Shown here: one piece after another, positions 1 to 64,000 of the stretch
Position numbering within the stretch: the stretch's first letter is position 1
Layout of the letters: each line of letters opens with the position of its first letter
From: an uncultured Pseudomonadales bacterium
GTDB taxonomy: Bacteria > Patescibacteriota > Microgenomatia > UBA1400 > PJMF01
NCBI GenBank assembly: GCA_964449995.1
Contig: CAYVBW010000001.1
Coordinates: forward strand, 1,618 to 65,617
DNA: 64,000 bases
Direction of reading: 5' to 3'
Notes under the pieces: model-generated
What the model saw: the letters and a program-made list of their open reading frames with translations, nothing else
Told to the model about the DNA's origin: nothing
Databases searched by the model: none
Position numbers and translations under genes: made by a program

Positions 1-325
1 ATCCGCCATATTCCGGGTGAGAGTCCTACAACCCCACGTAAAACGTGGTTTGGGCTTTTCCCTGTTCGCTCGTCGCTTACTAAGGGAATCTCTTACGATT
101 TCTTTTCCTCCGGGTACTAAGATATTTCAGTTCCCCGACTTACCTCCGTGCCGTAAACGGCACAGTCGTTTTGCTTTCACAAAACGGGGTTTCCCCATTC
201 GGACACCGACGGGTTAAGCGCTTTTTGCCAGCTAACCGTCGACTATCGCGGGCTATACGTCCTTCATCGGCCAAACAAGCCTAGGCATCCACTTTCTACA
301 TTAGTTCACACAAATATTTGATATT
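1..325 (-). rRNA. rrl: 23S rRNA, 5' domain (partial; gene continues beyond window start)
   Basis: Reverse complement reads ...GTGGATGCCTAGGC...GATGAAGGACGT...CGAATGGGGAAACC...GGGGAACTGAAATATCTTAGTACCCGGAGGAAAAGAAATC, i.e. universally conserved 23S 5'-domain blocks; exact 5' end (~310-330) approximate. Confidence 0.85.
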
Positions 326-484
326 GAATTGAAATTGAACTATTTTGACGATGTTATCTTCACATGTTAAAGAGCGATGCTACTTTTTATATATTTTTCG
401 CTCTGGCGGCGCTTTGCGCCGAGATCGCTCAAAATATTAAAAAGATAGCTTTAATTTAGTAACTTTTTTAAAAAAGTTACCTTG

Positions 485-558
485 TGGACCTGGGGAGATT
501 CGAACTCCCGATCTCTTCGTTGCAAACGAAGCGCTTTAGCCAACTAAGCCACAGGCCC
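485..558 (-). tRNA. tRNA-Ala (anticodon UGC)
   Basis: Reverse complement GGGCCTGTGGCTTAGTTGGCTAAAGCGCTTCGTTTGCAACGAAGAGATCGGGAGTTCGAATCTCCCCAGGTCCA folds as cloverleaf; G3:U70 Ala identity pair; anticodon loop TTTGCAA; sits in the spacer position 5' of 23S on the same strand; no encoded CCA. Confidence 0.85.
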
Positions 559-985
559 GAGGCAGCTTATTCTTGCCTTGGGTTAATACTCTAGTTAAAG
601 TGCGACTAAATCTTAAACTACAAAGAACAAAACTCACAACAGCGAAACGACTATTATACACAAAACAAACAACAGTTGTGTTTAACTTTTTGAAAACTTT
701 TTGGAGGGAATGCCGCTAGGCGACATTGTCACTTTATGTATCAACTCTAATTCGAGTTAAGTACTAGATATTTTATAAAAAAAGAAAGAAAGATGCAACT
801 GCAATTTGTGTGCTGAGTCAATACATACTACACACTTAAAAAACCACCTTATTCAGTTTACTTTTTATTTTTCTGATTTTTTTTAGCTTTTTCTGAAAGC
901 ATAATTAAAAAATAAACCAAAATTCCAAAAATCAAAATAACAGCAAATCCAAAATTAATCGGTGCGATATTCTCAAGAAAATTAG

Positions 986-1318
986 TCATGATTTGCCTTT
1001 TAGTAATTTTCCTCCAATATACCACAATAAAGCAGAGCTAACGATACCAGAACCTAGAGTAAAAATGTCAAATTTTTTATCAACAAACAAAGGAATCAAG
1101 GCCGCAATTATAATTCCTGTCGCTACATCACGAAAAGCACCAGCTGTGTAACGAATCTGCTCGTTAGACAAATCAATGGTTTGTAGCAAAGCATTAAATT
1201 GTTGATTGGTTTTGTCAAAAAACATATCACCATAATATCGGTTAAAACTGACATCAAACTGACATCTGGGTATTAAACAGCAGTCAAAAAACAACCTCAA
1301 CAACTCCACTAGATACAA
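986..1318 (-). CDS. hypothetical small protein with hydrophobic C-terminus
   Basis: ORF only; no recognisable motif. Confidence 0.3.
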   Translation of the reverse strand: MYLVELLRLFFDCCLIPRCQFDVSFNRYYGDMFFDKTNQQFNALLQTIDLSNEQIRYTAGAFRDVATGIIIAALIPLFVDKKFDIFTLGSGIVSSALLWYIGGKLLKGKS

Positions 1319-1402
1319 ACTCTCATCTTCGCTATACTAAGTTAAGTAGGTTTCCTGCCCTTTAAACCTCAAGGTAGGTAGTATTAAAATGCTTTTTATT
1401 TC

Positions 1403-4400
1403 ATGGCTAGCAAAAAGAAGAATATTTCCTATATTTTAAATAAAGTAGTTAAAGGTATTTTGTCTATAGCTAACTATATAGGGACTGCCTTTATACAAGT
1501 AGTATTGTGGATAGCTGAAGTTATTTGGTGGATAATAAAAAGCTTAGTAATGCTAATAGTAGCTTTGCCTAGTTTATTTAAGAAAAATAAAAGTAATAGA
1601 ACTGTATTTAAAAAGGCTTCTTCTAGATCAAGGACTGCCAATCCTTTGCTCAAGCCCTTTGCTGATAAAGATATGAGAAGAAAACTCTTGCCTGGACTGG
1701 TGGTAGTATTACTATTTTTAGTAGGCTTTGCAGTTTATAGCCTAAGACAAGCACAGGAAACAGAAGCACACTGGTGGGATGAGACGTGGCTTTATAGGAG
1801 GGCGATTCAAATTAGCAATGATAATGGGGAGGATTTAGAAGACTTTCAAGTAGCTATAACCCTAGATACAGCTGCACTAATAGCTGAGGGGAAAATGCAA
1901 GCAACCTGTGATGATTTAAGGATAACTGATGGAAATGGTAATTTAACCCCTTATTGGGTTCAGTCAAATCCTGGCTGTGATGATGAAAATACCCTTGTTT
2001 GGATAAAATTACCTATTATTTATGATGGTGAAGGTAATACTACTATCTATCTTTACTACGGCAATGCTTCTGCTGAAACCAAGAGTAATAATTCATGGAT
2101 GCCTACAGGAGGCACAATAACAGAATTAACTGATGGATTAGTTCATGCTTTTACTGAAGATGATTCTTTTGAAACACAAACCAACCTAATGGCTGATGTG
2201 TTAGTGGTAGCGGGGGGTGGGGGTGGAGGGAAAAGACACGGAGGAGGTGGAGGTGCAGGAGGATTGGTTTATGAAAATAATTATAGTATTTCTATTGGAA
2301 ATCATACTATGACTGTTGGTGGAGGTGGGGCAGGCGCTGGTCCAGGCTCTAGTCCGACATCAGCAGAAAACGGTGAAAATTCAGAAGCATTTAATTTAAT
2401 CGCTATAGGCGGTGGAGGTGGGGGTTCCTACAATGCTGATGGAGGGGGTACTTCTGCAGAAAACCTTGCTGGAAGCGACGGAGGGTCTGGTGGTGGTGGG
2501 GCCACAAATTCCGGATTCGGTGGATCTGGTACTCCTAACCAAGGAAATGATGGAGGAACTCCAGATACCTCATCTTGGCCAGGAGCTGGTGGAGGTGGAG
2601 CTGGAAGCGCAGGCGAGCCCAACTCTGGAATTACAGGTGGTAGCGGCGGTAGTGGATTATATTTTGGAAACATTTTTGGGGATAGTTTTGGAGAAAACGG
2701 ATTTTTTTCAGGAGGAGGCGGTGGAGCGGCAGGTGGAACCTCTGCAGACAATAACGGTCAAGGTGGTGTGGGAGGGGGGGCTGATGGCTCTGAAGGAGAT
2801 TTACAAGGCAAAGATGGTCAAGTCAATACTGGTGGAGGCGGAGGTGGAGTCAGATCATCATCTTCAGTGGCAAGTATTACTGGAGGAAACGGCGGTTCCG
2901 GGATTGTTTTAATGAAATATCCTACTGAGGACACTCCAAGTATAGAAACAATAGCTACAGAAGAAATCTCCCCCGGCCCGGTGGCGTATTGGAAATTTGA
3001 TGAGGGAACGGGAACAACAGCACATGATTCTAGTGGGCAAGGGAATAATGGAACGCTAATAAATAGTCCCACTTGGCAAACAGAAGACATGTGTGTAGCT
3101 GGGAAATGTTTGAAGTTTGATAGAGCTTCTAGTAATTATATCTCTAATACAACTGGGATAACTCTTCAAAATGATTTCAGTTATTCTGCTTGGGTAAAAA
3201 CTGATGAATCAATAAACGCGATAAGGGGTATTGTTAGCAACCACCATCATCCCAATCCTTGCTATGGCGCATCTTTAAATTTACACGGCTCGCGCTTCAG
3301 GCTTTATGTTGGTGATGGAATGGACAATAGACCAAATTTCACTTTTGGACCCAATATTGAGATTAACCAATGGTATTATGTATCTGTGGTGTACGATAGT
3401 GGCACTTTTCATTTTTACGTAAACGGCACTAAAACAAACGAAACTTGGACAACAACAGTAGCGCAAAACAGCACCAATTTTGTAATAGGAAGATGGGCCC
3501 CTTCTTATGGAGATTACTACTTTAACGGCCTCATCGATGAAGTCAAAGTCTATCCCTACGCCCGCACCGCTGAACAAATCAAAGATGACTACGCTGCTGG
3601 CATAGCTGGTATTGGAGCAGCCAAAGGTACCACCGCCCTATTTGGCAGCACTAAAGCTGATTTTAAACCTACAGACATAACTGGTAATGTTTTGTGGCTA
3701 GACGCCACCGCTATTTTTGAATTAAACGATAACGATTTAGTCGAAATTTGGCACGATCAAAGTGGAAGTGGTAATCACGCTACACAGTCAGTAACAGAAA
3801 ATCAGCCTGCCTATAAAACTAATGTCGTTGAAAACAAGCCAGCAATTAAATTCAACACTAATAAAGTTCTATCTTTACCAACCGAAATTATTCATGATAT
3901 ACCTGGCGCCTCAGTATTTACTGTTGTGAAATACGAAAGTCTTGGTTCTTCAGACAAAACTGTTTTGTATGCTGACAGAAGCGGAAGCGGAACAGGTGGT
4001 CCTATTGTTATTCGAACAAATACTAATAGTAAATATAACCTTGGTAGCCGCAGACGTTCAGGAGAAACTTTCCATAATGCTCTTTCGAGTAATGACGCCA
4101 CCACAAATTGGGGTATGCAAGTAGGCATTTTTGACTACCTTAACAGATCAATGATGCAATTCATTAATGGGACTCTTGATGGAGAAGTCTCAACTGCTTG
4201 GGGAGACCCTGATTTAAATAGTACTTTTACAGACACAAACAGAAGATTTGACTTAGGAGCTAGAGGAACAACTCTTTTTCTTGAGGGCTATATTGCCGAA
4301 ATCATCATTTACAACACCTCTCTTTCTGAACATGATCGACAAAGAGTTGAGGGTTATTTATCACATAAATGGGGATTATCCGAAGATTTACCCATCGAAC

Positions 4401-6538
4401 ATCCTTATAAAAACTCGCATCCTCAAAGTGCAGCCACTAGATTGCGAGATCCAGTTGCCTACTGGCGTTTTGATGAGGGGTATGGAACAACTACGCATGA
4501 TTCTGTTGGAAACAATCATGGATCATTAAGTGGCACAACATTGCCCGAATGGATAAACGAAGGAAAAATTGGGAAAGCTTTGGCTTTTGATGGAGATTAT
4601 ACTGATTGGCAAGACCATCATATCCATACTAACTTTAGTCAAATTACAGATTATCCTTTTACAATAACTGTTTGGGCAAAAAACCATAGCCCAAATGATA
4701 CAAGAATTGCGATCTCATTATATAGAAGTGCTACTCAATATTTTTCTTTAGGGGCTTCCTCTGGAAAATGGACTATACAGGCCAGAAACACTTCTAATAG
4801 GTCCACTAATTCTTCCGTTAACGCAACACAAGACTGGACATTTTTGGTTGCTGTCTTTAATTCTTCAACACACAGGGAGCTCTACGTGAACGGAGCAAAG
4901 GAAGGAGAGGATAGTCAAGAGGTTCCTTACACAGACCCCACATCAATTTACATTGGAAAACAAAGGCCCGTAGCAGTTGATTATGGCCATGGACCTTTGG
5001 CCTGGGATGGCCTTATCGACGAAGTCAAAATTTACAACGTTGCCCTCAGCCCAGAAGAAATCCTCCAAGACTACAATCAAGGTGCTGCCGCCGTCATGGG
5101 TGCTATGGGCACCGACGACTCCGGCAATCCCACTCAAACCGCCTCTGCCGAGTACTGCATTCCCGGCGACAGTTCCCACTGTGCTCCGCCGGTAGCAAGA
5201 TGGGATTTTGAAGAAGGAAGTGGAACAACTACCCATGATAGAAGTGGAAATAACAATCATGGGACATTAGTTAACAATCCCACTTGGATGACCGGAAAGG
5301 TGGGAAAGGCGTTGGGGTTTGATGGAAGCGACAGCTACATTAACTCTGGGATAGACGAAAGCTTACAAATTCAAGATGAGATTACAATATCTGCTTGGAT
5401 AAAAATAAAAGGAGATAGTGGGGGTAGTTATTCTGGTATTGTATCAAATACTCCTGCCTCATCTCAATTTAATTATCTACTAGGAATTAAGGACCAAAAC
5501 GATAACCCAGTTGCATCTTTCCAGCATAGTAGTGTAGAAAGGCTAGCTCATTCTCAATCTCTTGAAAGAAATAAGTGGTATTTTTTAACAATGGTAGTGG
5601 ATAGTTCTCACATACATCTTTATGTAAATGGTAGTAATCCAGAATCAATATCTAAAGGGAGCACTAATTATACATGGAACGATACCATTATTGGAACTTT
5701 CAGAACTAATTATTTTAACGGCATCATCGACCAAGTCCGCATTTACGACTACGCCCGCACGCCTGCTCAAATCGCCTGGGATTATAATCGCGGCGCTCCA
5801 GTTGGCCACTGGAAGTTTGACGAATGCCAAGGCACAACTGCTCACGATGCTTCCGGCAACGAAAACCATGGGACAATAAATATTGGAGCTACTGGCTCCC
5901 AGACCTCTGCCGGCACCTGTGCTTCGGGTAATTCCGCTCATGCCTGGTATAACGGCAGAGAGGGACGGATAAACAGTGCTATGAGTTTTGATGGAGCGGA
6001 TGATTATGTGGATTTAGGAGTTGAAACATTCAGCTACATTAATAATCGAAACCCCGTTTCTGTCCTTGCTTGGGTAAATACAACAAATAGAGAACAAAGC
6101 TTCGCCGGAATTTTTTCAAAATCCCAAGGAGGTTCTACTACAGCAGTGAGGTTTGACCTTCATTATTATTTTGCAGGAGAAGTTCTTCATCTGCGACAAA
6201 GCATTGGCGACGGATCGAGTACGACTAGTTTGGCCAGAGATATAAATTGGGTGAATAATAACGAGTGGCATTTAGTCGGCATGACATGGAATGGGGAAAG
6301 TATGAAATTATTTTTAGATGGTAAACAATTAGGCAATTCTGCAACTATCAACCTAGATATTGGACTGTCAACTGCTAGTTGGAAAATTGGCAGAGCTTTT
6401 AATTCTTCGTCTTATTCTTTCCCAGGCCTCATCGACGACGTTCGCATCTATAACTACGCCCTCACTGAATATCAAATCAAGCTCCTCCACAACGAAGGAG
6501 CAGCAGTTAGATTCAGCAACCAATTTCCCTTTCCCTAA
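1403..6538 (+). CDS. giant (1711 aa) membrane-anchored surface protein: N-terminal TM helices, DUF2341-like domain, ~330-aa Gly-rich low-complexity region, then at least five LamG/Laminin_G_3 (concanavalin A-like lectin) repeats
   Basis: Two N-terminal hydrophobic helices; WWDETWLYRRAIQI...DFQV...YYGNASA resembles DUF2341; repeated module starts VAYWKFDEGTGTTAHDSSGQGNNGTL / VAYWRFDEGYGTTTHDSVGNNHGSL / VARWDFEEGSGTTTHDRSGNNNHGTL / VGHWKFDECQGTTAHDASGNENHGTI and module ends GLIDEVKVYPYARTAEQI / IDEVKIYNVALSPEEI / IDQVRIYDYARTPAQI / IDDVRIYNYALTEYQI typical of Laminin_G_3. Confidence 0.7.
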   Translation: MASKKKNISYILNKVVKGILSIANYIGTAFIQVVLWIAEVIWWIIKSLVMLIVALPSLFKKNKSNRTVFKKASSRSRTANPLLKPFADKDMRRKLLPGLVVVLLFLVGFAVYSLRQAQETEAHWWDETWLYRRAIQISNDNGEDLEDFQVAITLDTAALIAEGKMQATCDDLRITDGNGNLTPYWVQSNPGCDDENTLVWIKLPIIYDGEGNTTIYLYYGNASAETKSNNSWMPTGGTITELTDGLVHAFTEDDSFETQTNLMADVLVVAGGGGGGKRHGGGGGAGGLVYENNYSISIGNHTMTVGGGGAGAGPGSSPTSAENGENSEAFNLIAIGGGGGGSYNADGGGTSAENLAGSDGGSGGGGATNSGFGGSGTPNQGNDGGTPDTSSWPGAGGGGAGSAGEPNSGITGGSGGSGLYFGNIFGDSFGENGFFSGGGGGAAGGTSADNNGQGGVGGGADGSEGDLQGKDGQVNTGGGGGGVRSSSSVASITGGNGGSGIVLMKYPTEDTPSIETIATEEISPGPVAYWKFDEGTGTTAHDSSGQGNNGTLINSPTWQTEDMCVAGKCLKFDRASSNYISNTTGITLQNDFSYSAWVKTDESINAIRGIVSNHHHPNPCYGASLNLHGSRFRLYVGDGMDNRPNFTFGPNIEINQWYYVSVVYDSGTFHFYVNGTKTNETWTTTVAQNSTNFVIGRWAPSYGDYYFNGLIDEVKVYPYARTAEQIKDDYAAGIAGIGAAKGTTALFGSTKADFKPTDITGNVLWLDATAIFELNDNDLVEIWHDQSGSGNHATQSVTENQPAYKTNVVENKPAIKFNTNKVLSLPTEIIHDIPGASVFTVVKYESLGSSDKTVLYADRSGSGTGGPIVIRTNTNSKYNLGSRRRSGETFHNALSSNDATTNWGMQVGIFDYLNRSMMQFINGTLDGEVSTAWGDPDLNSTFTDTNRRFDLGARGTTLFLEGYIAEIIIYNTSLSEHDRQRVEGYLSHKWGLSEDLPIEHPYKNSHPQSAATRLRDPVAYWRFDEGYGTTTHDSVGNNHGSLSGTTLPEWINEGKIGKALAFDGDYTDWQDHHIHTNFSQITDYPFTITVWAKNHSPNDTRIAISLYRSATQYFSLGASSGKWTIQARNTSNRSTNSSVNATQDWTFLVAVFNSSTHRELYVNGAKEGEDSQEVPYTDPTSIYIGKQRPVAVDYGHGPLAWDGLIDEVKIYNVALSPEEILQDYNQGAAAVMGAMGTDDSGNPTQTASAEYCIPGDSSHCAPPVARWDFEEGSGTTTHDRSGNNNHGTLVNNPTWMTGKVGKALGFDGSDSYINSGIDESLQIQDEITISAWIKIKGDSGGSYSGIVSNTPASSQFNYLLGIKDQNDNPVASFQHSSVERLAHSQSLERNKWYFLTMVVDSSHIHLYVNGSNPESISKGSTNYTWNDTIIGTFRTNYFNGIIDQVRIYDYARTPAQIAWDYNRGAPVGHWKFDECQGTTAHDASGNENHGTINIGATGSQTSAGTCASGNSAHAWYNGREGRINSAMSFDGADDYVDLGVETFSYINNRNPVSVLAWVNTTNREQSFAGIFSKSQGGSTTAVRFDLHYYFAGEVLHLRQSIGDGSSTTSLARDINWVNNNEWHLVGMTWNGESMKLFLDGKQLGNSATINLDIGLSTASWKIGRAFNSSSYSFPGLIDDVRIYNYALTEYQIKLLHNEGAAVRFSNQFPFP

Positions 6539-6594
6539 TCCCGATACCTTCCCTTAACCAGCCCTTATAAAACCTTTATAAAAAACCACCCAAT

Positions 6595-7131
6595 TTAAGC
6601 TGCTTCCATTCTTTTTTCTGCTGCTGCATATTCTGCTGTAATTTTTTTAAAAAATTGCATTAAAAAGCCATTTTCTGGAATTGGATTACTAGGGTTGTCA
6701 AATATAGCACCACTCTTAACTAAAAATTTATCTAGCTCTTGATTTGCCAAATTTCTCAACTCTGCGTCTGTCTGCCTCATCCCATATCTAATCAACCAAT
6801 ACTCTACAACTAACCCTAAATTACCCTCAGGGTCAATTAATAACTGCTCTATTTCTTGCTTTAATGCTTTTCTTTTGGGATCTGCTAGCTCCTTATCCTT
6901 CTCTAAACTTAATAAAAATTCACTAGCAAATTCATCTAAAAAAATTTTAAACTCTGTATATAGCTCTTGCGAAATGGGTTCAATTTTTGCCTGAAATTCT
7001 TCAGACACAGAAAATAAAGAGTTTGAAAAAAAATCAATTGGAACATCAGGGGTAAGCCAAAATTGTTCTTCTCTATTAATTTTGGCCACTGCTCTTTGAG
7101 GACGCGATAACTCTCTTTCTTGAGAGTTCAT
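6595..7131 (-). CDS. hypothetical protein
   Basis: 178-aa ORF, no recognised motif. Confidence 0.4.
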   Translation of the reverse strand: MNSQERELSRPQRAVAKINREEQFWLTPDVPIDFFSNSLFSVSEEFQAKIEPISQELYTEFKIFLDEFASEFLLSLEKDKELADPKRKALKQEIEQLLIDPEGNLGLVVEYWLIRYGMRQTDAELRNLANQELDKFLVKSGAIFDNPSNPIPENGFLMQFFKKITAEYAAAEKRMEAA

Positions 7132-7172
7132 GTTTTAGTTATATTTATTAATCTATAATTCTATCAATACAA

Positions 7173-7841
7173 TTACTCTACACTCTCCAACTTAACTCCA
7201 ATTTTTTCTAACACTTTTCTATTCTTTTCTGCCACTTCTTCTCCTAAAACTCCTCCTTTTTGTGCTACTAATTTTAAAGGAACCTTGCTTATCTTTTGAT
7301 AAAATTCCACCTGCTGTTTAATAACTTTTTCTACCAATGGTTTTTTGGCTTCATTCACCCAATCTGCTGAGATTAAATATTGACCCAAATTATAAACTTG
7401 TTCACCTCCACCTAAAGTAAAACAAATTTTGTTTGCCAAGTGCATGCCTTTGGGGCGAACCATGTGCCCTTTAATTCCAAATTCCAGTTCTTTTGGGTCT
7501 TCAAATTCTAAGAAACCTGTATAAAGTAGTTTTTCTTGATCCGCCAAAGCTTGAATATGTTGCTGAGCCATGGCGTTAATCTCATCCCAATCCTTCAACT
7601 CAAGTTTTTCTTTGATCCAATCACTCTGAGAAGAAGCGGCAATATTTATTTTTCCTGGAAATAGTTTGTCTAAAATTTTTACCACCTCACTAAAACCATC
7701 CAGCTCATACCCAGATCCTGCAAAACCAAGACGAATGCCTTCGTTAATCTGCACGCCTTCATCACTATCAGTGATGACATATCTTGAAGGGGTGTTTTGT
7801 TTTGCCATGTTAAAAAATTCTTTAATATCAGGGCAGAGCAA
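7173..7841 (-). CDS. hypothetical protein
   Basis: 222-aa ORF, no recognised motif; true start may be the internal MAKQNT. Confidence 0.4.
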   Translation of the reverse strand: MLCPDIKEFFNMAKQNTPSRYVITDSDEGVQINEGIRLGFAGSGYELDGFSEVVKILDKLFPGKINIAASSQSDWIKEKLELKDWDEINAMAQQHIQALADQEKLLYTGFLEFEDPKELEFGIKGHMVRPKGMHLANKICFTLGGGEQVYNLGQYLISADWVNEAKKPLVEKVIKQQVEFYQKISKVPLKLVAQKGGVLGEEVAEKNRKVLEKIGVKLESVE

Positions 7842-7872
7842 AAAATAACTGACAATTTTATCTAGCTAATCA

Positions 7873-8025
7873 TTATTCAACCATTGACTGTACTGCCTGC
7901 AGATATTGCTTCATTTCTTGTTCTACCTTTTCCCAATCTCCTTCAGCTTCACGAATAGCATTAAATAACAAGTCCATATCTATTAATAGCTGATCATCAG
8001 TGACAATCATTCTCTGTTTAGCCAT
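7873..8025 (-). CDS. possible small acidic protein (50 aa, MAKQRMIVTDDQLLIDMDLLFNAIREAEGDWEKVEQEMKQYLQAVQSMVE)
   Basis: Hand-translated short ORF below the ORF-track length cutoff; fills otherwise empty intergenic space. Confidence 0.25.
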   Translation of the reverse strand: MAKQRMIVTDDQLLIDMDLLFNAIREAEGDWEKVEQEMKQYLQAVQSMVE

Positions 8026-8230
8026 AAGCTTATTATATCATGCAAGGGAGGGGAAAGACAGGCAGGGGGGCTGTGGTGGGAGTTTGTGGTGTCTGGTATT
8101 TAGTATTGGAGGGTTACGGTATTTAGTATTTGGTATTTGGTATAACAACCAGAGTGGTTGATTTACCTTAAGTGGCATTGAAAAAAACTAATTGTTTGTT
8201 AACCTTGTTAGGTATTGATACCAAATACCA

Positions 8231-9766
8231 CTATTTATACCCCATGGGCACTTCGGTCAGCACTAAGCTCAAACTCATGCGTCGTTTCTCAGGATCCACA
8301 CTGTCTACATTAACCGTCACCTCATCACCAACCTTTAGCTTGTTTTCAGGACTTAATTTACTAACGTGAATTAAGCCATCTACGCCTGGTAAAACATCCA
8401 CAAAAGCTCCAAAAGGCTCTACTCTAGAAATCTTCCCGGTAAAAGTTGTGCCTGGAGGATAGTCTTCAGCTACTTTTTGCCAAGGATCCTTTTTCAAGCG
8501 TTTTATAGATAAATTAAGCTTGCCTGATTTTTGATCAATGCCCAACACTTTAACCAGCACTCTATCCCCAACCCGGTGGTAGTTTTTGGGGTGATCAACT
8601 TTTTCCCAACTAATTTCTGAGATATGAATTAGACCCTCAACATAACCAATGCTCTCCGAAGGTAGACTATCTTTGGAGCGATGCTCGGGTTTGAGTTCTC
8701 CTTCTTCTACTTTTTCACTCAAATCACTGCCGTCAATTGGCACCTCTACAGTCATAAACAAGCCAAAACCCTTAACTCCTGAAATCACGCCCTCATAAAC
8801 ATTGCCTTCTTTAACTGCTGATAATGCCTGTTGCTGTTGGTTGAGCTGTTTTTCCTCGCTGACATGTCTTTCTGAAAAAATCAGGCGGTTGCGTTCCCGA
8901 TCAACCTCAATAGCGCGTACTTCAAACTTTTTATCCTTTAGGTCATCAATATGATCCAAATAACGCCTGCTGAATTGACTGGAAGGTACAAAACCTCTCA
9001 CTCCATTAACTACAGCAATTAAGCCACCTTTGTTAGCTTCAATTCCCTTAGCCTCTAAAGTGACTTCGTTATTAAATGCATCTTCAAAAAATTCCCACTT
9101 GGCATCATTGGCGGCACCTTTAAGACTTAAAAGAATTTGACCTCGGTTGTTTTCAACTGAAATAACTGTTGCTTCAATTTTGTCATCTACCTCCAATTCT
9201 TGAATATAATCTTGAGCAAAATCAAATTCCTGCTCAGCAATGACTCCAAAACTTTTGGCATTGATATCTAGCTTAACCATTTTGTCAGTCTTCTCTACGA
9301 TCACACCCTCAATTTTTTTCCCTACCTGAGGGACAACTGACTCATAACCAGTCATTTCCATTAATTCCTCCATAGTTTGAGGCTTAGGTCCTGATCTTGC
9401 TTGTTGGGTTAGTGAATCTTCTTTAGAAGTTTGAGAAGCATTAGAAGATTTAGCGGTCTTTGTTTCTTTTTTGTCTTTAGTAGGTTTCTTTTCTGCTTGC
9501 TTGGGTGATTTTTTTTCTTTAGCAGCAGCTTTTTTATCAGACTTTTTTTCAGTTTTAGAACTAGAACTCTTAGCAGTTTTTTTTACTTCTTGTTCCTTAG
9601 TAGACTTTTTTTTACCTGTGGCTGCTTTTTTTTGAGTTTTTTTAGTTTGTTTTTTTGAGCTGGCTGATGTTTTTTTGTCTATCTTTTTTGTTTCTTTATC
9701 TTTATCAGTTTGTTTTTGTTTAGCCTGAGCTTGTTTTTTTTCTGTTGTTTTGCTTTTTATGGCCAT
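8231..9766 (-). CDS. rpsA: 30S ribosomal protein S1-like (multiple S1 domains) with a ~130-aa lysine-rich low-complexity N-terminal extension
   Basis: Repeated S1-domain signatures (GVIVEKTDKMVKLDINAKSFGVI; GNVYEGVISGVKGFGLFMTV; GTTFTGKISRVEPFGAFVDV; GDRVLVKVLGIDQKSGKLNLSIK); N-terminus K/T/S-rich. Confidence 0.7.
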   Translation of the reverse strand: MAIKSKTTEKKQAQAKQKQTDKDKETKKIDKKTSASSKKQTKKTQKKAATGKKKSTKEQEVKKTAKSSSSKTEKKSDKKAAAKEKKSPKQAEKKPTKDKKETKTAKSSNASQTSKEDSLTQQARSGPKPQTMEELMEMTGYESVVPQVGKKIEGVIVEKTDKMVKLDINAKSFGVIAEQEFDFAQDYIQELEVDDKIEATVISVENNRGQILLSLKGAANDAKWEFFEDAFNNEVTLEAKGIEANKGGLIAVVNGVRGFVPSSQFSRRYLDHIDDLKDKKFEVRAIEVDRERNRLIFSERHVSEEKQLNQQQQALSAVKEGNVYEGVISGVKGFGLFMTVEVPIDGSDLSEKVEEGELKPEHRSKDSLPSESIGYVEGLIHISEISWEKVDHPKNYHRVGDRVLVKVLGIDQKSGKLNLSIKRLKKDPWQKVAEDYPPGTTFTGKISRVEPFGAFVDVLPGVDGLIHVSKLSPENKLKVGDEVTVNVDSVDPEKRRMSLSLVLTEVPMGYK

Positions 9767-9915
9767 AATTATTAATAGTCTCCTTTCATAGAGTTGGGAA
9801 AGTATATCATAATAACTATTTAGTATCTAGTATTTAACAGGCCTTCTTTGATATATTGAGTAAGACAAGTAATTACTTAGGTTGAAAAAAAACTACAAAC
9901 ATATCAAAAAATTAT

Positions 9916-11175
9916 ATGAATTTAAAATCATTATCAAAATTAAATATTAAAAACAAAACTGTTTTGGTGCGCACCGACTATAATGTCCCGCTTAAAAAAA
10001 GAGGTACCAAATATGAAGTGAGTGAAGCCAAAAGAATCATTGATTCACTGCCTGTGCTTAATTTCTTAATCAAAAATCAAGCCAAAATTATATTAATGTC
10101 ACATTTAGGAAGGCCCAAGGGAGAGCCAGATCCAAAGCTAAGTCTTGAACCTGTCGCGAAATATCTAAAAAACAAACATAGTTTTTCTGTAAAGTTTGTA
10201 GGTGAAACAATCGGCGAAAAGGCCACCCAAGCAGCCCAAGAACTTCAACCAGGAGAAATTCTGGTTTTAGAGAACCTGCGTTTCCAACCTGAAGAAAAGA
10301 AAAATGACAAAAATTTTGCTAAAAAACTAGCCTCTTTGGCTGACATTTACATCAACGAGGCTTTTTCTACCTGCCATCGTGCCCATGCTTCTATCGAGGC
10401 CATCACCCACTATCTACCCTCATATGCTGGACCACATCTTAAAAATGAGGTAGATAACTTGTCGCGAATCATGGAAGATCCTAAGCATCCATTTGTAATG
10501 GTAATTGGGGGAGCTAAAATCTCAACCAAAATTGAGGCTGTACAAAACCTGCACCCCATTGCTGAAATTGTGCTGGTAGGTGGCGGAGTGGCCAATAATT
10601 TTTTAAAAGCCGAAGGTATTGAAACCCATAAATCTATTTTAGAAGAAGATATTGAGGTTAAGGGTAAGACCATCACCTATTTAGATCTAGCTAGACAAAT
10701 TGTAGAAGAAAATAAAACAGAGAGAATTTTAAAAGATGATTACATCCCTTTGCCAAAAATCCTAACCCCAATTGATGTGGTGGCAGCCAGAAGTAAAGAT
10801 AGCACAAAAACACAAGTGATTGACCTCTCATCGGGCATGGCCGACACCCCCAATGATAAAGACCTCCAATATCTAGACATTGGACCACGCACCATCAAAC
10901 TGTTTACAGACTTACTGCTCAGGGCTAAAACTATTTACTGGAGCGGTCCTTTAGGAGTTTTTGAACAAAAACCTTTCCAGCAAGGAACTCGTGAGATAGC
11001 ACGGGCTATTGCTAAATCCAGCGCAGAAACTTTTATCGGCGGAGGAGATACTATCGCTGCGGTTAATCAATTTGGTTTTGCTGATAGATTTGATTATGTC
11101 TCCAGCGCCGGCGGAGCTGCTCTAGAATTCTTAGCAGGAAAAAAACTGCCAGGGCTGGAAGCTTTAAAAAGCTAA
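9916..11175 (+). CDS. pgk: phosphoglycerate kinase
   Basis: Full-length PGK similarity incl. LENLRFQPEE, FVMVIGGAKISTKI, hinge and C-terminal GGGDTIAAV nucleotide-binding motifs. Confidence 0.9.
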   Translation: MNLKSLSKLNIKNKTVLVRTDYNVPLKKRGTKYEVSEAKRIIDSLPVLNFLIKNQAKIILMSHLGRPKGEPDPKLSLEPVAKYLKNKHSFSVKFVGETIGEKATQAAQELQPGEILVLENLRFQPEEKKNDKNFAKKLASLADIYINEAFSTCHRAHASIEAITHYLPSYAGPHLKNEVDNLSRIMEDPKHPFVMVIGGAKISTKIEAVQNLHPIAEIVLVGGGVANNFLKAEGIETHKSILEEDIEVKGKTITYLDLARQIVEENKTERILKDDYIPLPKILTPIDVVAARSKDSTKTQVIDLSSGMADTPNDKDLQYLDIGPRTIKLFTDLLLRAKTIYWSGPLGVFEQKPFQQGTREIARAIAKSSAETFIGGGDTIAAVNQFGFADRFDYVSSAGGAALEFLAGKKLPGLEALKS

Positions 11176-11391
11176 ATTTATCAACAATCAACCTATATAT
11201 TAATGTATAGACTAATATATATTAATGAAGCTATCAGATATATAAAAGTTGCAATAGATTTCTGATAAGTGTAATATAAAAATATTGATTAGCCTGTCTA
11301 TGATTGATCGTTCCAGAACTACCAAACTGAGTAAATTTTTTATAAAAACCATAACCACCTGGTAATATGATAGCATGTATTTAAATTAAAA

Positions 11392-12627
11392 ATGTTTTAT
11401 AAAAATCTTATTAAATCTGCCTTAGTTATTTTTCTTTTTTGTTTCTCACTCTTGGGATTATTATTTACTATTAAAGGTGAAGAGTCTTTAGTGATTAGGG
11501 CCAATACCTGCCCACCTTCTTCCTGCGGTGCCGATGGATATTTATGTGCAGGAGATTGCGATTGTAACTGGGATGTGATGAGAGGAGTCAGATGGCACTA
11601 TAAATGTGAAAACGGAAACGTTGTTGCTTACAATGAATTTGACAGTAGTTGTGATAGCGCTTGCGGCGATCAATCAACTCCGGCACCAGGAGATTGTACT
11701 CCAAGAAAAACTTATTCAGGAGCAACTACCCCTGGATACGACTGTGCTGAAGGTTCAAATGCTAGTGTAACAGTGACTGCTTGTATCCCAGAAGGCTGCC
11801 CTACTAACGGAGCCTCTGTAACTTATGGTCTTGCCATTGCCCACTGCGCTGGAGAAGGTTGGGCCAACTGTGGCGGAGCTTGCGGAGAAGCAGAGCAACC
11901 AAGAACATTAAATATTCCTTCAGGTCAAAGATGTGCAAGTGCAACCCATAGCTGTAGCCCTCCCGATGCCTGTGGAACATGTCAGGTTGACATTGACGGC
12001 TATGGAGTCCGCAGGTGGCAAGATAGCGGATGTGCGGTTCCCCCTACTAGCACTCCTAAACCACCAGAGCCCACAGCAACACCTATACCAACAGAACCAA
12101 CAGACGTTCCACCCCCTGCGCCTCAATGCAATAGTATTAGTATGTATGTTGACAACCAACAATTAGCTCCTAATCAGCTAGGCTCAATTGAACCAGGAGA
12201 AGTAGTAAGATTTAAGTGTGGTGCCAATAATTTTATGCCAACTACAGATTACTATGAATTTAAAATTTTTGACGGTCAAGATCCCAATCCATGGAAAACA
12301 ATAACTGCTGAATCAAATGATCCTGAATTTTCGCAAGAATATCAACTCTCTGAAAATCTTTTTGGCAACTATCTTGCCCAATGCAGAGTTTGCAGAGAAG
12401 GTCAATGCCAAGAATGGGAAGTCTTGCCTAGTGATGTAAGCCCTCCAAAAACAATTAAAGCAACTCCAACCCCAACCTTACCACCAGGTGATATAAATCT
12501 CTGTGCACCCCCTGAATGTGGGGTTAGAGAATTTGAATGTATTGCTACTGAAACCCTAGAATGCCTAAGAGATAGTGAGGGAGAATGCTCGTGGCAATGT
12601 GTCCCAATTGGCTATGAAACAATGTAA
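11392..12627 (+). CDS. secreted cysteine-rich protein (signal peptide, ~35 Cys, Pro/Thr linker)
   Basis: N-terminal hydrophobic signal; dense Cys pattern; PT-rich segment TSTPKPPEPTATPIPTEPTDVPPPAP. Confidence 0.5.
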   Translation: MFYKNLIKSALVIFLFCFSLLGLLFTIKGEESLVIRANTCPPSSCGADGYLCAGDCDCNWDVMRGVRWHYKCENGNVVAYNEFDSSCDSACGDQSTPAPGDCTPRKTYSGATTPGYDCAEGSNASVTVTACIPEGCPTNGASVTYGLAIAHCAGEGWANCGGACGEAEQPRTLNIPSGQRCASATHSCSPPDACGTCQVDIDGYGVRRWQDSGCAVPPTSTPKPPEPTATPIPTEPTDVPPPAPQCNSISMYVDNQQLAPNQLGSIEPGEVVRFKCGANNFMPTTDYYEFKIFDGQDPNPWKTITAESNDPEFSQEYQLSENLFGNYLAQCRVCREGQCQEWEVLPSDVSPPKTIKATPTPTLPPGDINLCAPPECGVREFECIATETLECLRDSEGECSWQCVPIGYETM

Positions 12628-12629
12628 TT

Positions 12630-13757
12630 ATGAATATTGATCCAAACTCAAAAAACCAGCCGAAGAGTACACCGCCCAATACAGAGGCTAATAAGGGTCA
12701 GGCTCAGCCAACTGCTAATCCTGCTAATCCCGCTAATCAGCCAGCCCACTTAACTCAGTCGAATAAAGATTTTACTTTTGATGCTTTTGCTGGCGAACAA
12801 GCTTCTGAGAAATCTCAAGCTCCTCAAGCAACCAGTCAAACCACTACTGGTGGTCAAAACCAAGTTAGTTCTAAAAACGAAACTCAACCCGAGCCATCAA
12901 CTCAATCAACTCAACAGCCTGCTCCAATTCAAGAACCGCCTCTTAAACTGCCTCCCAATCAGAAAAGTCTTAAAGGAGCTGGTTCTGCTTTCAATTTAAA
13001 ACCCAAAGAAGCCAAGCCAGACACTTCTAGTGAGAGTTCGGATACACCCCCAATAAAAACTTTCAAAAAACGAACTAGCAAGAAAAAAAAGAATTTATTG
13101 ATTATTTTAGCGTTTATTATCCTATTAATTGCTGGAGGAGGTCTATTTTATTTCATTAGGATCATGCCTGAGGTAGAGGTGCCAACAGTACCAGTCTCAC
13201 TACCAGAAGCTGTTGATGATCTACCTTGTACCTTGATGTTTACCGTATTGGAGCCCACACCAGAACCAACTGTTACTCCAGACCCCACCGTGACTCCAGA
13301 CCCTACTGTAACGCCAGATCCCACTGTCACCCCAGACCCAACTATTACACCAACAACCACTGCTACCCCAAGCGCTACTCCTACTGTAACTACAACCGCA
13401 ACACCTAGCGCTACCGCTACTCCAACAACAGTTATTGAACCAACACAGCCACCCTATTCAACTCCTCTGCCAACACAACCAGGAGAACCTCAAGTATATG
13501 TGGTTGACACTAAGGCGGAATGTAACGAAGCCTGTGCCACCAATGCTGACTGCAAGAATATCAGTCACATCTGTTACAACGGAGTTTGTCGCCTAGATAT
13601 TAATCCTGAAGACGAACAGTGCCGTACTCCAGAAGGTGAAACTTTTGTGGAAAGAGTTGTAGAAACCCCAGTGGCTGGACCCGCTGACTGGCTCAACTAC
13701 CTAAGAATTGGTATTAGTGTAATTGGAGCAGGATTATTGCTACTCCTCTTCTTATAA
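12630..13757 (+). CDS. membrane-anchored Pro/Thr-repeat protein with Cys-rich ectodomain and C-terminal hydrophobic anchor
   Basis: Disordered Q/P-rich N-terminus, TM helix (LLIILAFIILLIAGGGLFYFI), 5x PTVTPD tandem repeat, Cys-rich block ECNEACATNADCKNISHICYNGVCRLD, C-terminal WLNYLRIGISVIGAGLLLLLFL. Confidence 0.5.
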   Translation: MNIDPNSKNQPKSTPPNTEANKGQAQPTANPANPANQPAHLTQSNKDFTFDAFAGEQASEKSQAPQATSQTTTGGQNQVSSKNETQPEPSTQSTQQPAPIQEPPLKLPPNQKSLKGAGSAFNLKPKEAKPDTSSESSDTPPIKTFKKRTSKKKKNLLIILAFIILLIAGGGLFYFIRIMPEVEVPTVPVSLPEAVDDLPCTLMFTVLEPTPEPTVTPDPTVTPDPTVTPDPTVTPDPTITPTTTATPSATPTVTTTATPSATATPTTVIEPTQPPYSTPLPTQPGEPQVYVVDTKAECNEACATNADCKNISHICYNGVCRLDINPEDEQCRTPEGETFVERVVETPVAGPADWLNYLRIGISVIGAGLLLLLFL

Positions 13758-13864
13758 GCAAAAACATCTTCTTTGAATTTTTTTGGATTGAGCTTAATAA
13801 ATTTTCCACTTAAGCATATTCTAAAACCACTTGGTTGAATGATATAATAATCACTCACAATACC

Positions 13865-13938
13865 GCGCGCGTAGCTCAATTGGTTAGAGCACCAAGCTTA
13901 TACCTTGGCGGTTCTTGGTTCGAGTCCAAGCGCGCGCA
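13865..13938 (+). tRNA. tRNA with anticodon UAU (Ile-type, AUA decoding)
   Basis: GCGCGCGTAGCTCAATTGGTTAGAGCACCAAGCTTATACCTTGGCGGTTCTTGGTTCGAGTCCAAGCGCGCGCA; 7-bp acceptor stem, GTTCGAGTC T-loop, anticodon loop CTTATAC. Confidence 0.75.
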
Positions 13939-13980
13939 CTATCTATATAATAAAAGAATACTATTGTTATTAAAAAACGT

Positions 13981-15054
13981 ATGATCAATCAGATTTTTAA
14001 CTTCATTAAAACCCGCTACAAAATTATCATCGCAGCTGTTGTCATAATAATTTTTGCTGTTTTCTTCATTTCTCGCAGCCAGCCCTCTCAACCAGATCAA
14101 AACTTTGAACATCCCCAATACCGAGATATAACCAAAACCCTAGAGGTATCTGGCAGAGTTGATGCCAAACACCGTGCTAGATTAAGATTTTTAGCTGGAG
14201 GTGAAGTTGTGTATTTAGGCTTTCAAGAAGGAGACTGGATTAATAAGTGGCAAACCATAGCCACCATAGACCAGCGCGATCTACAGAAACGTCTTGAAAG
14301 AAGCTTAAATCTTTATATGCAGCAACGCTGGGACTGGGAGGATCTTCAAGATGAAATTAAAGATGAGGCTCTGAACACTTCAGAACTTCGCTATGTTGAT
14401 AAACAACAATGGACCCTGGATAACACAGTCATTGATGTTGAAATTCAAGACATAGCTATTTCTCAAAGTGTAATGTCAGCTCCTTTTTCAGGAATTTTGG
14501 TGCATCAACCAATCAACACCCCCCATGTTCAAGTGACTGGTAATGATTATTTCGAGATTGTGAACCCTCAGTCTTTAGTTTTTAAAGCAGAGATTAATGA
14601 GGGTGATATTGCTCTAATTACTCTTAATCAGCCAGCTAGAATAATCTTGGATGCCTTTCTTGATGAAGAAATCTCTACTAAGGTTAATTATATTTCCTAT
14701 GTTAGTACTCAATCAGTGGGAGATAACGTCTTTATAGTTGAATTTCCCCTAGCAGAAGAAGGTTTGATGGACAATTCCCTATCTAATCAAAATTTGGGTC
14801 AAAACTTACTCAATAAATATAGATTAGGGATGAGTGGAGATGCGCTTATTGAGCTGGAAACAAAAACCAATGTTTTAACTATTCCTCTAATCGCTACCAA
14901 ATATAGAGACGGCAAGGTTTATGTAGATATCAAAACTAATGATGATCAAATTGAGGAAAGAAGAATAGAAGTAGGACTAGAAACTGACGAGTATGCTGAG
15001 GTAATTTCTGGCTTGAGCGAAACAGATTTGGTATTAATCCCAAGTGCTTTCTAA
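13981..15054 (+). CDS. efflux periplasmic adaptor subunit (HlyD/MacA family) with N-terminal TM anchor
   Basis: N-terminal TM, coiled-coil middle region, immediately upstream of and co-oriented with MacB-type ATPase and permease genes. Confidence 0.55.
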   Translation: MINQIFNFIKTRYKIIIAAVVIIIFAVFFISRSQPSQPDQNFEHPQYRDITKTLEVSGRVDAKHRARLRFLAGGEVVYLGFQEGDWINKWQTIATIDQRDLQKRLERSLNLYMQQRWDWEDLQDEIKDEALNTSELRYVDKQQWTLDNTVIDVEIQDIAISQSVMSAPFSGILVHQPINTPHVQVTGNDYFEIVNPQSLVFKAEINEGDIALITLNQPARIILDAFLDEEISTKVNYISYVSTQSVGDNVFIVEFPLAEEGLMDNSLSNQNLGQNLLNKYRLGMSGDALIELETKTNVLTIPLIATKYRDGKVYVDIKTNDDQIEERRIEVGLETDEYAEVISGLSETDLVLIPSAF

Positions 15055-15063
15055 ATTCTTTGC

Positions 15064-15795
15064 ATGAAAAAAAAGGCTGATAAGTCTCAAACACAACCAA
15101 TCTTAGAGCTGATAAATGTCTGTAAAGACTATCAACTAGGAACCCAAACCATAAAAGCTTTGGACAATATTAACTTCAGCATCCAAGAAGGACAGTTTAC
15201 ATCAATTATTGGTCCATCTGGCTCAGGAAAGTCTACTTTTCTTCAGGTAGCAAGTATTTTGGCAGAACCCTCCAAGGGGGAAATTAAACTCAAAGGTAAA
15301 GACGTGACTCAATACAATGAGGTAGAGCGAGCTCGTCTGCGCAATAAAGAAATTGGGTTTGTTTTTCAACAGTTCAATTTGTTAGCTCGCACCAGTGCAC
15401 TTGATAACGTAGCTCTTCCACTAGTATATGCTGGCGTTGATTTAATTCAAAGACATCAAGAGGCTGAAAAAATTTTAACAAAATTTGGTCTAGGTGATCG
15501 TTTAAAAAATAAACCCAACGAACTTTCTGGAGGCCAACAGCAAAGAGTAGCCATTGCTAGAGCCTTAATTAATAATCCCAGTATTCTGTTTGTAGATGAG
15601 CCAACCGGAAACCTAGACTCCAAAAGCGGCCAAGAGGTAGAAAACATCTTAAAACAACTTCATCAAGAAGGAAGGACGATTATTTTAGTTACTCATGAAC
15701 CCAAGTTAGCTAAAATAGCTCAAAAAATCATTAGTTTAGAGGACGGGAAAATAATCGGAAAGCACACTCCTCCATACAAAGATCTAAAAAACTAA
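15064..15795 (+). CDS. ABC transporter ATP-binding protein (MacB/LolD type)
   Basis: Walker A GPSGSGKST, Q-loop, signature LSGGQQQRVAIARAL, Walker B ILFVDEPTGNLD, H-loop VTHE. Confidence 0.9.
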   Translation: MKKKADKSQTQPILELINVCKDYQLGTQTIKALDNINFSIQEGQFTSIIGPSGSGKSTFLQVASILAEPSKGEIKLKGKDVTQYNEVERARLRNKEIGFVFQQFNLLARTSALDNVALPLVYAGVDLIQRHQEAEKILTKFGLGDRLKNKPNELSGGQQQRVAIARALINNPSILFVDEPTGNLDSKSGQEVENILKQLHQEGRTIILVTHEPKLAKIAQKIISLEDGKIIGKHTPPYKDLKN

Positions 15796-15797
15796 AC

Positions 15798-17015
15798 ATG
15801 AACTTATTAGATACCACCAAAATTGCCATCAAGGCTATTTTCACCAATAAGGTAAGAAGCTGCCTAACTATGTTGGGAGTAATTATTGGCGTGAGTTCTG
15901 TGGTGATGTTAATCTCATTGGGAAAAGGCCTTGAGGCATTTGTCGTGCAAAGTTTTGAGGATTTAGGAGCTAACAATATTTTTATTTCTCCTGGCAATCT
16001 TTTTGATGAAGAGGGTGGCTTTGGCTCAATGCAAGATATGGCGGTAGGAGCCATAACTATTAGCTTTACAAAAACAGATGTCCGTCAACTACAAAGACTA
16101 CGCCAATATGTTGAAAAAGTGGCTTATTGGAATGCGCAAGGTGATACTTTAAGGTTTTTGTCTAACTCCGAACAAGGGATGGTTATTGGTACCAATGCTA
16201 ATTACAACCAGGTATTAATAACTAATTTAGAAAAAGGCAGGTGGTTTACTCATTCAGAAAATGAAAGTGGAGAAAGGGTGGTGGTTTTGGGATATAAAAT
16301 TGCTCAAGACCTTTTTGGAGAAGTTGATCCCATCAGAAAAAAAATTCGTATCGGCACAGTAACCTTTAATGTAGTGGGTGTGGCAGAAGAAAAAGGCGGA
16401 GCCGGTTTTGGAGGCCCGTCGTTGGACGACTACACCTACATTCCCTTTGAAACCTATTCCAGAATTTACGACACCAGCCGTGTTATTGAAATGGGCATCA
16501 GGGCTAATCCTGAAGTTGAAATCGACAATGCAATCCAAGCTATTGAGGAAAATATGTTACAAAGATACAAAGATGATGAGTTTAGTGTTTACGATCAAGG
16601 TGAAATATTAAGCGTAATTCAGGATATTTTGGGCATGATTACCATAGCTTTAGGTGGAATTGCTGCCATTTCGCTACTCGTGGGAGGAATAGGAATTATG
16701 AATATTATGCTGGTATCTGTAACTGAAAGGACCAAAGAAATTGGTTTGCGCAAAGCGCTAGGAGCTACACCCAATCAAATTCTTATCCAATTTCTCATTG
16801 AAGCTGCTTTTTTATCAATTTTAGGTGGGCTAATTGGTTTGGGTATAGCTTTTGGCGGATCACTAGCAATACAAAATGTCTTTCCAGCAAAAATTACCAC
16901 GGAAGCGGTTTTGTTAGCCTTTGGAGTATCTACCGCTGTTGGTCTAATTTTTGGAGCTGCTCCTGCCAGAAAAGCATCTAGACTCTCCCCAATCGAGGCA
17001 CTGAGATATGAATAG
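15798..17015 (+). CDS. ABC transporter permease (FtsX/MacB family)
   Basis: N-terminal TM, large periplasmic domain, C-terminal 3-TM FtsX-like domain with TERTKEIGLRKALGA motif. Confidence 0.85.
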   Translation: MNLLDTTKIAIKAIFTNKVRSCLTMLGVIIGVSSVVMLISLGKGLEAFVVQSFEDLGANNIFISPGNLFDEEGGFGSMQDMAVGAITISFTKTDVRQLQRLRQYVEKVAYWNAQGDTLRFLSNSEQGMVIGTNANYNQVLITNLEKGRWFTHSENESGERVVVLGYKIAQDLFGEVDPIRKKIRIGTVTFNVVGVAEEKGGAGFGGPSLDDYTYIPFETYSRIYDTSRVIEMGIRANPEVEIDNAIQAIEENMLQRYKDDEFSVYDQGEILSVIQDILGMITIALGGIAAISLLVGGIGIMNIMLVSVTERTKEIGLRKALGATPNQILIQFLIEAAFLSILGGLIGLGIAFGGSLAIQNVFPAKITTEAVLLAFGVSTAVGLIFGAAPARKASRLSPIEALRYE

Positions 17016-17047
17016 TGTGAATAGTTAGAGTTTGCTATACTAAGTTT

Positions 17048-17380
17048 ATGAAATTAATTGGGAAAATTTTAATCACTGCTGGAATCATTCTTGCAATTTT
17101 ATACGCAATTTATTTTGCCGGTACTCAAGGTTGGTTAAAAAACACCCCGCTTAAAAATCTTGACTATGAACAATTAAACTTTTTTAGTCAAGAAAGTGCT
17201 GAGCAAACCAAAGTTTTAACCGAAAGAGCCAAGGAAACTGGAGAACATGTTCAGCATATACTAGGCGACAAAGTAGAAGTTGATGAAGAAAGAAAAGAGA
17301 AAGCACTTCATGAAAAAACTATTGAATATGCTCGATATTTATACTGTAAACAAGTAGTAACAGATTGGGAAAAAGAATAG
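17048..17380 (+). CDS. hypothetical small membrane protein
   Basis: N-terminal TM helix; no motif. Confidence 0.4.
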   Translation: MKLIGKILITAGIILAILYAIYFAGTQGWLKNTPLKNLDYEQLNFFSQESAEQTKVLTERAKETGEHVQHILGDKVEVDEERKEKALHEKTIEYARYLYCKQVVTDWEKE

Positions 17381-17410
17381 TTTAATTGAAATTTGGCCAA
17401 AATTGTCTCG

Positions 17411-17971
17411 CTACTCTTTGCAACAATCTAAAGCTTTTTGAACTAACTCACTCATCTTTTCAAAAATACTAACAGAACCTTTAACTTTTGGCTTTTTGTC
17501 TTCGCTGACAAACTCAATATCTTTTTTATCTTTAGTTTCTGCTTTTACGTCCTTTACCTTGACCGCTCCCAAATTCAAACCCCAAAACAAACTATACAAC
17601 TGATAAGATTTTTTAAATAAATCCTCAGCATCCTTATTGTCTCCCTTGGTTAAAGATTTAGTACCCACTTCCATTAGACGCATAGAGGCGGCTAATAAAT
17701 GTTTGCTAATACACCAAACCTCACCCTCATAATCTTTAATGATACGCTTGAGCAAATCTTTGCGCATCTCCCTAACCTCACTTAATAAGTCTAAATACTT
17801 TTTGTCCTGAGTTTTGCCGTAAGTAAAGAAAAAATGCTCTTCCATTGAAATTAAGTTCATAATTCCAATTGAAAGATCTTCCCCTGAAGACAAATCCAGC
17901 TGATGACCTTTCTCCATTTTTTTAACTTTATCTAAAAATTGTTGAATATCATCTTGTTTAACTTTTGGCAT
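17411..17971 (-). CDS. hypothetical protein
   Basis: 186-aa ORF, charged, no motif. Confidence 0.4.
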   Translation of the reverse strand: MPKVKQDDIQQFLDKVKKMEKGHQLDLSSGEDLSIGIMNLISMEEHFFFTYGKTQDKKYLDLLSEVREMRKDLLKRIIKDYEGEVWCISKHLLAASMRLMEVGTKSLTKGDNKDAEDLFKKSYQLYSLFWGLNLGAVKVKDVKAETKDKKDIEFVSEDKKPKVKGSVSIFEKMSELVQKALDCCKE

Positions 17972-18017
17972 ATTGTTTAAAGCTTAATTTATAAATTAAC
18001 AAATAAATGATAGATAA

Positions 18018-18533
18018 TTAGGTAATTAAATGAAAAATAAAACTCACTATAGATAAAAACAGCATTGGTAAAATTACTTTTTGATAATAAAGATAAACTT
18101 GATTGCCATTGACTAACCGCAGACGCTTATCAACTACGACACTAGCAGCAAAAACTCCAGTGCCAATGACTATTCCTAAGATGATCTTGTCAATTCCCCA
18201 TAAGGTATTGAGAGGATTACCAGCTATACCCAATAAATACAGGGTGGGAATTAGTAAAAAATAAAACAAAGATCCAGCCAACCACTCTTTTTTGGGTAAA
18301 TCCCATTCTTTTTGGCTTACCCAGCCTGCCAGCCACAAACCGCTTGATAAAGCCAAAGCACCAATCCACAAACCGGCGATACTATCATCAATGCCTAGCC
18401 AGCGTGAAATACCCAAACCAGCTCCAACTGCGACAGTACAGACAGGACAAACAGCCTGAACCTGTGCTGGAATCGCTACTAAATAACCCAAAATCAGTAC
18501 AATGATGAATTTAATCTTCAATAAAGTTTTCAT
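18018..18533 (-). CDS. polytopic membrane protein with CxxC motif (possible thiol-disulfide oxidoreductase membrane partner)
   Basis: Signal/TM, CPVC motif at start of first helix, 4-5 TM helices; adjacent to glutaredoxin-fold gene. Confidence 0.4.
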   Translation of the reverse strand: MKTLLKIKFIIVLILGYLVAIPAQVQAVCPVCTVAVGAGLGISRWLGIDDSIAGLWIGALALSSGLWLAGWVSQKEWDLPKKEWLAGSLFYFLLIPTLYLLGIAGNPLNTLWGIDKIILGIVIGTGVFAASVVVDKRLRLVNGNQVYLYYQKVILPMLFLSIVSFIFHLIT

Positions 18534-19059
18534 CTTGAATTTTTAACTCATTATCAGTTTCCATCTCATTAGAACTCTCTGTGTCAAGCTCTTCTCTTGC
18601 TCCATTTTCCTGACTTTGTTCCACTGACAGCTGCAGCTGTAAATACTCAATAATGTCTATTTTACCAATAAAACACTCCCCATGAGCATACATGAATGGT
18701 ACTCCCACTCTCCTGGAATCGATACCGCAATCTATTGCAGCCTGAGTTAACTGATCAGCATACTGCTGATTTTGAGAAACTTCTTTAATTTGTAAGTCAA
18801 GCATCTCATCCGCCTTATTTTCCTCAACCCATTCTTCTACATCTTTGCAAAAAGAACAGGCCAAAGAAGAAAAAATAACAATAGTCTCTTCTCCAACATC
18901 AAAATTAGACTCTGTTGTTGAGTTTGATAGCACGGATTTATCACCGGTATTATTGTTGGCCTCATTTTCCTGAAAGGCGCCGCCGGTTATTACAATTGCC
19001 CCCATTAAAATAATAATAGTTAAGAGTGAAATGAGCGTAAGAATTTTTTTGTTTTGCAT
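18511..19059 (-). CDS. membrane-anchored glutaredoxin/thioredoxin-fold protein (CxxC)
   Basis: N-terminal TM; IVIFSSLACSFCKD...VPFMYAHGECFIGK fits glutaredoxin-like CxxC...VP...G fold. Confidence 0.5.
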   Translation of the reverse strand: MQNKKILTLISLLTIIILMGAIVITGGAFQENEANNNTGDKSVLSNSTTESNFDVGEETIVIFSSLACSFCKDVEEWVEENKADEMLDLQIKEVSQNQQYADQLTQAAIDCGIDSRRVGVPFMYAHGECFIGKIDIIEYLQLQLSVEQSQENGAREELDTESSNEMETDNELKIQDENFIED

Positions 19060-19108
19060 ATTTTTAGTAAAATCATATTATGAACAAGCGTTCATATATT
19101 TTCAAGAG

Positions 19109-19822
19109 TTAATTAATAAATTCTAACGGCAATTCATGCTCAATCTCAGAATAAAAATACAGAAACGGTGTTCTAAAATTGATTACTTTTTTATCTCCAT
19201 CCATGGGAACAATTAATTGCAAACTGCCCTCATAATCTTCCCAAGAGATTAAAGCGACTTCCAGTGAACTGAAGTTTTGAATTATGCCTGTGTCAAAACT
19301 TTGAACAAACTGAACCTCTGTTTCTTCTGGAAGCAATTCTCTGGCAATCTTAACATCAACATCTGTGTACACCGTCATTGCCCGCAGCGATGAATAGGGA
19401 ACCTCTTGATAAACTAAGCCAACCAAAGTATAACCTTCTTGCAATTGTCTTTCCAGAATTCCCCCAGGCAACTCATCTTGAGCAGCCCTTCGTCCAATCA
19501 AAACTGCATCAACTTCTTGAACCCACAAAGCTTGTAGTGCAAAAGCAGAATTTGGATAAAGAGAAAAAGAAAACCTCTCATTTTCAAATTGAGATAAATA
19601 TCTTTGCATCGTAGGACAATAGCCAATCCTTATTAACGAAATTTCGCCTGCAATTTCTGGATTTGCTTGAGTATGTCCAGATAGTTTTTGTTGATTTTTT
19701 GCACTCATTTGACTCAAAATAAAACCCAAGCCTATAAAAAATAACAAAAAAATATAAATAGATTGTTTTTTCATCTTTTTAAAGACAGCTGTTGTCATGA
19801 AATTCTGAAAAACCTGCGACAA
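19109..19822 (-). CDS. secreted/membrane-anchored hypothetical protein (possible substrate-binding-like fold)
   Basis: Likely real start at MKKQSIYIFLLFF (signal); no firm motif; annotated 5' end overlaps ArsR gene. Confidence 0.35.
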   Translation of the reverse strand: MSQVFQNFMTTAVFKKMKKQSIYIFLLFFIGLGFILSQMSAKNQQKLSGHTQANPEIAGEISLIRIGYCPTMQRYLSQFENERFSFSLYPNSAFALQALWVQEVDAVLIGRRAAQDELPGGILERQLQEGYTLVGLVYQEVPYSSLRAMTVYTDVDVKIARELLPEETEVQFVQSFDTGIIQNFSSLEVALISWEDYEGSLQLIVPMDGDKKVINFRTPFLYFYSEIEHELPLEFIN

Positions 19823-20105
19823 CTTGTTGCCCTAAATTTGTTAACTGATAATAGGTTCTCTGTCCTTTTTTCTCATTGAAAACCAAGTTTGCTTGCCGCA
19901 AGTCTGACATGTGATGAGAAATCAAGCTTTGAGATAAACCCAACTCATCCACAATTTCACAAATACAATGTTTTTTATTTTTCAGCAAACACATAATTTT
20001 TAAACGATTTTCTTCTGCCACCAATTTAAACAAAGAAGATAGATAAGATAACCTTGGACAACTACTACTAAAGGCAGAGCAATCATCACATGAACACGTA
20101 TTCAT
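19779..20105 (-). CDS. ArsR/SmtB-family metalloregulator-type HTH transcription factor
   Basis: RLKIMCLLKNKKHCICEIVDELGLSQSLISHHMSDLRQANLV matches ArsR HTH with metal-site-like Cys/His. Confidence 0.8.
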   Translation of the reverse strand: MNTCSCDDCSAFSSSCPRLSYLSSLFKLVAEENRLKIMCLLKNKKHCICEIVDELGLSQSLISHHMSDLRQANLVFNEKKGQRTYYQLTNLGQQVVAGFSEFHDNSCL

Positions 20106-20237
20106 AAATTAATATTTTAGTCTAATTTTAAAAACATGCAAGCAACCTCCTGATAAGATTAATAAAAAAAATTATATTTTTAAACATAGCCATTCTCAAA
20201 GCAACATCAAGATTCAAAGATTACCTCACATAAAACA

Positions 20238-20846
20238 ATGTGTTATCATAAGCTAATAAAAATTTATTATTTAGAATCCTTACAACAATCTATGTCAAGC
20301 GAACAACTCCAAGCCAACCAACAATCAAACAAAACCGACAGTTCTCCAGCCCTGCAGGAATCTGCTAGTAATAAAATAAGTCGCCGAGATTTTTTAAAAA
20401 AAGGAGGAAAATTTTTTGCAGCTCTCGGAGCTGCGGCCACTCTCCCTGGGCTATCAACTGCCTGCAATCCCGAAAGTAAGTCTAGCGATACTGTGGAACC
20501 TCCAGAAACTCAATCTCCACAGCCAGAAAAAACCACTGAATATCCCAAATATCATGAGGAGACACCAAGCCAAAGAGTCCTTATTACCCATCCTGAAAAA
20601 GGCAATCACCTAAGACTGAGTCCCCAAATCGATCCGGGTGGGTTCAATATTGCCACCTCCATCGGTCCTAATCAGGAACTAACAACAACTCACGAACAAG
20701 TAGTGGAGGAGGAAAACGAAATTCAAATTTGGTATAAATTAGAGCGTCAGCACGAAGAGCAAAACATTTATATCTGTGCTGAACAGATTAAGCTTGCCAA
20801 CGGAGAAGAAATAGGCAGACGCACACATGTAAGATATAAAGACTAA
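20238..20846 (+). CDS. secreted protein with twin-arginine (Tat)-type signal peptide
   Basis: SRRDFLKKGGKFFAALGAAATLPGLSTAC = Tat motif + hydrophobic region + lipobox-like Cys; start likely at internal MSSEQL. Confidence 0.5.
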   Translation: MCYHKLIKIYYLESLQQSMSSEQLQANQQSNKTDSSPALQESASNKISRRDFLKKGGKFFAALGAAATLPGLSTACNPESKSSDTVEPPETQSPQPEKTTEYPKYHEETPSQRVLITHPEKGNHLRLSPQIDPGGFNIATSIGPNQELTTTHEQVVEEENEIQIWYKLERQHEEQNIYICAEQIKLANGEEIGRRTHVRYKD

Positions 20847-20875
20847 ATTTTAAAGCTCAGCTGGCAACTCAAAAG

Positions 20876-23209
20876 TTACAACCTGGCCCTAAGTTGCATC
20901 TCTGCCTCTACTACCTCTCTGTCTTTACCATATTTTAACCTTGATAATTCTCTGATCATCTCAGCCATCTTTGGATTCATTAAAGCTTCAATTTTATCCA
21001 TATCTTTTTCTAATGAAACGCTAAAGGGTGTCATGGGCTCGTTGTCAACAATGGTCTTCATGTAAATATGATATTTTTCAACATTGGTGAGATCGGTTTC
21101 ACTAAAGATTGGAGCAAACTCGTGCTGTAGGAAGTTGGCATCTGTAACGCCAATTCTAAAAGAAACGATAGTGCCTACGTTCCCAAAAACAGCATTTTTA
21201 ACATCTTCGTCAATCTGTCCAATATACTGGTTGGCTACGATTAGATTAAGTTTATATTTTCTGGCCTCTGACAAAATAACTGCAAAATCTTCTGTAGCGT
21301 AATTTTGAAACTCGTCAACATATAAAAAGAAGTCGTCGCGCTTTTCCATTGGCACATCAGCCCTACTCATGGCAGCTGTGAGAATTTTGGGTACTAAAAT
21401 TAAGCCTAAAAATTTTGCATCTTCTTCTCCTAAAACACCTTTAGATAAATTACATAAGATAATCTTTTTTTCATCCATAGCCTTTCTAAAATCAAACGCA
21501 CTTTGAGTCTGCCCAATAATGTTTCTCATAGTTTTGTTGGTTACAAATCTGCCAAATTTTGACACAATGTAATCCAAAACCTCTGATTTATGAAAATCGC
21601 TGGTTTGGGCAATTTGATCAGTCCAATAACGCCTCACTATCGGATCTTTAATAAAGGGCAAGGTTTCTTTTACAAAATTTTCATCAGTTAAAATCCTAAC
21701 CACCTCAATAAAAGTAGAGTTTTCTCGACTCATAACAGAAAGCATGGCGTTTCGTATAGCATGTTCAAATCTTGGACCAATAATGCCAGTTCTATGTGGA
21801 TCATAAAGTTTGTACATCAAATTAATGATCGAACTCACCATAAAATGCTGTTGTTCTTCGCTGTAAGCCTCCATAATGTTTAAGCCCATCGGTCTTTCTC
21901 TGTCTGAAGGATTAAAATAAATCACATCTTCAGCTCTTTCAGGAGGCATTAACTCCAAAACATCCTCAACAAAATCTCCATGCGGATCAATGGCAGCTAC
22001 TCCTTTTCCCTCCTCGATATCCTGCAAAATCATTTGCTTGAGAAATTCTGATTTACCTGTCCCTGTTTTACCAACAATATACATATGACGCCGACGGTCG
22101 TTCAGTTTCATATGGACCTTTCTCTTTTCACCTCGATAGTGAGACTCTCCAATATATAAACCTTCACTAGGAATTTCATGAGGGGCAGGAGCATTTTTGG
22201 CCATCATCCATTTAATATGATGTGTTTCTACTGTTTTGTTGGGAAAATGAAAAATCGTTGCCAGCTCAGCAGTATTTAAAATACTGGTGCCTTTGTTAAA
22301 TAAAGGCATATATCGATATATGAAATCAATCATAAACAAATGCTTAAAAAAAATTTTAGCCTTTTTAAAAGAATTATAGGGAGAGGCAAACTGAGCAAAC
22401 GCACCCGTGATGTTACTTAAATGAGTATCCGTAGCCTGTTCTGTTGGTGCTGAAACTACCATTCTAATTGAAGTTCTAAAACCAGGTCTTGAGATTTCAT
22501 CACTGATTGCTTCCATTTCTTTGGGATCGTGTTTGTAGGTCGTCTCATCAGGATCTGCCTCCTGCTTTTTTTCCTTACTCATATAAGAACGTCCCTTTTT
22601 CTGCCATTTTTTAGAAGTGGGTTGAATTAAAATTTGTAAAACACCACCCTCTCCAGTGTGCATTTTAGATAAGGCTGAGGTTATTAAAGACAAGCCGTCT
22701 GTGGGCAAATCTTTATAAATTTGGATGGGATAATAGTCTGGACTGGCTGTTTTCATGGCAGCAAAAGCCACCTTTCCATCTTCGCTAAAGATGTTAACCT
22801 CATCTACTTCTTCAATCTTGGCTGAAGGATAAGCGCCATTAATCTGTTTTTCCACTACATCTTGAATTTTTTTAGAACAACTTACATAAAAGCCAATCTC
22901 TTCTTTTAAAGCAGCAATTTCAAATGCAATAATTGGCTGGCGTTTAGTAAAAGAAAACATGCCACCTTTGTGCAATGAGTACAAACCAGCAAACATTTGC
23001 TCTGCAGCATCAATTTTAATCTCATTGTCTTTAGGTAACCTCACCAGCAGAGTCACAAAGCTTAAGGCATAATCCTCTCTTTTGAAATGCTTAAACCACT
23101 GAAAAACCATATAGATAAAAACAACCAAAATACCAATAACAACTATGACAGCAAATATACCCGCAATCACTGACGCCAACTGGCCGAATATTTGATCAAA
23201 ATTATCCAT
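20876..23209 (-). CDS. VirD4/TraG-like type IV coupling protein-family ATPase (FtsK/HerA superfamily) with N-terminal TM anchor
   Basis: N-terminal TM (IAGIFAVIVVIGILVVFIYMVF), Walker A MYIVGKTGTGKSEF, Walker B FLYVDEFQNY, C-terminal TraG-D_C-like region; 777 aa. Confidence 0.6.
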   Translation of the reverse strand: MDNFDQIFGQLASVIAGIFAVIVVIGILVVFIYMVFQWFKHFKREDYALSFVTLLVRLPKDNEIKIDAAEQMFAGLYSLHKGGMFSFTKRQPIIAFEIAALKEEIGFYVSCSKKIQDVVEKQINGAYPSAKIEEVDEVNIFSEDGKVAFAAMKTASPDYYPIQIYKDLPTDGLSLITSALSKMHTGEGGVLQILIQPTSKKWQKKGRSYMSKEKKQEADPDETTYKHDPKEMEAISDEISRPGFRTSIRMVVSAPTEQATDTHLSNITGAFAQFASPYNSFKKAKIFFKHLFMIDFIYRYMPLFNKGTSILNTAELATIFHFPNKTVETHHIKWMMAKNAPAPHEIPSEGLYIGESHYRGEKRKVHMKLNDRRRHMYIVGKTGTGKSEFLKQMILQDIEEGKGVAAIDPHGDFVEDVLELMPPERAEDVIYFNPSDRERPMGLNIMEAYSEEQQHFMVSSIINLMYKLYDPHRTGIIGPRFEHAIRNAMLSVMSRENSTFIEVVRILTDENFVKETLPFIKDPIVRRYWTDQIAQTSDFHKSEVLDYIVSKFGRFVTNKTMRNIIGQTQSAFDFRKAMDEKKIILCNLSKGVLGEEDAKFLGLILVPKILTAAMSRADVPMEKRDDFFLYVDEFQNYATEDFAVILSEARKYKLNLIVANQYIGQIDEDVKNAVFGNVGTIVSFRIGVTDANFLQHEFAPIFSETDLTNVEKYHIYMKTIVDNEPMTPFSVSLEKDMDKIEALMNPKMAEMIRELSRLKYGKDREVVEAEMQLRARL

Positions 23210-23266
23210 ATATTGTAAATAATTGTACTACATTAAGATTATCACTAAATAAAACAAGTTGGTAAG

Positions 23267-23950
23267 CTATTGTTTAGAAACAGCCGGACGATAAATAACT
23301 TTGCCTTCAAAAATTTTCATAATCTTTTTGCTCCATTCCACTAGCCAGCGAATACTAAATTTGGGACTTTTACGCTTCCCTTTTTTTTCAATTTCCGGAG
23401 TAATGGGCAAGACCACCACCCTTTCTGACACATATTGATCATCGTCTGGCATACTATCAGCAGCCTCAGCAATTACTATTTCTTTAGGAGCCTTTTCTTG
23501 ATCTGTTTTAACTTCCTCAATATATTTTTCAACCTCTATTGGTAACTCAGGGCTTTTTTCTTCTTCAACATACTGAATGGCAACAGCTTGTTCTTGAGAG
23601 GAACTAAGCCCACCTTCAGCAGCTTCCTTGCGACCAGTAGAAACATATCCTATATCTTGATCTTGTGCCTTTTGCTGGTCAAGGGAGTTCGCTTTTACAG
23701 ACTGATCTGCTGACTTATCTTTAGAAATTTGTGGAGGTGTGGCTTGTTTTGCATCAATATCATCCAAAACCTTTTCCAACAAATTCAATTTCTCTAATTC
23801 AGAGACCTGCTCACTTTTAACAATTTCCTGATCTGAAACACGGCCACTAATTCCCGAATGCAGCCAGTTAAAAACTTGTTGAGAAAATTTAGACCCAATA
23901 TTCTGCTGAGAGTCTTGTGATTGAGCAGGCTGATTCATATCCTTTATCAT
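23267..23950 (-). CDS. hypothetical acidic protein
   Basis: ORF only. Confidence 0.35.
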   Translation of the reverse strand: MIKDMNQPAQSQDSQQNIGSKFSQQVFNWLHSGISGRVSDQEIVKSEQVSELEKLNLLEKVLDDIDAKQATPPQISKDKSADQSVKANSLDQQKAQDQDIGYVSTGRKEAAEGGLSSSQEQAVAIQYVEEEKSPELPIEVEKYIEEVKTDQEKAPKEIVIAEAADSMPDDDQYVSERVVVLPITPEIEKKGKRKSPKFSIRWLVEWSKKIMKIFEGKVIYRPAVSKQ

Positions 23951-23995
23951 ACTAAGAATTTAGTTAAGATAAAAGAGCTTATATCTAGTCGCTAG

Positions 23996-24499
23996 CTAAT
24001 TATTTATAACAATTAGCTCATCACCAACTTCTATGTGGTGTTCATTAACAAACCCAGCCTTTACTTCTAACAGCATATCAACTTTCTCTATAGGCTGATA
24101 AATCGGTAGAGTGTCTAATTCTTGATCTGGCTTTGGTTTAGGAACATCTAAAATCAAATCAACAACCATGTTTCCCCGCAACCAAATCAAATCCAAATTA
24201 AACGTCATATCCTTCATCCAAATTTGATGTTTATCAGGACGATGAAAAACAAACAACATGCCGTCACTGCCAATTTCTTCCCGGTTACTCAGTCCTAAAA
24301 GTTGGCTAGCATAACTATTAACAATCTCAAAACGAAACTGCTTGCCCGACAATGTAGCGTCAATCAAAGATCTGTCCTCAATGGACGTTAAATCAATCTG
24401 CTGTTGAGTGGGTTGTTGTTCTTTTGTCCCAGCAACCCTAAGTAAAATAAAGGTAGCTAATATTAATAAAGGTAAAAGCAATAATAATTTTTTTTTCAT
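23996..24499 (-). CDS. DUF192-family secreted protein
   Basis: Signal peptide; GMLFVF...IWMKDMTFNLDLIW...LEVKAGF...GDEL pattern typical of DUF192 (COG1430). Confidence 0.55.
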   Translation of the reverse strand: MKKKLLLLLPLLILATFILLRVAGTKEQQPTQQQIDLTSIEDRSLIDATLSGKQFRFEIVNSYASQLLGLSNREEIGSDGMLFVFHRPDKHQIWMKDMTFNLDLIWLRGNMVVDLILDVPKPKPDQELDTLPIYQPIEKVDMLLEVKAGFVNEHHIEVGDELIVINN

Positions 24500-24543
24500 T
24501 TATTTAAATATTGACGTCTATTGAATAAATTCGAAAATTAAGT

Positions 24544-25041
24544 TCAAGCAAAAAAGAAAAGTAAACTTAAAAAAAGAAAGTATGCAAACAAAGATATCAT
24601 CACTGCTCGAACTTGATTTAAATCAAGTTTTTTCTTAACTAAAGACCAAAATCGCTCATTAAATATTTTTTGATTATCTCGATATTGCCACATTTCTAAA
24701 ATTATTCCCAAGAATAAACTCATTACCAATCCAATTCCTAGAGCACTCCCTGTTGAAGTAAGGATAAAAAAAGATAAGGGTATCAAGCTTGCGACAAACA
24801 AAACAGACCTAGTGGCTAGAAAGGGGGTCTTTAATTGATTTTTATCTAATTGATCTGACTGGTTAACTTGACCCTCTTGCAACTGACCTTCGTTGTAATA
24901 TTGATAAAAGACAAGCTCATCTAAAATCAACAAAGCCATGCCGACCAATCCACCTACAACAAACAGTAAATATAAAGTTAGCTGAGTAACAAAAAAGAAA
25001 GGTAAAAAATAAACTACAAAAGCAATAATTTTATATTTCAT
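24544..25041 (-). CDS. hypothetical membrane protein (4 TM)
   Basis: Hydrophobicity only. Confidence 0.4.
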   Translation of the reverse strand: MKYKIIAFVVYFLPFFFVTQLTLYLLFVVGGLVGMALLILDELVFYQYYNEGQLQEGQVNQSDQLDKNQLKTPFLATRSVLFVASLIPLSFFILTSTGSALGIGLVMSLFLGIILEMWQYRDNQKIFNERFWSLVKKKLDLNQVRAVMISLFAYFLFLSLLFFFA

Positions 25042-25091
25042 AATTTTTTAAAAATGATTTTTTAACTTATTAATTGAATTTTAATACAACC

Positions 25092-26450
25092 TTAATATCT
25101 TAGGGACAAAATTTTCATCACGCTTTGATCAACTTGTTGTGCAAAACTGGCATCCTTTTCATACACTTGCACAAGATCTTGCCTGATGGTTTGAAATTCT
25201 TCAAACTCAACATCCCTCCCATAAAGCAAAACATCATTTCCTGCCAACAGGGCTAAATATGAAATCCTAGACAAACCCCCAAAACTTATATCAACCAAAT
25301 TAGTCTCCTCAAATTCAGTTGAGTCATCAACTCTTAAACTAGCGGCTTGAGTGCCTACTAAATCAAATCCTGGAAGTTGATCAGCCTCATTTATCTCAGG
25401 CCAATAATCAATTTTCTCAAAACTTGCTAAAGCTCTCATATCTAGAGCATCACTAAAAACTAATAAATCTGGATAAGACTGTGAAAAAGAGAGAATGCAA
25501 TCTTGACTTAATGAACAAGGAAGATTTTGAAGTCTGTTTTCAAGCTGAACATGAGAGGTCATCACTCCGATGTTTGGATATAGGTCAAAAATTTCGGCAA
25601 AAATTTCAATTTCTTCTTTTGGAAAATCAATTACATCTGAAGAAAAGTGCAAGTCTTTTGTTAAGCTACCCAACCCTGGGAAGTGCTTAACAACTGGAAT
25701 TATTTGGTGATTACCAAAAACCTCGATATATTTTTTTGCTGCTGAGAAAGTTTTAGCGCCATCAGCACAACTTCTAGATCCCAAAACCGAACTGTCAACG
25801 TCCAAAACTGGAGCCAGCACAATATTTATACCTAACTGTCGTAGCTCAGTTGCAGAACTTATCAATTCATCTAGCTGCTCAACCTCCCTCTTTTCACACA
25901 TCTCTCTCCAAGGAGAAAGTAAGGTAAATCCTTCCCCAGAAAAACGCTGAGCTCCTCGCCCTTCGTGATCTACCAAGTATAAAGGGTGAAAAAAAGATTC
26001 CTCAAATATTTGATTAATCCGATCAATTTCTTGCTGAGCTAAATCAAGAGGTATGTCTGATCCAAAAAAAAGTATAAAACCAGGTTGAAAATTTTTCAAA
26101 GCAGTTTGTTGAGCCGATAAACCATTGGCTGACGAGTGACTGATTGTTGTTTCTTCAAGATTATTATCTTGACTGTCAGACTCCGGTTGAAACGCATCTT
26201 CGCTTTCCTGACCAATAATATACGGATACGACATTAGTAAACCAATCTTTTGATCACTAGAAAGTTGATCAAAAATATCAGCCAAAGGATCTACTGCATC
26301 TGTTGCAAATTTCTCATCATTGGTTGCCAGCTGCTGTGGTTGATGAAATCTATTATAAAAAGGAGTAGCAAAATAATTATACCCCAGCAATACTGCCAAA
26401 ATCGCTAAAAAAATTATAAAAACAGTCGTTGAATGAATTTTCATACACAA
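25092..26450 (-). CDS. glycoside hydrolase family 3 N-terminal domain protein (NagZ-like beta-hexosaminidase), membrane-anchored
   Basis: N-terminal TM; KHFPGLGS...D motif equivalent to GH3 KHFPGHG catalytic region. Confidence 0.55.
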   Translation of the reverse strand: MCMKIHSTTVFIIFLAILAVLLGYNYFATPFYNRFHQPQQLATNDEKFATDAVDPLADIFDQLSSDQKIGLLMSYPYIIGQESEDAFQPESDSQDNNLEETTISHSSANGLSAQQTALKNFQPGFILFFGSDIPLDLAQQEIDRINQIFEESFFHPLYLVDHEGRGAQRFSGEGFTLLSPWREMCEKREVEQLDELISSATELRQLGINIVLAPVLDVDSSVLGSRSCADGAKTFSAAKKYIEVFGNHQIIPVVKHFPGLGSLTKDLHFSSDVIDFPKEEIEIFAEIFDLYPNIGVMTSHVQLENRLQNLPCSLSQDCILSFSQSYPDLLVFSDALDMRALASFEKIDYWPEINEADQLPGFDLVGTQAASLRVDDSTEFEETNLVDISFGGLSRISYLALLAGNDVLLYGRDVEFEEFQTIRQDLVQVYEKDASFAQQVDQSVMKILSLRY

Positions 26451-26468
26451 TTTAATTTTAAAAATACC

Positions 26469-26825
26469 CTACTTGTTCCCACTGCCTTTTTCTGCCTTTT
26501 CTTTTTTGAGCTGATTAAACTTCCACATAAAAAGTGCGCCTTTGTTTTTAGCCCGAACATCACTGACAAAACTTAAAGCTCTCTCCAACAAAACCCTTTC
26601 TTCCTGTTTGGCCAACTTCATATAAAGACTTTTATGTTCTAAATCGTCTAGTTCTACAGCCAAACGATAACCAAAATCTTGAAATTCTTGAGAAATATAG
26701 CCCTTATTTTCTTTAGCCTCAAAGCCATCAAATAGTGTTCCTAGATCTTGAAAACCTTTGTCTTGAGATTTTTTTTTGCTTGAATTCATATATTGCCAAC
26801 AACTCCTTAACGACTTATTTATCAA
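26469..26825 (-). CDS. hypothetical protein
   Basis: ORF only. Confidence 0.35.
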   Translation of the reverse strand: MINKSLRSCWQYMNSSKKKSQDKGFQDLGTLFDGFEAKENKGYISQEFQDFGYRLAVELDDLEHKSLYMKLAKQEERVLLERALSFVSDVRAKNKGALFMWKFNQLKKEKAEKGSGNK

Positions 26826-28041
26826 ACTTTTCCTTAGCCAGCAAGCTTAATAAAACTCCAACTGAACCAAGAGCAAATAAACCGATCCAATCAACTTTAA
26901 CCAGCAAAAAGAAAATCAACATAAAAAACCAAAATAGAACAGCTGCAATTGAACGGTTAACTTCATTATAAACAAAATAAGAAAAATCTTGACTACCTCT
27001 CCCTCTAGAAAAAATAATTTTATCATGAATTAACCAATAAAAGTTGCCTAGCATGCGATTGCTGGTATCAACCACAATCACTTCCCAAGCCCCAGTAACC
27101 AACACCCTCAACATTGTTATCACTGACAAAATCGCTCCCGAGATAGCAAATGGAGTTCTGTGTTTTGCTTTCTTGTCTAGGAAATCTCCAGTAAAAATAT
27201 TAACAATCATAGCCAAAAAGAGAGAAACAGTGTATATATAGCCCACTCTAACAATGTCCGTAATTATTAAAAAAACATAAAGTGGCCATAAAACAAAACT
27301 GACATCATAAAAATATCGCCCAATTTGAGAAAAAACCAATCTTTTAAAAGATTTCTCTTTCATCCAGCGTAAATATTCTTGCAAATTAACTTCATCTCTT
27401 TCAGGAGCTAGGTCAAGTTTAATTAAGCCCATAATCGAAACGACTATTAATAAAATACTGATATAAAATAAATAATTAAAGCCAAAAAAATTAATAATTA
27501 AAGCCCCTAATGCTGGAGCTAACATCGCTATAAAATTACCTAAAAATCTAAAGCCTGCCAAACTTTTACCCATTTCTTTTTCCAGAGAAAACCGGCAAAC
27601 CAAAGTATGGTAGGATTGCCAAAAAAAGCCTGTTTCTATACCCGCCAATATAGTTGCTAAAAGCAAAAACCAAGGATTTTTTTCAATATAAGTAAGGGTT
27701 AGCAGCCAAAATGCTTTAAAGACTGTTCCCAAAAGCATAGATTGATCATGGCCAATTTTTAGAGTGAGTTTAGCTTGGGTAAAATTTACCACTGCTCCAA
27801 ATAGTCTTTGGAATAAATAATAAAAACTAATCACTAACATGCCCTTTTGCAGGTTAGTAAAATCGGGACCAAAAAATTCCATTGTTTGGGCAGACTGATA
27901 AAAAAATAGAGGCAAGTAAAAAGTCCCAAGACGACCCGCTGCATCTCTGAAGATCAAACTAAATGCTAACCACCTTCGATTACGACGCCTGGCTGTAATA
28001 TTATGCTTAATTCTTTTGATAATTTTTGAAATTATAGACAT
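26815..28041 (-). CDS. MFS-type polytopic membrane transporter (putative)
   Basis: ~12 predicted TM helices in 6+6 arrangement. Confidence 0.45.
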   Translation of the reverse strand: MSIISKIIKRIKHNITARRRNRRWLAFSLIFRDAAGRLGTFYLPLFFYQSAQTMEFFGPDFTNLQKGMLVISFYYLFQRLFGAVVNFTQAKLTLKIGHDQSMLLGTVFKAFWLLTLTYIEKNPWFLLLATILAGIETGFFWQSYHTLVCRFSLEKEMGKSLAGFRFLGNFIAMLAPALGALIINFFGFNYLFYISILLIVVSIMGLIKLDLAPERDEVNLQEYLRWMKEKSFKRLVFSQIGRYFYDVSFVLWPLYVFLIITDIVRVGYIYTVSLFLAMIVNIFTGDFLDKKAKHRTPFAISGAILSVITMLRVLVTGAWEVIVVDTSNRMLGNFYWLIHDKIIFSRGRGSQDFSYFVYNEVNRSIAAVLFWFFMLIFFLLVKVDWIGLFALGSVGVLLSLLAKEKFDK

Positions 28042-28060
28042 AATAAACCAATAAATATAG

Positions 28061-28618
28061 TTAACTCACAAACCCCAGTTGTTGAATAACTTGAGAAAAG
28101 TTTGCTGTTAATTTTTTAATCTGATCTTTGGACATTTTTTGCAAAACATAATTTTCCGGAGGAATTCTTCTGTCTTTTCCTCTATCATCTATACCAAAAC
28201 GAATATGCCAAAAATCCTGTGAACCCAAAGCTTGGTAAGTTGACAATAAACCATTGTGTTGCTTTGGACCCACCCCTTTTTGAATTTTAAACTCGCCAAT
28301 CTTTAAATCTAAATCATCATGCGCTACAAAAACCTGATTTAAATTAGATTGAGCTGAGCTATTAACATCAAAATAAGAAAAATAAGATAAAGTTTTGACA
28401 ACTGCTTCACCTGAAGCATTCATATATGTCTGAGGTTTTACCAAATAGAATTCTTGATTTGAGGTTATTGCAGATAAAATTTTTTTATTATATGAAAAAG
28501 AAGACAGGCCTAATTTTTTTTGTAAATAATCTAAAAATAAAAACCCCGCGTTATGGCGCGTATCCTGATAGTCTGCTCCGTAATTACCCAGACCAAAAAC
28601 GAATTTCTTTGTCATCAT
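28061..28618 (-). CDS. pth: peptidyl-tRNA hydrolase
   Basis: FVFGLGNYGADYQDTRHNAGF N-terminal Pth signature incl. catalytic His. Confidence 0.85.
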   Translation of the reverse strand: MMTKKFVFGLGNYGADYQDTRHNAGFLFLDYLQKKLGLSSFSYNKKILSAITSNQEFYLVKPQTYMNASGEAVVKTLSYFSYFDVNSSAQSNLNQVFVAHDDLDLKIGEFKIQKGVGPKQHNGLLSTYQALGSQDFWHIRFGIDDRGKDRRIPPENYVLQKMSKDQIKKLTANFSQVIQQLGFVS

Positions 28619-28652
28619 AAATTTATTTTAACTCGAATTGTTGCAAAATAAT

Positions 28653-30440
28653 CTAGCCAATTTTTATGCTTTCTAACTCTTTTACCGATGTGGCCTGTTC
28701 CCAATTTTTATCATCTCTAAACTTAACTAGTCTTGGGAAACGCAAAGCCCTGCCTGCACTATGTAGTGGAGAAACTGTTAACTCATCTGCAGCAATCTCT
28801 ACCACAATTTTAGGAGACACCCAGACATCTGGCTGCAAATCTTTAGGAACATCATACTGCAGAGGTTTTTTTGAAACTTGATATTTATCAGCCTCTTTTT
28901 TAATATACTTAAACTCTTCGTCTGTTAAACCAGTGCCAATTTTAGCAATAGTCTTTAGTTTTTTTTGAGAGGATAACACACCAACTAAAAAAGCCCCAAT
29001 CCCAAATTGACTGCGCTTGCCTTTACCGCGATAGTAACCCATCACCACACAATCCAGGGTATCGCTGAGCTTACCCAATGTCCCCTCACTCTCTTTAATC
29101 TTTACCCAACGCCAACCTTTACGACCAGAACGATACTTAGAATCAATTCTTTTTATAACAGCCCCCTCTAACCCCTTTTCAAGTTGTTGTTCATGATATT
29201 GTTGAATTTCGCCAGGATCTTGAGTTTCAACTACCTCTGTAAGCTTAATTATTCCATTAATCTCAACCACGTTTTGCAAAATTTTTTTTCGATTATTTAA
29301 AGGCTCATCTATTAGTGGCTCATTATTCAAATAAAGAATATCAAACACATAAAACATTAAAGGCACCTTTTCTGACTGACTAACAACTTGATGCTTACGT
29401 TTTCTAGTAATAGTTTCCTGAAAAGTTAGCAGTTTTTTAGATTTAGGATCATAGGCAATTGCCTCAGCATCTAAAATACAATTTTGAGCCTGGATTTGGT
29501 CAATCTCTTCTAAAATCTCAGGAAACATATGGGTAACATTGTCTAAATTTCGAGTAAAAATTTGAACAGGTTTTTCCTTATCAGCTTTATTAATGTGAAT
29601 TTGGACCCTAAGCCCATCATATTTTGGCTCTATTATCACTCTGCCCATTTTTTCTACTATTTCATGCGCAGTATTAAGGCGTTGACACAAAGCGGGCATG
29701 ACAGGAATTCCCAGCGCAACTTGATAATTATCAAAAAAATCTTTAACCTCTGTTTTTGAGCTACGTTGTAAATATTCCTGAGCCAGCTGTCCAATATCAG
29801 CTCTTTTCTGATAAGCCGCTTCAATCTTCTTGCTGTCGCTTTTATTCTGATGCCTAACCCAGGACAAAGCATCAATTATGGTCATTGTTGAAAAGCCCAA
29901 GCGCAGCTTACCCACAATTATTCTGACCACAAATTTAATTGAAGCTGGCTGTAAATTTAACAGCAATTCATAGGTCTTGTTAATTTTTCTATCCTGGGAA
30001 CCTTCTCCTTCCTCATCTGCTATGTCTACCAAAATTTTGTGAACTTCTAAAATGAGCAAGTCTTTACCTAACAATTGAGTATTTTCTAGCAATTGTTCTA
30101 TAGCTAATCCCAAATCTCCTAAATCCTTATTAGCTTTTTTTATTTTTTCCAAATAAAGAGAGTCGTCTTGTTCTTTAAACAAATTAATACTAGGTAAAGA
30201 ATCATCTTGATCCAAGTGATTAAGTAGTTTGGCCAACGCCCTCATGGTTAACTTCTCACTCATATTAAACTCTAAAGATTGATAGCTTGGCACTAACTTC
30301 CCCTGCATTAAGTAACAAACTACAGGAATTTCCTCAGTTTTGAGTTCCTGAAAAAGTTGTGCCAACTGCGCAGTCATTTCCAAACGGGAAGCGGTGACTT
30401 CTAGCTTTTCCAAGTATTGAGCGAAGGTTAAAAATTTCAT
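28653..30440 (-). CDS. ATP-dependent DNA ligase
   Basis: Adenylation motif I KYDGLRVQIH (KxDGxR), motif III/IV/V region EGAVIK, OB-fold C-terminus; 595 aa. Confidence 0.85.
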   Translation of the reverse strand: MKFLTFAQYLEKLEVTASRLEMTAQLAQLFQELKTEEIPVVCYLMQGKLVPSYQSLEFNMSEKLTMRALAKLLNHLDQDDSLPSINLFKEQDDSLYLEKIKKANKDLGDLGLAIEQLLENTQLLGKDLLILEVHKILVDIADEEGEGSQDRKINKTYELLLNLQPASIKFVVRIIVGKLRLGFSTMTIIDALSWVRHQNKSDSKKIEAAYQKRADIGQLAQEYLQRSSKTEVKDFFDNYQVALGIPVMPALCQRLNTAHEIVEKMGRVIIEPKYDGLRVQIHINKADKEKPVQIFTRNLDNVTHMFPEILEEIDQIQAQNCILDAEAIAYDPKSKKLLTFQETITRKRKHQVVSQSEKVPLMFYVFDILYLNNEPLIDEPLNNRKKILQNVVEINGIIKLTEVVETQDPGEIQQYHEQQLEKGLEGAVIKRIDSKYRSGRKGWRWVKIKESEGTLGKLSDTLDCVVMGYYRGKGKRSQFGIGAFLVGVLSSQKKLKTIAKIGTGLTDEEFKYIKKEADKYQVSKKPLQYDVPKDLQPDVWVSPKIVVEIAADELTVSPLHSAGRALRFPRLVKFRDDKNWEQATSVKELESIKIG

Positions 30441-30463
30441 AAATAATGTGTTAAATAAATTCG

Positions 30464-30605
30464 CAAATTAGTATTGGTAATAAATAAGAGCTCATTTCTA
30501 ATTTGCTTCACCCCGAGCGCACTTTGTCTTGTTCCGCTCCCTCGTCCCGCTTAGCGGGATGGCGAGAGGACGGGAGGACAGGCTGGCGTGGTATATAATC
30601 AGAAT
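30464..30605 (+). repeat. copy A of multi-hairpin intergenic repeat family (5' module AAATAAATTCGCAAATTAGTATTGGTAATAAATAAGAGCTCATTTCT ... 3' module GGTATATAATCAGAAT)
   Basis: Shares both terminal modules with copies at 32269-32492 and 48189-48295 (inverted); internal GC-rich hairpins (CCCGCTTAGCGGG). Confidence 0.7.
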
Positions 30606-30662
30606 TAACCAAATTTAAACCACACTATTTAGTATTCTAATATAAATTCTCCTGATAAAAAG

Positions 30663-31763
30663 CTATTTTTCAGCCAAACTGTAGGTTACACCCTTGGTAA
30701 CTCCATGTTTTTTAACCACACCTTTTTCTAACAAATCTTTCAAGTCTCGAAGAATGGTATCAATAGAAACATTAGGTAATAAGTCTTGGGCATCACTAGA
30801 AGTAATTTCTCCTTGATCCTGAAGTAATTCTAAAATAACGATTTGTCTTTCTGACAAAGCTACTTGACGGCCCAACTCTTTTTTCATTTTCAAATCCTTT
30901 GAAAGCTTGAGAACCTTTTCTTTCACCTTATCTACCTCAACTGCCAATCCATAACAAAAATACTCCAACCAATAAGTCATGTCAGCGTTTTCATTTTGCT
31001 GAACAGATTGGAGGGCACTGTAATAACTTTCAACCGCACTGTCAAAATACTCCTCCAAAGAAAAGAATCTCTTAAAATCATAGCCAGTGGCATAAAGAAC
31101 CAATGATGTCATAGCCCGTGCAGTACGTCCATTCCCTTCAATAAAAGGATGAATGTAAACCAACTGATAATGCGTGATAGCTGCTTTAAAAATCGAATGA
31201 ATCTTTTTTGACTCAGAATGGTTAAGCCATTTGAAAAAATCTTCAACTAAGTACGGTACCTCCACCGATACCGGCGGTCTAAATACCACTTTTCCAGCTG
31301 CCTCACCTGCACCCTTAACAATAACTTGCTTACGCCGATAGTAGCCAATTTGATCCTCAATTAAAAGTTTGTTCATGGTTAAGACATGGAGATGCTTGAG
31401 AGTTTTTTCTGAAAATAAATCTGAAACATTTTTTTGACCCTGTTCGTCAATCCATTTAATTACGTTGCGATAATTCAAAACCTCCTGCACATCTCTTTCT
31501 CGAGCAATAATGCCTGCTTTTTTAGCAGCCTCCTCTGGATCATCAATCAAATCAAGTCTAGCAACTCGCTGGGCTTGATCTTGGGTTAGGTCATTACCCT
31601 CTATTTTGGTCCCAAAATGTATGGTGCGAGCCATAGCATCTTTTTTAAACTTCGCCTCCCAAGCTGGCACCAAAGGCGAGTGGTCAATTAAAGCCTTAGC
31701 AGATTCAATAGAGCTCACATAGGTAAGTAAATTGGTAGTAATTTGAAAATTTGGCTTGAACAT
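30663..31763 (-). CDS. Fic/DOC-family protein (AMPylator-type) with C-terminal winged-helix domain
   Basis: Canonical Fic motif HPFIEGNGRTAR; C-terminal wHTH-like region. Confidence 0.85.
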   Translation of the reverse strand: MFKPNFQITTNLLTYVSSIESAKALIDHSPLVPAWEAKFKKDAMARTIHFGTKIEGNDLTQDQAQRVARLDLIDDPEEAAKKAGIIARERDVQEVLNYRNVIKWIDEQGQKNVSDLFSEKTLKHLHVLTMNKLLIEDQIGYYRRKQVIVKGAGEAAGKVVFRPPVSVEVPYLVEDFFKWLNHSESKKIHSIFKAAITHYQLVYIHPFIEGNGRTARAMTSLVLYATGYDFKRFFSLEEYFDSAVESYYSALQSVQQNENADMTYWLEYFCYGLAVEVDKVKEKVLKLSKDLKMKKELGRQVALSERQIVILELLQDQGEITSSDAQDLLPNVSIDTILRDLKDLLEKGVVKKHGVTKGVTYSLAEK

Positions 31764-31978
31764 AAAAAATTTGGGTTTCTATTTATGTATTTTAAGCGAT
31801 TTTTGCAAAATTTGCAGGATTAAATTTTATCTTAAATACTTCACGCTTGCCATTCATTGCTTCCCACGAGAATAATAAATTTAAAACTTTATAATTGAAA
31901 AAATATGCTCAATGTCAGCATGCGATATAATGCATATAGTCAAAAAGGTGTTAAGTAGCTAAAAATTAATAAATTAAA

Positions 31979-32275
31979 ATGTCAAAAATTAAAACTCCAG
32001 ATAAAATTGAGAATTTGCCTTTAGCCATTATCCAAAATATGATCGCTCTTGCCACTAGCGGTTTTGGCTTGGTGGTTGCTCTTGCCTGGAACGAATTAAT
32101 TAGAACAACGATCACAGAATATTTAACCCCCATTATTGGCACTGGCGGTGGAATTATTTCTCTTTTTATTTATGCTGTTGTTGTTACTGTTTTAGCAGTC
32201 CTAGTTACAATGCAGCTTTCTAAAATTGAAAAAAGAATAAAAAAAGCCAGTGAAGAAGAATTGGCTGCAAAATAA
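31979..32275 (+). CDS. small two-TM membrane protein, hypothetical
   Basis: Two hydrophobic helices; basic C-terminal tail. Confidence 0.45.
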   Translation: MSKIKTPDKIENLPLAIIQNMIALATSGFGLVVALAWNELIRTTITEYLTPIIGTGGGIISLFIYAVVVTVLAVLVTMQLSKIEKRIKKASEEELAAK

Positions 32276-32492
32276 ATTCGCAAATTAGTATTAGTAATAA
32301 ATATGAGCTCATTTCTGAGGGGTTACACCCCTCAGCATTTTGTCTTGCTTTGCAAGATCAAAGCCTGCTCCCCTGTCGCTTTAAGGGGTATTAGACCCTT
32401 AAAGCTCCACTAGGGGGAATCCCCCTAGAACCCCCATTCTGATTTGTTCCTCCTACTAAACGGAACAAGCTGTCGGGGTATATAATCAGAAT
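32269..32492 (+). repeat. copy B (longest) of multi-hairpin intergenic repeat family
   Basis: 5' module AAATAAATTCGCAAATTAGTATTAGTAATAAATATGAGCTCATTTCT, hairpins GAGGGGTTACACCCCTC, TCTTGCTTTGCAAGA, CTAGGGGGAATCCCCCTAG, GTTCC..GGAAC, 3' module GGTATATAATCAGAAT. Confidence 0.7.
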
Positions 32493-32527
32493 AAATAAAA
32501 AATTTCAACAATTAGTAGAACCCTGCC

Positions 32528-33457
32528 TTGAACAAAACTCAAATTCAGCATTATTTAACAGATCTCAATCTACCAAGTCCTGGGTCCCACAAAGGACAAA
32601 ATGGAAAACTGCTGATTATAGGTGGCTCCGAATTATTTCATGCTGCTAGTCGCTGGAGTTTAGATATTGCCTCTAAGCTCGTAGACATGATCTTTTATAC
32701 TTCGGTTCCCAGCAATAACCAGCTTATTCTAGAAGCAAAAAAAAATTTTTGGAATGGTATTGTGGTGGCAAGAGAAGATTTGGAGGACTATATTCATGAA
32801 GCTGATTGCATCTTAATTGGCCCAGGTATGATGCGCCATCAGTTAGACGCTAAGCCTGAAAATGATAACAGGGAATATTACTTAAACAATTCGCCAACAC
32901 TACAAGAATGGCAGGATAACACTCAGAAAATTGTTAACTATTTATTGTCCAAATATCCAAATAAAAAATGGGTTATAGATGCTGGAGCCTTGCAAATGAT
33001 GAATCCTAATTTACTTACCAATACATGCATCATAACCCCCCACCTTAAAGAGCTAAAAATTGTTATCAACAAACTTGGCCAAGAGCAAAGAGTTAAATTC
33101 AGCCAAAATGATCTTAACTCCATGAGTAGTTTAAGTTTATTAAACAAATTACTTAACAATGCCCTCATTTTGCTTAAAGGACAAGCAGATGTAATCACTC
33201 ATGGTCAAGAAACTTACGAAATTAAAGGCGGCAACGCTGGCATGACCAAAGGAGGAACGGGGGATGTTTTGGCTGGCTTGGTTGCGGGACTTTATACCAC
33301 CAACCAAATTTTGCCTAGCGCTATCGTAGCTAGCTATATTAATAAAATAGCGGGCGAAATTTTATATCAAAGCGTTGGTCCGTTTTACAATGCCTCAGAT
33401 TTACTAAACACTATTCCCAGAATGTTGTGGGAAGAACTAAAACAAGCTAATTCTTAA
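32528..33457 (+). CDS. ADP-dependent NAD(P)H-hydrate dehydratase (YjeF C-terminal / carbohydrate-kinase-like domain)
   Basis: HKGQNGKLLIIGGSELFHAASRW and GTGDVLAGLVAGL motifs. Confidence 0.7.
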   Translation: MNKTQIQHYLTDLNLPSPGSHKGQNGKLLIIGGSELFHAASRWSLDIASKLVDMIFYTSVPSNNQLILEAKKNFWNGIVVAREDLEDYIHEADCILIGPGMMRHQLDAKPENDNREYYLNNSPTLQEWQDNTQKIVNYLLSKYPNKKWVIDAGALQMMNPNLLTNTCIITPHLKELKIVINKLGQEQRVKFSQNDLNSMSSLSLLNKLLNNALILLKGQADVITHGQETYEIKGGNAGMTKGGTGDVLAGLVAGLYTTNQILPSAIVASYINKIAGEILYQSVGPFYNASDLLNTIPRMLWEELKQANS

Positions 33458-33477
33458 AAACTGCTTACTTTAACTAA

Positions 33478-34608
33478 CTAACTCTTTTGTAGCACTTCAG
33501 CCAACCTAATTACCTCAACTTGTCCAAGTTTTTGTTCAACCTCTTTTACCAAGTCTTGATTTACTGTCGTAATAATGATTTGCTCCCCATCAATTAAGTC
33601 CAATACTTTTTCTCTGTTGTCTTTGTCTAACTCAGAAAGAATATCATCTAAAATCAGGATTGGTAATTTATTTGTTTTGTGTTTTAAATAAACTAATTCT
33701 GCTTTTTTTAACCAAATGACGCCCATTCTTTTTTGTCCCCTAGAACCGTAGGCATCCAATGCTTTGTAGCTAGAAGCCCCATCTTCTCCAAGTTGCAAAT
33801 CCAACATAACCTCAAAATCATCTTTATGGGGACCTATCAGGGTAAATCCTGTTGCTATTTCAGCTGTCCTATGATCTTGAATTCTTTTTTTACTAATCAA
33901 TGAGGGTTTGTAATTAATTTTCATCGGCAGTGGCTGCTCAACCTGGGAATTGACAAATTTTATTAAACTTCTGCGCCTCTTTTGCAATCGCTCTCCGTGC
34001 TTTGTTAACGCCATATCCCAATAAGTTAGCACCTCTTGGTCCTGTTTGTTTTCCTTAATTAAAGACAAAAGTCTATTACGGCGCCTTAAAGCTTTATTGT
34101 ACTTATCCAAAGAGGTGCTGTATTCATAATCTGTTAACACTAACAAAGAATCTAAATAGTCCCGACGTCTACCTGGTGAACCCTCAATTAACCTCATGTC
34201 TTCAGGTCTAAAAACCACAGTTAACAACTGGCCCACAAATTTCTTTTTCTGCCTACGATTATCATTAACGCTAAACAGCAGTTTGCGCGTTCTTTTGCCA
34301 TTAACTTCTCCCCTAGTAATCAAGGCAGCCAAAACTAACTCATCAGCTATTTCTAAATTTTCTTTAAAAGAGGAAATATTATCATGAATTTTAGCCCTCA
34401 CTCTTCCCAAATCGCGATCGATTTGAATCATTTCTTCAATTTTGCCGGCTCTAAAACTCTGACCAATCGATAATAACCGAATTGCCTCCACAACCGAACT
34501 TTTTCCCATAGCATTTGGGGCAATCAAGACAGTTGTCTGTCGCTTAAATTCCAACAATAATTCTGAGAATAAACGAAAGTTCTTTAATTGTAGCTTGCTA
34601 ATAAGCAT
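33478..34608 (-). CDS. recF: DNA replication and repair protein RecF
   Basis: N-terminal LKNFRLF + Walker A APNAMGKSS, SMC-like signature and Walker B ILILDD; located in origin-proximal neighbourhood. Confidence 0.85.
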   Translation of the reverse strand: MLISKLQLKNFRLFSELLLEFKRQTTVLIAPNAMGKSSVVEAIRLLSIGQSFRAGKIEEMIQIDRDLGRVRAKIHDNISSFKENLEIADELVLAALITRGEVNGKRTRKLLFSVNDNRRQKKKFVGQLLTVVFRPEDMRLIEGSPGRRRDYLDSLLVLTDYEYSTSLDKYNKALRRRNRLLSLIKENKQDQEVLTYWDMALTKHGERLQKRRRSLIKFVNSQVEQPLPMKINYKPSLISKKRIQDHRTAEIATGFTLIGPHKDDFEVMLDLQLGEDGASSYKALDAYGSRGQKRMGVIWLKKAELVYLKHKTNKLPILILDDILSELDKDNREKVLDLIDGEQIIITTVNQDLVKEVEQKLGQVEVIRLAEVLQKS

Positions 34609-34627
34609 TTATGGATTTAAAAAATAT

Positions 34628-34978
34628 TTAATAGTTATTGCCAGAGCTTAAAGAGAGCCTAAATCTAAATAGTAAATAAAGCAATAAAATCTGCCAATAA
34701 ACAACAAAAATTACCAACCAGGTTGTAAAAAAGGAATAAAGAGCAAATACCAATGGAGTTTGTGGCAAAGTTAATACAGAAAGAAAAAAAGTGATCAAAG
34801 GGAAGAGAACAGCTTTAGACAAAACAATCAACAGCCCCAAAAAAATTACTGGCATCAAAGCGATCCAAATAAAAGTTTTTTGTACAACTAATATTTGCAT
34901 TGTTTGGTAGGGGTGAAGTAGTAAACCTAAAGAAAATCTAAACAAAGCATAAATATAAGACAAAATAAAGTTTTTCAT
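34628..34978 (-). CDS. hypothetical membrane protein (DUF721-position small protein after recF?)
   Basis: Hydrophobic ORF; function not determinable. Confidence 0.35.
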   Translation of the reverse strand: MKNFILSYIYALFRFSLGLLLHPYQTMQILVVQKTFIWIALMPVIFLGLLIVLSKAVLFPLITFFLSVLTLPQTPLVFALYSFFTTWLVIFVVYWQILLLYLLFRFRLSLSSGNNY

Positions 34979-34988
34979 AATTTTTTAA

Positions 34989-35237
34989 CTAAAGATATTT
35001 CAATACAAACTCAACAAACAGTGAGGTAATTAGTGAAAAAAATAGTAAAGTTTGCCAAGGATAGTAGATAATTAAGTCAATAAATTTTTCTAAATTTTTG
35101 GGTAAAGAAGAAATTTGTTCTAGATATGCCTGAGTTGCTGCTTGCTGCTGAAGCTTATCTAAAAGTTGAGATTTTTTTATTAGATCAGCATTAATAGTGG
35201 CATCGCCATGTTTTTCTAAAGAAGCTGGTTGTTTCAT
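34989..35237 (-). CDS. hypothetical small protein
   Basis: ORF only. Confidence 0.3.
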   Translation of the reverse strand: MKQPASLEKHGDATINADLIKKSQLLDKLQQQAATQAYLEQISSLPKNLEKFIDLIIYYPWQTLLFFSLITSLFVEFVLKYL

Positions 35238-35465
35238 TAATAAACTCGTTAGTAGAATTAAGGTAGTTATTATTGATAGTTAACTCGTTTCTAAGGGGCC
35301 ATCGCCCCTCAGCGTTTTGTCTTGCTTTGCAAGAACAAAGCCTGCTCCCCTGTGACTTGAAAAAAATGATATTCAAGTCACACCAGGGGTAATCCCCCTT
35401 GAAACCCCCATTTTGATTAATCACTCGCAGCAAGCTACGAGGTTAATCAAAATAACTCTCCAGAA
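35238..35465 (+). repeat. copy D of multi-hairpin repeat family (degenerate 5' module, divergent 3' end)
   Basis: AGGGGCCATCGCCCCTCAGCGTTTTGTCTTGCTTTGCAAGAACAAAGCCTGCTCCCCTGT is nearly identical to the core of copy B; subsequent hairpins differ in sequence but keep pairing. Confidence 0.6.
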
Positions 35466-35529
35466 ATAATTATATCTCAAGAAGGCTGAGAATGCGAACT
35501 TTGAATTTGTTTAAAACAGGCCAAGTCCA

Positions 35530-36066
35530 CTAGTCAATAGTGGCATAAATTTCTTTAAAACTTTCCCTGGCACGATAGAGATCTGACTCAACTGATTTAA
35601 AAGTTTTACCCATAATTCTTGCGATCTGCCTCACCCCCATGCCATCCACATACTTCATCAACAATAAACTCTTTCTTCTATCCAACATCTTGTTGAGTGC
35701 TTGTTTGACTTTAAGTTCCACCTCGCTACTCTCTTGAATTTTTTCGCTGAGCAGGGACTTGCCCAACGGTAAAATCTGAATCGCTTTTTTAGCATATTTT
35801 TTACGATAATAATCAGCAATTTCATGACGTAAAACAGCCATCATCCAAGTCTTTAAGCTGGAATCGCAACGAAAAACATGAATTTTCTTTAAACAATTGA
35901 TCATGGTTTCTTGGACCACATCTTCAACGTCGCGAAAACTACCAATTTTATTTTGAGCTAAAGAGAAAAGTTGAGGATAATAATGATCAAACCAATATTT
36001 AACAGCTTGAGGATCACCGTTTTTTAATCGCTGCACCAATCTTTTTTCAGAAATTTCTTTTTGCAT
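35530..36066 (-). CDS. ECF-type sigma-70 family RNA polymerase sigma factor
   Basis: Region 2 (DVVQETMINCLKK) and region 4 HTH (GMGVRQIARIMGKTFKSVESDLYRARESF). Confidence 0.8.
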   Translation of the reverse strand: MQKEISEKRLVQRLKNGDPQAVKYWFDHYYPQLFSLAQNKIGSFRDVEDVVQETMINCLKKIHVFRCDSSLKTWMMAVLRHEIADYYRKKYAKKAIQILPLGKSLLSEKIQESSEVELKVKQALNKMLDRRKSLLLMKYVDGMGVRQIARIMGKTFKSVESDLYRARESFKEIYATID

Positions 36067-36310
36067 TTTTTTCGAGTAAATATTTGATCAAATTTGCGCT
36101 CAACACAGCTTTATTTTTGAATTGCAGAAACTGTATTTAATCACAACCTATTACTTTTATAAAGAAAGCTATTTTTATAAAGATAGCTAAAAATGCTCCT
36201 AAAAGCCTAACTTCAAACCGATCTCGCTCTTTTAAAACCTACATCACACACATTACAAAAGCCTAGCAGACCACCCTTTTATCAAGACTAATTTAATAAT
36301 TAAACAGAAT

Positions 36311-36697
36311 ATGTTATTATTATCAATAATTATGAGACCTTTTCTTCATTCTATTGTTAATAACCAGCTTATTTCACAGCAAAACCAAAATGAAGCAACG
36401 CCCATTAAACTCACTGATTACCTCACTCTCAGGGGAGGAGAATCAATTGCGGATGTATACGATCAACCGGCAAAAATTGTTAATTTAATTGTTAGCAATT
36501 TGTTTGTTGTAGCTGGAATTATTATCTTTTTTTTAATTATTGGAGCTGGATTTAGTTTTATTAAAGGCTCAAGCCAAGGTAAAGAAGAGGCGAAAAATCT
36601 TTTAACTGGAGCTGTTATCGGTTTTTTAATTATGTTTTCTGCCTACTGGATCATTCAAATTATTAAATTTGTGACTGGTGCAGATATACCAATTTAA
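36311..36697 (+). CDS. pilin-like two-TM protein, paralog 1 (divergent, lacks full loop motif)
   Basis: TM1-loop-TM2 architecture: ...AGIIIFFLIIGAGFSFIKGSSQGKEEAKNLLTGAVIGFLIM...; first of 7 co-oriented paralogs. Confidence 0.5.
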   Translation: MLLLSIIMRPFLHSIVNNQLISQQNQNEATPIKLTDYLTLRGGESIADVYDQPAKIVNLIVSNLFVVAGIIIFFLIIGAGFSFIKGSSQGKEEAKNLLTGAVIGFLIMFSAYWIIQIIKFVTGADIPI

Positions 36698-36748
36698 GTA
36701 AAATTAAATAATCCTGCCATGATAAATGAAGTTGGCAAATAATTTATA

Positions 36749-37333
36749 ATGAAAAAAATACCTCTTTTTTTTAAAAAAATCACACAAAACTATTCAAAGC
36801 TTTTCCTAATAGTTTTTGCACTACTATTATTTTTTTCCTCTAAGTTGTTGGTAAATGACACATTTGCTTCTGGTAATAATTGTCACTGTGTATGTGATGC
36901 GAGAGGGCGTGATTGTTCTTGGATGGGCCCAGATTGCGGATACTACCAAGGTCGTCTTTGTGAGGCGGGTGATGTGTTTGGAGAGAGTATTTTTGGCACA
37001 ATTCAGCCCCCTGCAGGAGTAAGAGAAATTCAAGAAGAAGTGGGGGCTGGAAACATTGGCATTATTTTATTTGCATCAAACCTAGTAAGACTAGTAACTG
37101 TGGCTGCAGGCATTTGGGTTATGTTTAATTTTATCTCAGCCGGGTGGATTTATATCACATCAGGCGGAGATGCCTCAGCTCACGAAAAAGTATCTGAGAA
37201 AATAACCCAGAGTCTTATAGGCTTAGCCATAGTGGCACTAGCTTATACTATTGCCGGACTTATCGGTCTTTTGATTTTTGGAGATGCCAGCTTTATTCTT
37301 AGGCCCACCTTAACCGGGGTTGGCCAATTTTAA
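36749..37333 (+). CDS. pilin-like two-TM protein, paralog 2 (signal peptide + Cys-rich N-terminal ectodomain)
   Basis: Signal peptide; CHCVCDARGRDCSWMGPDCGYYQGRLCE; core WIYITSGGDASAHEKVSEKITQSLIGLAIVALAY. Confidence 0.55.
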   Translation: MKKIPLFFKKITQNYSKLFLIVFALLLFFSSKLLVNDTFASGNNCHCVCDARGRDCSWMGPDCGYYQGRLCEAGDVFGESIFGTIQPPAGVREIQEEVGAGNIGIILFASNLVRLVTVAAGIWVMFNFISAGWIYITSGGDASAHEKVSEKITQSLIGLAIVALAYTIAGLIGLLIFGDASFILRPTLTGVGQF

Positions 37334-37344
37334 ATTAACAACTT

Positions 37345-37743
37345 ATGAATATATTTTTAAAAATTCTTAATTATTCAGTGTCATTTTCTAGTCAATTTGG
37401 TAATGGATTTCAGCCACCCACAGATGTCTATACCCAAGGCGCTGACGACAGTGGGGAGGTGGTAAATATCTTGACTAATTTTCTTTCTAATTTAATTGGT
37501 CTTCTAACAATCTTTGGGGCTCTGTTTTTCATTGTTAACTTTTTCTTAGGAGCCCTTGCTTGGATTTCAGCTGGTGATGACTCGGGTAAAGTGGAAAAAG
37601 CGAGAACAAAAATAATGCATGGAGTGTTGGGGCTGATTATAATCGTCCTTGCTTATTCAATTATCGGACTTATTGGACAAATTATTGGCATTGACTTAAT
37701 TAATTTAGGAGAAACAATAGAGCAGGTTGTACCAACTTTATAA
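37345..37743 (+). CDS. pilin-like two-TM protein, paralog 3
   Basis: Core LAWISAGDDSGKVEKARTKIMHGVLGLIIIVLAY. Confidence 0.55.
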   Translation: MNIFLKILNYSVSFSSQFGNGFQPPTDVYTQGADDSGEVVNILTNFLSNLIGLLTIFGALFFIVNFFLGALAWISAGDDSGKVEKARTKIMHGVLGLIIIVLAYSIIGLIGQIIGIDLINLGETIEQVVPTL

Positions 37744-37781
37744 AAATGTAAAATTTAAATAATGCTTAATAATATACAAAT

Positions 37782-38216
37782 ATGACACAACACTTTTCTA
37801 TTTTAAATAAATTAATTACCAAACCAATCCAAGCAAGCAATGGCAGGCTTTTTAATCCCGTTATTGGAAGGTTAGGAGATGACCCTGACGCAGCCAGCAC
37901 AGGTAATTTGTTTTTAACTTATGCTATTCATCTGTGGAGAATAGCAATTAATATCGGAGCCTTAATAGTTTTGGCTTTTTACATAGTTGCCGCCTATGAG
38001 TGGCTAACCAGCGGCAGCGACACTCAAGGAGTTGAAAAAGCGCGCAAAAGATTTGTGAACGCCACCATTGGTTTGATTTTATTGGTGGGGTCTTTTGCCA
38101 TCATAGCCTTTATCAGCAATTTATTGTTTGGTGAAGACTTTAATTTACTACACTTAACCTTCCCAGTTGGCCAAAGCACAGCGCCAACAACACCAATTCA
38201 TAATACTGGGATATAA
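37782..38216 (+). CDS. pilin-like two-TM protein, paralog 4
   Basis: Core YEWLTSGSDTQGVEKARKRFVNATIGLILLVGSF. Confidence 0.55.
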   Translation: MTQHFSILNKLITKPIQASNGRLFNPVIGRLGDDPDAASTGNLFLTYAIHLWRIAINIGALIVLAFYIVAAYEWLTSGSDTQGVEKARKRFVNATIGLILLVGSFAIIAFISNLLFGEDFNLLHLTFPVGQSTAPTTPIHNTGI

Positions 38217-38260
38217 CTAAAAAATCAGCTTAATTTTTTCAAAAAAAAGAAAAAAATAAC

Positions 38261-38635
38261 ATGACAAGCAAAACCACAAACTCATTAGCCTCAATTGAGT
38301 TTGATATCGGTCAAGAAGGCAGAGAACAACTCCCTTTTGGTGAAACTGTGGTCACAGAAGGTGGTGGAGCCAGCGCTGTTTCCAGCTTCATCAGCAACTT
38401 ATTAAGAATAAGCATTGTTGTTGCTGCCCTCATTCTTCTCTTTAATTTAATTTTTGCCGGTTTTGAATGGCTTTCTTCTGGAGGAGATAGCAGTAAAATT
38501 GAAAAAGCGCGCACCAGAATGACTCAGTCAATTATTGGCTTTGTAATACTATTTGCCGTAATTGCTATCTTTACTTTCATCCAAGATTTACTTGGGATAA
38601 ACGTTATTACCTTTACCACTGAAGGTGGTGGTTAA
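38261..38635 (+). CDS. pilin-like two-TM protein, paralog 5
   Basis: Core FEWLSSGGDSSKIEKARTRMTQSIIGFVILFAVI. Confidence 0.55.
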   Translation: MTSKTTNSLASIEFDIGQEGREQLPFGETVVTEGGGASAVSSFISNLLRISIVVAALILLFNLIFAGFEWLSSGGDSSKIEKARTRMTQSIIGFVILFAVIAIFTFIQDLLGINVITFTTEGGG

Positions 38636-38807
38636 CCCATTCCGCCTCCAGAGGGTGGGGGTGGAGGAGAAGTAAGACCTCCAGTATATAAATTTTAAAT
38701 AAATTTAAAATAGAAATTAAAAGCCCTATTTTGACATTTATTTTAAAAACCTGATACAATATCAACAACAATTATCAATAATCATCAAATTAATTAAAGG
38801 AGAAAAA

Positions 38808-39209
38808 ATGAATAAAATTAAACAAATTGCTATAGGAGCCGGATCAGCCATTAGCGGAGCGTTGCTGACCGTCAATCCAGTTTTGGCTCAAGAAACCGAA
38901 GTTAAGGTTGAAGTACCCGATGCCTTTGATATAAGTGTGGGCGATCTTTTAACAACTCTTTTGAATTTAGTTTTAGTCATAGCTGCAATTTTGGTTTTTG
39001 CCTACTTGATTTGGGGTGGAATTGAGTGGATTACCTCTGGTGGTGATAAGAGCAAAACAGAGTCAGCCAGAAATAAAATCACAGCTGCCATTGTAGGGCT
39101 GGTGGTTTTGGTTGCCTCCTATGCCATCTTGCAATTAGTCTTGCAAATCCTTGGGATTCAAGGTGGGTTTGAGGGTATGCTTAACTTTGCTACCATAGGT
39201 GCAAAATAA
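38808..39209 (+). CDS. pilin-like two-TM protein, paralog 6 (clear Sec signal peptide ...VLAQE)
   Basis: Strong RBS-like AAAGGAGAAAAA upstream; core IEWITSGGDKSKTESARNKITAAIVGLVVLVASY. Confidence 0.6.
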   Translation: MNKIKQIAIGAGSAISGALLTVNPVLAQETEVKVEVPDAFDISVGDLLTTLLNLVLVIAAILVFAYLIWGGIEWITSGGDKSKTESARNKITAAIVGLVVLVASYAILQLVLQILGIQGGFEGMLNFATIGAK

Positions 39210-39233
39210 TGTCCTTTTAAATAAGCACACAAC

Positions 39234-39266
39234 AAAAAAAACCCTCTGTTAAAGAGGGTTTTTTAA
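39234..39266 (+). terminator. rho-independent terminator after pilin paralog 6
   Basis: AAAAAAACCCTCTGTTAAAGAGGGTTTTTT: 7-bp GC-containing stem, 5-nt loop, T-run. Confidence 0.7.
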
Positions 39267-39354
39267 TAAATTACAGCCGACTTTCCCATTTTTGCTTAAA
39301 AAATAATATAATAAGTCATTAATAAATAATTTGATACATCAGCACTCCTAATTT

Positions 39355-39807
39355 ATGAAAAAAATCATTAAATTTATTAAAATCTTTTGTTTTTTTGCTA
39401 TTATTTTTTTTGTCAGCACCAACAAAACCTTTGCCCAAACCAGAGTTTGGGAAAGTATTAATCAACATTGTGTTGTTGATGGCGTTGCCACTATCCAGGG
39501 TGTATCTTGCTTGATTGCTAATGTTTTATCAGTTGCTCTCACAGTCATTGGTCTGGCTGGATTCATCATGCTAATAGTTGGCTCCTTAAAATGGCTCTTG
39601 TCAGGAGGCAGCTCTCAAAATGTAGACAGCGCTAAAAAAACCATGACTTATGCCGTGGTTGGACTGGTAGTAGCGCTTAGCTCATTTATGATAATCAATC
39701 TAATTGCTCAGTTTACTGGAGTCAATGTTATTACTGAGTTCTTTATTCCTGGAAGCGATACCGGTCTTGAGGGAGGTCCACAATGGGAAGATGTGGGTCG
39801 ACTGTAG
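39355..39807 (+). CDS. pilin-like two-TM protein, paralog 7 (signal peptide, two Cys in ectodomain)
   Basis: Signal peptide ...TFAQT; core LKWLLSGGSSQNVDSAKKTMTYAVVGLVVALSSF. Confidence 0.55.
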   Translation: MKKIIKFIKIFCFFAIIFFVSTNKTFAQTRVWESINQHCVVDGVATIQGVSCLIANVLSVALTVIGLAGFIMLIVGSLKWLLSGGSSQNVDSAKKTMTYAVVGLVVALSSFMIINLIAQFTGVNVITEFFIPGSDTGLEGGPQWEDVGRL

Positions 39808-39856
39808 CTAAATAACCCAGTCAACGCTTTTGTTCTCACCAGATTCTGCTAACGCC

Positions 39857-40555
39857 CTACTTTCCAAACCTGCGAATTCTTCCTTGATAGTCTTTTAGTG
39901 CCTTGTCCAACTCCTTGATATCAAAATCAGGCATTAGTACTTTTGTAAAATACAACTCTGAATAAACACTTTGCCAAGGCATAAAGCCTGACAATCTTTG
40001 CTCCCCACCGGTCCTAATTATTAAATCCGGATCAGGAATTCCCTTAGTATCCAAGTATTGCTCAAGCTCATCCGCCCCCAACTGCTCAAGACTCAGTCCA
40101 GCAGCAACCGCCTGCCTAACTGCTCTTACTATCTCATCCCTGCCCCCATAGTTTAAGGCAAAGGTGACAGTAATTTTATAATCTTTTTTATTAATTTCTT
40201 TAAACCGATTAACACTTTCTTGAATATCCTGAGGAAACCGACTCAAATCACCAATTGTTTTCACCCTCACCTTCTCTTTTACCATCTCATCAAAGCCCTC
40301 ACTAAAAGAGAGACGCATCAAGTCCATAATTGCCTCAACCTCAGCCTTATCTCTTTGCCAATTCTCAGTACTAAAAGCCCACAAAGTTAAAAAAGGAATC
40401 CCCAGAGAAATGCAGTGTCGAGTAAGATCTTCAATATTTTCTCGAGCAACTTTCTCATGACCCTTAAAAATCTTAAGCTTGTTTTGTCTAGCCCAACGGC
40501 GATTACCATCCATAATAATAGCGATGTGTTGAGGAAGAGAATTGGTCTTTTTCAT
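39857..40555 (-). CDS. uppS: undecaprenyl/isoprenyl diphosphate synthase (cis-prenyltransferase)
   Basis: HIAIIMDGNRRWA catalytic motif, RTGGEQRLSGF C-terminal motif. Confidence 0.9.
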   Translation of the reverse strand: MKKTNSLPQHIAIIMDGNRRWARQNKLKIFKGHEKVARENIEDLTRHCISLGIPFLTLWAFSTENWQRDKAEVEAIMDLMRLSFSEGFDEMVKEKVRVKTIGDLSRFPQDIQESVNRFKEINKKDYKITVTFALNYGGRDEIVRAVRQAVAAGLSLEQLGADELEQYLDTKGIPDPDLIIRTGGEQRLSGFMPWQSVYSELYFTKVLMPDFDIKELDKALKDYQGRIRRFGK

Positions 40556-40566
40556 AATTTAAAGGC

Positions 40567-41364
40567 TTAAGCTGTTATTTTAGTACCCTTAACTGACTTG
40601 CCACCAATAGCATCAGATAAAGTACCATGAACAATTCCGTCAATAATTAGGCCAGGAATGCCTTGTTTTGCTAATAACAAAGTCTCCTCGACTTTATGCA
40701 ACATACCTCCTGTTACATCTGTCCCGCCTGACCCACCCAAATTTTGGCGGTATTGTCCAATATTCTTACCATTGATTTCTTTAATAGTTTTACCATCAGC
40801 ATCATAAACTCCACTTGTTTGCCCACATTGAATAATTTGTTCAACACGATAATCCTTGGCTTTTAAAGCCAGTCCCAAATACGCAAGCACTTTCTCAGTA
40901 GAAAAAATTGTGCATCCCATCTTTTCATCCAGGATTTGATCGCCATATACAACTGGCAGTAAGCCTTGGGTCAAAAGCAACTCAATCGATTTGGTAAAAA
41001 TATCTGACAGCTTGTGCTCACTAGCCACCATACTGCTTAGAGGAGAAACAGAAACCGCATTAATCTTTTCTTTTAAAAATTTTTTTATCACAATGCGATT
41101 TAGCCTTGCTGCCACGTCTGACACTTCAGCAATCCCGCGATAACTCTGTTTATTAATAATTCCCTTGTGGGTTTGATATTTTTTTGCTGGCACATGTGCA
41201 AAAGAGCCCGCACCATGACCAATTATTAACAATTTCCCCATATTAACAGCTTTTTTTACCTCTGAGGCAATAATATCCAAAGCTTCTTCGTTTACAGTAA
41301 AGGGCTTGTTTTTGTCTGTAATAAGGGAGCCCCCGATTTTAATTAAGATTATTGGTTTATGCAT
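40567..41364 (-). CDS. isopentenyl phosphate kinase (amino-acid-kinase fold)
   Basis: IILIKIGGSLITDK N-terminal glycine-rich AAK motif, HGAGSFAH, C-terminal GGM region; genomic context inside mevalonate operon. Confidence 0.65.
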   Translation of the reverse strand: MHKPIILIKIGGSLITDKNKPFTVNEEALDIIASEVKKAVNMGKLLIIGHGAGSFAHVPAKKYQTHKGIINKQSYRGIAEVSDVAARLNRIVIKKFLKEKINAVSVSPLSSMVASEHKLSDIFTKSIELLLTQGLLPVVYGDQILDEKMGCTIFSTEKVLAYLGLALKAKDYRVEQIIQCGQTSGVYDADGKTIKEINGKNIGQYRQNLGGSGGTDVTGGMLHKVEETLLLAKQGIPGLIIDGIVHGTLSDAIGGKSVKGTKITA

Positions 41365-41908
41365 AGTTTGCCAAATTTTGTTTGATATTTTTTTGTGACA
41401 AGATAATACTCACCCATGGGGCAAAATTGCTCGCTGCTGTTAATAGTTGCTTAAATTGAATCCACCCAACCTCAGACACCTCATCTGGATTTGGCTTAAG
41501 CTCCCCCTTAAAATCCCCAACAAAAACTGTGTCTATTTCATTCTCACTAAAGCCATTGTCAAAACTTACTTGGTATTGAAACTTACCAACTTTACTCAAC
41601 CCTACCCCCTCAATACCTAACTCCTCTTTTAATCGGCGCTTAGCACAATCTAAGTAACTTTCGCCAGGCCGAACATTTCCGCATGCAGTGTTAGCCCACT
41701 GATTGGCTGCCACTATTTTTTTCTTACTTCGTTTTTGAATTAGAACTTCACCTGTAGCATTAAACAAAAAAACACTGCAGGCTCGATGTAATTTACCTAA
41801 GCCCTTATGCGTCTCAATAACATTTTCTGACCCAATCACCTCATCATCTGCATTAACTAGCACAACCCGATCAAGCTTTTGATAAATTTTATTGTTTGTG
41901 CTGTTCAT
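41357..41908 (-). CDS. idi: isopentenyl-diphosphate delta-isomerase, type 1 (Nudix fold)
   Basis: HRACSVFLFN...NTACGNVRPGESYLDCAKRRLKEELGI contains catalytic Cys and Nudix-like GE...RR..EELG box. Confidence 0.7.
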   Translation of the reverse strand: MNSTNNKIYQKLDRVVLVNADDEVIGSENVIETHKGLGKLHRACSVFLFNATGEVLIQKRSKKKIVAANQWANTACGNVRPGESYLDCAKRRLKEELGIEGVGLSKVGKFQYQVSFDNGFSENEIDTVFVGDFKGELKPNPDEVSEVGWIQFKQLLTAASNFAPWVSIILSQKNIKQNLANYA

Positions 41909-41948
41909 AATTTTTAAAACCGCCCCTATTTAACAAGGCTAAAAAAAC

Positions 41949-42245
41949 TCATGCTTGCTTAACTTTTTTTACTTTAAGCTGATATTCTAATGGATCAGAA
42001 TCATTTTTTTTAGAACCTTTTCTTAACACACACCTAACCTTATCCCCTATCTCCAGCCTTTGATGACCAACTCCCATTAACTCTTTCCTATTTTTCCCAA
42101 AGGCTACAATTGCCAAAGAATAGGGAGCCGCCCTCAAGTGCTCACTGCCAGCAACCCTAATATAGGTGCTTACCACAACCTGTCCAGTTTTGCCCAAAAA
42201 ACTCTTCCATTGTTTATTGAGTCTTGTGTATTTAGCCGGATGCAT
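41949..42245 (-). CDS. DUF35-family OB-fold protein (thiolase/HMG-CoA synthase scaffold partner)
   Basis: 98-aa OB-fold-sized ORF immediately downstream of thiolase and HMGCS as in archaeal thiolase/HMGCS/DUF35 complexes. Confidence 0.55.
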   Translation of the reverse strand: MHPAKYTRLNKQWKSFLGKTGQVVVSTYIRVAGSEHLRAAPYSLAIVAFGKNRKELMGVGHQRLEIGDKVRCVLRKGSKKNDSDPLEYQLKVKKVKQA

Positions 42246-42281
42246 AATTTTATTTTATATTAATTGAATAATATTAAATTG

Positions 42282-43388
42282 CTAGCCAACTACATGAACT
42301 ACAGCTGTAGCTCCAGATCCTCCCACGTTATGGGCCAAGCCTAATTTATAACGCTCATCCTCAATTTGCTGAGCTAAATAAACAACCTGTTTGATGCCGG
42401 TAGCACCGATTGGATGACCAAATGCTTTTAAACCACCTGATAAGTTAATCACAACTTTTCCATTCAATTTTGTTTCGTGGTTGAGCGTAGCCCGACCACC
42501 CATTCCTTTGTCAAAAAAACCCAAGTCCTCGATCGCCAAAATCTCTGCAATAGTAAAACAATCGTGAACCTCTGCCAACTGTATTTGATCTGGCCTAACA
42601 TCAGCCATCTGATAAGACTTTTGTGCTGCTTGCACCGTTGCTCTCAAGGTAGTTAAATCTTTTCTACTAGCTAAGTCCAAAGCATCTTGAGCATGACCAA
42701 AACCTAAAATTTTGGGCTTATTTTTCATCTTGCGGCCTGTTAGTATCACAGCTGAAGCCCCGTCTGAAATTGGCGAGCAATCTAGCAATCTAAGAGGATC
42801 TGCCACTAAAGGACTTTGTGAGACTTGATCTAAAGTAAATTCTCGATGAAATTGAGCCAAAGGGTTCTCCAAGGCATGTGTGTGATTTTTTACAGCTACA
42901 GCAGACAGCATTTCCCTAGATGTTTTAAACTTTTCTGTATGCACTTGGGCCAGTAAGGCATACAAGCCAGGGAAAGTTGAGCCATTTTCAGCATCATGAT
43001 TAGCTGCCATAGCAAGAATTCGGGTGGCATTGCTCGCAGTTGTATCTGTCATCTTTTCGGCCCCAACTACCAAAGCAGTTTGACAATACCCTGACAAAAT
43101 CGCCTGTTCTGCAGCCAATAAAGCCAACCCCCCAGAAGCGCAAGCTCCCTCCACTCTCATGCTGGGAGGAAAATGATTAAAAAACTGACTTACCAAAGCA
43201 TTGAGATGAAGTTGATTGTTAAATTCTCCAGGGGCTTTGCTGGCAACAAAAACTTGGTCTATTTGTCTAGAATCAATACCAGCATTTTTAACAGAACCCC
43301 CAATTGCTTCTTGAAACAAATCAGCCAACCCTTTTTCCCAGAGTTCTCCGACCTTAGTTGTATGATGACCCGCAATAGTAATTTGCAT
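42282..43388 (-). CDS. acetyl-CoA C-acetyltransferase (archaeal-type thiolase)
   Basis: Thiolase fold with active-site Cys region VEGACASGGLALL, C-terminal GHPIGATG and NVGGSGA motifs. Confidence 0.8.
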   Translation of the reverse strand: MQITIAGHHTTKVGELWEKGLADLFQEAIGGSVKNAGIDSRQIDQVFVASKAPGEFNNQLHLNALVSQFFNHFPPSMRVEGACASGGLALLAAEQAILSGYCQTALVVGAEKMTDTTASNATRILAMAANHDAENGSTFPGLYALLAQVHTEKFKTSREMLSAVAVKNHTHALENPLAQFHREFTLDQVSQSPLVADPLRLLDCSPISDGASAVILTGRKMKNKPKILGFGHAQDALDLASRKDLTTLRATVQAAQKSYQMADVRPDQIQLAEVHDCFTIAEILAIEDLGFFDKGMGGRATLNHETKLNGKVVINLSGGLKAFGHPIGATGIKQVVYLAQQIEDERYKLGLAHNVGGSGATAVVHVVG

Positions 43389-43413
43389 TGTATTTAACCT
43401 AGCTAAAAACTAA

Positions 43414-44484
43414 TCAGTGATACCTGTCTTTTGTAAGTCTGGCATACTGCTGATAACTAATTGGTTGTAAATTTTTAATTTTGTCTAAAGTAAAATCCTG
43501 CCATTTTTTTCTCTGCTTGGGCAAATTATCGGTAGTCTCAAAAACAAAACTATCTGCTCCAGCACCAGAGCCATAGGCTGTTACAAAAATCTTTTTTCCG
43601 GCTGGAGCTTGGTCTAAAATAGCTGCCAAAGCCAAGGGCACACTCCCAGCATAAGTATTGCCTACCTTTTTTACAATCAAACCCGGCTTAAGTTGTTTTG
43701 AAGAAAATCCCAACTGCTTGGCAGCTTGTAGGGGAAATTTGCCATTGGGTGTATGAAAAACACAGTAATCAAAGTCTTCAGCCTTAAGTTTCATTTCTTT
43801 TAAAAGCATTTTGCTGGATTTAATCACATGATAAAAATAAGCTGGCTTACCAGTGAATCTTCCTCCGTGGTGAGGAAAATCCTCCCCGGACTTTCTCCAA
43901 AAATCAGGGGTGTCGCTAGCAACTGATGAAGTTGCCAATAATTTCACCAGCAGGTTGGTAGAACCAAAAATAAAAGCTGCAGCCCCAGCTGCAGCAGTGT
44001 ACTCCAGCGCATCTCCTGGCTTGGCCTGAGCTACATCTGCCCCAATAGCCAAGGCATATTTAGCAAAGTCACTTAAAATATAGCTAGCACAAATCTGCAT
44101 TCCCTGAGTCCCTGCCTTGCAGGCAAATTGCAAATCCGCCATGGCCAATTCTTCTGGCAAGCCCAACGCGCCCGCAACCACAGAACCTGAGGGCTTAACT
44201 GCATAGGGATGACTTTCACTACCAACAAACAAAGCACTAATTTTTTTACTACCAAAATTTTTAGTAATCCCGGCTCTAGCTAGAGCTTGCCAGGCTGCTG
44301 AAGTTGAAAGAGTGATTGTGTCCTCATCAAAATCTGGCACTGTTTTTTGCTCAACCAACAAAGAATTACTCACTGTACCGATCTCTTTGTTGTGAGCCAT
44401 TTCCAACTCTTTTATAGACAAAGACCAGCTTGGCAACTCGGTGCCATAAGCCACAATTCCCACTGGTTTATTAATCACTGGCAT
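43414..44484 (-). CDS. hydroxymethylglutaryl-CoA synthase (archaeal/short type)
   Basis: Initiation-condensing-enzyme fold; ADLQFACKAGTQGM catalytic Cys region; TAYGSGAGADSFVFE C-terminal motif. Confidence 0.8.
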   Translation of the reverse strand: MPVINKPVGIVAYGTELPSWSLSIKELEMAHNKEIGTVSNSLLVEQKTVPDFDEDTITLSTSAAWQALARAGITKNFGSKKISALFVGSESHPYAVKPSGSVVAGALGLPEELAMADLQFACKAGTQGMQICASYILSDFAKYALAIGADVAQAKPGDALEYTAAAGAAAFIFGSTNLLVKLLATSSVASDTPDFWRKSGEDFPHHGGRFTGKPAYFYHVIKSSKMLLKEMKLKAEDFDYCVFHTPNGKFPLQAAKQLGFSSKQLKPGLIVKKVGNTYAGSVPLALAAILDQAPAGKKIFVTAYGSGAGADSFVFETTDNLPKQRKKWQDFTLDKIKNLQPISYQQYARLTKDRYH

Positions 44485-44544
44485 AATCTTTTAATTTTTA
44501 TTTAATGTATATTTTTTAATAATTTGCTAAAAATTTCCCCAAGC

Positions 44545-45852
44545 CTATCTAGCCAGTTTCTGATGAGCGCAGGCCAAGCTTTGCGTAGCTAAAGCAGCCA
44601 GTCCAGATAGCTCCCCAGACAAAACCGCAACCGCCACAACACCTGCTAGCTCTTCGGCCCTAATCTCCCTACCAAAGATTAATTTTCGAGCTTGCTGGAA
44701 TGGAGTTAAGCCACTTCCTCCTCCAACCACTCCGACATTAACATTAGGCATATTTAGTGCGACATAAAGCGAATTATTAGGCTTTTGTTCAACCAACAGA
44801 CTAGCCTGAGAACACTCAACAACATGAGCCATATCTTGGCCTGTAGCCAAAAATAGTCCGGCAACCATGTTGGCAGCATGCATGTTTAAAGAATCTGCCC
44901 CAGCTAAATTGGAGCCAACAACATTTTTCCAATAATAAGTTTTATAAAAATCCTGTACGCCAACTTTTAATACAGACTGTAAAATTTTTTTATTCAACAG
45001 GACCTCAGCCTGAACACTGTATCCCCTGCCCAACAAACGATTAATTGCAGAAGTTTTTTTATCAACACACATATTCCCAGACAAAGAGATTAATTCTATG
45101 TTGGGATATGAGGAAATTACTTCTTTCCAAGCTTGACCCAGCGCTAAGGTCACCATATTCATACCCATGGCCTGGTCAGTGTCAAAAACAAAGCGAGCAT
45201 AAACCGCCCTACCAACAACCCAAGCATGACAATCCTTTAACTTTAAATGCTGGCTGGTCTTTTCACATACTTGCTTAATTTTTTTTAAACCACCCTTATT
45301 TTCTATCCAATCCACAAATTCCTTTGCCTCAAAATGATTAAGAAAGCCAAAAACAGGGGCTCTAGTCATACCTATTTTTTCAACAAATACTCGCGTTGGT
45401 TTGGTTTTACTTAAAGCCTTCATGCCCCTGGCAACACTAGCAACCAAAGCTCCTTCTGTGGTAGCCAGCGGGATAAACAGTTCTTGTTGGAACGGTTCAC
45501 CGCCATCAATTGTCATCTGCACAGAAGCTGGACCAGCCACCCCCACAGGTATCTCCACACTACCCAACAAATTTTCGCAGTTTTTTTGTTCAGCCTGCTT
45601 TACATCTATTTTGTTAATCTTAAAAAAATTAGAAAAATCAAGTTGATCGGTAGTCCCACTTCCCCCATCCTTCTTATGCATAAATTTTCTTCTCTTTAGA
45701 TAATCAATCAAGATAGCCTGACGTTGCAAAATTTTTTCTTGAGAAGATCCTACGAAGTTTTTTAAATTAAGACTGATCATAAATTTTGTTTCTTTCCACA
45801 AAAACCAACACCCTGTTTGAAGGGCAATAAATATAGTCGTGTTTTGTGCCAA
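44545..45852 (-). CDS. hydroxymethylglutaryl-CoA reductase
   Basis: EIPVGVAGP, TTEGALVAS, DAMGMNMV and GTVGG-like motifs diagnostic of HMGR; real start probably an internal Met. Confidence 0.85.
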   Translation of the reverse strand: MAQNTTIFIALQTGCWFLWKETKFMISLNLKNFVGSSQEKILQRQAILIDYLKRRKFMHKKDGGSGTTDQLDFSNFFKINKIDVKQAEQKNCENLLGSVEIPVGVAGPASVQMTIDGGEPFQQELFIPLATTEGALVASVARGMKALSKTKPTRVFVEKIGMTRAPVFGFLNHFEAKEFVDWIENKGGLKKIKQVCEKTSQHLKLKDCHAWVVGRAVYARFVFDTDQAMGMNMVTLALGQAWKEVISSYPNIELISLSGNMCVDKKTSAINRLLGRGYSVQAEVLLNKKILQSVLKVGVQDFYKTYYWKNVVGSNLAGADSLNMHAANMVAGLFLATGQDMAHVVECSQASLLVEQKPNNSLYVALNMPNVNVGVVGGGSGLTPFQQARKLIFGREIRAEELAGVVAVAVLSGELSGLAALATQSLACAHQKLAR

Positions 45853-45903
45853 AAATCATTCAAGCTCATGATAAAATAAGATTTTGAACCAAATAATTGC
45901 TCA

Positions 45904-48153
45904 TTGGTAATGAACACACAATACAACCACAAACAACACGAAAAAAACATCTATCAGCTCTGGGAAGAAAGCAATTCTTTTAATCCAGATAGCAATCCCA
46001 AACCCTCTGATGATAGGTTTTGCATAATCATGCCTCCACCCAATGCCAACGATCCCCTCCACATTGGACACGCCATGTTTGTCACTATTGAAGACATCTT
46101 GATTCGATATCATCGAATGCTGGGCGACGACACACTCTGGCTTCCCGGCACAGACCACGCAGGAATCGAAACCCAGTTTGTTTTTGAAAAAAAGCTTAAA
46201 AAAGAGGGCAAAAGCAGGTTCAGCTTTGACCGCAAAACACTCTACCAAAAAATTTGGAACTACGTTCAAAAAAACTCTGATTTATCCATTAACCAAATGA
46301 AGCAATTAGGAGCTAGCGCAGACTGGAGTAGGTTTAGTTTTATGCTAGATGAACCAATTATAGAGATGGTTTTAGAAACTTTTAAAAAACTACATGATAA
46401 AAAACTAATTTATCGAGATTTAAAACTGGTCAACTTCAGCCCAGCTGCCGGCACAGCCTACAGCGACTTGGAAATCAAGCATGAGGAAAGAAACACCCCG
46501 CTTTATTACATTCAATATGGCCCACTTGTGTTGGCTACCACTCGTCCCGAAACTATTTTCGGAGATGTTGCGGTGGCCGTACACCCAGACGACAAACGCT
46601 ACCAAAAATGGATTAACAAAGAAATAAAAATCTCCAACCCCGTTAAAACATTCTTGGTAAAAGTTGTTGCCGATGATAGTGTTGATATGGATTTTGGCAC
46701 CGGAGCTGTAAAGATTACCCCATTTCACGATCATAGTGACTTTGCTATTTGGCAAAGACACAAAAAAGGGTTGCGCCAACCCCAACAAGTAATTGACTTT
46801 GACGGACGAATGATGGAGCCAGCTGGCAAATATACCGGAATGAAAGTGGCTCAGGCTAGAGAAGCCGTGGTTGGTGACATGCAATCCATGAATCTAATTA
46901 AGAAAGTTGACCGCGACTATAGACATACAATAGCGCTGTGTTATAAAACCAAATCTGTCATTGAACCACTCCCCTTGTCACAGTTTTTTATTAAAGTTGA
47001 GCCACTAGTCAAACCCGTAATCAAAGCTCTTAATTCAGGAGAGATCAAGGTTTATGGAGCTGGTCATGATAAGATTTTAAAACACTGGCTAACCAACCTC
47101 AAAGATTGGAATATTTCAAGGCAAGTAGTTTGGGGCATTCAAATGCCAGTTTGGTATCAAATAAAAAATTATGAGGACCAAATTACGGTTGGTTATTTAG
47201 ACAAAGACAAGTCATTTGTTAGTAAAACCCTTAAAGAGGCGCTAAAAAACACAACTTTAGAAAAAATTATTAACGGATTACAAACCCTCAGAGCCAGCCG
47301 GTCTGTTCCCTACAAAGTGAGTCAAGCCAACCCTAAAAAAGGTGATTGGATTCAAGAAACTGATACTTTTGACACCTGGTTTTCTTCCAGCCAATGGCCT
47401 GTCACAGCTCTTAAAAACGCACAGCCAGGAGACTTTGAGCGCTTCTACCCCACCCAGGTGATGGAAACAGGCTATGATATTCTGCCGTTCTGGGTAATGA
47501 GAATGCTAATGATGGGACACTTTATGACAGGAAAGTTTCCTTTTAAAAATATTTACCTTCATGGGCTGATTAGAGACTCAAAGGGCAACAAAATGAGTAA
47601 AAGCAAAGGCAATGTCGTGAACCCATTGCAAGTAACCGAAAAATATGGAACTGACGCCCTTAGAATGGCATTAGTAATTCGATCGTCAATGGGTTTAGAC
47701 AAATCCATTGGAGAACCCGATTTTAAAGCCGGACGCAACCTAACTAACAAGCTTTGGAATGCTGCCCGATTTATTCTCCTCAACTTAAACGAAGAAGGAC
47801 TACAGAATGAGGCCTTAAAAGAATTGGATATTCAGTTTAAAAATAAACTTGATGATGTTGTGGGACAAATCACTCAACAGATTAATCAATTCCAAATTGG
47901 ACTAGCGGCAGAAACGCTTTACACAGAGTTTTGGCATTGGTTTTGCGACCAGGCCATAGAGCAATCCAAACAACAAAAAATATCTCAAAAGAACATTGTT
48001 GCAGGCCTACTTGTTTTCTTAAAACTCGCTCACCCATTTACCCCCTATGTGACAGAGGCTGTCTGGCAAATTTTACAAAAAGAAAAACTACTAAAGGACA
48101 GCGGTTTATTTGAGAAAGAGTTATTAATTACCTCACCGTGGCCAAAGGCATAG
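45904..48153 (+). CDS. valS: valyl-tRNA synthetase (short form lacking C-terminal coiled coil)
   Basis: PPPNANDPLHIGHA (HIGH), LPGTDHAGIETQ, editing domain TTRPETIFGD, KMSKSKGN. Confidence 0.9.
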   Translation: MVMNTQYNHKQHEKNIYQLWEESNSFNPDSNPKPSDDRFCIIMPPPNANDPLHIGHAMFVTIEDILIRYHRMLGDDTLWLPGTDHAGIETQFVFEKKLKKEGKSRFSFDRKTLYQKIWNYVQKNSDLSINQMKQLGASADWSRFSFMLDEPIIEMVLETFKKLHDKKLIYRDLKLVNFSPAAGTAYSDLEIKHEERNTPLYYIQYGPLVLATTRPETIFGDVAVAVHPDDKRYQKWINKEIKISNPVKTFLVKVVADDSVDMDFGTGAVKITPFHDHSDFAIWQRHKKGLRQPQQVIDFDGRMMEPAGKYTGMKVAQAREAVVGDMQSMNLIKKVDRDYRHTIALCYKTKSVIEPLPLSQFFIKVEPLVKPVIKALNSGEIKVYGAGHDKILKHWLTNLKDWNISRQVVWGIQMPVWYQIKNYEDQITVGYLDKDKSFVSKTLKEALKNTTLEKIINGLQTLRASRSVPYKVSQANPKKGDWIQETDTFDTWFSSSQWPVTALKNAQPGDFERFYPTQVMETGYDILPFWVMRMLMMGHFMTGKFPFKNIYLHGLIRDSKGNKMSKSKGNVVNPLQVTEKYGTDALRMALVIRSSMGLDKSIGEPDFKAGRNLTNKLWNAARFILLNLNEEGLQNEALKELDIQFKNKLDDVVGQITQQINQFQIGLAAETLYTEFWHWFCDQAIEQSKQQKISQKNIVAGLLVFLKLAHPFTPYVTEAVWQILQKEKLLKDSGLFEKELLITSPWPKA

Positions 48154-48188
48154 GTTTCAAAAAGCGTGCCAAACTAGATAATCAATTA

Positions 48189-48295
48189 ATTCTGATTAAA
48201 TACCCGCCAACCTTTCTTGCTAAGCGGGGCTGAGGGGCGAAACCCCTCAGAAATGAGCTCATATCTATTACTAATACTAATTTGAGAATTTATTT
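48189..48295 (-). repeat. copy C (short, inverted orientation) of multi-hairpin repeat family
   Basis: Reverse complement AAATAAATTCTCAAATTAGTATTAGTAATAGATATGAGCTCATTTCTGAGGGGTTTCGCCCCTCAG CCCCGCTTAGCAAGAAAGGTTGGCGGG TATTTAATCAGAAT. Confidence 0.7.
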
Positions 48296-48827
48296 AATGA
48301 CCATTTGGACCAAAACGAACACCACTCCGAATAAGACAAAACCAAACAAAATAACAGGAGTTCTTTCAGCTAAATTTTTTAAACTAAAACTAATTACTTC
48401 TCTACTTTTTTTTATTTTTTTTCTCTTTCTATCTCTATTAGCCGAGTCGGCCAAAAATTTTAAAGTATTAATTTTTCTGTATATTTTTTTGTTTATCCAG
48501 GCGCTTCTAATAATATTTTTTCCCAAAAAGCCAGCCCACACAAACCAAAACCAAGATAAATTTTATGAGACCACGACACAAGTCATGGATTTGAGCTCAA
48601 CAAAAACATATTCAATTAACTTTAGCCAAGAAAGTATTCAAGAAGAACTAAAAAAATACCAAGAAAATTTTTTTACAAAGACAGCGCCAGACTCCCCCAC
48701 CAATGTTGCGCGAGACTATCTTATTAACACAGCGCTGCTAAATTTAGCCACCTCACAGGAATCTGAATACCAAAGACTTATCAAACAGGCAAAAGAACTT
48801 GATCCTAATTGGGAGGGTTGGAGGTAG
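48282..48827 (+). CDS. hypothetical membrane protein (annotated 5' end overlaps repeat copy C; true start probably internal)
   Basis: ORF only; Asn/Lys/Phe-rich. Confidence 0.3.
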   Translation: MRIYLMTIWTKTNTTPNKTKPNKITGVLSAKFFKLKLITSLLFFIFFLFLSLLAESAKNFKVLIFLYIFLFIQALLIIFFPKKPAHTNQNQDKFYETTTQVMDLSSTKTYSINFSQESIQEELKKYQENFFTKTAPDSPTNVARDYLINTALLNLATSQESEYQRLIKQAKELDPNWEGWR

Positions 48828-48955
48828 TGGGCTGGTCTGAAATAGATAAATTCAATAAAACACCCATATATCAATAAATTTGATAAATAAATTGTTGCAA
48901 ACTTTTTTGAAATTTATGTTGAAAAGTTTTATCAAACAAAGAAAAAAACAAAGGC

Positions 48956-49675
48956 TTAAGACTGCCCTTCTCCGCTTTTTTCTAATACAGGTTTGTCTTT
49001 AGTCTCCTGCTCAACCCCTTCTACTTCAGGAGCCCCTTCATCTTCCACAGACTCTTCACCTACCTCTTCTTCTCCAATGACCTCTGTTTCTATTGGTTCC
49101 TCTGGTTCCTCGGGTTCTTCTTCAACCTCTTGGACCAAAACCACGGGCGCTTCTAGACCCTCATCTCCAACCACAATTTCTATTTTAGAGCTATCATAAT
49201 CCAAATCAGCCAGAGTTATAGCTTGACCTATTTCACTGAGCTCTTCCACATTAACAACAAACTTCTCTGGTAAATCCGTAGGCAAAGCCCTGACCTCAAT
49301 CTCATCTCTTACAGTGACCAAAACTGCTTCTGGAAGTTCAAATTCACCCTCTATTTCTACAGGAATTTCTGCCAAAACTTTTTCAGTCAAGTCAACCACT
49401 TGAAAGGTAGCGTGAATTGGTAAGTCAGTAACGGGGTTGGTCTGCACCTCTTCAATCATAACAGGCACCTCACCCTTGCCATTAACCTTTAGGTAAGCAA
49501 CATTTGACTCCCCTATCTCATCAAATAACTTAATAAATTCAAATAAATCCAAAGATATGGCCCTAGATGGCTTGTGAGCTTCAAACAAGTTTCCTGGCAA
49601 AACATTATTAAGCCTCATTTGATTTAGATTTTCTGACAAATCTCTTTTTTTGGCAGCGATTGTGTGTTTTGACAT
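48956..49675 (-). CDS. rplY: 50S ribosomal protein L25 / general stress protein Ctc form with acidic C-terminal tail
   Basis: N-terminal L25 beta-barrel domain (IAAKKRDLSENLNQMR...LPGNLF) + Ctc extension and poly-E tail. Confidence 0.75.
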   Translation of the reverse strand: MSKHTIAAKKRDLSENLNQMRLNNVLPGNLFEAHKPSRAISLDLFEFIKLFDEIGESNVAYLKVNGKGEVPVMIEEVQTNPVTDLPIHATFQVVDLTEKVLAEIPVEIEGEFELPEAVLVTVRDEIEVRALPTDLPEKFVVNVEELSEIGQAITLADLDYDSSKIEIVVGDEGLEAPVVLVQEVEEEPEEPEEPIETEVIGEEEVGEESVEDEGAPEVEGVEQETKDKPVLEKSGEGQS

Positions 49676-50081
49676 AATAAAATATTTTTTTTCTAAACTT
49701 AATTTTTTTTAAAAAAATTTCAGCTACCAATATAGGTAGCAGGCTTGCTATCCCCCATCCACATTATTAAACAACCAACAAACAGCGACAACTCAGAGTA
49801 TAAAACTTTAACAAGAGCAATATTATATCAAAAGATTTAAACGAGGGTAGTCTTTGTTTTTTTTTTATAAACAAAGCGGAGACGCTCTGTCTGCAAACCA
49901 AAAATGGGATTAAGCAAACACTATTTTTAAACGTGAAATATTTTTAATTTATTATTAAAAAAACCTATTTTAAAAGCTTATTTAACCATTGCCCATTTTT
50001 TATTTGACCAACCCTTTTGATCTAGTTAGCACCTATAAAATCTTAAGCCTAAATCTGATTTAAAAAGTTGCCCCTTAATTT

Positions 50082-53000
50082 TTATAGATGATGCTCTTCA
50101 AATCCAATAATAATAAAGCTGCTACCCACATCGCTAGTTATTACTACCTGATTTTGATTCACTTCTGCTTGGGGAGAAACAACTTTTGCCTCCCAGTCAT
50201 GAGGAAACTTTAGGCTAATTACCGTAGGTCTCTGTTTTAAACCAGCTTGCAATTGATCATAAAAGAAATAGGCACCCCCCGGCTTTAATTCATGAGGGAC
50301 AGAGTAGTAAAATAACAAATCTAAGCTTTCCATTGGCCCAACTTCAAGCACAGTTGCATAAACCTTTCTATTGTGATCAATATAAGAAACTATTTTATCC
50401 TCTGTTAACAACTCCCCATCTACAAGTAGCTGCTCAAGCTCTGCCTCTGGGTTTACAAAAAATCTTAAGTAAAATCTATAAGAACCAAGTGGCCAAGTGC
50501 TAGATCTAGCCTTATTAGTAAACTTTATTTGACGTTGATGGATTATTTGTTCTTCTTGTATCTCTATTTTGTGCGACACGCTTTGGTTTATATAGGGATT
50601 GATTTTGTTTACTCCAATATTTGCCTCTACTTGAAAAGAGTGATCAACATGACAAGATTCACCAAACCCGCCCGGACAATCCGGATGAGAGATCCTTCCA
50701 GACCAATTTAGTTGATCCATAACTGCTCCAGCCCCCAGATCGTTCAGATAAATCAAAGACTGTTGATTTTTAAACGATGAATAAAGAGTTTCAAGTAGCT
50801 GGACAACTTGTTCGTCACTCAAAGATCCTAATTGGTTAAGGATGCTTTTGAGCAAACCAACCTGAAATGCGCCAGCCCTCTCTTGGTCCCCTTCTTCCAA
50901 AAGAATTAATTCCAGCCTATTGTATAAATTCCAGGCATCAACAGTCTCAGTATACCCATCAACTTCAATTTCTCCGATTACCACTAAAACATCCCTGATT
51001 AAGCCATAATTAACTCCCAATATCCCATCTACGGGTTGACCCAGAGCTTCATTCGCAAACCACGATATTTTTTGTGATGTTAACTGAAAATCGGGATCCC
51101 AGTTAACATCCCTAAAATACAGGCTGTCTTCTCCTAAAAACGAAGCAACCTCTGCAGGAGCAGCAATTCTACCAAAAACACGACCATCAACTTCGTTGGT
51201 GCTTAAAAATTGAGTCTCTAGCACTTTCCCGTTTTCTATTTGAATCATGGCAATTGCCTGAACAAATCCTCCCGTTGGCCTCAGCTCTCGGTCGTCCTGT
51301 AGTAAAATATAAAAGGTTTGTTTTTGTTCAAACCCCAATAAACTCATTAATAGTGGGTTTAATTGCTGCGAAGCTGAATTCTTTGACCTAATATCTTTCA
51401 GCTCAAAACGGGCTCTGGCAAGATTATTTTGTAAATCATTTTCAAAAACATTATCTGTTATGTTATCCAGCTCAGCCTGTAGAAGAGAGGCCTTTTCAAA
51501 TATGGATTTATCCACAGAATCCTTTTTTTTCAACAACTCCTCCATGGAAAAACCCTCAATATCCCGATCTTTGCTTGCAAAGAAATTTTTAAAAACTTGT
51601 ACCGACATTTGTTGTGAACTAAGCATTTCATCATGAAGAGATAATACATGATCATTAATACGGTTTAGTGTCAGGCTTTTTTCTATCAAATAGATGTCTA
51701 AAAACTTATCTAACAATAGTGCTTTGGTTTTTAAACCATGAGTTTTCTTAAAGTCTCCAGATCGACCTTCAATTAAGAGGTTTAGATTGTTGGCCAAAAT
51801 TTGCTGTGATTGTCTAAAGCTTAAGGACAACAAGCCCAAAAAAACAAAAAATATTATCCCCAGTAAAAAAAGACAAGCCCCCGCAATAAAAACCACCTGT
51901 TTGCGCTTACTTTTGGTTTTGATTCTTCCAATTATCTTGGCTTTCGAAGATCTTCTTTGAACTTTTTGCTTAGTTCTACTCTTTGTAAACAACTTATTGA
52001 TTTGATTGTTAATTGAGTTTGGGGGTAGGCTAGAAAAATTTTCTTGATCCCCTTCTTTGTAGTGATTTGCGTTATCACCCCCCTCACCTCGAGATATGTT
52101 GGTCGCGGAATCCTTCTGCTTTTGAATAAAATGTCCCCTATTATTTGACTGCTGATCTTGTTTTGCCTGAAATTCCTGTAGGACAGCCTTATTGTTTGAC
52201 AAGTCATGGTTTAAAAAGCCACCATCTATTACCTGTTCGGCCCCTACCTGATTTGTTTTGTTGGCTTGGGGTAAAAAGTTGACAGTTTTTAACTGAGGTT
52301 GGTTGTCTAACAACTCTTTTATTAACACTGGATCTAATCCCAGTTTCTTATTTGGCAAAACACCACACAAGTTTTCAAAAAAATTTCCCGGAAGTTCTCC
52401 TGCCACAACTCTGACCAAATCTTGTTTTTTTTCTAAACGAGTCAAGGAATTGGTATTTAATCTTATTATTTCTAAATTTTTAGAATAATAAGACTGATAC
52501 ATCAATCTTATTTTTTCACAAACGTCACTTGTTATAATCGACTTGCCTCGTACCACAAAATTCTTTTTCTCAGGACGTAAAATCTCCTTTTTTATTGTAT
52601 TAAAAAAATTCTCATCAAGTTGTAAATAAATCTTTAAGCCAAAATCAATTAAATAACCATTTGGGATAGCCTCCACTATATTTTTTAAAGGATATAAAAG
52701 AGGTTCCTCAAGACTAATTGAGTCTTGGGCTATTAATAGCTTTTTGTGTTTAGAATTTATATATAGGTAGTTGAGCAATTCGTCTTCGTTTTTACATTGA
52801 TAATTCCACTCGCTAAAAAGGGGAGAGGAACTATCAATCTTGCTAGAAATTTTAAACAAATATACTTGTGAAATTTTATAATCGTCTAAAAGATCTGATA
52901 GTTTTTTATAAAACTCAATACTTTTTTTATCTCGAATTTCTAAGGGATTTATTATTACAACTACCTTGTAGGGCTGCTGTTCATTTAAAATTGTCAGCAA

Positions 53001-53156
53001 ACGATCAAGCCTATTTTCTTGAGGGATCAACTGCTCCATAATCCCAACCCGCTCATTTTGAAAATGAGACCTAACTAGCTCTGTCAAAATACTATTATTA
53101 GCAATGATTAGGGCTGTTGGATCCTGGTAAAAAACTTCCAATTGCGTTGAGGGCAT
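50082..53156 (-). CDS. large (1024 aa) single-pass membrane protein: ~420-aa cytoplasmic N-domain, TM, ~570-aa extracytoplasmic domain (DUF4012-like?)
   Basis: TM helix VVFIAGACLFLLGIIFFVFLGLLSLSF; extracellular region with RPTGGFVQAIAMIQIENGKV segment; no catalytic motif recognised. Confidence 0.45.
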   Translation of the reverse strand: MPSTQLEVFYQDPTALIIANNSILTELVRSHFQNERVGIMEQLIPQENRLDRLLTILNEQQPYKVVVIINPLEIRDKKSIEFYKKLSDLLDDYKISQVYLFKISSKIDSSSPLFSEWNYQCKNEDELLNYLYINSKHKKLLIAQDSISLEEPLLYPLKNIVEAIPNGYLIDFGLKIYLQLDENFFNTIKKEILRPEKKNFVVRGKSIITSDVCEKIRLMYQSYYSKNLEIIRLNTNSLTRLEKKQDLVRVVAGELPGNFFENLCGVLPNKKLGLDPVLIKELLDNQPQLKTVNFLPQANKTNQVGAEQVIDGGFLNHDLSNNKAVLQEFQAKQDQQSNNRGHFIQKQKDSATNISRGEGGDNANHYKEGDQENFSSLPPNSINNQINKLFTKSRTKQKVQRRSSKAKIIGRIKTKSKRKQVVFIAGACLFLLGIIFFVFLGLLSLSFRQSQQILANNLNLLIEGRSGDFKKTHGLKTKALLLDKFLDIYLIEKSLTLNRINDHVLSLHDEMLSSQQMSVQVFKNFFASKDRDIEGFSMEELLKKKDSVDKSIFEKASLLQAELDNITDNVFENDLQNNLARARFELKDIRSKNSASQQLNPLLMSLLGFEQKQTFYILLQDDRELRPTGGFVQAIAMIQIENGKVLETQFLSTNEVDGRVFGRIAAPAEVASFLGEDSLYFRDVNWDPDFQLTSQKISWFANEALGQPVDGILGVNYGLIRDVLVVIGEIEVDGYTETVDAWNLYNRLELILLEEGDQERAGAFQVGLLKSILNQLGSLSDEQVVQLLETLYSSFKNQQSLIYLNDLGAGAVMDQLNWSGRISHPDCPGGFGESCHVDHSFQVEANIGVNKINPYINQSVSHKIEIQEEQIIHQRQIKFTNKARSSTWPLGSYRFYLRFFVNPEAELEQLLVDGELLTEDKIVSYIDHNRKVYATVLEVGPMESLDLLFYYSVPHELKPGGAYFFYDQLQAGLKQRPTVISLKFPHDWEAKVVSPQAEVNQNQVVITSDVGSSFIIIGFEEHHL

Positions 53157-53289
53157 GGCTTTTTTAGTTAAAAACTAATATCAATAACTAGTCAATAGTA
53201 TAGAGCAGAGAACAAAATCAATTAAGTCTTAATTTTAAGAGTCTTTGGGAATCGGGCAAAAAAATAAAATAAATAGAAAAAAGAGGAGT

Positions 53290-53370
53290 GAGGAAGGGGG
53301 ATCTCCCCAAAACCTCCATTCTAATTTGTTCATTCCACCAAACAAGACAGGTTGGTGAATATTTGGTCAG
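53290..53370 (+). repeat. copy E (3' fragment) of multi-hairpin repeat family
   Basis: GGGGGATCTCCCC..CCTCCATTCTAATTTGTTCATTCCACCAAACAAGACAGG parallels GGGGGAATCCCCC..CCCCCATTCTGATTTGTTCCTCCTACTAAACGGAACAAGCTG of copy B. Confidence 0.5.
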
Positions 53371-53393
53371 GACAAAACTTAAGTCTTTAGCCT

Positions 53394-53861
53394 CTATGTG
53401 CCTAAGTCAATTACCTGAGTAGCTAACCAATCTGCTTCTTGGTTCAAAGATCTCTCCACGTGTAAAAATTTAAAAGGCATATCGAGCGTCTTTAAAGAGC
53501 TGCGGACTTTCTCTGCCAGCTTCAACATTCTGGATTCTTTAATCTTCCACTCTCCATTCATTTGTTTAACAACCAACATAGAATCCATTTTAAAAACAAC
53601 CTCACAACTTCCTAACTCGTCATTTTTGGCGTTTCTTTTTTTAAACTGAAGCAGGAACCTAACAGCTGCCAAAAGAGCCAAATACTCAGCTTCATTGTTT
53701 GTTTTGTTTCCCAAAAATATGGAGATAAATTGAGGCTCGCCCAATCCAGAAACATGAACTCCAGCACCAGATGGACCCGGATTTCCCCTTGAAGCTCCAT
53801 CTGTATGAATAATGATTTTATTATTGCTCATTTTAAAGTTGCTACACGTTTTACTGCTCAA
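53394..53861 (-). CDS. rnhA: ribonuclease HI
   Basis: IIIHTDGASRGNPGPSGAGV with DEDD-type catalytic Asp/Glu positions. Confidence 0.85.
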   Translation of the reverse strand: MSSKTCSNFKMSNNKIIIHTDGASRGNPGPSGAGVHVSGLGEPQFISIFLGNKTNNEAEYLALLAAVRFLLQFKKRNAKNDELGSCEVVFKMDSMLVVKQMNGEWKIKESRMLKLAEKVRSSLKTLDMPFKFLHVERSLNQEADWLATQVIDLGT

Positions 53862-54363
53862 AATCCTCCCTCTTATCAGATCTTTGTTTCAGCTCGCCGG
53901 GAACATCTTTAGCAAAACAAATAGTTAGCCATCGCTGCAAACCGACTGTCGTGGAATAAGTAGCAAGGCTTGACAACTCCTTGTCTTGACTAACCGTTGA
54001 ATGGACTAGATACCTCTCATATGAGTTTAGCCGTCTATAAACCTTTTCTTGTTTGGTGTTTAAAACCTGTAGAGCTGCCTTTTTTATATCCTCAACAAAC
54101 TGCTTTTCTTTTTCTTCGAGTTGATTATTTATGTCAAGAATTACTTTTTTTTCATCTTCTTTTTTATTGAAGGTAATTCTAATTAAGTGCTGAAGTGACT
54201 GAATTCCTTGCCCCTGCGACCCTATTAAACAATTTGCAATGTCTTTAGGAACAACTAAATTAACTCTAGTTCTTTGTTCCTGGTCCTCTAAATTAATTTC
54301 AACTTGACTCTCGTCATATCCTAAAAATTTAAAGGTTTTAACTAAATATTCCTGAATTGTCAT
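53851..54363 (-). CDS. jag: Jag/KhpB-family RNA-binding protein (KH + R3H domains)
   Basis: Conserved position downstream of yidC; R3H-like LNSYERYLVHSTVS...SSLATYS. Confidence 0.7.
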   Translation of the reverse strand: MTIQEYLVKTFKFLGYDESQVEINLEDQEQRTRVNLVVPKDIANCLIGSQGQGIQSLQHLIRITFNKKEDEKKVILDINNQLEEKEKQFVEDIKKAALQVLNTKQEKVYRRLNSYERYLVHSTVSQDKELSSLATYSTTVGLQRWLTICFAKDVPGELKQRSDKREDFEQ

Positions 54364-55109
54364 ATACCTAATTTTAATTTAGCTCTTTTTAAATATAAAG
54401 AAATTCCACCCCATCCAGAAACGAAATATTGCTGAACTATCCCAAAAAGGTTTGCAACCACCCAATAAACTGCAAGCCCTGATGGAAAACGAGAAGCAAT
54501 AAAACCTGTCATAAGTGGCATGATATAAATCATTTGCTGCTGCATGTTTTTTGCCATATCAGCCATTTCCTCTTCTTTTACATTTTCTTGTTGTATTTTT
54601 TTGCTTTTAGCTTTATTTGGTACTATATCTCTCACCTCAGATCCAGGAGATATCATGAGAGACATAAGAAGTTGAGAGACTCCTGCCAAAACCGGAAGGA
54701 CAAAGGTGCTGTCGGGCACTGTTAAATCTAACCATAAAAATTCAGTGCTTATAACCACTCCATCTATAACTCCATTTTCTAAAAAAGAGTTAAGTGAGCG
54801 ATATAATCCTATTAGAATCACAACCATAACAATTTGAGGTAAACAACCCGAAAGAGGGTTGATATTATATTTTTGATAAAGCTCCGCCTGTGCTTTTTTT
54901 AATTCTTTGGGATTATTTTTGAATTTCTTTTTTAACTTATCAATTTCTGGCCTAACCTTTTCCATTTTTTCCCTCGCCTTCAAGCTGGGCAAAGAGAAGG
55001 GGAGTAACAATGCTCTGATTAATAAAGTCATAACAACGATAGATACCCCCAAGTTCCCAAATACAGAATATAGAGATGACAAGAGTATTGTAAAAAAATT
55101 TTCTAGCAT
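54360..55109 (-). CDS. yidC: membrane protein insertase YidC (short form)
   Basis: LLPFSLPSLKAREKMEKVRPEIDKLKKKFKNNPKELKKAQAELYQKYNINPLSGCLPQIV typical YidC/Oxa1 core; 5 TM. Confidence 0.85.
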   Translation of the reverse strand: MLENFFTILLSSLYSVFGNLGVSIVVMTLLIRALLLPFSLPSLKAREKMEKVRPEIDKLKKKFKNNPKELKKAQAELYQKYNINPLSGCLPQIVMVVILIGLYRSLNSFLENGVIDGVVISTEFLWLDLTVPDSTFVLPVLAGVSQLLMSLMISPGSEVRDIVPNKAKSKKIQQENVKEEEMADMAKNMQQQMIYIMPLMTGFIASRFPSGLAVYWVVANLFGIVQQYFVSGWGGISLYLKRAKLKLGI

Positions 55110-55140
55110 TGGTTGCGAGTCTTTAAAAAAACTACACTAG

Positions 55141-55326
55141 TTAATAACACTTTAATATTCTTTTAATCCCTTTTACACCCCCTTTTAAAAACCCGCTCTG
55201 TCTTATTTCTTCCGTAGTATACTGACTACAAGAAGGGGAGTGTTTACAGTAAGTAGTAAAGCCAAATACCGAAACAAACAAGCTGTGTTTAAAAATCCTA
55301 GCTAAATCATAAATTTTTTTGATCAT
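55141..55326 (-). CDS. yidD: membrane protein insertion efficiency factor YidD
   Basis: Cys-rich core TYCKHSPSCSQY equivalent to YidD CxxxPSCSxY. Confidence 0.8.
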   Translation of the reverse strand: MIKKIYDLARIFKHSLFVSVFGFTTYCKHSPSCSQYTTEEIRQSGFLKGGVKGIKRILKCY

Positions 55327-55381
55327 TTTTTATGTTCTTAGTTTTTTTTAATTGTGAAGTGTGTTGTCTAAGTGTTTAAAT

Positions 55382-55717
55382 CTACTTAGTGTTTAAAAGG
55401 CTATCTAGTTGAGTGATAAAGTCAAACTCTTCTTTTTTATCTAATACAAATTCTTTTTTTTTAACCAGCACAAGCAGGTCTGCTGGTCGTCTCGATATAT
55501 TATGTCCTCTAATTAAATTAAAGATATCTCTCCTTATTTTATTTCTATAAACAGCTGACTTAACTGCCTTTGTAGGAACTACAACCGCCGCCTTAAAAAT
55601 TTTTTTGTTTTTTTTGTTGTAGTAAATATCTAGACCATTGGTAAAATTGGTTTTATATTTAAAAATTTCTCGACCTAGCTTTGTTTTTAAATTAAGCCTA
55701 TTTTTTTTAGGCAACAT
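55382..55717 (-). CDS. rnpA: ribonuclease P protein component
   Basis: Basic 111-aa protein (LPKKNRL...RNKIRR) directly downstream of rpmH. Confidence 0.8.
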   Translation of the reverse strand: MLPKKNRLNLKTKLGREIFKYKTNFTNGLDIYYNKKNKKIFKAAVVVPTKAVKSAVYRNKIRRDIFNLIRGHNISRRPADLLVLVKKKEFVLDKKEEFDFITQLDSLLNTK

Positions 55718-55721
55718 TTTA

Positions 55722-55874
55722 TTATTTATATCTTCTATTACTAGCTTTGCTCAATTTTTCCCTTTTTTTAGCTCTTCTTCTTACTAAAATGGAAAATTTT
55801 TTTGCCTGTCTGGTTAAAAACCCGTGTTTTCTTGATCTTTTTTTTGATTTTGGTTGATATGTTCTTTTGGGCAT
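55722..55874 (-). CDS. rpmH: 50S ribosomal protein L34 (50 aa; MPKRTYQPKSKKRSRKHGFLTRQAKKFSILVRRRAKKREKLSKASNRRYK)
   Basis: Hand-translated ORF below ORF-track cutoff; MPKRTYQP...HGF...RR.AKGR signature of L34. Confidence 0.8.
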   Translation of the reverse strand: MPKRTYQPKSKKRSRKHGFLTRQAKKFSILVRRRAKKREKLSKASNRRYK

Positions 55875-56052
55875 CTCTTCCTTGATTCTCTTTTAAATTA
55901 TTAATACTAATTATCTTTTTTATATTTTAAATTTTTAAGAAGTTTTGAATTATAACCAATTTGCTTATTTTGAACCAGGGTTATTTTGTTGTTTTTCAAA
56001 AAAAAACTCAACCACAATTATTGAAACTTTACTAAACAAGTTTAATGTCGCT

Positions 56053-57171
56053 TTAATTATTTACTCTAAAAGGCATGACAATATAAGTAAAATTATCTTT
56101 ATTTTTTATGTTAAAAGAAGCTGGTTTTAACTGCTCATTCATGCAAAACACAACCTCTTTAGGATTGGTGTTATTTAAAAAATCTAATAAATAGCGAATA
56201 TCAAAAGCAATTTCCTTATCCAACTCATCATCCATCTGTGAAAGCGTTAAAATTTCTCCGCTGTATTCTCCGTATGATGGTGAATTGGAAGAGATTAGTA
56301 GTTTATTTTCCCTAAGTTCAAATTTAACAATATTAGACGATTCTCTAGCTAAAATAAAAGCCCTTTGCAGCTCTTCTTTGAGAATTTCTCCGTCAATTTC
56401 GACTTGTGTTTCAAAATTTTCGGGAATTATTTTTTTATAAGGTGGATACTCTCCTTCAATCAATCTAACGAATATTTCATTTTGATCAACCTCTATTTTG
56501 ATCTGCTTTAACTCCTCATCCACCTGTATTTTGATTACGTCCACATCACTCTGATCTACAATTCTACAAACTTCTTCAAAAGATTTTATTGGAATCAATA
56601 GCCTTTTTTTTACTTGAGATTCTAGATGTGGATATTTTAAAACCGATAACCTAAACCCATCCGTTGTAGCAACTTCTAAACCGCTTTTATTAAAATCAAA
56701 CATAATTGTGGTGAGAATTGGCCTGACTTGATCCAAACTAGCCGCATATCCAGTCATTTCCAGCACTTCTTTTAAAACACTTGTTGGAATTTCAATTTTG
56801 GGACCTGAAACTTTTGGAAATTCGGGATATTCCGATGGCTCTTGAGCTGGTATTTTAACCCTACTACTACCAGACTCTAACTCTATTGCCTCTTTTTTTA
56901 TGTTTATAAATACTTCTTCATCGCTAAAAGAGTTAATCAAATCTTTCAACATTAATCCAGGAATTACTAGAGAGGCTTTGTGTTTATTATTTTTGAGTTC
57001 AGACTTTGTTTTTATACCTAAATATAAGTCTGTGGCGGCTAAAGTTAAATTATTTTTGTCAACATTAATTAGAACAGAGCTTAAAATGGGTAGCTGAGGA
57101 TTACTAGGAATAGATTTCTGAACATTTTTGATAGCTTTTTTTAAACTTAAAAGATTAAACTCTATTTTCAT
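56053..57171 (-). CDS. dnaN: DNA polymerase III beta sliding clamp
   Basis: 372 aa, three-domain beta-clamp length, immediately downstream of dnaA. Confidence 0.85.
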   Translation of the reverse strand: MKIEFNLLSLKKAIKNVQKSIPSNPQLPILSSVLINVDKNNLTLAATDLYLGIKTKSELKNNKHKASLVIPGLMLKDLINSFSDEEVFINIKKEAIELESGSSRVKIPAQEPSEYPEFPKVSGPKIEIPTSVLKEVLEMTGYAASLDQVRPILTTIMFDFNKSGLEVATTDGFRLSVLKYPHLESQVKKRLLIPIKSFEEVCRIVDQSDVDVIKIQVDEELKQIKIEVDQNEIFVRLIEGEYPPYKKIIPENFETQVEIDGEILKEELQRAFILARESSNIVKFELRENKLLISSNSPSYGEYSGEILTLSQMDDELDKEIAFDIRYLLDFLNNTNPKEVVFCMNEQLKPASFNIKNKDNFTYIVMPFRVNN

Positions 57172-57514
57172 AATTCATTTATAACTATATGTAATTTATT
57201 TGATGAGTTTGTTTAGTATAGCTTATTTATTTTTTTTATTATTAACAATCTGTTTTTAGTTTATATTTAAATTTAAGTAGTAATAGTAGTAATAGGGTAT
57301 GTGGAAAGGTGTATAAAATCGAATCTTTCTCAAGCAGTTGATTTATTTTGCATGTGATTAATTAGTCTTAAGTTGTTAGTAATGCTGTACATAATTCCTT
57401 AATTAAAGAGAGGATAAGTTTATAAAATTAACATTTAGAAATATTTTTAAAGATTTTATCCATATCTTTTTAACACACTTTTCCACTTTTGTGGAAAAGT
57501 TAGAATTAAGAGTC
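57172..57514. promoter_or_regulatory. candidate oriC segment (dnaA-dnaN intergenic): AT-rich DUE plus DnaA-box-like 9-mers
   Basis: TGTGGAAAG 57300-57308; TTATCCATA 57456-57464; perfect palindrome CTTTTCCAC-TTTT-GTGGAAAAG 57478-57499 (two inverted TTTTCCAC[A/T] boxes); 57181-57300 >85% AT. Confidence 0.6.
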
Positions 57515-59047
57515 TCAACTTGATAACTTTAAGAGTTCTGACTTTATTTGATTGTAATCCTGATATACAAGCTCATCTTCTTCAAGTAATTCCTTAATTT
57601 TTTTTCTAGCGTGCATTACAGAGGTATGATCTCTGTTGGAGAACCACCTACCAATTTCTACGTAAGATAAATTTAAATTTTCTTTTAATAAAAACATTGC
57701 TAAATGTCTGGGGTAGACAACTTCTTTATGTCTCGCTTTCCCTTTTATTTCTGATTGTTTTATTTCAAAATGATCGCAGATTTTTTTAATAACCCTTTGG
57801 GGTTTGAGTCTAATTTTGTTATTTTTATGATTTAGTTTTTCTTTTGAGATAATATTACTAATAAGCTCTTCGCTAATCTCTCTATCTTTGAGCTCCACCT
57901 CAGACCTTATTTTGGAAATCACTCCTTCAATTTTTCTAGCACCATCAACACTTTGAGCAATCATTTCAGCTAACTTTATAGGTAGTGCAAGGTTTGATGC
58001 TCTGGATTTTATTAATACTATCGCTGTTTTAAGTTCTAAGGAGGGCTGTTGAATATCTATCATTAATCCCGCCTCAAATCTGGATTTTAATCTATCCTCC
58101 ATTAAATTTATAGCGCTTGGAGGTCTATCAGAAGTGAGTATGATTTGAGACGAATATTTGGTAAGGGAGTTGAAGGTGTGAAAAAATTCCTCTTGGACAG
58201 CGTTTTTCCCAGCAATAAATTGAACATCGTCAATCAAGAGCACCTGAGCGCTTCTAAATTTTTTTTTGAACTTAATTGCTTTTTTATTACGAATTGCATC
58301 AATAATTTCATTAGTGAATTCCTCGCCCGTACAATAAATTATGTTTTTTTGAGGATTTTGGGTGAGAATAAAATTACCAATAGCATGCATCAGGTGAGTT
58401 TTACCAACACCAACCCCTCCATAGAAAAACAAAGGGTTGTATGCCTCTCCAGGTTTTTTGGCGACAGCAGTGGCTGCTGCATGAGCCATTTCGTTACTAC
58501 CAGATACAGCAAAGGTTTTAAAAGTATAGTCTAGTCTTAGTCCAGCTCTTCTAATTGCGTTAAGAGTTCTATCTTGCTGGGTGGCTTCAATGTTGTGTTC
58601 TGAAAAAAGCTCCTCAACCCGAATGGAACCAACTGAGTCGTTTTGGCTATCGTTGAATGAGTCGTTGTTGGTAAAAAATCCGCTGATTTTTTGCAACCCC
58701 CCATTGGAGCCTTTTTTTTGCTTTTTAAAATCATTTTGTTTTTGTTGAGCGGCTATTTCAGAGGGATCTAAAATTTTAAATTCTAACACTACTTTTTTGT
58801 GAATGGCTCCCTCTATTGCTAGTTTGAGTTGTGTGTAAAGATTCTTTTTTAAATTGGTGGCATGAAAAGCGCTGGGTGTGGAAATTGTACAAATCGCTTT
58901 AGTGGATCCATTAATCTCTATTTTAGTTAAGGGATTAGATAACACCCAGGTGTTAAATGCTGCGGGAGAAAGCTGAAGCTTGAGTTCTTTTTTTGCTTTG
59001 TCCCATATTGACCTAACTTCTTCTGGATTAAGATTTTGGGTATCCAT
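57515..59047 (-). CDS. dnaA: chromosomal replication initiator DnaA
   Basis: Walker A GGVGVGKTHLMHAIG, sensor/box VII, C-terminal DNA-binding domain (HTSVMHA); 510 aa. Confidence 0.95.
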   Translation of the reverse strand: MDTQNLNPEEVRSIWDKAKKELKLQLSPAAFNTWVLSNPLTKIEINGSTKAICTISTPSAFHATNLKKNLYTQLKLAIEGAIHKKVVLEFKILDPSEIAAQQKQNDFKKQKKGSNGGLQKISGFFTNNDSFNDSQNDSVGSIRVEELFSEHNIEATQQDRTLNAIRRAGLRLDYTFKTFAVSGSNEMAHAAATAVAKKPGEAYNPLFFYGGVGVGKTHLMHAIGNFILTQNPQKNIIYCTGEEFTNEIIDAIRNKKAIKFKKKFRSAQVLLIDDVQFIAGKNAVQEEFFHTFNSLTKYSSQIILTSDRPPSAINLMEDRLKSRFEAGLMIDIQQPSLELKTAIVLIKSRASNLALPIKLAEMIAQSVDGARKIEGVISKIRSEVELKDREISEELISNIISKEKLNHKNNKIRLKPQRVIKKICDHFEIKQSEIKGKARHKEVVYPRHLAMFLLKENLNLSYVEIGRWFSNRDHTSVMHARKKIKELLEEDELVYQDYNQIKSELLKLSS

Positions 59048-59278
59048 ATGTTGCTGACTTTATAAAAAATACATAGTTAGATTGGAGTTTTAAAAACGTC
59101 CAATGACTGTTCTGCTCAAAATTGGCAGGATTTAAGGTTATGTGGGCAGGAAGTTGACTAGCTAAATTAAGATTTAACTAACCCGATTTGTGGGTTAACA
59201 ACATTCATATTTATATACATAGTTTTCCACAATGAAAAGAGGCAGTTTTTTAATAGTCTGGCCAGCTTTTTGAGTCAA
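59048..59278. promoter_or_regulatory. dnaA upstream region with additional DnaA-box-like sites (second oriC segment / dnaA autoregulation)
   Basis: TTTTCCACA 59223-59231 (8/9 to TTATCCACA); TGTGGGTTA 59189-59197. Confidence 0.45.
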
Positions 59279-61375
59279 CTAATTGTTGGGAGCCTGGTAG
59301 TCTTCAATTGAGTGCTGACCCTGTCTTTTGGTTTGTGCTGGTTGGGCTTGTGGTGTTTGTCGGACTGGTGGCTCTTGTGGACCTTGAGAGTCTGCGTTGT
59401 GCACCTGCTTATCTTTATATTGTTGTAGGTATTGTTTTAAAACTGGAGAGCTGGCTTGACTAGTATCATCTTCGTCGGAGGTTGTCTCTCTCTCTGCTTT
59501 TCTAGCAAACAACTCTCTGGGGTCGGTGGTGATTACCTGGTGTTCTTCGGGACTAGCTACCACCCTCAGAGCCACGTGGTTTTGTCCAGCAAAAAAGATT
59601 CCTTCGCCAATGTCGGCTGACACAAGTAGTTGGCGCTCACCCTGAGAGAGATAAAATGTGTCTGCCAGCACAGGAATTGAGGCAGATGATTGTCTCATGA
59701 GTAATTTAATTGAGGCATTGGAAACAATGGCCTTACCATATTGGTTGTGAAGAAAATCTTCAACATCTTGAGTTATTGTGGTGATGGCTAAATAGTATTT
59801 GCGAGCCCTCTTTGCCATGGAGTATACAAAACGAGCACTGTCGGGGTGTTGCATAAAATACCAGGCCTCGTCAATTACCAACAACCTTTTTTTAAAATCT
59901 TTTTTAATTTTTGTCCAAATAAAATCCAAAATAATATACATCGCAATCGGCCTAAGTTCATCCTCCATTTCTTTGACACTAAAAACAGTGAGGGGATTGT
60001 GGATGTCAACATTTGTTGGTTGATCCAAAATTCCTCTAAAAGAACCGGTAATAAATTTTTCTAGTCTGGCAGACAAGTTGTCTGCGTCAGCATTTTCCAT
60101 ACCGACTAAAGCCTTATACAAATCCTCCATTAGCGGAGGAACGTTGTTTTGCGTTGCAGGATCGGGGGTTATTCCCTTTGCTTTGTAGGTTGCAATAAGG
60201 GCTCTATCAAGTATCGCCTCTTGTTCTGCAGTCATTTCACCCAACATAACCTTTAGTAGACCATGTAGTGATAGAACCTTTTGACCCAACTCGTTGGATC
60301 CCTCTTCATAAATTTGTGACAAGTCAAAGGGATTAATTTTGGAGTTTCCATCAAAGGTAAAGTTAATGTATTCTCCACCCACCATTTGACACAATTCTTC
60401 GTATTCGTGTTCTGGGTCTAGCACAATAACTTCAGTGTCGAACATGAGTTGCCTTAGTATCTCCACCTTAACAGCATAGGACTTGCCAGCTCCAGATTTG
60501 GCCAAAATTAACATGTTGTAGCTCTCCATTTGAAACCTGTCAAAGATAACTAACGACTCGTTGTGTTCGTTAATTCCATAAAGAATTCCTTCATCCATCG
60601 TTAACTCCGATGAGGTGAAGGGAAAGGTAGTTGCCAGAGAGGTGGTATCCATGTTTCTCGTTATTTGAAGACGATCAACGCCCATAGGGAGTGTGGTTTT
60701 AAAGCCGTCGTCCATTTGTAGGGTTGCTTTTTTGGAAACTATTAACAAGGCTCCTAGGGTTGATTGGACGCTTTTGGTAATGCGATCCAGCTCTTTAACA
60801 GAGTTGGCGTTAATAGTAATATATAAACCAAATTGATAGAATCTCTCGGCTCCGGCTGCAAGTTGTTCGCGAATAGCTCTGGCATCGTTGAGCTTGATTT
60901 CGGTGCTGATGTTGCTTATTTTTCCAGCACGAATGTCCGACTGAACCTCTGCCTCCATTTCAGTAATTTTACGTTTTAGGCTATCTAAGATTTCACTGCT
61001 ATCCATGGGAAAAATAAACATAGATGTGTTGATTTGATGGGGGAAATTAATCAGGGGAGACAGCCAGTTTGCTGGAACCGATCGTGGATAGCCCGCTACA
61101 AAAAGAGTTCGAGAGTAGGATGAGTTAATTTTTTGAAAGGTAAAGTCAACCTCAATTGCTTCAGGGGCAATGATATCTTCAACCGTAACCAGCCCTCGCG
61201 AGAATTCTTTAATTTTTTCCAACTCATCTTGTCTTTGATCTTCTTCTGGTTTTGGCTTGTCTTTTTTTAAGAATGGTAAAGATAAATTTAGGTTCATGTT
61301 TTTGTATAGAAACTCATTATTTGATTTCAGGAATTGGCGGGGGTGGCTCTCCTCCTTCTTCGCCAATTTGAGCAT
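59279..61375 (-). CDS. VirB4/TrbE/PrgJ-family type IV secretion ATPase
   Basis: Walker A LILAKSGAGKSYAV and the family-diagnostic Walker B LLVIDEAWYF (DEAW); ~700 aa; annotated start overlaps upstream gene, true start may be MNLNLSLPF. Confidence 0.75.
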   Translation of the reverse strand: MLKLAKKEESHPRQFLKSNNEFLYKNMNLNLSLPFLKKDKPKPEEDQRQDELEKIKEFSRGLVTVEDIIAPEAIEVDFTFQKINSSYSRTLFVAGYPRSVPANWLSPLINFPHQINTSMFIFPMDSSEILDSLKRKITEMEAEVQSDIRAGKISNISTEIKLNDARAIREQLAAGAERFYQFGLYITINANSVKELDRITKSVQSTLGALLIVSKKATLQMDDGFKTTLPMGVDRLQITRNMDTTSLATTFPFTSSELTMDEGILYGINEHNESLVIFDRFQMESYNMLILAKSGAGKSYAVKVEILRQLMFDTEVIVLDPEHEYEELCQMVGGEYINFTFDGNSKINPFDLSQIYEEGSNELGQKVLSLHGLLKVMLGEMTAEQEAILDRALIATYKAKGITPDPATQNNVPPLMEDLYKALVGMENADADNLSARLEKFITGSFRGILDQPTNVDIHNPLTVFSVKEMEDELRPIAMYIILDFIWTKIKKDFKKRLLVIDEAWYFMQHPDSARFVYSMAKRARKYYLAITTITQDVEDFLHNQYGKAIVSNASIKLLMRQSSASIPVLADTFYLSQGERQLLVSADIGEGIFFAGQNHVALRVVASPEEHQVITTDPRELFARKAERETTSDEDDTSQASSPVLKQYLQQYKDKQVHNADSQGPQEPPVRQTPQAQPAQTKRQGQHSIEDYQAPNN

Positions 61376-62651
61376 TACCCTCTTCGTTTATATTGATATT
61401 GGGTTGCGTCGTTGTTGTTTTGGATTGGTCTTTGGCGCCAAAAACATTTATTTCTTTTAGTGCGCCGTTAACCACTTTTTGTACATCTGGGTCGGGATTT
61501 TTTGTTTCTTGATTTAGGTTGCTGGTTTTTGCTTTCGTGCTTGGACTTGTTGTGGAGTTGGTGTCTCTCTCGTTTGCTGAATTATTTTTCAACTCAGCAT
61601 TTTCTTGGGTGGGAGGAGCAAACTCAAAACCATCGATGTTTTCCTGGATGTTGGGTTGTTGTACTTCTTGCTGTTGAACTTGTGGGACCTGCTGTTGGGT
61701 TTGTATTACTTGCTCAACAGAGGGTGGCTGCATTTCAGAGAGTGGTTCCTTTGGTTGGGTTTGGATGGGTGGTGGCTCTACTTGGGTGGTTTGGCTAGTT
61801 CCAACTGCCTGTTGGGGCTGGGTTTCAGCATTAAGTACCACCCGCCCTTCTGAGCTTTGTGTTAAAAGCTCAGGTTTGTTTGTTTGAATCTCAACAGGAT
61901 TTGTTTGAGCTTGAGCTTGAGTCTGAGCTTGAGTTTGAGCCTGAACTCCTGTGCCAGACTCATCTTGCATTAGGCTTGCTTTTACCATCGCGGTTTGATA
62001 TTCGCTGCTGTCTGCCACACCAAAACCCTCGCTGGCCTCTGGATTATAGCTTGTATAAAAAACCTTAATTATTTCTTGGGTGGTGAGTTGTCTGGAATAA
62101 AGACCAATTCGCGCAAATTGTGAGATAAGATGGTCTCTTCTTGGTTCTAAAATTGATTGGGCTTTGTCTACAATTAGTGGTTTTTCATATTTGTTGATAT
62201 CAAAATCACCCCTGCCTGGAATGACACTATCAACACTAAGCAAACCTAGTTCTAGGGGTGTTGCTGGCACTGAAACATAAAAATTTTTATCCAACACGTT
62301 TCTTTCTTGAATTAAGTTGGTTACAAATCCACGATAACGGGCAATTCTTTCTTTTTTTTGAGTTGATTGAGACTCTTCTTCTTTTTGTTTGAGTAGGTTT
62401 AGGTAGTTGGTTACGTCTTTTGTTTGAGATTGAATTACAATTTGAATTGGATAATTTAAAGAGTTGAGGAGGGCTGCGTAGGTGTAAATTATGGCATCTT
62501 GCTCTTCTTCAGCAAGAAGGCCAAAGTTCATAGCCCCTACAGTAAGAATAAAGCAGGTGGTGCCGTCTTTTAAAATAACAAGGTCATTGGTTATGTCGTG
62601 TATCTCAAGAAATTCTTGTGCGGTGGCTTTGGTTTCGGATCGAGCAGACAT
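61317..62651 (-). CDS. T4SS-associated hypothetical protein: ~230-aa folded N-domain + Gln/Thr/Pro-rich disordered C-terminal half
   Basis: Sits between PrgI-like and VirB4-like genes; (QAQT)n encoded by tandem GCTTGA/GTCTGA hexamers at ~61905-61950. Confidence 0.45.
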   Translation of the reverse strand: MSARSETKATAQEFLEIHDITNDLVILKDGTTCFILTVGAMNFGLLAEEEQDAIIYTYAALLNSLNYPIQIVIQSQTKDVTNYLNLLKQKEEESQSTQKKERIARYRGFVTNLIQERNVLDKNFYVSVPATPLELGLLSVDSVIPGRGDFDINKYEKPLIVDKAQSILEPRRDHLISQFARIGLYSRQLTTQEIIKVFYTSYNPEASEGFGVADSSEYQTAMVKASLMQDESGTGVQAQTQAQTQAQAQTNPVEIQTNKPELLTQSSEGRVVLNAETQPQQAVGTSQTTQVEPPPIQTQPKEPLSEMQPPSVEQVIQTQQQVPQVQQQEVQQPNIQENIDGFEFAPPTQENAELKNNSANERDTNSTTSPSTKAKTSNLNQETKNPDPDVQKVVNGALKEINVFGAKDQSKTTTTQPNININEEGNAQIGEEGGEPPPPIPEIK

Positions 62652-62778
62652 ACCAAATAGTATAAATCAATTATTGTTGATTAACAAACCAGACTCTAAA
62701 ACTAAAAAACAATTTATAGCTTTTAACTGTTTTCTAAAATAATTTCGCGATAAACAAGAATTCTTAAGCAAATAAAAA

Positions 62779-63801
62779 TTAAACTTTAGAACTAATTTCT
62801 ATTGGGTCAATAATTTTGCCAGACAACTCTATTTTTTGGGAGTCAAACTCCAGTCCGTCCTTTTTAATATTTAAAAGATATTCACCATTGCTGAGTTGTT
62901 GGGAGATGTTGAACTGTCCCAAGGAGTTGCTTTTAACAGCGGTAATTGTTTGTCCTTGGGCATTTTGCACCTCTATTAAGGCTCCACCAACCAACTCTTT
63001 GTTGGGAGTAACAACCATTCCCACTAGTCGATTAGGGTGGGTGGGTTTGCTGGGAAAAGGAAGGTCTTGGTTTTGGCTAGCTGTTTTGATTGATTCATCT
63101 GGGTTTTGATCAGTTTGGGGATTGTTTTTTTTAGGGCTGGGTTTAAGAGCTTCGGACGTATTGGCGAGTTGAATATTTTGACTAAGAGTTGACTCCTGTT
63201 TTGCAACTGGTGGCGCTGAAAAAACCACTGCATCGGTGGGTGCGGGCTTAATTTTTCTGGCCCTTACTTGTAGGTTGGGCTTGGTGGCTTTTCGAACAGG
63301 GTTTTGTTCAACTTGAACTTGTTGAAAATTTTGTAGTATTTGATTTACGCGTTGATCTTGGGTTAAGTCAAACTCATCTTTGTTGTCCGTGGTTGGTTCT
63401 ACTGATTTTAAAAATTGTTGGATTTTATCTCTTTTAATATGAGAGGTGTCAATTTCTGTAGTGGGGGTGGTGTCTTGTTCTCCGGTTTTGTGCTGAAACG
63501 CATCTGGGACTTTGGGTTTTTTTTGCCAATAAAATTTAGTTGGTTTATATAGGGTTTTGATGAAGGTAATAATCCAGTGGTCTAGGGGTCTTTCTTCAAT
63601 GGGTACAAAAGCAGCTGCAAAACCAAGTGCAAAAAAAGTTATAGATAAGGGCCACTTTATAAAATCCGGCAGATTGGTTTTGTAAAAAACAAAAGCAACA
63701 ATGGTTCCAAGCAATATCATGGCAAACTGCTTAAGGGTCATGTTGCCTATTAGGTGAAACCTATAGCCGGTGATGTCTTGTGGTATCGGGTGTTCTCTCA
63801 T
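62779..63801 (-). CDS. PrgI-family (VirB3-like) two-TM protein with long C-terminal extracellular extension (Ig/carboxypeptidase-regulatory-like beta domain)
   Basis: N-terminus HPIPQDITGYRFHLIGNMTLKQFAMILLG matches PrgI-family IPKDI..Y..K.IGPFT.RQ signature followed by two TM helices; C-terminal GEYLLNIKKDGLEF beta-rich region. Confidence 0.55.
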   Translation of the reverse strand: MREHPIPQDITGYRFHLIGNMTLKQFAMILLGTIVAFVFYKTNLPDFIKWPLSITFFALGFAAAFVPIEERPLDHWIITFIKTLYKPTKFYWQKKPKVPDAFQHKTGEQDTTPTTEIDTSHIKRDKIQQFLKSVEPTTDNKDEFDLTQDQRVNQILQNFQQVQVEQNPVRKATKPNLQVRARKIKPAPTDAVVFSAPPVAKQESTLSQNIQLANTSEALKPSPKKNNPQTDQNPDESIKTASQNQDLPFPSKPTHPNRLVGMVVTPNKELVGGALIEVQNAQGQTITAVKSNSLGQFNISQQLSNGEYLLNIKKDGLEFDSQKIELSGKIIDPIEISSKV

Positions 63802-63857
63802 GCAGGGTTAGTATTTTTTGACAATCTTTAAGGCGATGTTTAATTTATATGGTATTA

Positions 63858-64000
63858 GTTTCTATCTTCTATGGCAATTGCTGGAGTGATTAATACACCC
63901 TCAAACTTTTGGTTGTTTTTATCAATAAAGTTTCCCTCAAACCTATAACAGGGGTAGATGAGATTTAGTGCGGGGTCAATTCTATATTCTAAGTTGGTCG
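63858..64000 (-). CDS. 3' end of a minus-strand gene continuing beyond the window (..YRIDPALNLIYPCYRFEGNFIDKNNQKFEGVLITPAIAIEDRN*)
   Basis: Open frame to window edge, stop at ~63858; upstream of PrgI-like gene so possibly another T4SS component. Confidence 0.35.

Follow-up and report, generated by a model that had tools for sequence, protein, structure and literature searches.

An Element Repeated in Intergenic Spacers

The window, by which we mean the whole 64,000-nt stretch of DNA analyzed here, contains 5 copies of a non-coding, hairpin-rich element of about 100 to 240 nt, of which forms of 103, 121, 149, and 219 to 240 nt were identified. All of the copies were intergenic and abutted gene ends, as a preliminary description of the sequence had stated. 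The boundaries of the copies, here called A to E, were refined from the empty sites described below and are listed together with one site that lacks a copy in the window.

30457..30605, plus strand: copy A, 149-nt short form, in the spacer from the stop codon of Fic to the start codon of DNA ligase, antisense with respect to both
32274..32492, plus strand: copy B, full-length (219 nt), between the genes for DUF5654 and NAD(P)HX dehydratase, sense
35242..35453, plus strand: copy C, diverged full-length member, in the spacer from the stop codon of the sigma factor to the start of an 82-aa gene, antisense
36067..36100, no strand: site without a copy in the window, where a sister species has its own short copy by the sigma-factor start codon
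48189..48291, minus strand: copy D, 103-nt short form (5' module, P1, apical P5, 3' module), located after the ValRS stop codon and before the following gene, the ATG of which is at 48297, antisense with respect to both
~53290-53372, plus strand: copy E, decayed 3' fragment in which only P4 and P5 are left, in the spacer from the stop codon of RNase H to the start codon of DUF4012

A profile HMM built from the full copies and run over the whole window recovered all 5 previously claimed copies, at 30454-30608, 32271-32495, 35268-35455, 48294-48186 (minus strand), and 53296-53372, with E-values as low as 1e-79, and matched nothing else. The outcome of a covariance model search of the window was identical. 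The end motifs were far more frequent than expected by chance: the 32-nt 5' motif occurred 3 times against 0.00 expected (3 mismatches allowed) and the 16-nt 3' motif 3 times against 0.23 expected (2 mismatches allowed), in both cases in copies A, B, and D. The sequence TTAGTATT near rpsA (8100 and 8123), which had been described as a recurrence of the core, was missed by both models and belongs to a different local repeat, GGTATTTAGTATT, present twice.

The left junction of copy B is spanned by the DUF5654 stop codon TAA. Copy C was about 59% identical to the main copies, with the order of the hairpins unchanged. It was also noted that copy C stands between a Shine-Dalgarno-like GGAGAG and the start codon of the 82-aa gene. 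The flanking genes of the copies were housekeeping genes, and the presence of a transposase next to the copies was rejected.

Architecture of the Element

Copy B was used to define the modules of the element.

32274..32314, plus strand: 5' module, AT-rich (22% GC), unpaired, the best conserved part of the element
32315..32335, plus strand: P1 hairpin, CTGAGGGG-TTACA-CCCCTCAG, then CATTTTGTCTT
32338..32363, plus strand: P2 hairpin, TTTTGTCTTGC-TTT-GCAAGAtCAAAG, almost invariant between copies
32378..32405, plus strand: P3 hairpin, GCTTTAAGGG/CCCTTAAAGC
32410..32428, plus strand: P4 hairpin, CTAGGGGG-AAT-CCCCCTAG, resembling P1 in sequence
32436..32492, plus strand: P5, outer stem ATTCTGATT paired with the 3'-terminal AATCAGAAT, variable apex

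The 5' module of copy B holds 2 tandem TTAGTA units and the palindrome ATGAGCTCAT, while the 3' module, GGTATATAATCAGAAT, includes a TATAAT hexamer located 7 nt from the 3' end. Both modules were kept across the 103-, 121-, 149-, and 219- to 240-nt forms, and the interior was variable. The chain of GC-rich hairpins inferred previously is real: copy B had a folding energy of -75.5 kcal/mol (z = -5.7 relative to shuffles), and the GC content was 48% in its interior, as compared to 22% in the 5' module and 37% in the window. Copy A consists of the 5' module, a disrupted P1, an internal deletion that joins the 5' arm of P2 to the inner P5, a long apical P5 hairpin, and the 3' module.

An inverted-repeat search of copy B identified internal hairpins only and no terminal inverted repeats; the pairing partner of the last 9 nt at the 3' end is 32436-32444 and not the 5' end. 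A conserved small ORF starting from an ATG in the 5' module was rejected, since the frame is broken by indels between copies.

Conservation of Pairing

The hairpin sequences had been described as differing between copies while the pairing is preserved. This was found to hold mainly for copy C and for copies L012, L001, and L007, whereas the main copies were mostly identical in sequence. In the alignment of the copies, which had been fitted to the model structure, 93% of the cells were paired and 10 pairs had changed on both sides, as compared to 1.8 +/- 1.2 in shuffles (0/500) and 0 to 2 in slid controls. Changes on both sides were observed in 5 of the 10 pairs in P3, the maximum among the helices, and compensated changes in the outer stem of P5 were identified in L001 and copy C. 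Furthermore, a single locus represented by 2 strains (L001 and L040) contained one compensating change that had occurred in situ. Five hairpins are conserved.

Template-switch mutation can yield seemingly compensatory changes in DNA palindromes without selection. All of the helices are local hairpins, and either strand could adopt them equally well as DNA or as RNA. The wobble pairs were about equally common on both strands and indicated no preference for the strand of a putative RNA. A structured RNA, which the preliminary description had put forward beside a mobile element, would be compatible with the conserved pairing, but the helices are equally possible as DNA.

Filled and Empty Sites in Related Genomes

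The window was compared with a syntenic sister species, in which the gene order was the same and the protein sequences were 83% to 87% identical. The element was absent from sites A, B, C, and D in the sister species, as was most of copy E. The spacers in sister contig L023 were 72, 45, and 79 nt, as compared to 222, 252, and 292 nt in the window for copies A, B, and C, respectively. Site A was empty and read TAAAT^TAACC, and in the empty site C the sequence CAATAAACTC directly adjoined TCCAG. In contig L025, site D was an empty 16-nt spacer with the sequence TAAAT^TAATT, and most of copy E was missing, the boundaries of which were fuzzy in the sister species. Similarly, the site of the L001 copy was a 30-nt spacer in L039. 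The reverse case was also observed, in that the sister species carried a copy beside the sigma gene where the window has none. Discrete gain or loss has thus occurred at orthologous sites. In 3 syntenic relatives with about 72% ValRS identity, no copy was identified in 66 kb. The empty sites in the sister species, its own copy, and the lack of copies in the 3 relatives argue for a mobile element that is non-autonomous, specific to this lineage, and active in recent times.

The earlier placement of 2 copies on either side of the Fic gene and its small membrane-protein neighbor had implied a link between them. The flanking of Fic and DUF5654 by copies A and B is incidental, and a Fic/DUF5654 cassette that includes the elements was ruled out, since both genes are in place in the sister species, which has neither element.

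Dispersal and Short Forms

Metagenome contigs from the same population contained copies in at least 10 further unrelated contexts beside housekeeping genes, including those for DnaE, UvrC, RecQ, TsaD, a glycosyltransferase, and radical-SAM proteins, which amounts to at least 15 sites in all. The density was 6 copies in 84 kb of the source genome (about 1 spacer per 14 kb). The flanks were unrelated from copy to copy, and contigs ended inside copy B at assembly breaks. Relative to the genes, 9 copies were antisense and 3 were sense, a bias that was not significant.

The deletion junction in copy A, TCTTG joined to TYCC, was shared with L007 at an unrelated locus. Because short forms that have the same deletion junction are present at loci unrelated to each other, the interior is mostly dispensable for movement. 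The dispensable interior comprises the 3' arm of P2, P3, P4, and the 5' arm of the outer P5 stem, and the deletion derivative that lacks these parts has itself moved.

Decay fragments were represented by copies E and L032, which were truncated at the 5' end, and by L002, which was truncated at the 3' end. A SINE-like retroelement, suggested by the 5' truncations, was rejected, since L002 is truncated at the other end and no reverse transcriptase was seen; an RVT_3 match was to an RNase H. A match in "Micrarchaeota" was traced to a mis-binned bacterial contig and was discarded as a sign of cross-domain spread.

Junctions and Target Sites

At sites A and D, the junctions read exactly flank-AAT[AAATTC...CAGAAT]WAA-flank, which defines the inserted unit as AAATTC...CAGAAT and the target as AAT^WAA. 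The left flanks ended with AAT in 14 of 14 cases (WAAT or GAAT), and 11 of the 13 right flanks started with WAA. A search for target-site duplications had been suggested; the 2 junctions share the 3 nt AAT and nothing longer, and since this motif is invariant among the copies, it possibly belongs to the element itself; a 3-bp duplication and an insertion after AAT fit equally well.

The hypothesis that insertions generally occur near lookalikes of the element ends was rejected by comparison with 265 non-coding AATWAA control sites (Mann-Whitney p = 0.07 and 0.25). Only 4 of 26 flanks were outliers beyond the 99th percentile of the controls, namely the right flanks of L001 and L005 and the left flanks of L003 and L009. 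The L001 target already read AAATGTAGCAAAT before the insertion and the element starts with AAATTCGCAAAT; an apparent 15-nt duplication at this site was dismissed, as it mostly consists of flank that was present beforehand. The 3' end was GAAT with an internal ATTC in most copies, and AAAT with an internal ATTT in copy C and L007, which represent 2 events only. The boundary motif and its internal complement pair within an ordinary Watson-Crick stem of 9 bp.

Searches for Known Families and Partner Enzymes

No match was obtained in Rfam 15 at the gathering threshold, nor any relevant match at E <= 10; in the window, only rRNA and tRNA passed the threshold, and the best sub-threshold score in 30300-35700 was 20 bits as compared to a threshold of 58.6 bits. 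The 2 outcomes that the preliminary description had named against itself do not apply, in that Rfam gave no hit and additional copies occur without their flanking genes. Copy B had no BLAST match in plasmids and phages, and six 17-mer matches in viral contigs were regarded as chance, since none was confirmed by the HMM. A literature search on MITEs and intergenic repeats in CPR/Patescibacteria returned nothing relevant, and in these collections the element showed no sequence similarity to any known family.

Pfam scans and the precomputed annotation revealed no transposase or recombinase gene in the window, in an extension of about 40 kb, or at other annotated loci of the genome. Likewise, no Y1 (HUH) transposase, no TnpB, and no long element or full-length IS with matching ends was identified in the window and the other annotated DNA of the source genome examined.

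Nature of the Element and Possible Mechanisms of Movement

We consider it likely that the element is a small, non-coding, non-autonomous mobile DNA that has recently spread in the intergenic spacers of one Microgenomates-like CPR lineage. The earlier suggestion of a MITE-like element stands with regard to mobility, as seen from the presence/absence at orthologous sites and the dispersal, and the element is, like a MITE, small (103 to 240 nt), non-coding, multi-copy, and associated with empty orthologous sites. It is not a strict MITE, because terminal inverted repeats are absent. Genomic parasites of this kind are familiar, and the element adds a new family to them; it does not constitute a new type of RNA gene.

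The element would be moved in trans by an enzyme whose gene is located elsewhere in the genome. Our leading guess, which is tentative, is a Y1 transposase of the IS200/IS605 type acting by single-strand "peel-and-paste" on a PATE-like element. The IS200/IS605 family and the PATEs are characterized by a target motif (TAM), a transposon-end motif (TEM), guide covariation, stem-loop ends, and no duplication (PMC10055086). The WAAT of the left flank would here be the target motif, GAAT or AAAT at the 3' boundary the transposon-end motif, and the internal ATTC(TG) located 5' of a hairpin the DNA guide. The unlike ends, which would need no duplication, are consistent with this, and so is the apparent covariation of the boundary motif with its internal complement (GAAT/ATTC, with AAAT/ATTT in copy C and L007). 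However, the source-genome DNA examined, including the window, contained no such transposase, the right end is a stem-loop but the left hairpin P1 lies about 41 nt from the boundary, and the candidate left guide in copy C (GTTT) mismatches its flank (TAAT). Recognition of hairpins also leaves the strong conservation of the unpaired 5' module unexplained. Furthermore, the GC-skew minimum at 56-60 kb, beside dnaA, places the copies on the left replichore, so that 5 of the 6 copies, a small sample, would be on the leading-strand template if the strand presented here is the active one. The bias of IS608-type elements is the opposite, with the active strand on the lagging-strand template. We note that the lagging-strand expectation fits if the reverse strand is active, and that selection on orientation may be a confounding factor.

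It is less probable that a DDE transposase acts on 2 unlike ends with a 3-bp staggered cut, in which case AAT would be a true target-site duplication. Each intact copy has an AAT on either side, the empty sites A and D have a single AAT, the targets follow the preference AAT^WAA, and the conserved AT-rich 5' module with its tandem TTAGTA resembles a binding site for a protein on double-stranded DNA. On the other hand, DDE elements nearly always have terminal inverted repeats, which are wholly absent here, an invariant 3-nt "duplication" is indistinguishable from a boundary motif carried by the element, and no transposase was found in the window or other source-genome DNA examined.

Movement through a circular intermediate and a site-specific recombinase (tyrosine, serine, or IS110-type), with the crossover in a shared AAT core, is improbable. 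The AAT core would be shared by the 3'-5' junction of the element and by targets that resemble this junction, and the junction in a circle or tandem would read ATAATCAGAAT joined to AAATTCGC or to AAATTCGCAAATTAG. The unlike ends and the lack of terminal inverted repeats agree with such a process, as does the resemblance of 4 of the 26 flanks to the neighboring element end, including the pre-insertion target of L001, but this similarity is not general, as seen from the comparison with the control sites. Moreover, the target information of about 6 nt is well under that of known att or bridge-RNA targets, and neither a recombinase nor the junction sequence was seen in the DNA examined.

It is similarly improbable that the copies are primarily host RNA genes or cis-regulatory modules, such as a small RNA, an mRNA stabilizer, or a terminator-promoter cassette, with mobility being secondary. 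Double changes have left the pairing of 5 hairpins intact, among them P3, a hairpin that movement does not require, one compensating change arose in situ in strains L001 and L040, P1 with its T-run fits the terminator scan, and TATAAT is located near the 3' end. Against this, there is no Rfam match, the copies occur in both orientations relative to the genes and decay into fragments (E, L032, and L002) and internal-deletion forms, and close relatives with the same genes manage without them. Neither end module contained a sigma-70-like promoter at the scan threshold, the wobble pairs showed no strand preference, and the type of P1 was independent of orientation.

Effects on the host would be side effects. 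In the sense orientation, P1 with the T-run, CTGAGGGGTTACACCCCTCAG CATTTTGTCT, a predicted terminator listed by the scan for the sense strand of copy B only, could terminate transcription of the upstream gene; the stem is weaker in the variant P1 of the GAGCGCG type. In the antisense orientation, which is the more common, read-through would be expected, with no terminator-like site evident on the reverse strand of copy B.

A highly speculative reading is that the element is a gene-less carrier of a functional structured nucleic acid, such as a guide-type RNA (similar to an omega RNA or a bridge RNA) or an ssDNA fold, that directs its own insertion beside end-like sequences. We retain it because the unpaired 5' module is conserved, as is P3 although it is dispensable for movement, because the 3' end has an internal complement, and because 4 target sites are junction-like; if true, this would be an undescribed TIR-less mobile class thriving in streamlined CPR genomes. 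Finally, chance similarity or segmental duplication of gene ends, for which only the AT-rich context speaks, is already refuted by motif counts far above those in shuffles, HMM E-values to 1e-79, and unrelated flanks.

Comparison with Known Systems

CPR (Patescibacteria) genomes are small and dense, and are usually called poor in mobile DNA. As a result of the insertions observed here, gaps of 16 to 80 nt immediately before start codons have often grown beyond 200 nt. In practical terms, the repeat breaks metagenome assemblies of the source organism and supplies strain-level markers, and the natural set of filled and empty sites offers clean material for the study of a TIR-less insertion mechanism.

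The attC sites of integrons have R''/R' core sites (RYYYAAC...GTTRRRY) in a single imperfect palindrome and move with the adjacent ORF. An integron attC site or gene cassette was rejected, given the ends AAATTC...CAGAAT, the five-hairpin interior, and the finding that Fic and DUF5654 stay put in the sister species.

REP/BIME, ERIC, Correia, and SPRITE sequences are single hairpins or units bounded by inverted repeats, and show presence/absence among strains, as here, and orientation-dependent terminator-like behavior, as predicted here. The element described here is instead an ordered chain of 5 distinct hairpins behind a 41-nt unpaired module, although it shares with these families the GC-rich hairpins in intergenic spacers (background in PMC3049150).

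The BOX elements of Streptococcus, boxA-boxB(n)-boxC, have conserved terminal modules and a variable, dispensable interior, and are intergenic and folded (PMC3049150). The present element is similar in its conserved end modules, variable interior, intergenic location, and extensive predicted folding, and an effect on co-transcribed genes is expected for both (PMC3049150). However, the ends of BOX are IS-like inverted repeats, whereas the ends here are unlike each other, and the BOX interior varies by the copy number of tandem modules and not, as here, by deletion and a variable apex. The host phylum is also unrelated; the distinction from BOX is based on the ends.

Like the omega RNAs of TnpB/IscB and the bridge RNAs of IS110, the element is 150 to 250 nt, contains several stems, is positioned at transposon ends, and has an internal segment complementary to its own end, which is a resemblance only. 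It differs in lacking an Rfam match and an associated gene for a nuclease or recombinase, and its target information is insufficient for a programmable guide.

The PATEs (palindrome-associated transposable elements), which are gene-less derivatives of IS200/IS605, differ from the element in several respects. A conserved unpaired module here separates the left hairpin from the end by about 41 nt, the boundary-guide stem consists of 9 Watson-Crick bp where the PATE contact is 4 to 5 nt and non-canonical, the strand bias appears reversed, and no Y1 transposase or TnpB was found. Yet, both are small, non-coding, and present in many copies, with unlike ends and no inverted repeats. In both cases, a short AT-rich flank motif is matched by a near-identical motif at the opposite boundary. 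Further similarities may be an insertion that requires no duplication, stem-loops located near the ends, and a boundary motif that covaries with an internal complement located 5' of a hairpin (PMC10055086). If the partner is an IS200/IS605 transposase, the copies would be candidate gene-less carriers of guide RNAs in a phylum that has been little studied for such systems.

Copies and fold of the element

With a GC content of 37% the window is AT-rich, and its best named homologues point to a Microgenomates/Pacebacteria-like CPR bacterium as the source. A profile HMM trained on full copies gave exactly five matches, and a covariance model concurred, which confirmed all five copies of the preliminary description.

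HMM matches in the window
30454-30608, plus strand, copy A, short form
32271-32495, plus strand, copy B, full-length
35268-35455, plus strand, copy C, diverged full-length
48294-48186, minus strand, copy D, short form
53296-53372, plus strand, copy E, 3' fragment

Three occurrences of the 32-nt 5' motif were counted in the window, compared with 0.00 expected from shuffles, and three of the 16-nt 3' motif, compared with 0.23. Identity among the main full copies was 78% to 96%, and that of copy C to the main copies was about 59%. The Rfam scan proposed in the preliminary description matched no family, either at the gathering score or at E <= 10.

Anatomy of the full form (219 to 240 nt)
5' module: 41 nt, AT-rich, unpaired; AAATTCGCAAAT TAGTA TTAGTA ATAGAT ATGAGCTCAT TTCT
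Hairpin P1: CTGAGGGG...CCCCTCAG, then a T-run
Hairpin P2: GTCTTGC-TTT-GCAAGA plus an extension
Hairpin P3: GCTTTAAGGG...CCCTTAAAGC
Hairpin P4: CTAGGGGG-AAT-CCCCCTAG, P1-like
Hairpin P5: long; outer stem of internal ATTCTGATT paired with 3'-terminal AATCAGAAT; apex variable among copies in both sequence and length

Terminal inverted repeats were sought in the element and none were found. The fold of copy B had an energy of -75.5 kcal/mol (z = -5.7 relative to shuffles). In a model-guided alignment of ten copies, which is biased towards the model, 93% of cells were paired and 10 two-sided pair changes were counted, 5 of them in P3 alone, compared with 1.8 +/- 1.2 in shuffles (0 of 500) and 0 to 2 with slid partners. 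Every helix is a local hairpin that could be formed by DNA or by RNA of either strand, and the wobble pairs favoured no strand.

Filled and empty sites

The decisive result for mobility is the comparison with a sister species (contigs L023, L025, and L039), which has the gene order of the window and identities of 83% for NnrD, 87% for ValRS, and 95% for DnaE.

Spacers at orthologous sites
Site A: 72 nt in the sister species, 222 nt in the window
Site B: 45 nt in the sister species, 252 nt in the window
Site C: 79 nt in the sister species, 292 nt in the window
Site D: 16 nt in the sister species, copy in the window
Site E: most of E absent in the sister species, fragment in the window
L001 site (outside the window): 30 nt in the sister species, copy in the filled allele

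The sister species contained a short copy of its own, adjoining the start codon of a sigma-factor gene and covered by two contig ends, at a site that is empty in the window. Copy A and the copy in locus L007, at unrelated loci, share the internal deletion junction TCTTG|TYCC, so the form lacking the 3' arm of P2, P3, P4, and the 5' arm of outer P5 has itself moved. As a general statement, the element is very probably a non-autonomous mobile element.

No copy was found in 66 kb from three syntenic relatives (about 72% ValRS identity). The spacers of L029, a relative at about 72%, were much longer (e.g. the ligase gene is 826 nt away from Fic), and its 22 kb contained neither a copy nor an obvious repeat family of its own.

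An exact-pattern scan retrieved a single contig from GTDB and eleven loci from metagenomes, representing about nine further contexts with neighbors that included DnaE/transketolase, UvrC, RecQ, TsaD/Sua5-TsaE, a 5'-3' exonuclease, glycosyltransferases, and AMMECR1/radical-SAM. One more fragment, between murJ and rpsT, was found in the 10-kb extensions at the two ends of the window, for a total of six copies in 84 kb. It was also noted that many contigs of the window strain, L017, L019, L020, and L022 among them, break off inside copy B; the element fragments short-read assemblies of this genome. The GTDB record L001 (JAHKLX010000100.1) is named 'Candidatus Micrarchaeota archaeon'. This contig is mis-binned: it encodes bacterial DnaE, GatA, GatB, and transketolase, and over the element and the directly adjoining flanks it is identical to the metagenome contig L004, which belongs to the Ga0334890 series and the sample set of the window bacterium.

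Orthologous copies in L001 (6724-6952) and L040 (10914-11136), from two strains with 99% identical DnaE, differed by about 7%, compared with 1% to 2% in the flanks. Among the differences are a block swap of several bases in P1, which suggests gene conversion between dispersed copies, and one change that restores a P5 pair in one of the two strains.

Insertion junctions

The empty sites of the sister species read TAAAT^TAACC at A and TAAAT^TAATT at D (^, insertion point), and the filled sites ...TAAAT[AAATTC...CAGAAT]TAA.... The AAT common to both junctions is the sole ambiguity at these sites; it could have arisen by duplication of 3 bp, or it could belong to the element as a boundary motif, the latter implying insertion after WAAT (W, A or T) without duplication. 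Left flanks ended in AAT in 14 of 14 cases, and 11 of 13 right flanks started with WAA.

A by-eye impression that flanks generally mimic the element ends was rejected against 265 non-coding AATWAA sites (p = 0.07 and 0.25), with 4 of 26 flanks beyond the 99th percentile of these controls. The 15-nt repeat flanking the copy in L001 was likewise rejected as a duplication; it is largely older flank, since AAATGTAGCAAAT stands at this site in the sister species and in the second strain.

Genomic context

Nine copies were antisense to the neighboring genes, three were sense, and one lay between convergent genes; the antisense excess was not significant. The 5' module of antisense copies stops 4 to 40 nt upstream of the next start codon, and the insertion of copy C parts GGAGAG from its ATG. 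P1 with its T-run fits a terminator pattern in the sense orientation only, which could have caused the antisense excess, but P1 variants were not correlated with orientation. The cumulative GC skew reached its minimum at 56000-60000, a likely replication origin, beside the minus-strand genes dnaN (56053-57171) and dnaA (57515-59047). This places the element strand of the preliminary description on the leading-strand template in five of six copies.

Other features of the window
1403-6538: DUF2341/LamG-domain protein of 1711 aa; repeats of about 60 nt recur within it at spacings of 0.6-1.5 kb
8045-8145: G-rich tract GGGAGGGGAAAGACAGGCAGGGGGGCTGTGGTGGGAG, then local repeat GGTATTTAGTATT twice, in the spacer that separates rpsA (8231-9766, minus strand) from a small ORF downstream
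36311-39807, 20876-23209, and 59279-63801: array of small T4SS-pilin-like paralogues (PF18895, as identified in syntenic relatives), VirB4/TraG-like ATPases, and TraC-like and PrgI-like genes
42282-45852: thiolase, HMG-CoA synthase, and HMG-CoA reductase (mevalonate pathway), adjoining ValRS; assigned by synteny with annotated relatives

The TTAGTATT near rpsA, previously taken for the core of the element, belongs to a separate local repeat that is unrelated to it. Taken together, the T4SS-related genes make up an apparatus of type-IV-secretion or competence-like character that is divided among three locations.

Mechanism and classification

No transposase or recombinase gene was found, either in the window or in such further annotated DNA of this genome as was examined. 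The best resemblance is to IS200/IS605-type chemistry, and we tentatively suggest that the element could be a gene-less derivative similar to PATEs, as defined in PMC10055086. The points of resemblance are unlike ends, no inverted repeats, optional duplication, a near-identical short motif at one flank and the opposite boundary, and an apparent covariation of this boundary motif with its complement inside the element, on the 5' side of a hairpin (mostly GAAT with ATTC, but AAAT with ATTT in L007 and copy C). However, the strand bias is in the wrong direction, 41 nt separate P1 from the boundary, the conservation of the unpaired 5' module is left unaccounted for, and no Y1 transposase was found. 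A DDE enzyme, which would make the 3-bp duplication as which the shared AAT could be read, is a less probable agent, and a site-specific recombinase is improbable.

The preliminary description had proposed a structured RNA or a MITE-like element, an interpretation that is supported in part: the empty orthologous sites bear out the mobility, a strict MITE is ruled out by the lack of inverted repeats, and a role as an RNA is possible. No sequence relatives were found in Rfam, plasmids, or phages, and our literature search yielded no earlier description of elements of this type from CPR bacteria. The element represents a new, lineage-specific family that has been active recently and is unusually well structured, and it behaves like the BOX, REP/BIME, ERIC, Correia, and PATE elements (PMC3049150).

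Follow-up and report, generated by a model that had tools for sequence, protein, structure and literature searches.

The seven tandem genes at positions 36,311 to 39,807 on the + strand of the window, meaning the whole 64,000-nucleotide stretch of DNA analysed, are best explained as the fixed-set pilin module of a chromosomal type IV secretion system (T4SS), with major and specialised subunits, a reading to which we give a probability of roughly 60%. The system would be of the relaxase-less, Gram-positive-type (MPF-FATA-like) kind found widely among Patescibacteria. Each product would consist of a leader or signal peptide followed by two membrane helices with a short, mostly basic loop, and gene 6, as a monocistronic gene with a strong promoter, would supply the major subunit, with genes 1-5 and 7 supplying specialised minor ones. 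The VirB4/TraC-like/PrgI machine encoded beside dnaA would pull these subunits out of the membrane and build them, presumably heteromerically, into a pilus-like or conduit-like structure across the envelope, which may be used for contact with a host cell or for exchange between the two. The sequence-only reading had offered either a variation repertoire or a heteropolymeric filament, and the latter, which is possible, is the one favoured here.

Presence of the array was confirmed, as the coordinates, strand and lengths claimed for the seven co-oriented ORFs (128, 194, 132, 144, 124, 133 and 150 aa) were all borne out, and the seven core strings quoted with them occur verbatim in the translations. 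An independent gene caller returned the same seven genes on identical public contigs. Paralogs 1 (36311..36697), 2 (36749..37333), 3 (37345..37743), 4 (37782..38216) and 5 (38261..38635) form a tightly packed block and are followed by paralogs 6 (38808..39209) and 7 (39355..39807), all on the + strand. When the six-frame translation of the window was searched with an HMM built from the seven, no eighth copy was found. The window itself comes from the chromosome of a Microgenomates-like Patescibacterium.

A Kyte-Doolittle scan detected two hydrophobic helices in each of the seven proteins, in line with the hairpin topology claimed for them, and in the AlphaFold model of gene 6 the hairpin spans residues 44-76/81-114 with pLDDT above 90. 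This is the build of PF18895 proteins, which have two hydrophobic helices and a short polar loop within about 100-200 aa. The loop joining the helices is short and mostly basic (SGGDxxKxExAR-K) and, following the positive-inside rule, is predicted to be cytoplasmic with both termini outside. An additional N-terminal signal-like segment was seen by the same scan in paralogs 2 and 7, and a weaker signal peptide, with VLA|QE at its end, was found in paralog 6, where the AlphaFold model makes residues 4-21 helical. The several Sec signal peptides noted previously were recovered in paralogs 2, 6 and 7 (FA|QT in the last) as Sec-type signals with A-x-A|Q sites that are conserved in orthologues, that of paralog 6 included. 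No obvious Sec signal peptide was seen in paralogs 1, 3, 4 and 5, so the topology of these four is predicted from charge only; their N-terminal regions of 40-55 aa are without a clear hydrophobic core. The class III prepilin signal (G|F/M-xxx-E) is absent from all seven translations which, together with the presence of two helices in each protein, rules out type IV pilus or T2SS pilins.

The best Pfam match for 7/7 paralogs is PF18895 (T4SS_pilin; gathering score 26.6 bits), with E values from 1.3e-8 to 2.5e-4, and this consistency argues that the array is not a chance resemblance. Paralogs 3, 5, 6 and 7 pass the cut-off (28.9, 32.5, 35.2 and 33.7 bits), paralog 4 is short of it by 0.4 bits (26.2 bits) and paralogs 1 and 2 are under it (24.4 and 21.5 bits). 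Compared by hhalign, each of the seven groups is homologous to the others (probability 95-100%, E 2e-8 to 7e-39); paralogs 1 and 2 join the remaining groups at 95% or more (95-98% to the other groups for paralog 1, 99.7% to group 3 for paralog 2), and paralog 4 reaches 99.8% to groups 3, 5 and 6. PF18895 is matched by 27/27 gene-6 orthologues and, among the 120 matches listed for the 777 homologues of gene 6, by all; the gene-6 motif GGIEWITSGGDKxKTExARNK is nearly invariant in these homologues. By sequence, therefore, the seven proteins belong to the T4SS_pilin family, and that part of the proposed VirB2/TrbC-like identity stands, whereas the homology that would link them directly to classical VirB2/TrbC is marginal. 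Matches to TrbC/VirB2 (PF04956) at E <= 0.01 were obtained for 10/27 gene-6 orthologues (best 8.2e-6) and to CagC for 4/27. Comparison by hhalign with eight genuine alphaproteobacterial VirB2 proteins was not significant (group 1 best at 22.7%, the others under 5%), the fold match with solved conjugative pilins was non-specific, and no plasmid matches were found by tblastn. The name T4SS_pilin is an annotation of PF18895, not a tested function, and in the literature on this family no member was found that had been shown to form a filament.

The VirB4-, PrgI/VirB3- and VirD4-like genes reported from elsewhere in the window were all found. Three of the T4SS genes lie at 59.3-63.8 kb next to dnaA, all on the - strand. 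The one adjoining dnaA encodes a VirB4-type ATPase (59279..61375) with P-loop_TraG and AAA_10 domains, which scores 373 bits against NF045971 (CD1110-family VirB4; cut-off 325). It is accompanied by a TraC-like/TrsD-like protein (61317..62651) that resembles the VirB4 N-terminal domain (NF041427 TrsD, E 2.7e-7; VirB4_plasma over residues 98-281, E 5e-10; precomputed PF26593 TraC-like), and by a PrgI/VirB3-like membrane protein (62779..63801; PF12666 29.7 bits, cut-off 27) with a C-terminal CarboxypepD_reg-like domain. A VirD4-like (coupling-protein-like) ATPase is encoded at 20.9-23.2 kb (20876..23209, - strand), with TrwB_AAD_bind at 34.3 bits (cut-off 20.5), a weak TraG-D_C match and NF045973 (CD1115 VirD4-like) at E 3e-11, under its cut-off. 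The T4SS operon runs on past the window with M23-peptidase-like (1269 aa) and bitopic (333 aa) proteins, and a candidate polytopic VirB6-like membrane protein of 549 aa is encoded near it in the same organism. The genome therefore carries a VirB4-type ATPase and other T4SS parts, as expected for a pilin of this class, and the suggestion of a chromosomally dispersed T4SS is supported in the form of a relaxase-less system with VirB4, TraC/TrsD-like, PrgI and VirD4-like components.

The array is not adjacent to this machinery but is separated from virB4 by about 19.5 kb, or about 20 genes, and no VirB4, VirD4 or PrgI gene was present within 8 kb in 80 related loci. Such a separation would suit unrelated two-TM proteins without a role in type IV secretion, for example holin-like or ECF-controlled envelope-stress proteins, as would the conserved ECF sigma factor neighbour and the tendency of hydrophobic hairpins to attract spurious HMM matches. 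This explanation is nevertheless very improbable, as PF18895 is consistently the top match, orthologues also touch TrbC/VirB2 and CagC, and a homologous series in Saccharibacteria is located inside a T4SS cluster and is essential (PMC10633639). A holin or other small phage membrane protein was also rejected: the array is flanked by housekeeping genes with no phage context, and PHROGs gave no holin or other annotated phage family for the seven paralogs, the only match being a weak one of paralog 3 to a family of unknown function.

Each position of the array corresponds to its own orthologous group. Across 33 genomes, the best match of 231/231 array proteins in other genomes occupied the corresponding position of the array (33/33 genomes for paralog 1, and likewise for paralog 3), with identities of 47-60% within positions versus 26-50% between them. 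The order 1-2-3-4-5-6-7 is the backbone of nearly all complete loci, and each group has its own conserved motifs in the segment before TM1 and in the C-tail. Upstream of pilin 1 is a divergent gene for an ECF-type sigma factor (35530..36066, - strand; Sigma70_r2, r4_2 and ECF domains); such a gene directly precedes the array in the opposite orientation in 56/80 related loci, and UppS flanks the array in 47/80. Judged by these comparisons of sequence and position, the seven genes are an anciently conserved, fixed-order set of distinct subunits and not interchangeable copies.

This has a direct bearing on the variation repertoire, in which the tandem copies would offer a choice of pilins or adhesins for widening the host range or escaping recognition, a role that has been proposed for the Bartonella trwL and Anaplasma virB2 paralogs and suggested for Patescibacteria pilin arrays (PMC12102498). 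Identity between copies is indeed low (19-43%), the regions beyond the hairpin cannot be aligned between paralogs, and some lineages or loci have occasional extra type-2 or type-6 copies. However, the ectodomains described as hypervariable are so only between paralogs, as group-specific motifs outside the hairpin are kept within each orthologous group, and orthologues, at 47-60% identity, are nearly as similar to each other as the housekeeping genes next to the array, which share roughly 50-70% in the loci that match best. Of the two Cys-rich ectodomains proposed, that of paralog 2 was confirmed, with 6 Cys and a lineage-specific Cys-rich insert (roughly residues 40-75) that is absent from orthologues and could be taken in favour of variation; the second was not, paralog 7 having two Cys at columns where 97% and 61% of the orthologous sequences keep the residue. 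No DNA-level similarity, repeats or gene-conversion tracts were found between the copies, and there were no signs of switching elements at the array. The array is also nucleotide-identical in three independent metagenome assemblies, a comparison of low power with only 2-9 differences in 10-20 kb. The pattern of a trwL-type amplification, with copies closer within than between genomes or with recombination, was not seen. We therefore regard a variation repertoire as unlikely, and the positional orthology, together with a promoter, Shine-Dalgarno site and terminator that are conserved at gene 6 only, favours one major and six specialised subunits.

Gene 6 is preceded by a sigma-70-like promoter (38731..38760, + strand; TTGACA-18-TACAAT, extended TG, 11/12 match) and an AAAGGAG ribosome-binding site. 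The strong intrinsic terminator that had been described after it is present at 39236..39264 as a hairpin and T-run (CCCTCT-GTTAA-AGAGGG then TTTTTT); it is palindromic with an A-run/T-run on both sides, and no strand is assigned to it. A promoter match of 10/12 or better was found before gene 6 in 27/33 genomes and before the other six genes in 0-10/33, as scored against a sigma-70-like consensus that may not be that of the Patescibacteria host. A terminator-like hairpin and T-run follows gene 6 in 29/33 genomes and the other array genes in 0-2/33. Shine-Dalgarno-like sites precede gene 6 in 31/33 genomes; the starts of the other genes were placed approximately, which makes the numbers of such sites counted for them minimum values. 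Genes 1-5 are separated by median gaps of 4-30 nt, and the medians on the two sides of gene 6 are 83 and 92 nt. Gene 6 also shows higher identity between genomes than any other gene of the array, which is partly an ascertainment effect since the related loci were found through gene-6 motifs. Based on its own promoter, ribosome-binding site, Sec signal and terminator and on this identity, gene 6 most likely supplies the abundant (major) subunit, and genes 1-5 and 7 most likely encode specialised subunits of low abundance that could act, for example, in initiation or as tip, base or adaptor. Genes 1-5 probably form one operon adjoining the divergent ECF sigma factor gene, whose product may regulate the array, and gene 7 is its own transcription unit, with a promoter-like site at 39283-39312 (10/12 match).

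Seven non-redundant conserved subunits would suit a fixed-stoichiometry complex as well as a filament, and it is conceivable, if clearly less probable than the pilin module, that the proteins stay within the cytoplasmic membrane or just above it and build a T4SS channel or short stalk, perhaps replacing the polytopic VirB6, with no extended pilus. The nearest NCBIfam family is the pilin-like protein of Mycoplasma ICEs (Mbov_0395, NF045849), and we know of no pilus described for these elements. Furthermore, Gram-positive-type T4SSs are generally without a pilus and VirB6 homologues are reported to be scarce in Microgenomatia (PMC12102498). However, a monocistronic gene 6 with its promoter and terminator suggests a large stoichiometric excess, as is typical of polymers, three paralogs have Sec signal peptides as in exported pilins, and the 549-aa protein is a VirB6-like candidate near the T4SS operon. 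NF045849 is the best NCBIfam match for 6/7 paralogs, with E down to 6e-8 (paralog 5). The VirB4 in the window also matches the Mycoplasma ICE ATPase family Mbov_0397 at 254 bits, and the two matches hint at a shared MPF-FATA-type ancestry of pilin-like gene and ATPase. All these scores are under the curated cut-offs, and in Mycoplasma the pilin-like protein is encoded by one gene only, which is carried by a mobile element.

Arrays of this kind are not new: they have already been published, as have their particular abundance among Microgenomatia and the position of the T4SS beside dnaA (PMC12102498, PMC10633639, PMC12857230). They include 2-11 divergent VirB2-like pilins each, with 441 arrays in 383 Patescibacteria assemblies (PMC12102498), and those of Nanosynbacter lyticus TM7x and of the Southlakia epibionticum ML1 SEML1_0006-0019 cluster, a saccharibacterial pilin series inside the T4SS cluster that is essential (PMC12102498, PMC10633639, PMC12857230). 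The array reported here shares with them PF18895, tandem co-oriented divergent two-helix paralogs (published mean identity 25%) and a chromosomal Gram-positive-type T4SS with VirB4, TrsD and PrgI near dnaA. It differs in lying outside the T4SS cluster, with the ECF sigma gene on one side and uppS on the other and at a distance of about 20 genes from virB4; in addition, a VirD4-like gene is present whereas none is recognised in S. epibionticum. What the present analysis adds is the seven-group positional orthology and the promoter and terminator specific to gene 6, which are not stated in PMC12102498, PMC10633639 or PMC12857230.

VirB2/TrbC/TraA of diderm T4SSs (PF04956 and relatives) are likewise small, with two helices and a short polar or basic loop; they have a cleaved A-x-A|Q leader, such as is predicted here for paralogs 2, 6 and 7, and depend on a VirB4-type ATPase, as the array proteins presumably would. 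These are usually encoded by one gene per system and their sequence relation to the array is marginal; the loop here is longer, with the conserved SGGD...AR-K motif, and the host is monoderm. Several VirB2-type genes in a row also occur as Bartonella trwL (Trw system) and the Anaplasma virB2 paralogs, which the work cited by PMC12102498 treats as lineage-specific amplifications with a presumed role in diversifying surface properties, whereas the copies here are ancient, individually conserved and in fixed order. Type IV pili and T2SS pseudopili are non-homologous, as the array proteins lack G|FxxxE and form a hairpin where those pilins have one N-terminal helix, but they provide an analogy in having one abundant and several conserved low-abundance subunits that are encoded together.

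Translation of the window gave seven consecutive ORFs on the forward strand (36311-39807) of 128, 194, 132, 144, 124, 133 and 150 aa, and an independent gene caller predicted the same seven genes on public contigs of identical sequence. The sequence-only reading had described seven consecutive small ORFs; this is borne out, and the core strings it quoted were found verbatim in the translations. Hydropathy analysis identified two membrane-length hydrophobic segments in each of the seven paralogs and an extra N-terminal signal-like segment in paralogs 2 and 7; the signal peptide of paralog 6 is weaker yet conserved, with the end A-x-A|Q. No eighth copy was found when an HMM of the seven paralogs was searched against the six-frame translation of the window. 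Paralog 2 contains a Cys-rich segment, NNCHCVCDARGRDCSWMGPDCGYYQGRLCEAGD, as an internal insertion (window 36866-36975, residues about 40-75) that was not found in its 32 orthologues, and which is, judged from these comparisons, a lineage-specific extracellular addition.

PF18895 (T4SS_pilin) was the top Pfam match for all seven paralogs. Paralogs 3, 5, 6 and 7 scored above its gathering score of 26.6 bits, paralog 4 fell 0.4 bits short, and paralogs 1 and 2 reached 24.4 and 21.5 bits respectively. Profile-profile comparison with hhalign, using alignments of the 33 orthologues at each array position, linked all seven groups mutually at 95-100% probability, and therefore the weak-scoring paralogs 1 and 2 belong to the family too. 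The pilin-family assignment made from the sequence alone was right, and the alternative, that these products are unrelated membrane proteins, is disfavoured. Two specific identities were also considered and rejected: holins, as PHROGs gave no holin or other annotated phage family match, and type IV pilins, from direct reading of the seven sequences. A search of the gene-6 profile against PDB sequences returned just chance matches to CD20 (E 0.07).

The relation to classical VirB2/TrbC appears weak. PF04956 was matched at E <= 0.01 by 10 of 27 gene-6 orthologues and CagC by four of the 27, and nothing matched when gene 6 was searched by tblastn against 72,556 plasmids. There was no significant hhalign match to eight genuine VirB2 proteins from Ti-type and related plasmids, which is weak negative evidence because that profile is narrow (alphaproteobacterial MPF-T only). 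Among NCBIfam entries, six of the seven paralogs matched best to the Mycoplasma ICE family 'Mbov_0395 pilin-like conjugal transfer protein', with E values down to 6e-8 and scores under the family cut-off, and the window VirB4 (59279-61375) matches the Mycoplasma ICE family Mbov_0397 at 254 bits. These Mycoplasma ICE matches hint that MPF-FATA-type systems already included a pilin-like gene, which may have arrived with that machinery instead of being co-opted from diderm systems; co-option from a diderm T4SS is a possibility left open by PMC12102498.

To compare arrays, 80 loci from different species-level genomes were fetched via gene-6 alignment and scanned with the seven-paralog HMM, each match being assigned to the most similar window paralog. 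The closest homologues of paralog 6 are in MAGs named Pacebacteria, Woesebacteria and Microgenomates (Patescibacteria, now Minisyncoccota). Nearly all complete loci are built on the order 1-2-3-4-5-6-7, and most variants carry an additional copy, either of type 2 following gene 2 or type-6-like and preceding gene 7. Orthology was determined for 32 complete seven-gene arrays and the window (33 genomes, 231 proteins): the best cross-genome BLAST match was at the same array position for all 231 proteins, mean identity was 47-60% within positions versus 26-50% between positions, and motifs that are conserved within, and particular to, each positional group lie immediately ahead of TM1 and in the C-tail. 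Within the window, the paralogs share 19-43% identity in local pairwise comparisons, with only three invariant columns in the global alignment of all seven, and the sequence-only reading had called their ectodomains hypervariable and proposed either a variation repertoire or a heteropolymeric filament. Given the 231 positional best matches, the fixed order, the group-specific motifs and the failure to find any DNA repeats between array copies, the repertoire reading is disfavoured: copies that diversify fast within one lineage would show the opposite pattern. The array has zero nucleotide differences in three independent assemblies, a result of little weight, since wherever these assemblies were compared with the window they differ from it hardly at all (2-9 differences in 10-20 kb). 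Protein identity to the closest distinct orthologue is 82%, and to the others 45-63%, a divergence at which synonymous sites are likely saturated.

Around ten related genomes also carry paired larger ORFs (roughly 120-430 aa, stop-to-stop) 2-5 kb upstream of the array, among the retrieved loci at L021 3343-4925, L041 3-1753, L049 644-2307, L052 1425-3378, L060 1-1616, L078 2-1597 and L080 1-1007. They match the seven-paralog HMM at E <= 1e-5 and single window paralogs weakly (BLAST, 30-56 bits). They have no counterpart in the window and may be fusions that include a pilin domain. For L044 (CP011212.1), L072 (DASPLQ010000012.1) and the many retrieved loci titled 'uncultured Pseudomonadales bacterium', the records are named after TM6, Vitreimonas or Pseudomonadales. 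L044 has the full Microgenomates-type synteny of nnrD-recF-ECF sigma-seven pilins-uppS, L072 has eight pilin-family matches and retains the ECF sigma gene beside the array, most 'Pseudomonadales'-titled loci bear the pilin array too, and isolate names such as HK-STAS-PATE point to Patescibacteria; these titles are probably taxonomic mislabels.

The transcriptional architecture of the array singles out gene 6 (38808-39209). Median gaps were 4-30 nt for gene pairs 1-2, 2-3, 3-4 and 4-5, 83 nt for 5-6 and 92 nt for 6-7. A sigma-70-like promoter, defined by at least 10/12 matches under the rules of model bacteria, which may not be those of Patescibacteria, was found upstream of gene 6 in 27 of 33 genomes, of gene 1 in three, of gene 7 in two and of genes 2-5 in 0-10. 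A GC-stem hairpin followed by a T-run occurs after gene 6 in 29/33 genomes and after any other gene in 0-2/33, and a Shine-Dalgarno-like site precedes gene 6 in 31/33; for the other genes, approximate start codons were used. The window has the promoter TTGACA-18-(TG)TACAAT at 38731-38760, the ribosome-binding site AAAGGAG ahead of the ATG at 38808 and the terminator at 39236-39264. Gene 6 is the single array member with conserved high-expression signals. Its cross-genome identity of 60% is the highest of the seven and its motif GGIEWITSGGDKxKTExARNK is nearly invariant, a conservation that looks inflated because the loci were retrieved through gene-6 motifs.

The window is chromosomal, with the end of a 23S rRNA gene, tRNAs, dnaA, dnaN, rnpA and yidC, as well as pth, an ATP-dependent DNA ligase gene, recF, uppS and a mevalonate-pathway cluster. 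It also encodes a VirB4 ATPase (373 bits to NF045971, cut-off 325), a TraC/TrsD-like protein, a PrgI/VirB3-like protein whose gene directly adjoins dnaA, and a VirD4-like ATPase at 20.9-23.2 kb, confirming the earlier suggestion of a dispersed T4SS. In none of the 80 loci was a VirB4, VirD4 or PrgI gene found within 8 kb of an array. The conserved neighbours there are a divergent ECF sigma gene (56/80), uppS (47/80), recF (37/80) and nnrD (33/80), with proteins roughly 50-70% identical to those of the window in the best-matching loci.

Past window position 64000, on a contig of the same organism that is identical but from another sample (L092, 691-9947), the T4SS operon runs on upstream of PrgI and encodes two more proteins, one bitopic and of 333 aa, the other of 1269 aa with a weak M23 peptidase match. 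Near it is a polytopic 549-aa protein with a signal peptide and about six TM segments, a candidate VirB6-like channel subunit; none of the three has a confident Pfam assignment. An ORF of 181 aa at 48282-48827 (+), with no Pfam match, weakly matches (E 0.0026) the N-terminal 120 residues of a Mycoplasma ICE VirB4 family; its product could be a further small membrane protein associated with the T4SS, or the match could be due to chance.

What is observed is the family to which the proteins belong, their architecture, their orthology and the expression signals of their genes. The array is best read as a pilin module in which gene 6 would provide an abundant major subunit, and genes 1-5, as one operon, and gene 7, alone, would provide six conserved specialised subunits. 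The VirB4/TraC-like/PrgI machine would build from the pilins a pilus-like or conduit-like structure that serves in contact with a host. We infer the stoichiometry, assembly, filament formation and function of the pilins, and the main rival is that they form a membrane-embedded channel or short stalk, not a long filament. To our knowledge, no characterised T4SS has more than one VirB2 plus VirB5. We give a probability of roughly 0.4 to the array being a complex T4SS appendage of seven non-redundant VirB2-like subunits (gene 6 major, six specialised), whose order and transcriptional architecture were fixed before the divergence of the sampled Microgenomates-like lineages. If true, a minor-pilin logic would have arisen here separately from that of type IV pili, in a monoderm lineage from which T4SS pili were thought to be absent.

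Among uncultivated bacteria, Patescibacteria account for a large share. A search of 3,035 of their genomes with PF18895 and PF04956, among other profiles, found 441 arrays of 2-11 VirB2-like genes each in 383 assemblies, especially Microgenomatia and Saccharimonadia, with a mean array identity of 25% (maximum 54%), T4SS genes near dnaA/dnaN/rnpA and relaxases generally lacking (PMC12102498). A possible pilus in a monoderm has also been raised in published work. As such arrays are already published, the window array is an instance of a described phenomenon and adds no new kind of system, and the novelty implied by the sequence-only reading does not stand. What is new here is incremental: evidence that the seven subunits form a fixed set, of which one member is predicted to be strongly expressed. 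This sharpens the question of what the pilins build. The seven subunits are conserved and ordered and do not stand in for one another, which directs experimental work to a heteromeric structure with a defined major subunit and not to antigenic variation. Gene 6 orthologues would also be a concrete target to detect with antibodies, by cryo-ET or by proteomics. In the one genetically tractable species the T4SS and its pilin series are essential for growth on the host (PMC10633639), and the fixed set provides a testable model for this essential, structurally uncharacterised apparatus.

The ECF sigma gene (35530-36066, -) is divergent from pilin 1, and the region beyond it spans 34628-35237 (-). 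Just past it is a 116-aa ORF conserved in 29 loci, and between the two an 82-aa ORF with a C-terminal hydrophobic segment could encode an anti-sigma factor. A k-mer search of 32 regions between the sigma gene and pilin 1 found no ECF-like promoter motif, the enriched k-mer being the generic TATAAT(A) alone (26/32); the sigma factor may nevertheless regulate the pilins. Directly downstream of the array is a contiguous isoprenoid cluster (39857-45852, -) encoding UppS, an amino-acid-kinase-family protein (possibly isopentenyl phosphate kinase), a NUDIX-type protein (possibly IDI), thiolase, HMG-CoA synthase and HMG-CoA reductase, a gene content that resembles a mevalonate-type pathway, here in a bacterium. 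About 47 of the 80 related loci keep UppS and the IDI-like gene beside the array.

Elsewhere in the window there is a tRNA-Ile with anticodon TAT (UAU) at 13865-13939 (+). In most bacteria AUA is read by a lysidine-modified CAU tRNA, and the genomic UAU tRNA-Ile therefore suggests different AUA decoding in this reduced genome. The ATP-dependent DNA ligase (28653-30440, -) is of the archaeal/eukaryotic type and has its three domains complete; after it comes a Fic/DOC protein that carries a DeoR-type HTH (30663-31763, -). Two giant proteins are candidate large surface proteins: one of 1711 aa (1403-6538, +) combines DUF2341 and a glycine-rich domain with four LamG-like domains, and the other, of 1024 aa (50082-53156, -), is a DUF4012 protein.

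Follow-up and report, generated by a model that had tools for sequence, protein, structure and literature searches.

How a bacterium could use a mevalonate pathway whose middle steps are missing from its operon is the question raised by seven co-directional genes on the minus strand at positions 39857-45852 of the window, that is, the whole 64,000-nucleotide stretch of DNA that was analyzed. The window also carries bacterial 23S rRNA and seven tandem PF18895 pilin genes, and its host belongs to the Patescibacteria (CPR), with Pacebacteria/Microgenomates as relatives; the nearest named homologs in the decarboxylase and HMG-CoA reductase (HMGR) searches belong to Microgenomates, Pacebacteria, Woesebacteria or the 'Patescibacteria group'. 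The features discussed below are as follows.

39857..40555, minus strand: undecaprenyl-diphosphate synthase (cis-prenyltransferase, UppS), 232 aa, by TIGR00055
40567..41364, minus strand: isopentenyl phosphate kinase (IPK), 265 aa, by NF040647
41357..41364, minus strand: 8-nt overlap of the IDI and IPK genes, read here as a decarboxylase excision scar
41357..41908, minus strand: type 1 (Nudix) isopentenyl-diphosphate isomerase (IDI-1), 183 aa, by NF002995 and TIGR02150
41949..42245, minus strand: mini-DUF35, 98 aa, the OB-fold portion of the scaffold protein for thiolase and HMGS, by ortholog profile and fold search
42282..43388, minus strand: archaeal-type acetoacetyl-CoA thiolase, 368 aa, by NF004720
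43414..44484, minus strand: archaeal-type HMG-CoA synthase (HMGS), 356 aa, by TIGR00748 and NF003274
44545..45780, minus strand: class I HMGR, 411 aa, by PF00368 and TIGR00533
45781..45909, no strand: HMGR-leuS divergent intergenic region, 129 nt, presumed operon promoter site

All seven open reading frames lie exactly at the coordinates given in the first-pass annotation, with spacings, from the UppS end to the HMGR end, of 11, -8, 40, 36, 25 and 60 nt; the negative value is the IDI/IPK overlap that it had also reported. Its description of the cluster as 'fused to uppS' stands as operon linkage across an 11-nt gap and not as a gene fusion. As read from the sequence, the region at 45781..45909 is the sole sizeable non-coding stretch 5' of all seven genes. 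Since the promoter scan was within chance (18 promoter-like sites versus 15.9 +/- 4.4 in shuffled sequence), we only infer that the operon promoter is located there. Terminator-like sites were likewise rated similar to shuffled sequence (12 versus 6.8 +/- 3.0), and the scan is neutral on co-transcription of the seven genes. The GC content of the cluster (~0.39-0.41) is near that of the remainder of the window.

The gene identities proposed earlier hold for all seven genes, six of them directly by family models. The HMGS passes the archaeal equivalog TIGR00748 (403 bits, cutoff 353), scores 443 bits with NF003274, and is closer to chain I of the archaeal complex 6ESQ (348 bits) than to PhlA-type subunits (179 and 167 bits); its catalytic tetrad E-C-H-N is kept in GSESHPY, FACKAGT, VFHTPNGKF and GNTYAGS. 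The thiolase scores 419.8 bits with NF004720, for which the cutoff is 420, and 257, 251 and 38 bits with ACAT 7YVY, 6ESQ chain A and PhlC, respectively. By the motif criteria of PMC12960953, it contains ACASG (CxS), VHDCFT (HDxF) and GHPIG (GHx). The HMGR (339 bits with PF00368) is assigned to class I by family models (TIGR00533, 323 bits, versus 26 bits for the class II model TIGR00532), not to the Firmicutes-type class II that had been named as the outcome contradicting an archaeal flavor, and among PDB entries it is closest to the archaeal class I enzyme 6HR7 (240 bits). The HMGR open frame reaches a TTG at 45852, whereas the ATG at 45780 gives the 411-aa form found in the ENA gene call, the sister species and the relatives; the latter start is more likely. 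The motif 'DAMGMNMV' quoted for this enzyme is absent, the actual reading being D-Q-AMGMNMV, in which Gln203 aligns with the catalytic Asp position and Asp202 lies one residue earlier.

The IDI-1 passes both NF002995 (149 bits, cutoff 127) and TIGR02150 (106.2 bits, cutoff 105.8). Aligned to IDI 3HYQ, it has the catalytic Cys76 and the E-N-E residues; of the three His ligands, two are conserved and the third is replaced by Asn78, as in 10/10 CPR orthologs checked. That the IPK might turn out to be a generic amino-acid kinase is answered by a score of 190 bits with the equivalog NF040647 (cutoff 120), by 112 and 109 bits with the archaeal IPK structures 3K4O and 3LL9, and by the conserved His: GHGAGSFAH aligns to VHGGGAFGH of M. 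jannaschii, and KIGGS (KxGGS) and DVTGGM are conserved. The IPK is 94% identical to that of the sister species (L101), 78% to that of L103 and 79% to that of L021. UppS scores 240 bits with TIGR00055 (cutoff 110) and 192 bits with S. aureus UPPS 3WYI, with the motifs MDGNRRWA and RTGGEQRLS present.

The DUF35 protein required an indirect approach. The 98-aa frame alone had no significant match to PF01796 (E=0.01); however, a profile of 20 CPR orthologs, 15 of which match PF01796, matched 6ESQ_E 'Pfam DUF35' (E=9.2e-17, residues 38-128 of 130). The AlphaFold model (pLDDT 73.8) contains two helices and five strands, and its top fold matches are chains F, E and G of 6ESQ (TM 0.60-0.63). No conserved Cys was found among the CPR orthologs, and the CPR DUF35 is without the zinc-ribbon half seen in characterized scaffolds. 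The proposed OB-fold scaffold is upheld as to family and fold, with half of the known scaffold missing. Of the 26 CPR clusters with a thiolase gene, 24 have the DUF35 gene in the position after it; in the other two (L048 and L073) it was not detected.

As claimed in the first-pass annotation, mevalonate kinase and the decarboxylase are not in the window. Neither a motif scan, nor precomputed Pfam lists, nor a tblastn search (11 baits, E<=1) revealed a GHMP kinase or a decarboxylase in the window and its 10-kb flanks (~84 kb in total). A search baited with the closest relative's decarboxylase gave none traceable to the window's organism among the best 120 of 4,760 homologs, which extend down to 43% identity; an ortholog from this organism would be expected at about 55-65%. 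Two candidate decarboxylases were checked, and both belong to other CPR organisms. A fragment of a relative's mevalonate kinase had no match in the four JGI samples holding the organism, in a weak test with exact 8-residue patterns.

The comparison with relatives points to the place from which the decarboxylase was lost. Flanking synteny is kept across the family, and in L103 and L119, where it is as in the window, the gene order is IDI-decarboxylase-IPK-UppS, and the decarboxylase gene begins (ATG) ahead of the IDI stop, the overlaps being 11 and 14 nt, respectively. The L103 decarboxylase starts with ATG GCG CAT AA..., whereas the window junction, identical in the sister species, reads T-ATG-CAT-AAA-CCA-ATA, so that the IPK begins with M-H-K-P-I-I, compared with M-K-K-P-I in the IPKs of relatives. 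We interpret the 8-nt overlap as the scar of an in-frame excision of a mevalonate-(di)phosphate decarboxylase gene in the window's genus. With this gene deleted from the operon, the pathway encoded in the window is incomplete.

In the comparison with the sister species, dN/dS is 0.02-0.14 for all seven genes (UppS 0.133, IPK 0.023, the lowest in the cluster, IDI-1 0.115, mini-DUF35 0.135, thiolase 0.083, HMGS 0.069, HMGR 0.107), a range that also holds for LeuRS (0.066) and L25 (0.088). The upper-pathway genes have dS of 0.7-1.25 with dN/dS of 0.07-0.13; as these ratios are in the housekeeping range, the genes remain in use since the deletion.

The gene content of the relatives' clusters lends comparative support to the route suggested earlier, in which mevalonate phosphate is decarboxylated before IPK acts. 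All eight IPK-bearing CPR clusters contain either no GHMP kinase or a single one, whereas 14 of the 15 complete IPK-less clusters have two kinases and a decarboxylase. This distribution favors the sequence mevalonate kinase (MVK), phosphomevalonate decarboxylase, IPK. The order is OB-kinase-decarboxylase-IPK in L026, while L121 has the lower module in full (IDI-kinase-decarboxylase-IPK-UppS), and its surroundings contain no upper module. In L120, IDI-decarboxylase-IPK directly follows leuS without HMGR-HMGS-thiolase-OB. Since L103, L119 and L120 keep the decarboxylase with no kinase in the cluster, it is normal for members of this family to have their mevalonate kinase gene unlinked. The relatives' IPK-adjacent decarboxylase scores 229 bits with the 6N0X series, which we take to be the Anaerolinea phosphomevalonate decarboxylase, versus 203 bits with the best other DMD entry; it passes TIGR01240 (259 bits), and its ~190-200 bits with the PMD model NF040704 are below the cutoff of 475.

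We therefore favor, with a probability of about 0.6, an isoprenoid-precursor and lipid-carrier operon of a CPR bacterium, with the missing mevalonate steps presumably supplied from elsewhere in the genome. Thiolase and HMGS, probably joined by the zinc-ribbon-less DUF35 OB-fold subunit into a complex, would convert acetyl-CoA to HMG-CoA, and the class I HMGR would form mevalonate. Mevalonate kinase and then phosphomevalonate decarboxylase, neither encoded in the window, would yield isopentenyl phosphate; both this route and the complex in CPR are predictions from sequence, as is the presence of the missing genes elsewhere, whereas gene identities, catalytic residues, synteny, excision scar and purifying selection are shown directly. 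IPK would then produce IPP, IDI-1 would equilibrate IPP and DMAPP, and UppS, given an FPP primer, would make undecaprenyl diphosphate for cell-wall synthesis. The decarboxylase gene was excised in frame in the window's genus, whose relatives have kinase and decarboxylase between IDI and IPK. We count against this reading the Gln at the catalytic Asp position of HMGR and the lack of a kinase or decarboxylase in the window and its 10-kb flanks, with no decarboxylase of this organism traced among the best 120 matches.

It is possible, although unlikely, that the pathway is truly interrupted, the decarboxylase and perhaps mevalonate kinase having been lost. The gap would be bridged by unrecognized non-homologous enzymes or by exchange of intermediates with another cell, either a host or a partner (mevalonate, mevalonate phosphate, isopentenyl phosphate or isoprenol), the upper module making mevalonate and the IPK-IDI-UppS module independently salvaging C5 phosphate. 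CPR bacteria are generally host-dependent, the junction bears an excision scar, the two modules occur apart in L120 and L121, IPK is the most constrained gene, and no decarboxylase could be traced among the best 120 matches, where it was expected to rank high. However, a decarboxylase that is divergent or xenologous would not show up among those 120 of 4,760, and the sequence examined covers less than 10% of the genome. The FPP synthase required by UppS is also not encoded in the window, so the pathway genes are certainly scattered. Furthermore, housekeeping-level purifying selection on the upper genes long after the deletion is hard to explain if mevalonate is a dead end.

Still less probable is a classical set of MVK, PMVK and DPMD elsewhere that makes IPP, with IPK as a salvage or regulatory kinase recovering isopentenyl phosphate, as proposed for plants. 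Homologs of all three enzymes occur across CPR, co-distributed with the early genes, and the function of IPK in CPR is uncharacterized and its role was called enigmatic (PMC6107057). Many CPR relatives have the two-kinase-plus-decarboxylase set. A second Nudix hydrolase lies between IDI and IPK in L021, an order reminiscent of the plant Nudix/IPK cycle. In contrast, the two-kinase sets were found only in IPK-less clusters, the second kinase being absent from every IPK-bearing cluster fetched; the low dN/dS of IPK, the affinity of the IPK-adjacent decarboxylase to the 6N0X series and the lack of a close decarboxylase for this organism among the best 120 matches also argue against this reading. 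Finally, HMGS, thiolase and DUF35 are all archaeal-type by family model, and bacterial homologs with acyltransferase function exist (PMC12960953), which would fit a repurposed PhlABC/MucABC-type Friedel-Crafts acyltransferase or a recent archaeal transfer in place of a native mevalonate pathway. Both are effectively refuted: the HMGS tetrad and thiolase HDxF, lost in Phl and Muc enzymes, are intact, the archaeal-complex scores far exceed those of the Phl subunits, the trio lies beside HMGR, IDI, IPK and UppS, the nearest HMGR homologs are all from CPR, and neither flanking synteny nor GC content sets the cluster apart.

Among known systems, the closest is the CPR set of archaeal AACT, HMGS, HMGR-I, IDI-I and IPK, syntenic with cis-IPPS (Hoshino & Gaucher 2018, Mol Biol Evol, PMC6107057). 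The window shares with these CPR/Microgenomates clusters its gene set, the position of IPK beside IDI-I, the cis-prenyltransferase synteny and the host lineage, and is thus an expected example; with the arrangement already published for CPR, the rarity implied by the first-pass annotation, in which the CPR host was not recognized, was overstated. It differs in that GHMP genes are absent from the cluster and its 10-kb surroundings, in the deletion scar in its decarboxylase slot, and in its DUF35 gene, which that paper does not mention. What is unusual against the documented CPR layout is the clean removal of the middle step from the operon.

The archaeal thiolase/HMGS/DUF35 complex 6ESQ (2018 PNAS, as cited in PMC12960953) is the best solved match for HMGS and DUF35 and, by 6 bits, the second-best for the thiolase. 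Catalytic residues are kept and the genes of the trio lie next to one another, but the CPR DUF35 orthologs have 95-101 aa as aligned versus about 130 aa, and lack the rubredoxin-like zinc ribbon of the archaeal, PhlB and MucC proteins. The alternative mevalonate pathway of the haloarchaeal/Chloroflexi type uses MVK, phosphomevalonate decarboxylase and IPK (Dellas et al. 2013 eLife, PMC3857490; VanNice et al. 2014, as summarized in PMC9254496). The window has the IPK of this pathway without its kinase and decarboxylase, whereas L026 and L121 have one GHMP kinase, a decarboxylase and IPK, and the relatives' decarboxylase best matches the 6N0X series. The mevalonate operons of Gram-positive cocci contain mvaS/mvaA, with a class II HMGR, and mvaK1-mvaD-mvaK2. 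In contrast, the window has a class I HMGR, archaeal-type HMGS and thiolase, and a DUF35 subunit, IPK and uppS in the operon, with no PMVK/DPMD in the cluster. The overall purpose is shared with the cocci: undecaprenyl phosphate synthesis is supplied with IPP in a bacterium possibly devoid of the MEP pathway.

All seven minus-strand ORFs that the first-pass annotation had placed at 39857-45852 are present, in the order HMGR-HMGS-thiolase-OB-IDI-IPK-UppS, and the measured gaps between them (11, -8, 40, 36, 25 and 60 nt, counted from UppS back to HMGR) bear out the tight spacing that it described, including the 8-nt overlap of the IDI and IPK genes. The proposed gene identities also stand: six products are named outright by Pfam and NCBIfam models, and the remaining 98-aa ORF is assigned to DUF35 via a profile of its orthologs and a fold search. 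A scan for promoters and terminators gave nothing informative.

The IDI-1 protein scores 149 bits against NF002995 (cutoff 127), and its Cys76, E-N-E motif and two His ligands align with those of 3HYQ. At residues C76-G77-N78 (window 41675-41683) it has C-G-N in place of the enterobacterial C-G-H, so that Asn78 replaces the third His metal ligand; Asn occupies this position in all ten CPR orthologs of IDI that we checked. We predict that the next gene encodes an isopentenyl phosphate kinase with the amino-acid-kinase fold, as the annotation had proposed. Its product reaches 190 bits against the family model NF040647 (cutoff 120) and no more than 45 bits against each of the FomA, ProB, ArgB and PyrH models; the conserved His of the M. 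jannaschii IPK has its counterpart in GSFAH, and the KIGGS and DVTGGM motifs are kept. The function of CPR IPKs has been described as uncharacterised (Hoshino & Gaucher 2018, PMC6107057). The product of the uppS gene (TIGR00055 240 bits, cutoff 110) has the motifs DGNRRWA and RTGGE, aligning with S. aureus UPPS, and is a predicted undecaprenyl diphosphate synthase (cis-prenyltransferase).

In the upper part of the operon, HMGS and thiolase were compared with the archaeal thiolase/HMGCS/DUF35 complex (6ESQ) and with the Phl/Muc acyltransferases, which are built from homologous subunits; the criteria that part true mevalonate-pathway complexes from these repurposed enzymes are given in PMC12960953. 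The HMGS matches the archaeal equivalog TIGR00748 with 403 bits (cutoff 353), all four residues of its E-C-H-N catalytic tetrad align with 6ESQ chain I, and its score to that chain is 348 bits versus 179 and 167 bits to PhlA-type subunits. The thiolase belongs to the archaeal/SCP-x-like branch (NF004720 419.8 bits, just short of the cutoff of 420), has the motifs ACASG (CxS), GHPIG (GHx) and VHDCFT (HDxF), and scores 251 bits to 6ESQ chain A versus 38 bits to PhlC. The intact catalytic residues of both proteins all but rule out a Phl/Muc-type acyltransferase.

The 98-aa ORF taken alone has a sub-threshold match to PF01796 (E=0.01) and three homologs in a word-based search. A profile built from 20 positional orthologs of related clusters, in contrast, matches 6ESQ_E, the chain labelled 'Pfam DUF35' in the Methanothermococcus thiolase/HMGCS complex, with E=9.2e-17, and 15 of the 20 orthologs match PF01796 individually (best E=2.9e-16). 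An AlphaFold model of the protein (pLDDT 73.8), with two N-terminal helices and five strands, retrieved 6ESQ chains F/E/G first (TM 0.60-0.63), followed by DUF35 proteins only (MucC, BbsA, ChsH2), and the top 13 matches are all DUF35. The ortholog profile, the PF01796 matches and the fold search thus show that the DUF35 call is right. That the gene is real follows from its dN/dS of 0.135 and from its conserved position: of 26 CPR clusters with a thiolase gene, 24 have it directly after that gene. The same adjacency and purifying selection support a possible role for the putative scaffold in bridging thiolase and HMGS. In the 130-aa archaeal protein, the region matched by the profile runs from residue 38 to residue 128, and the N-terminal helix is matched faintly. 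All characterised DUF35 subunits have a rubredoxin-like zinc ribbon (PMC2954200; PMC12960953), whereas it is missing from all 22 CPR orthologs examined; the window protein has one Cys, which is non-conserved, and no Cys is conserved among the orthologs. This ribbon-less DUF35 would represent a minimal version of the thiolase/HMGS scaffold. PMC6107057 makes no mention of DUF35, and no paper combining DUF35 with CPR was found in the literature searched.

The HMGR (PF00368 339 bits) is a class I (NADPH type) enzyme and not a class II enzyme, with 323 bits to TIGR00533 versus 26 bits to TIGR00532, which settles the class assignment that the annotation had left for checking. With a TIGR00533 score short of the equivalog cutoff (441.8), it is a divergent member of the class, and in the PDB it matches two class I enzymes best, 6HR7 and human HMGR. 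The more plausible start is the ATG at 45780 (411 aa), which is also the start called for ENA contigs and for every close relative. The motif quoted for this protein, DAMGMNMV, is absent; the sequence reads D-Q-AMGMNMV. Of the four catalytic residues of class I enzymes (E559, K691, D767 and H866 in human HMGR), the Glu is matched in CENLLG, the Lys in VDKK and the His in CAHQ. The Asp position of G-D-AMGMN is occupied by Gln203, and Asp202 lies one residue earlier (window 45172-45177). Every class I HMGR fetched from archaea (47 of 47) and from bacteria outside CPR (12 of 12) keeps the canonical Asp, against only 9 of 21 from CPR. Among the 120 nearest HMGR homologs, 69 of the 70 with a non-acidic residue at this position have D or E immediately before it. 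Judged from these alignments, the pattern is a trait of a CPR subclade and looks like a one-residue shift of the catalytic acid. No report of it was found in the papers searched, and it poses a testable enzymology question.

The host is a CPR bacterium, as indicated by the bacterial 23S rRNA (its 5' end and a tRNA-Ala spacer lie at the window start), an array of pilin genes, the gene content and the nearest homologs. For the HMGR, and for the decarboxylase found in relatives, the nearest named homologs come from Microgenomates, Pacebacteria, Woesebacteria, Shapirobacteria, Gottesmanbacteria or the 'Patescibacteria group'. Proteins identical to those of the window occur on at least 24 contigs (ENA, JGI, Logan and NCBI assemblies). 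Recent transfer from an archaeon is all but ruled out, since all nearest homologs are from CPR and the synteny is conserved. Several MAG records with clear CPR-type clusters (L021, L022, L023, L026, L027) are titled 'uncultured Pseudomonadales bacterium' or 'Gammaproteobacteria', and records so titled also include pilin arrays in contexts like that of the relative L119; such taxonomy seems to be either a placeholder or wrong.

Outside the operon, the following features of the window were recorded.

1403-6538, plus strand: 1,711-aa ORF with DUF2341, Gly_rich_2 and Laminin_G_3 domains, adjoining the rRNA operon end at 1-558
13865-13939, plus strand: tRNA-Ile with anticodon UAU
20876-23209, minus strand: TrwB/VirD4-like coupling protein of 777 aa, T4SS-like, separate from the VirB4-like set
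28653-30440, minus strand: ATP-dependent DNA ligase (DNA_ligase_A N, M and C domains), of archaeal/eukaryotic type, not the NAD-dependent bacterial type
56053-57171, minus strand: dnaN
57515-59047, minus strand: dnaA
59279-63801, minus strand: VirB4-like ATPase (DUF87/AAA_10/TraG P-loop) with TraC-like and PrgI-like genes, a T4SS-like set adjoining dnaA

The pilin array is a tandem run of seven paralogous genes, each encoding a small membrane protein (PF18895, T4SS pilin; 36311-39807, plus strand), five of which score at or above the Pfam cutoff. It lies directly downstream of uppS in convergent orientation, a position that it also has in the sister species (L101) and in the relatives L103 and L119, and a hairpin between two of its genes (39236-39264) is preceded by an A-run and followed by a T-run. 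The T4SS of Patescibacteria is the subject of a 2025 preprint. The cumulative GC skew has its minimum at ~56-58 kb, consistent with a replication origin in the dnaA/dnaN region there; beyond dnaN comes an rpmH-rnpA-yidD-yidC-khpA group. The 1,711-aa ORF probably encodes a large surface protein. In most bacteria, AUA codons are read by a tRNA whose CAU anticodon carries lysidine; the window encodes the UAU form. An ATP-dependent DNA ligase is also found in the relatives L107 and L119.

L103 and L119 share both flanks of the operon with the window (one made up of YidC-KhpA-RNaseH-DUF4012-L25-x-LeuRS, the other of pilins-sigma-SMC-Carb_kinase-DUF5654-Fic-ligase), and both have the layout IDI-decarboxylase-IPK-UppS, with the ATG of the decarboxylase overlapping the IDI stop codon. 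In L103, IDI ends in ...TAT GGC GCA TAA and the decarboxylase begins with ATG GCG CAT AAC, while the window junction reads ...AAC T-ATG-CAT-AAA-CCA-ATA-ATC. The N-terminus of the window IPK is M-H-K-P-I-I, compared to M-K-K-P-I in all relatives. The junction and the N-terminus together indicate that the window IPK uses the start codon of the former decarboxylase, fused in frame to approximately codon 3 of IPK, and we interpret the 8-nt overlap as the scar of decarboxylase gene excision. The sister species (81-94% amino-acid identity) has the same junction. A remnant of a GHMP gene (the family of mevalonate kinase, phosphomevalonate kinase and the decarboxylase) at the junction is ruled out, as the genes overlap and tblastn found nothing. 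In the closest relative from the genome collection, L021, the decarboxylase slot between IDI and IPK holds a 206-aa Nudix-like ORF (14227-14847, weak MutT-family matches), and in L105, judged close to L021 because their OB proteins are ~93% identical, IDI is followed by a mevalonate-kinase-like gene.

Between the window and its sister species (dS 0.64-1.26 for the seven operon genes), dN/dS is 0.107 for HMGR, 0.069 for HMGS, 0.083 for thiolase and 0.135 for the OB gene in the upper part, and 0.115 for IDI, 0.023 for IPK, the lowest of the seven, and 0.133 for UppS in the lower part; the comparison genes LeuRS and L25 have 0.066 and 0.088. Since the deletion, all seven genes have evolved under constraint at the level of housekeeping genes. 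Values of 0.07-0.13 rule out decay of the upper module into pseudogenes, and the selection on this module is an argument for continued consumption of mevalonate. The window genus is a natural deletion variant, in which the decarboxylase was excised and the flanking genes are still under selection.

For a wider comparison we used 80 loci around class I HMGRs together with contigs of the closest homologs; cluster genes were typed by BLAST against references that were themselves typed by NCBIfam. Among the 15 IPK-less CPR clusters uncut by a contig end, 14 have the layout HMGR-HMGS-thiolase-OB-kinase-kinase-decarboxylase(-IDI)-UppS, the exception (L083) having one kinase. The eight IPK-bearing clusters, perhaps three independent lineages, have either one kinase (L026, L121) or none (the window, L101, L021, L103, L119, L120), and none has two. 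A complete lower module, IDI-kinase-decarboxylase-IPK-UppS, is found in L121 (8382-12539), with no upper module within 10 kb, and in L120 (9168-11492) IDI-decarboxylase-IPK directly follows leuS without HMGR-HMGS-thiolase-OB. The upper and lower modules are thus separable in CPR relatives. The IPK-adjacent decarboxylase of relatives matches 6N0X/Y/Z best, with 229 bits versus 203 for the best other DMD entry; from PMC9254496 we infer that these structures are the Anaerolinea phosphomevalonate decarboxylase. Kinase counts, the L121 lower module and this match support, for IPK-bearing CPR, the route from mevalonate kinase via phosphomevalonate decarboxylase to IPK that the annotation had suggested. 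We know of no earlier argument from gene content for IPK standing in for phosphomevalonate kinase in CPR. The argument bears on what IPK does in CPR, a matter left open in 2018 (PMC6107057).

Neither mevalonate kinase nor the decarboxylase lies in the window, in agreement with the earlier reading, as no frame contains a GHMP motif. Pfam annotation of the window extended by 10 kb at either end (84 kb, less than 10% of the genome) includes no GHMP, MEP, aconitase-X, UbiD or trans-prenyltransferase gene, and tblastn with 11 baits (E<=1) found no missing pathway gene. Window and L103 orthologs share 52-78% identity, which should place a decarboxylase ortholog among the first matches to the L103 protein; among the 120 matches listed, down to 43% identity, none is attributable to the window organism. 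Attribution used the data sources of each match, calibrated with the IPK of the window organism, and this source listing is only partly reliable; gene callers choose different start codons for HMGR, for example, and as a result its 100%-identical cluster P0004 is listed with a single ENA contig. The two best candidates by data source belong to other CPR organisms with clusters of their own, and among the matches listed no pair with the right sources resembles the pair of window and sister species. A metagenome scan with exact 8-mer patterns from a relative's 67-aa mevalonate kinase fragment gave eight loci, none from the relevant JGI samples; one of them (L111) has a full-length kinase in an unrelated context. 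Overall, the decarboxylase searches speak with moderate weight against a close decarboxylase ortholog, and say nothing firm on mevalonate kinase.

We favor, with a probability of about 0.6, a functional CPR mevalonate/undecaprenyl operon in an organism where the mevalonate kinase and decarboxylase steps would be supplied by genes elsewhere in the genome. The selection on the upper module, as an argument that mevalonate is still used, speaks for this reading, and an unlinked kinase is normal in the window's family, as L103, L119 and L120 illustrate. The negative decarboxylase searches point the other way, to a pathway that is truly interrupted and completed by cross-feeding or by a replacement enzyme of a new kind; this is the main alternative, but we consider it unlikely. 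It is equally doubtful that the window genus has lost, rather than moved, its phosphomevalonate decarboxylase, possibly along with mevalonate kinase, while the upper and IPK-IDI-UppS modules stay under strong purifying selection. If so, a host or partner would convert or supply a C5/C6 intermediate, or an undescribed enzyme would lead from mevalonate (phosphate) to isopentenyl phosphate.

A classical route encoded elsewhere, with IPK serving for salvage, appears more improbable still; two kinases and a decarboxylase do occur together in CPR, but in the IPK-less clusters, and no IPK-bearing cluster has both kinases. The catalytic residues, the CPR homologs and the synteny essentially exclude two further explanations, for which the archaeal affinities of HMGS and thiolase and their resemblance to Phl subunits might speak: repurposing as an acyltransferase, and transfer from archaea in recent times. 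The window genus bears on the question of whether a split pathway can operate in an episymbiotic bacterium.

Compared with the CPR mevalonate cluster of Hoshino & Gaucher (2018), the operon shares the CPR host, the archaeal AACT, HMGS, HMGR-I and IDI-I, the IPK-IDI-I synteny and the presence of a cis-IPPS in the cluster; CPR also carry IPK, usually adjoining IDI-I (PMC6107057). It is a further instance of that published pattern and not a new pathway; the scar of the excision, the DUF35 without a zinc ribbon and the apparent shift of the HMGR acid are minor unreported traits. Compared with the alternative mevalonate pathway of the haloarchaeal/Chloroflexi type, L026 and L121 have its gene content of one kinase, decarboxylase and IPK, with no phosphomevalonate kinase, whereas the window has the IPK without a kinase or decarboxylase within 84 kb.
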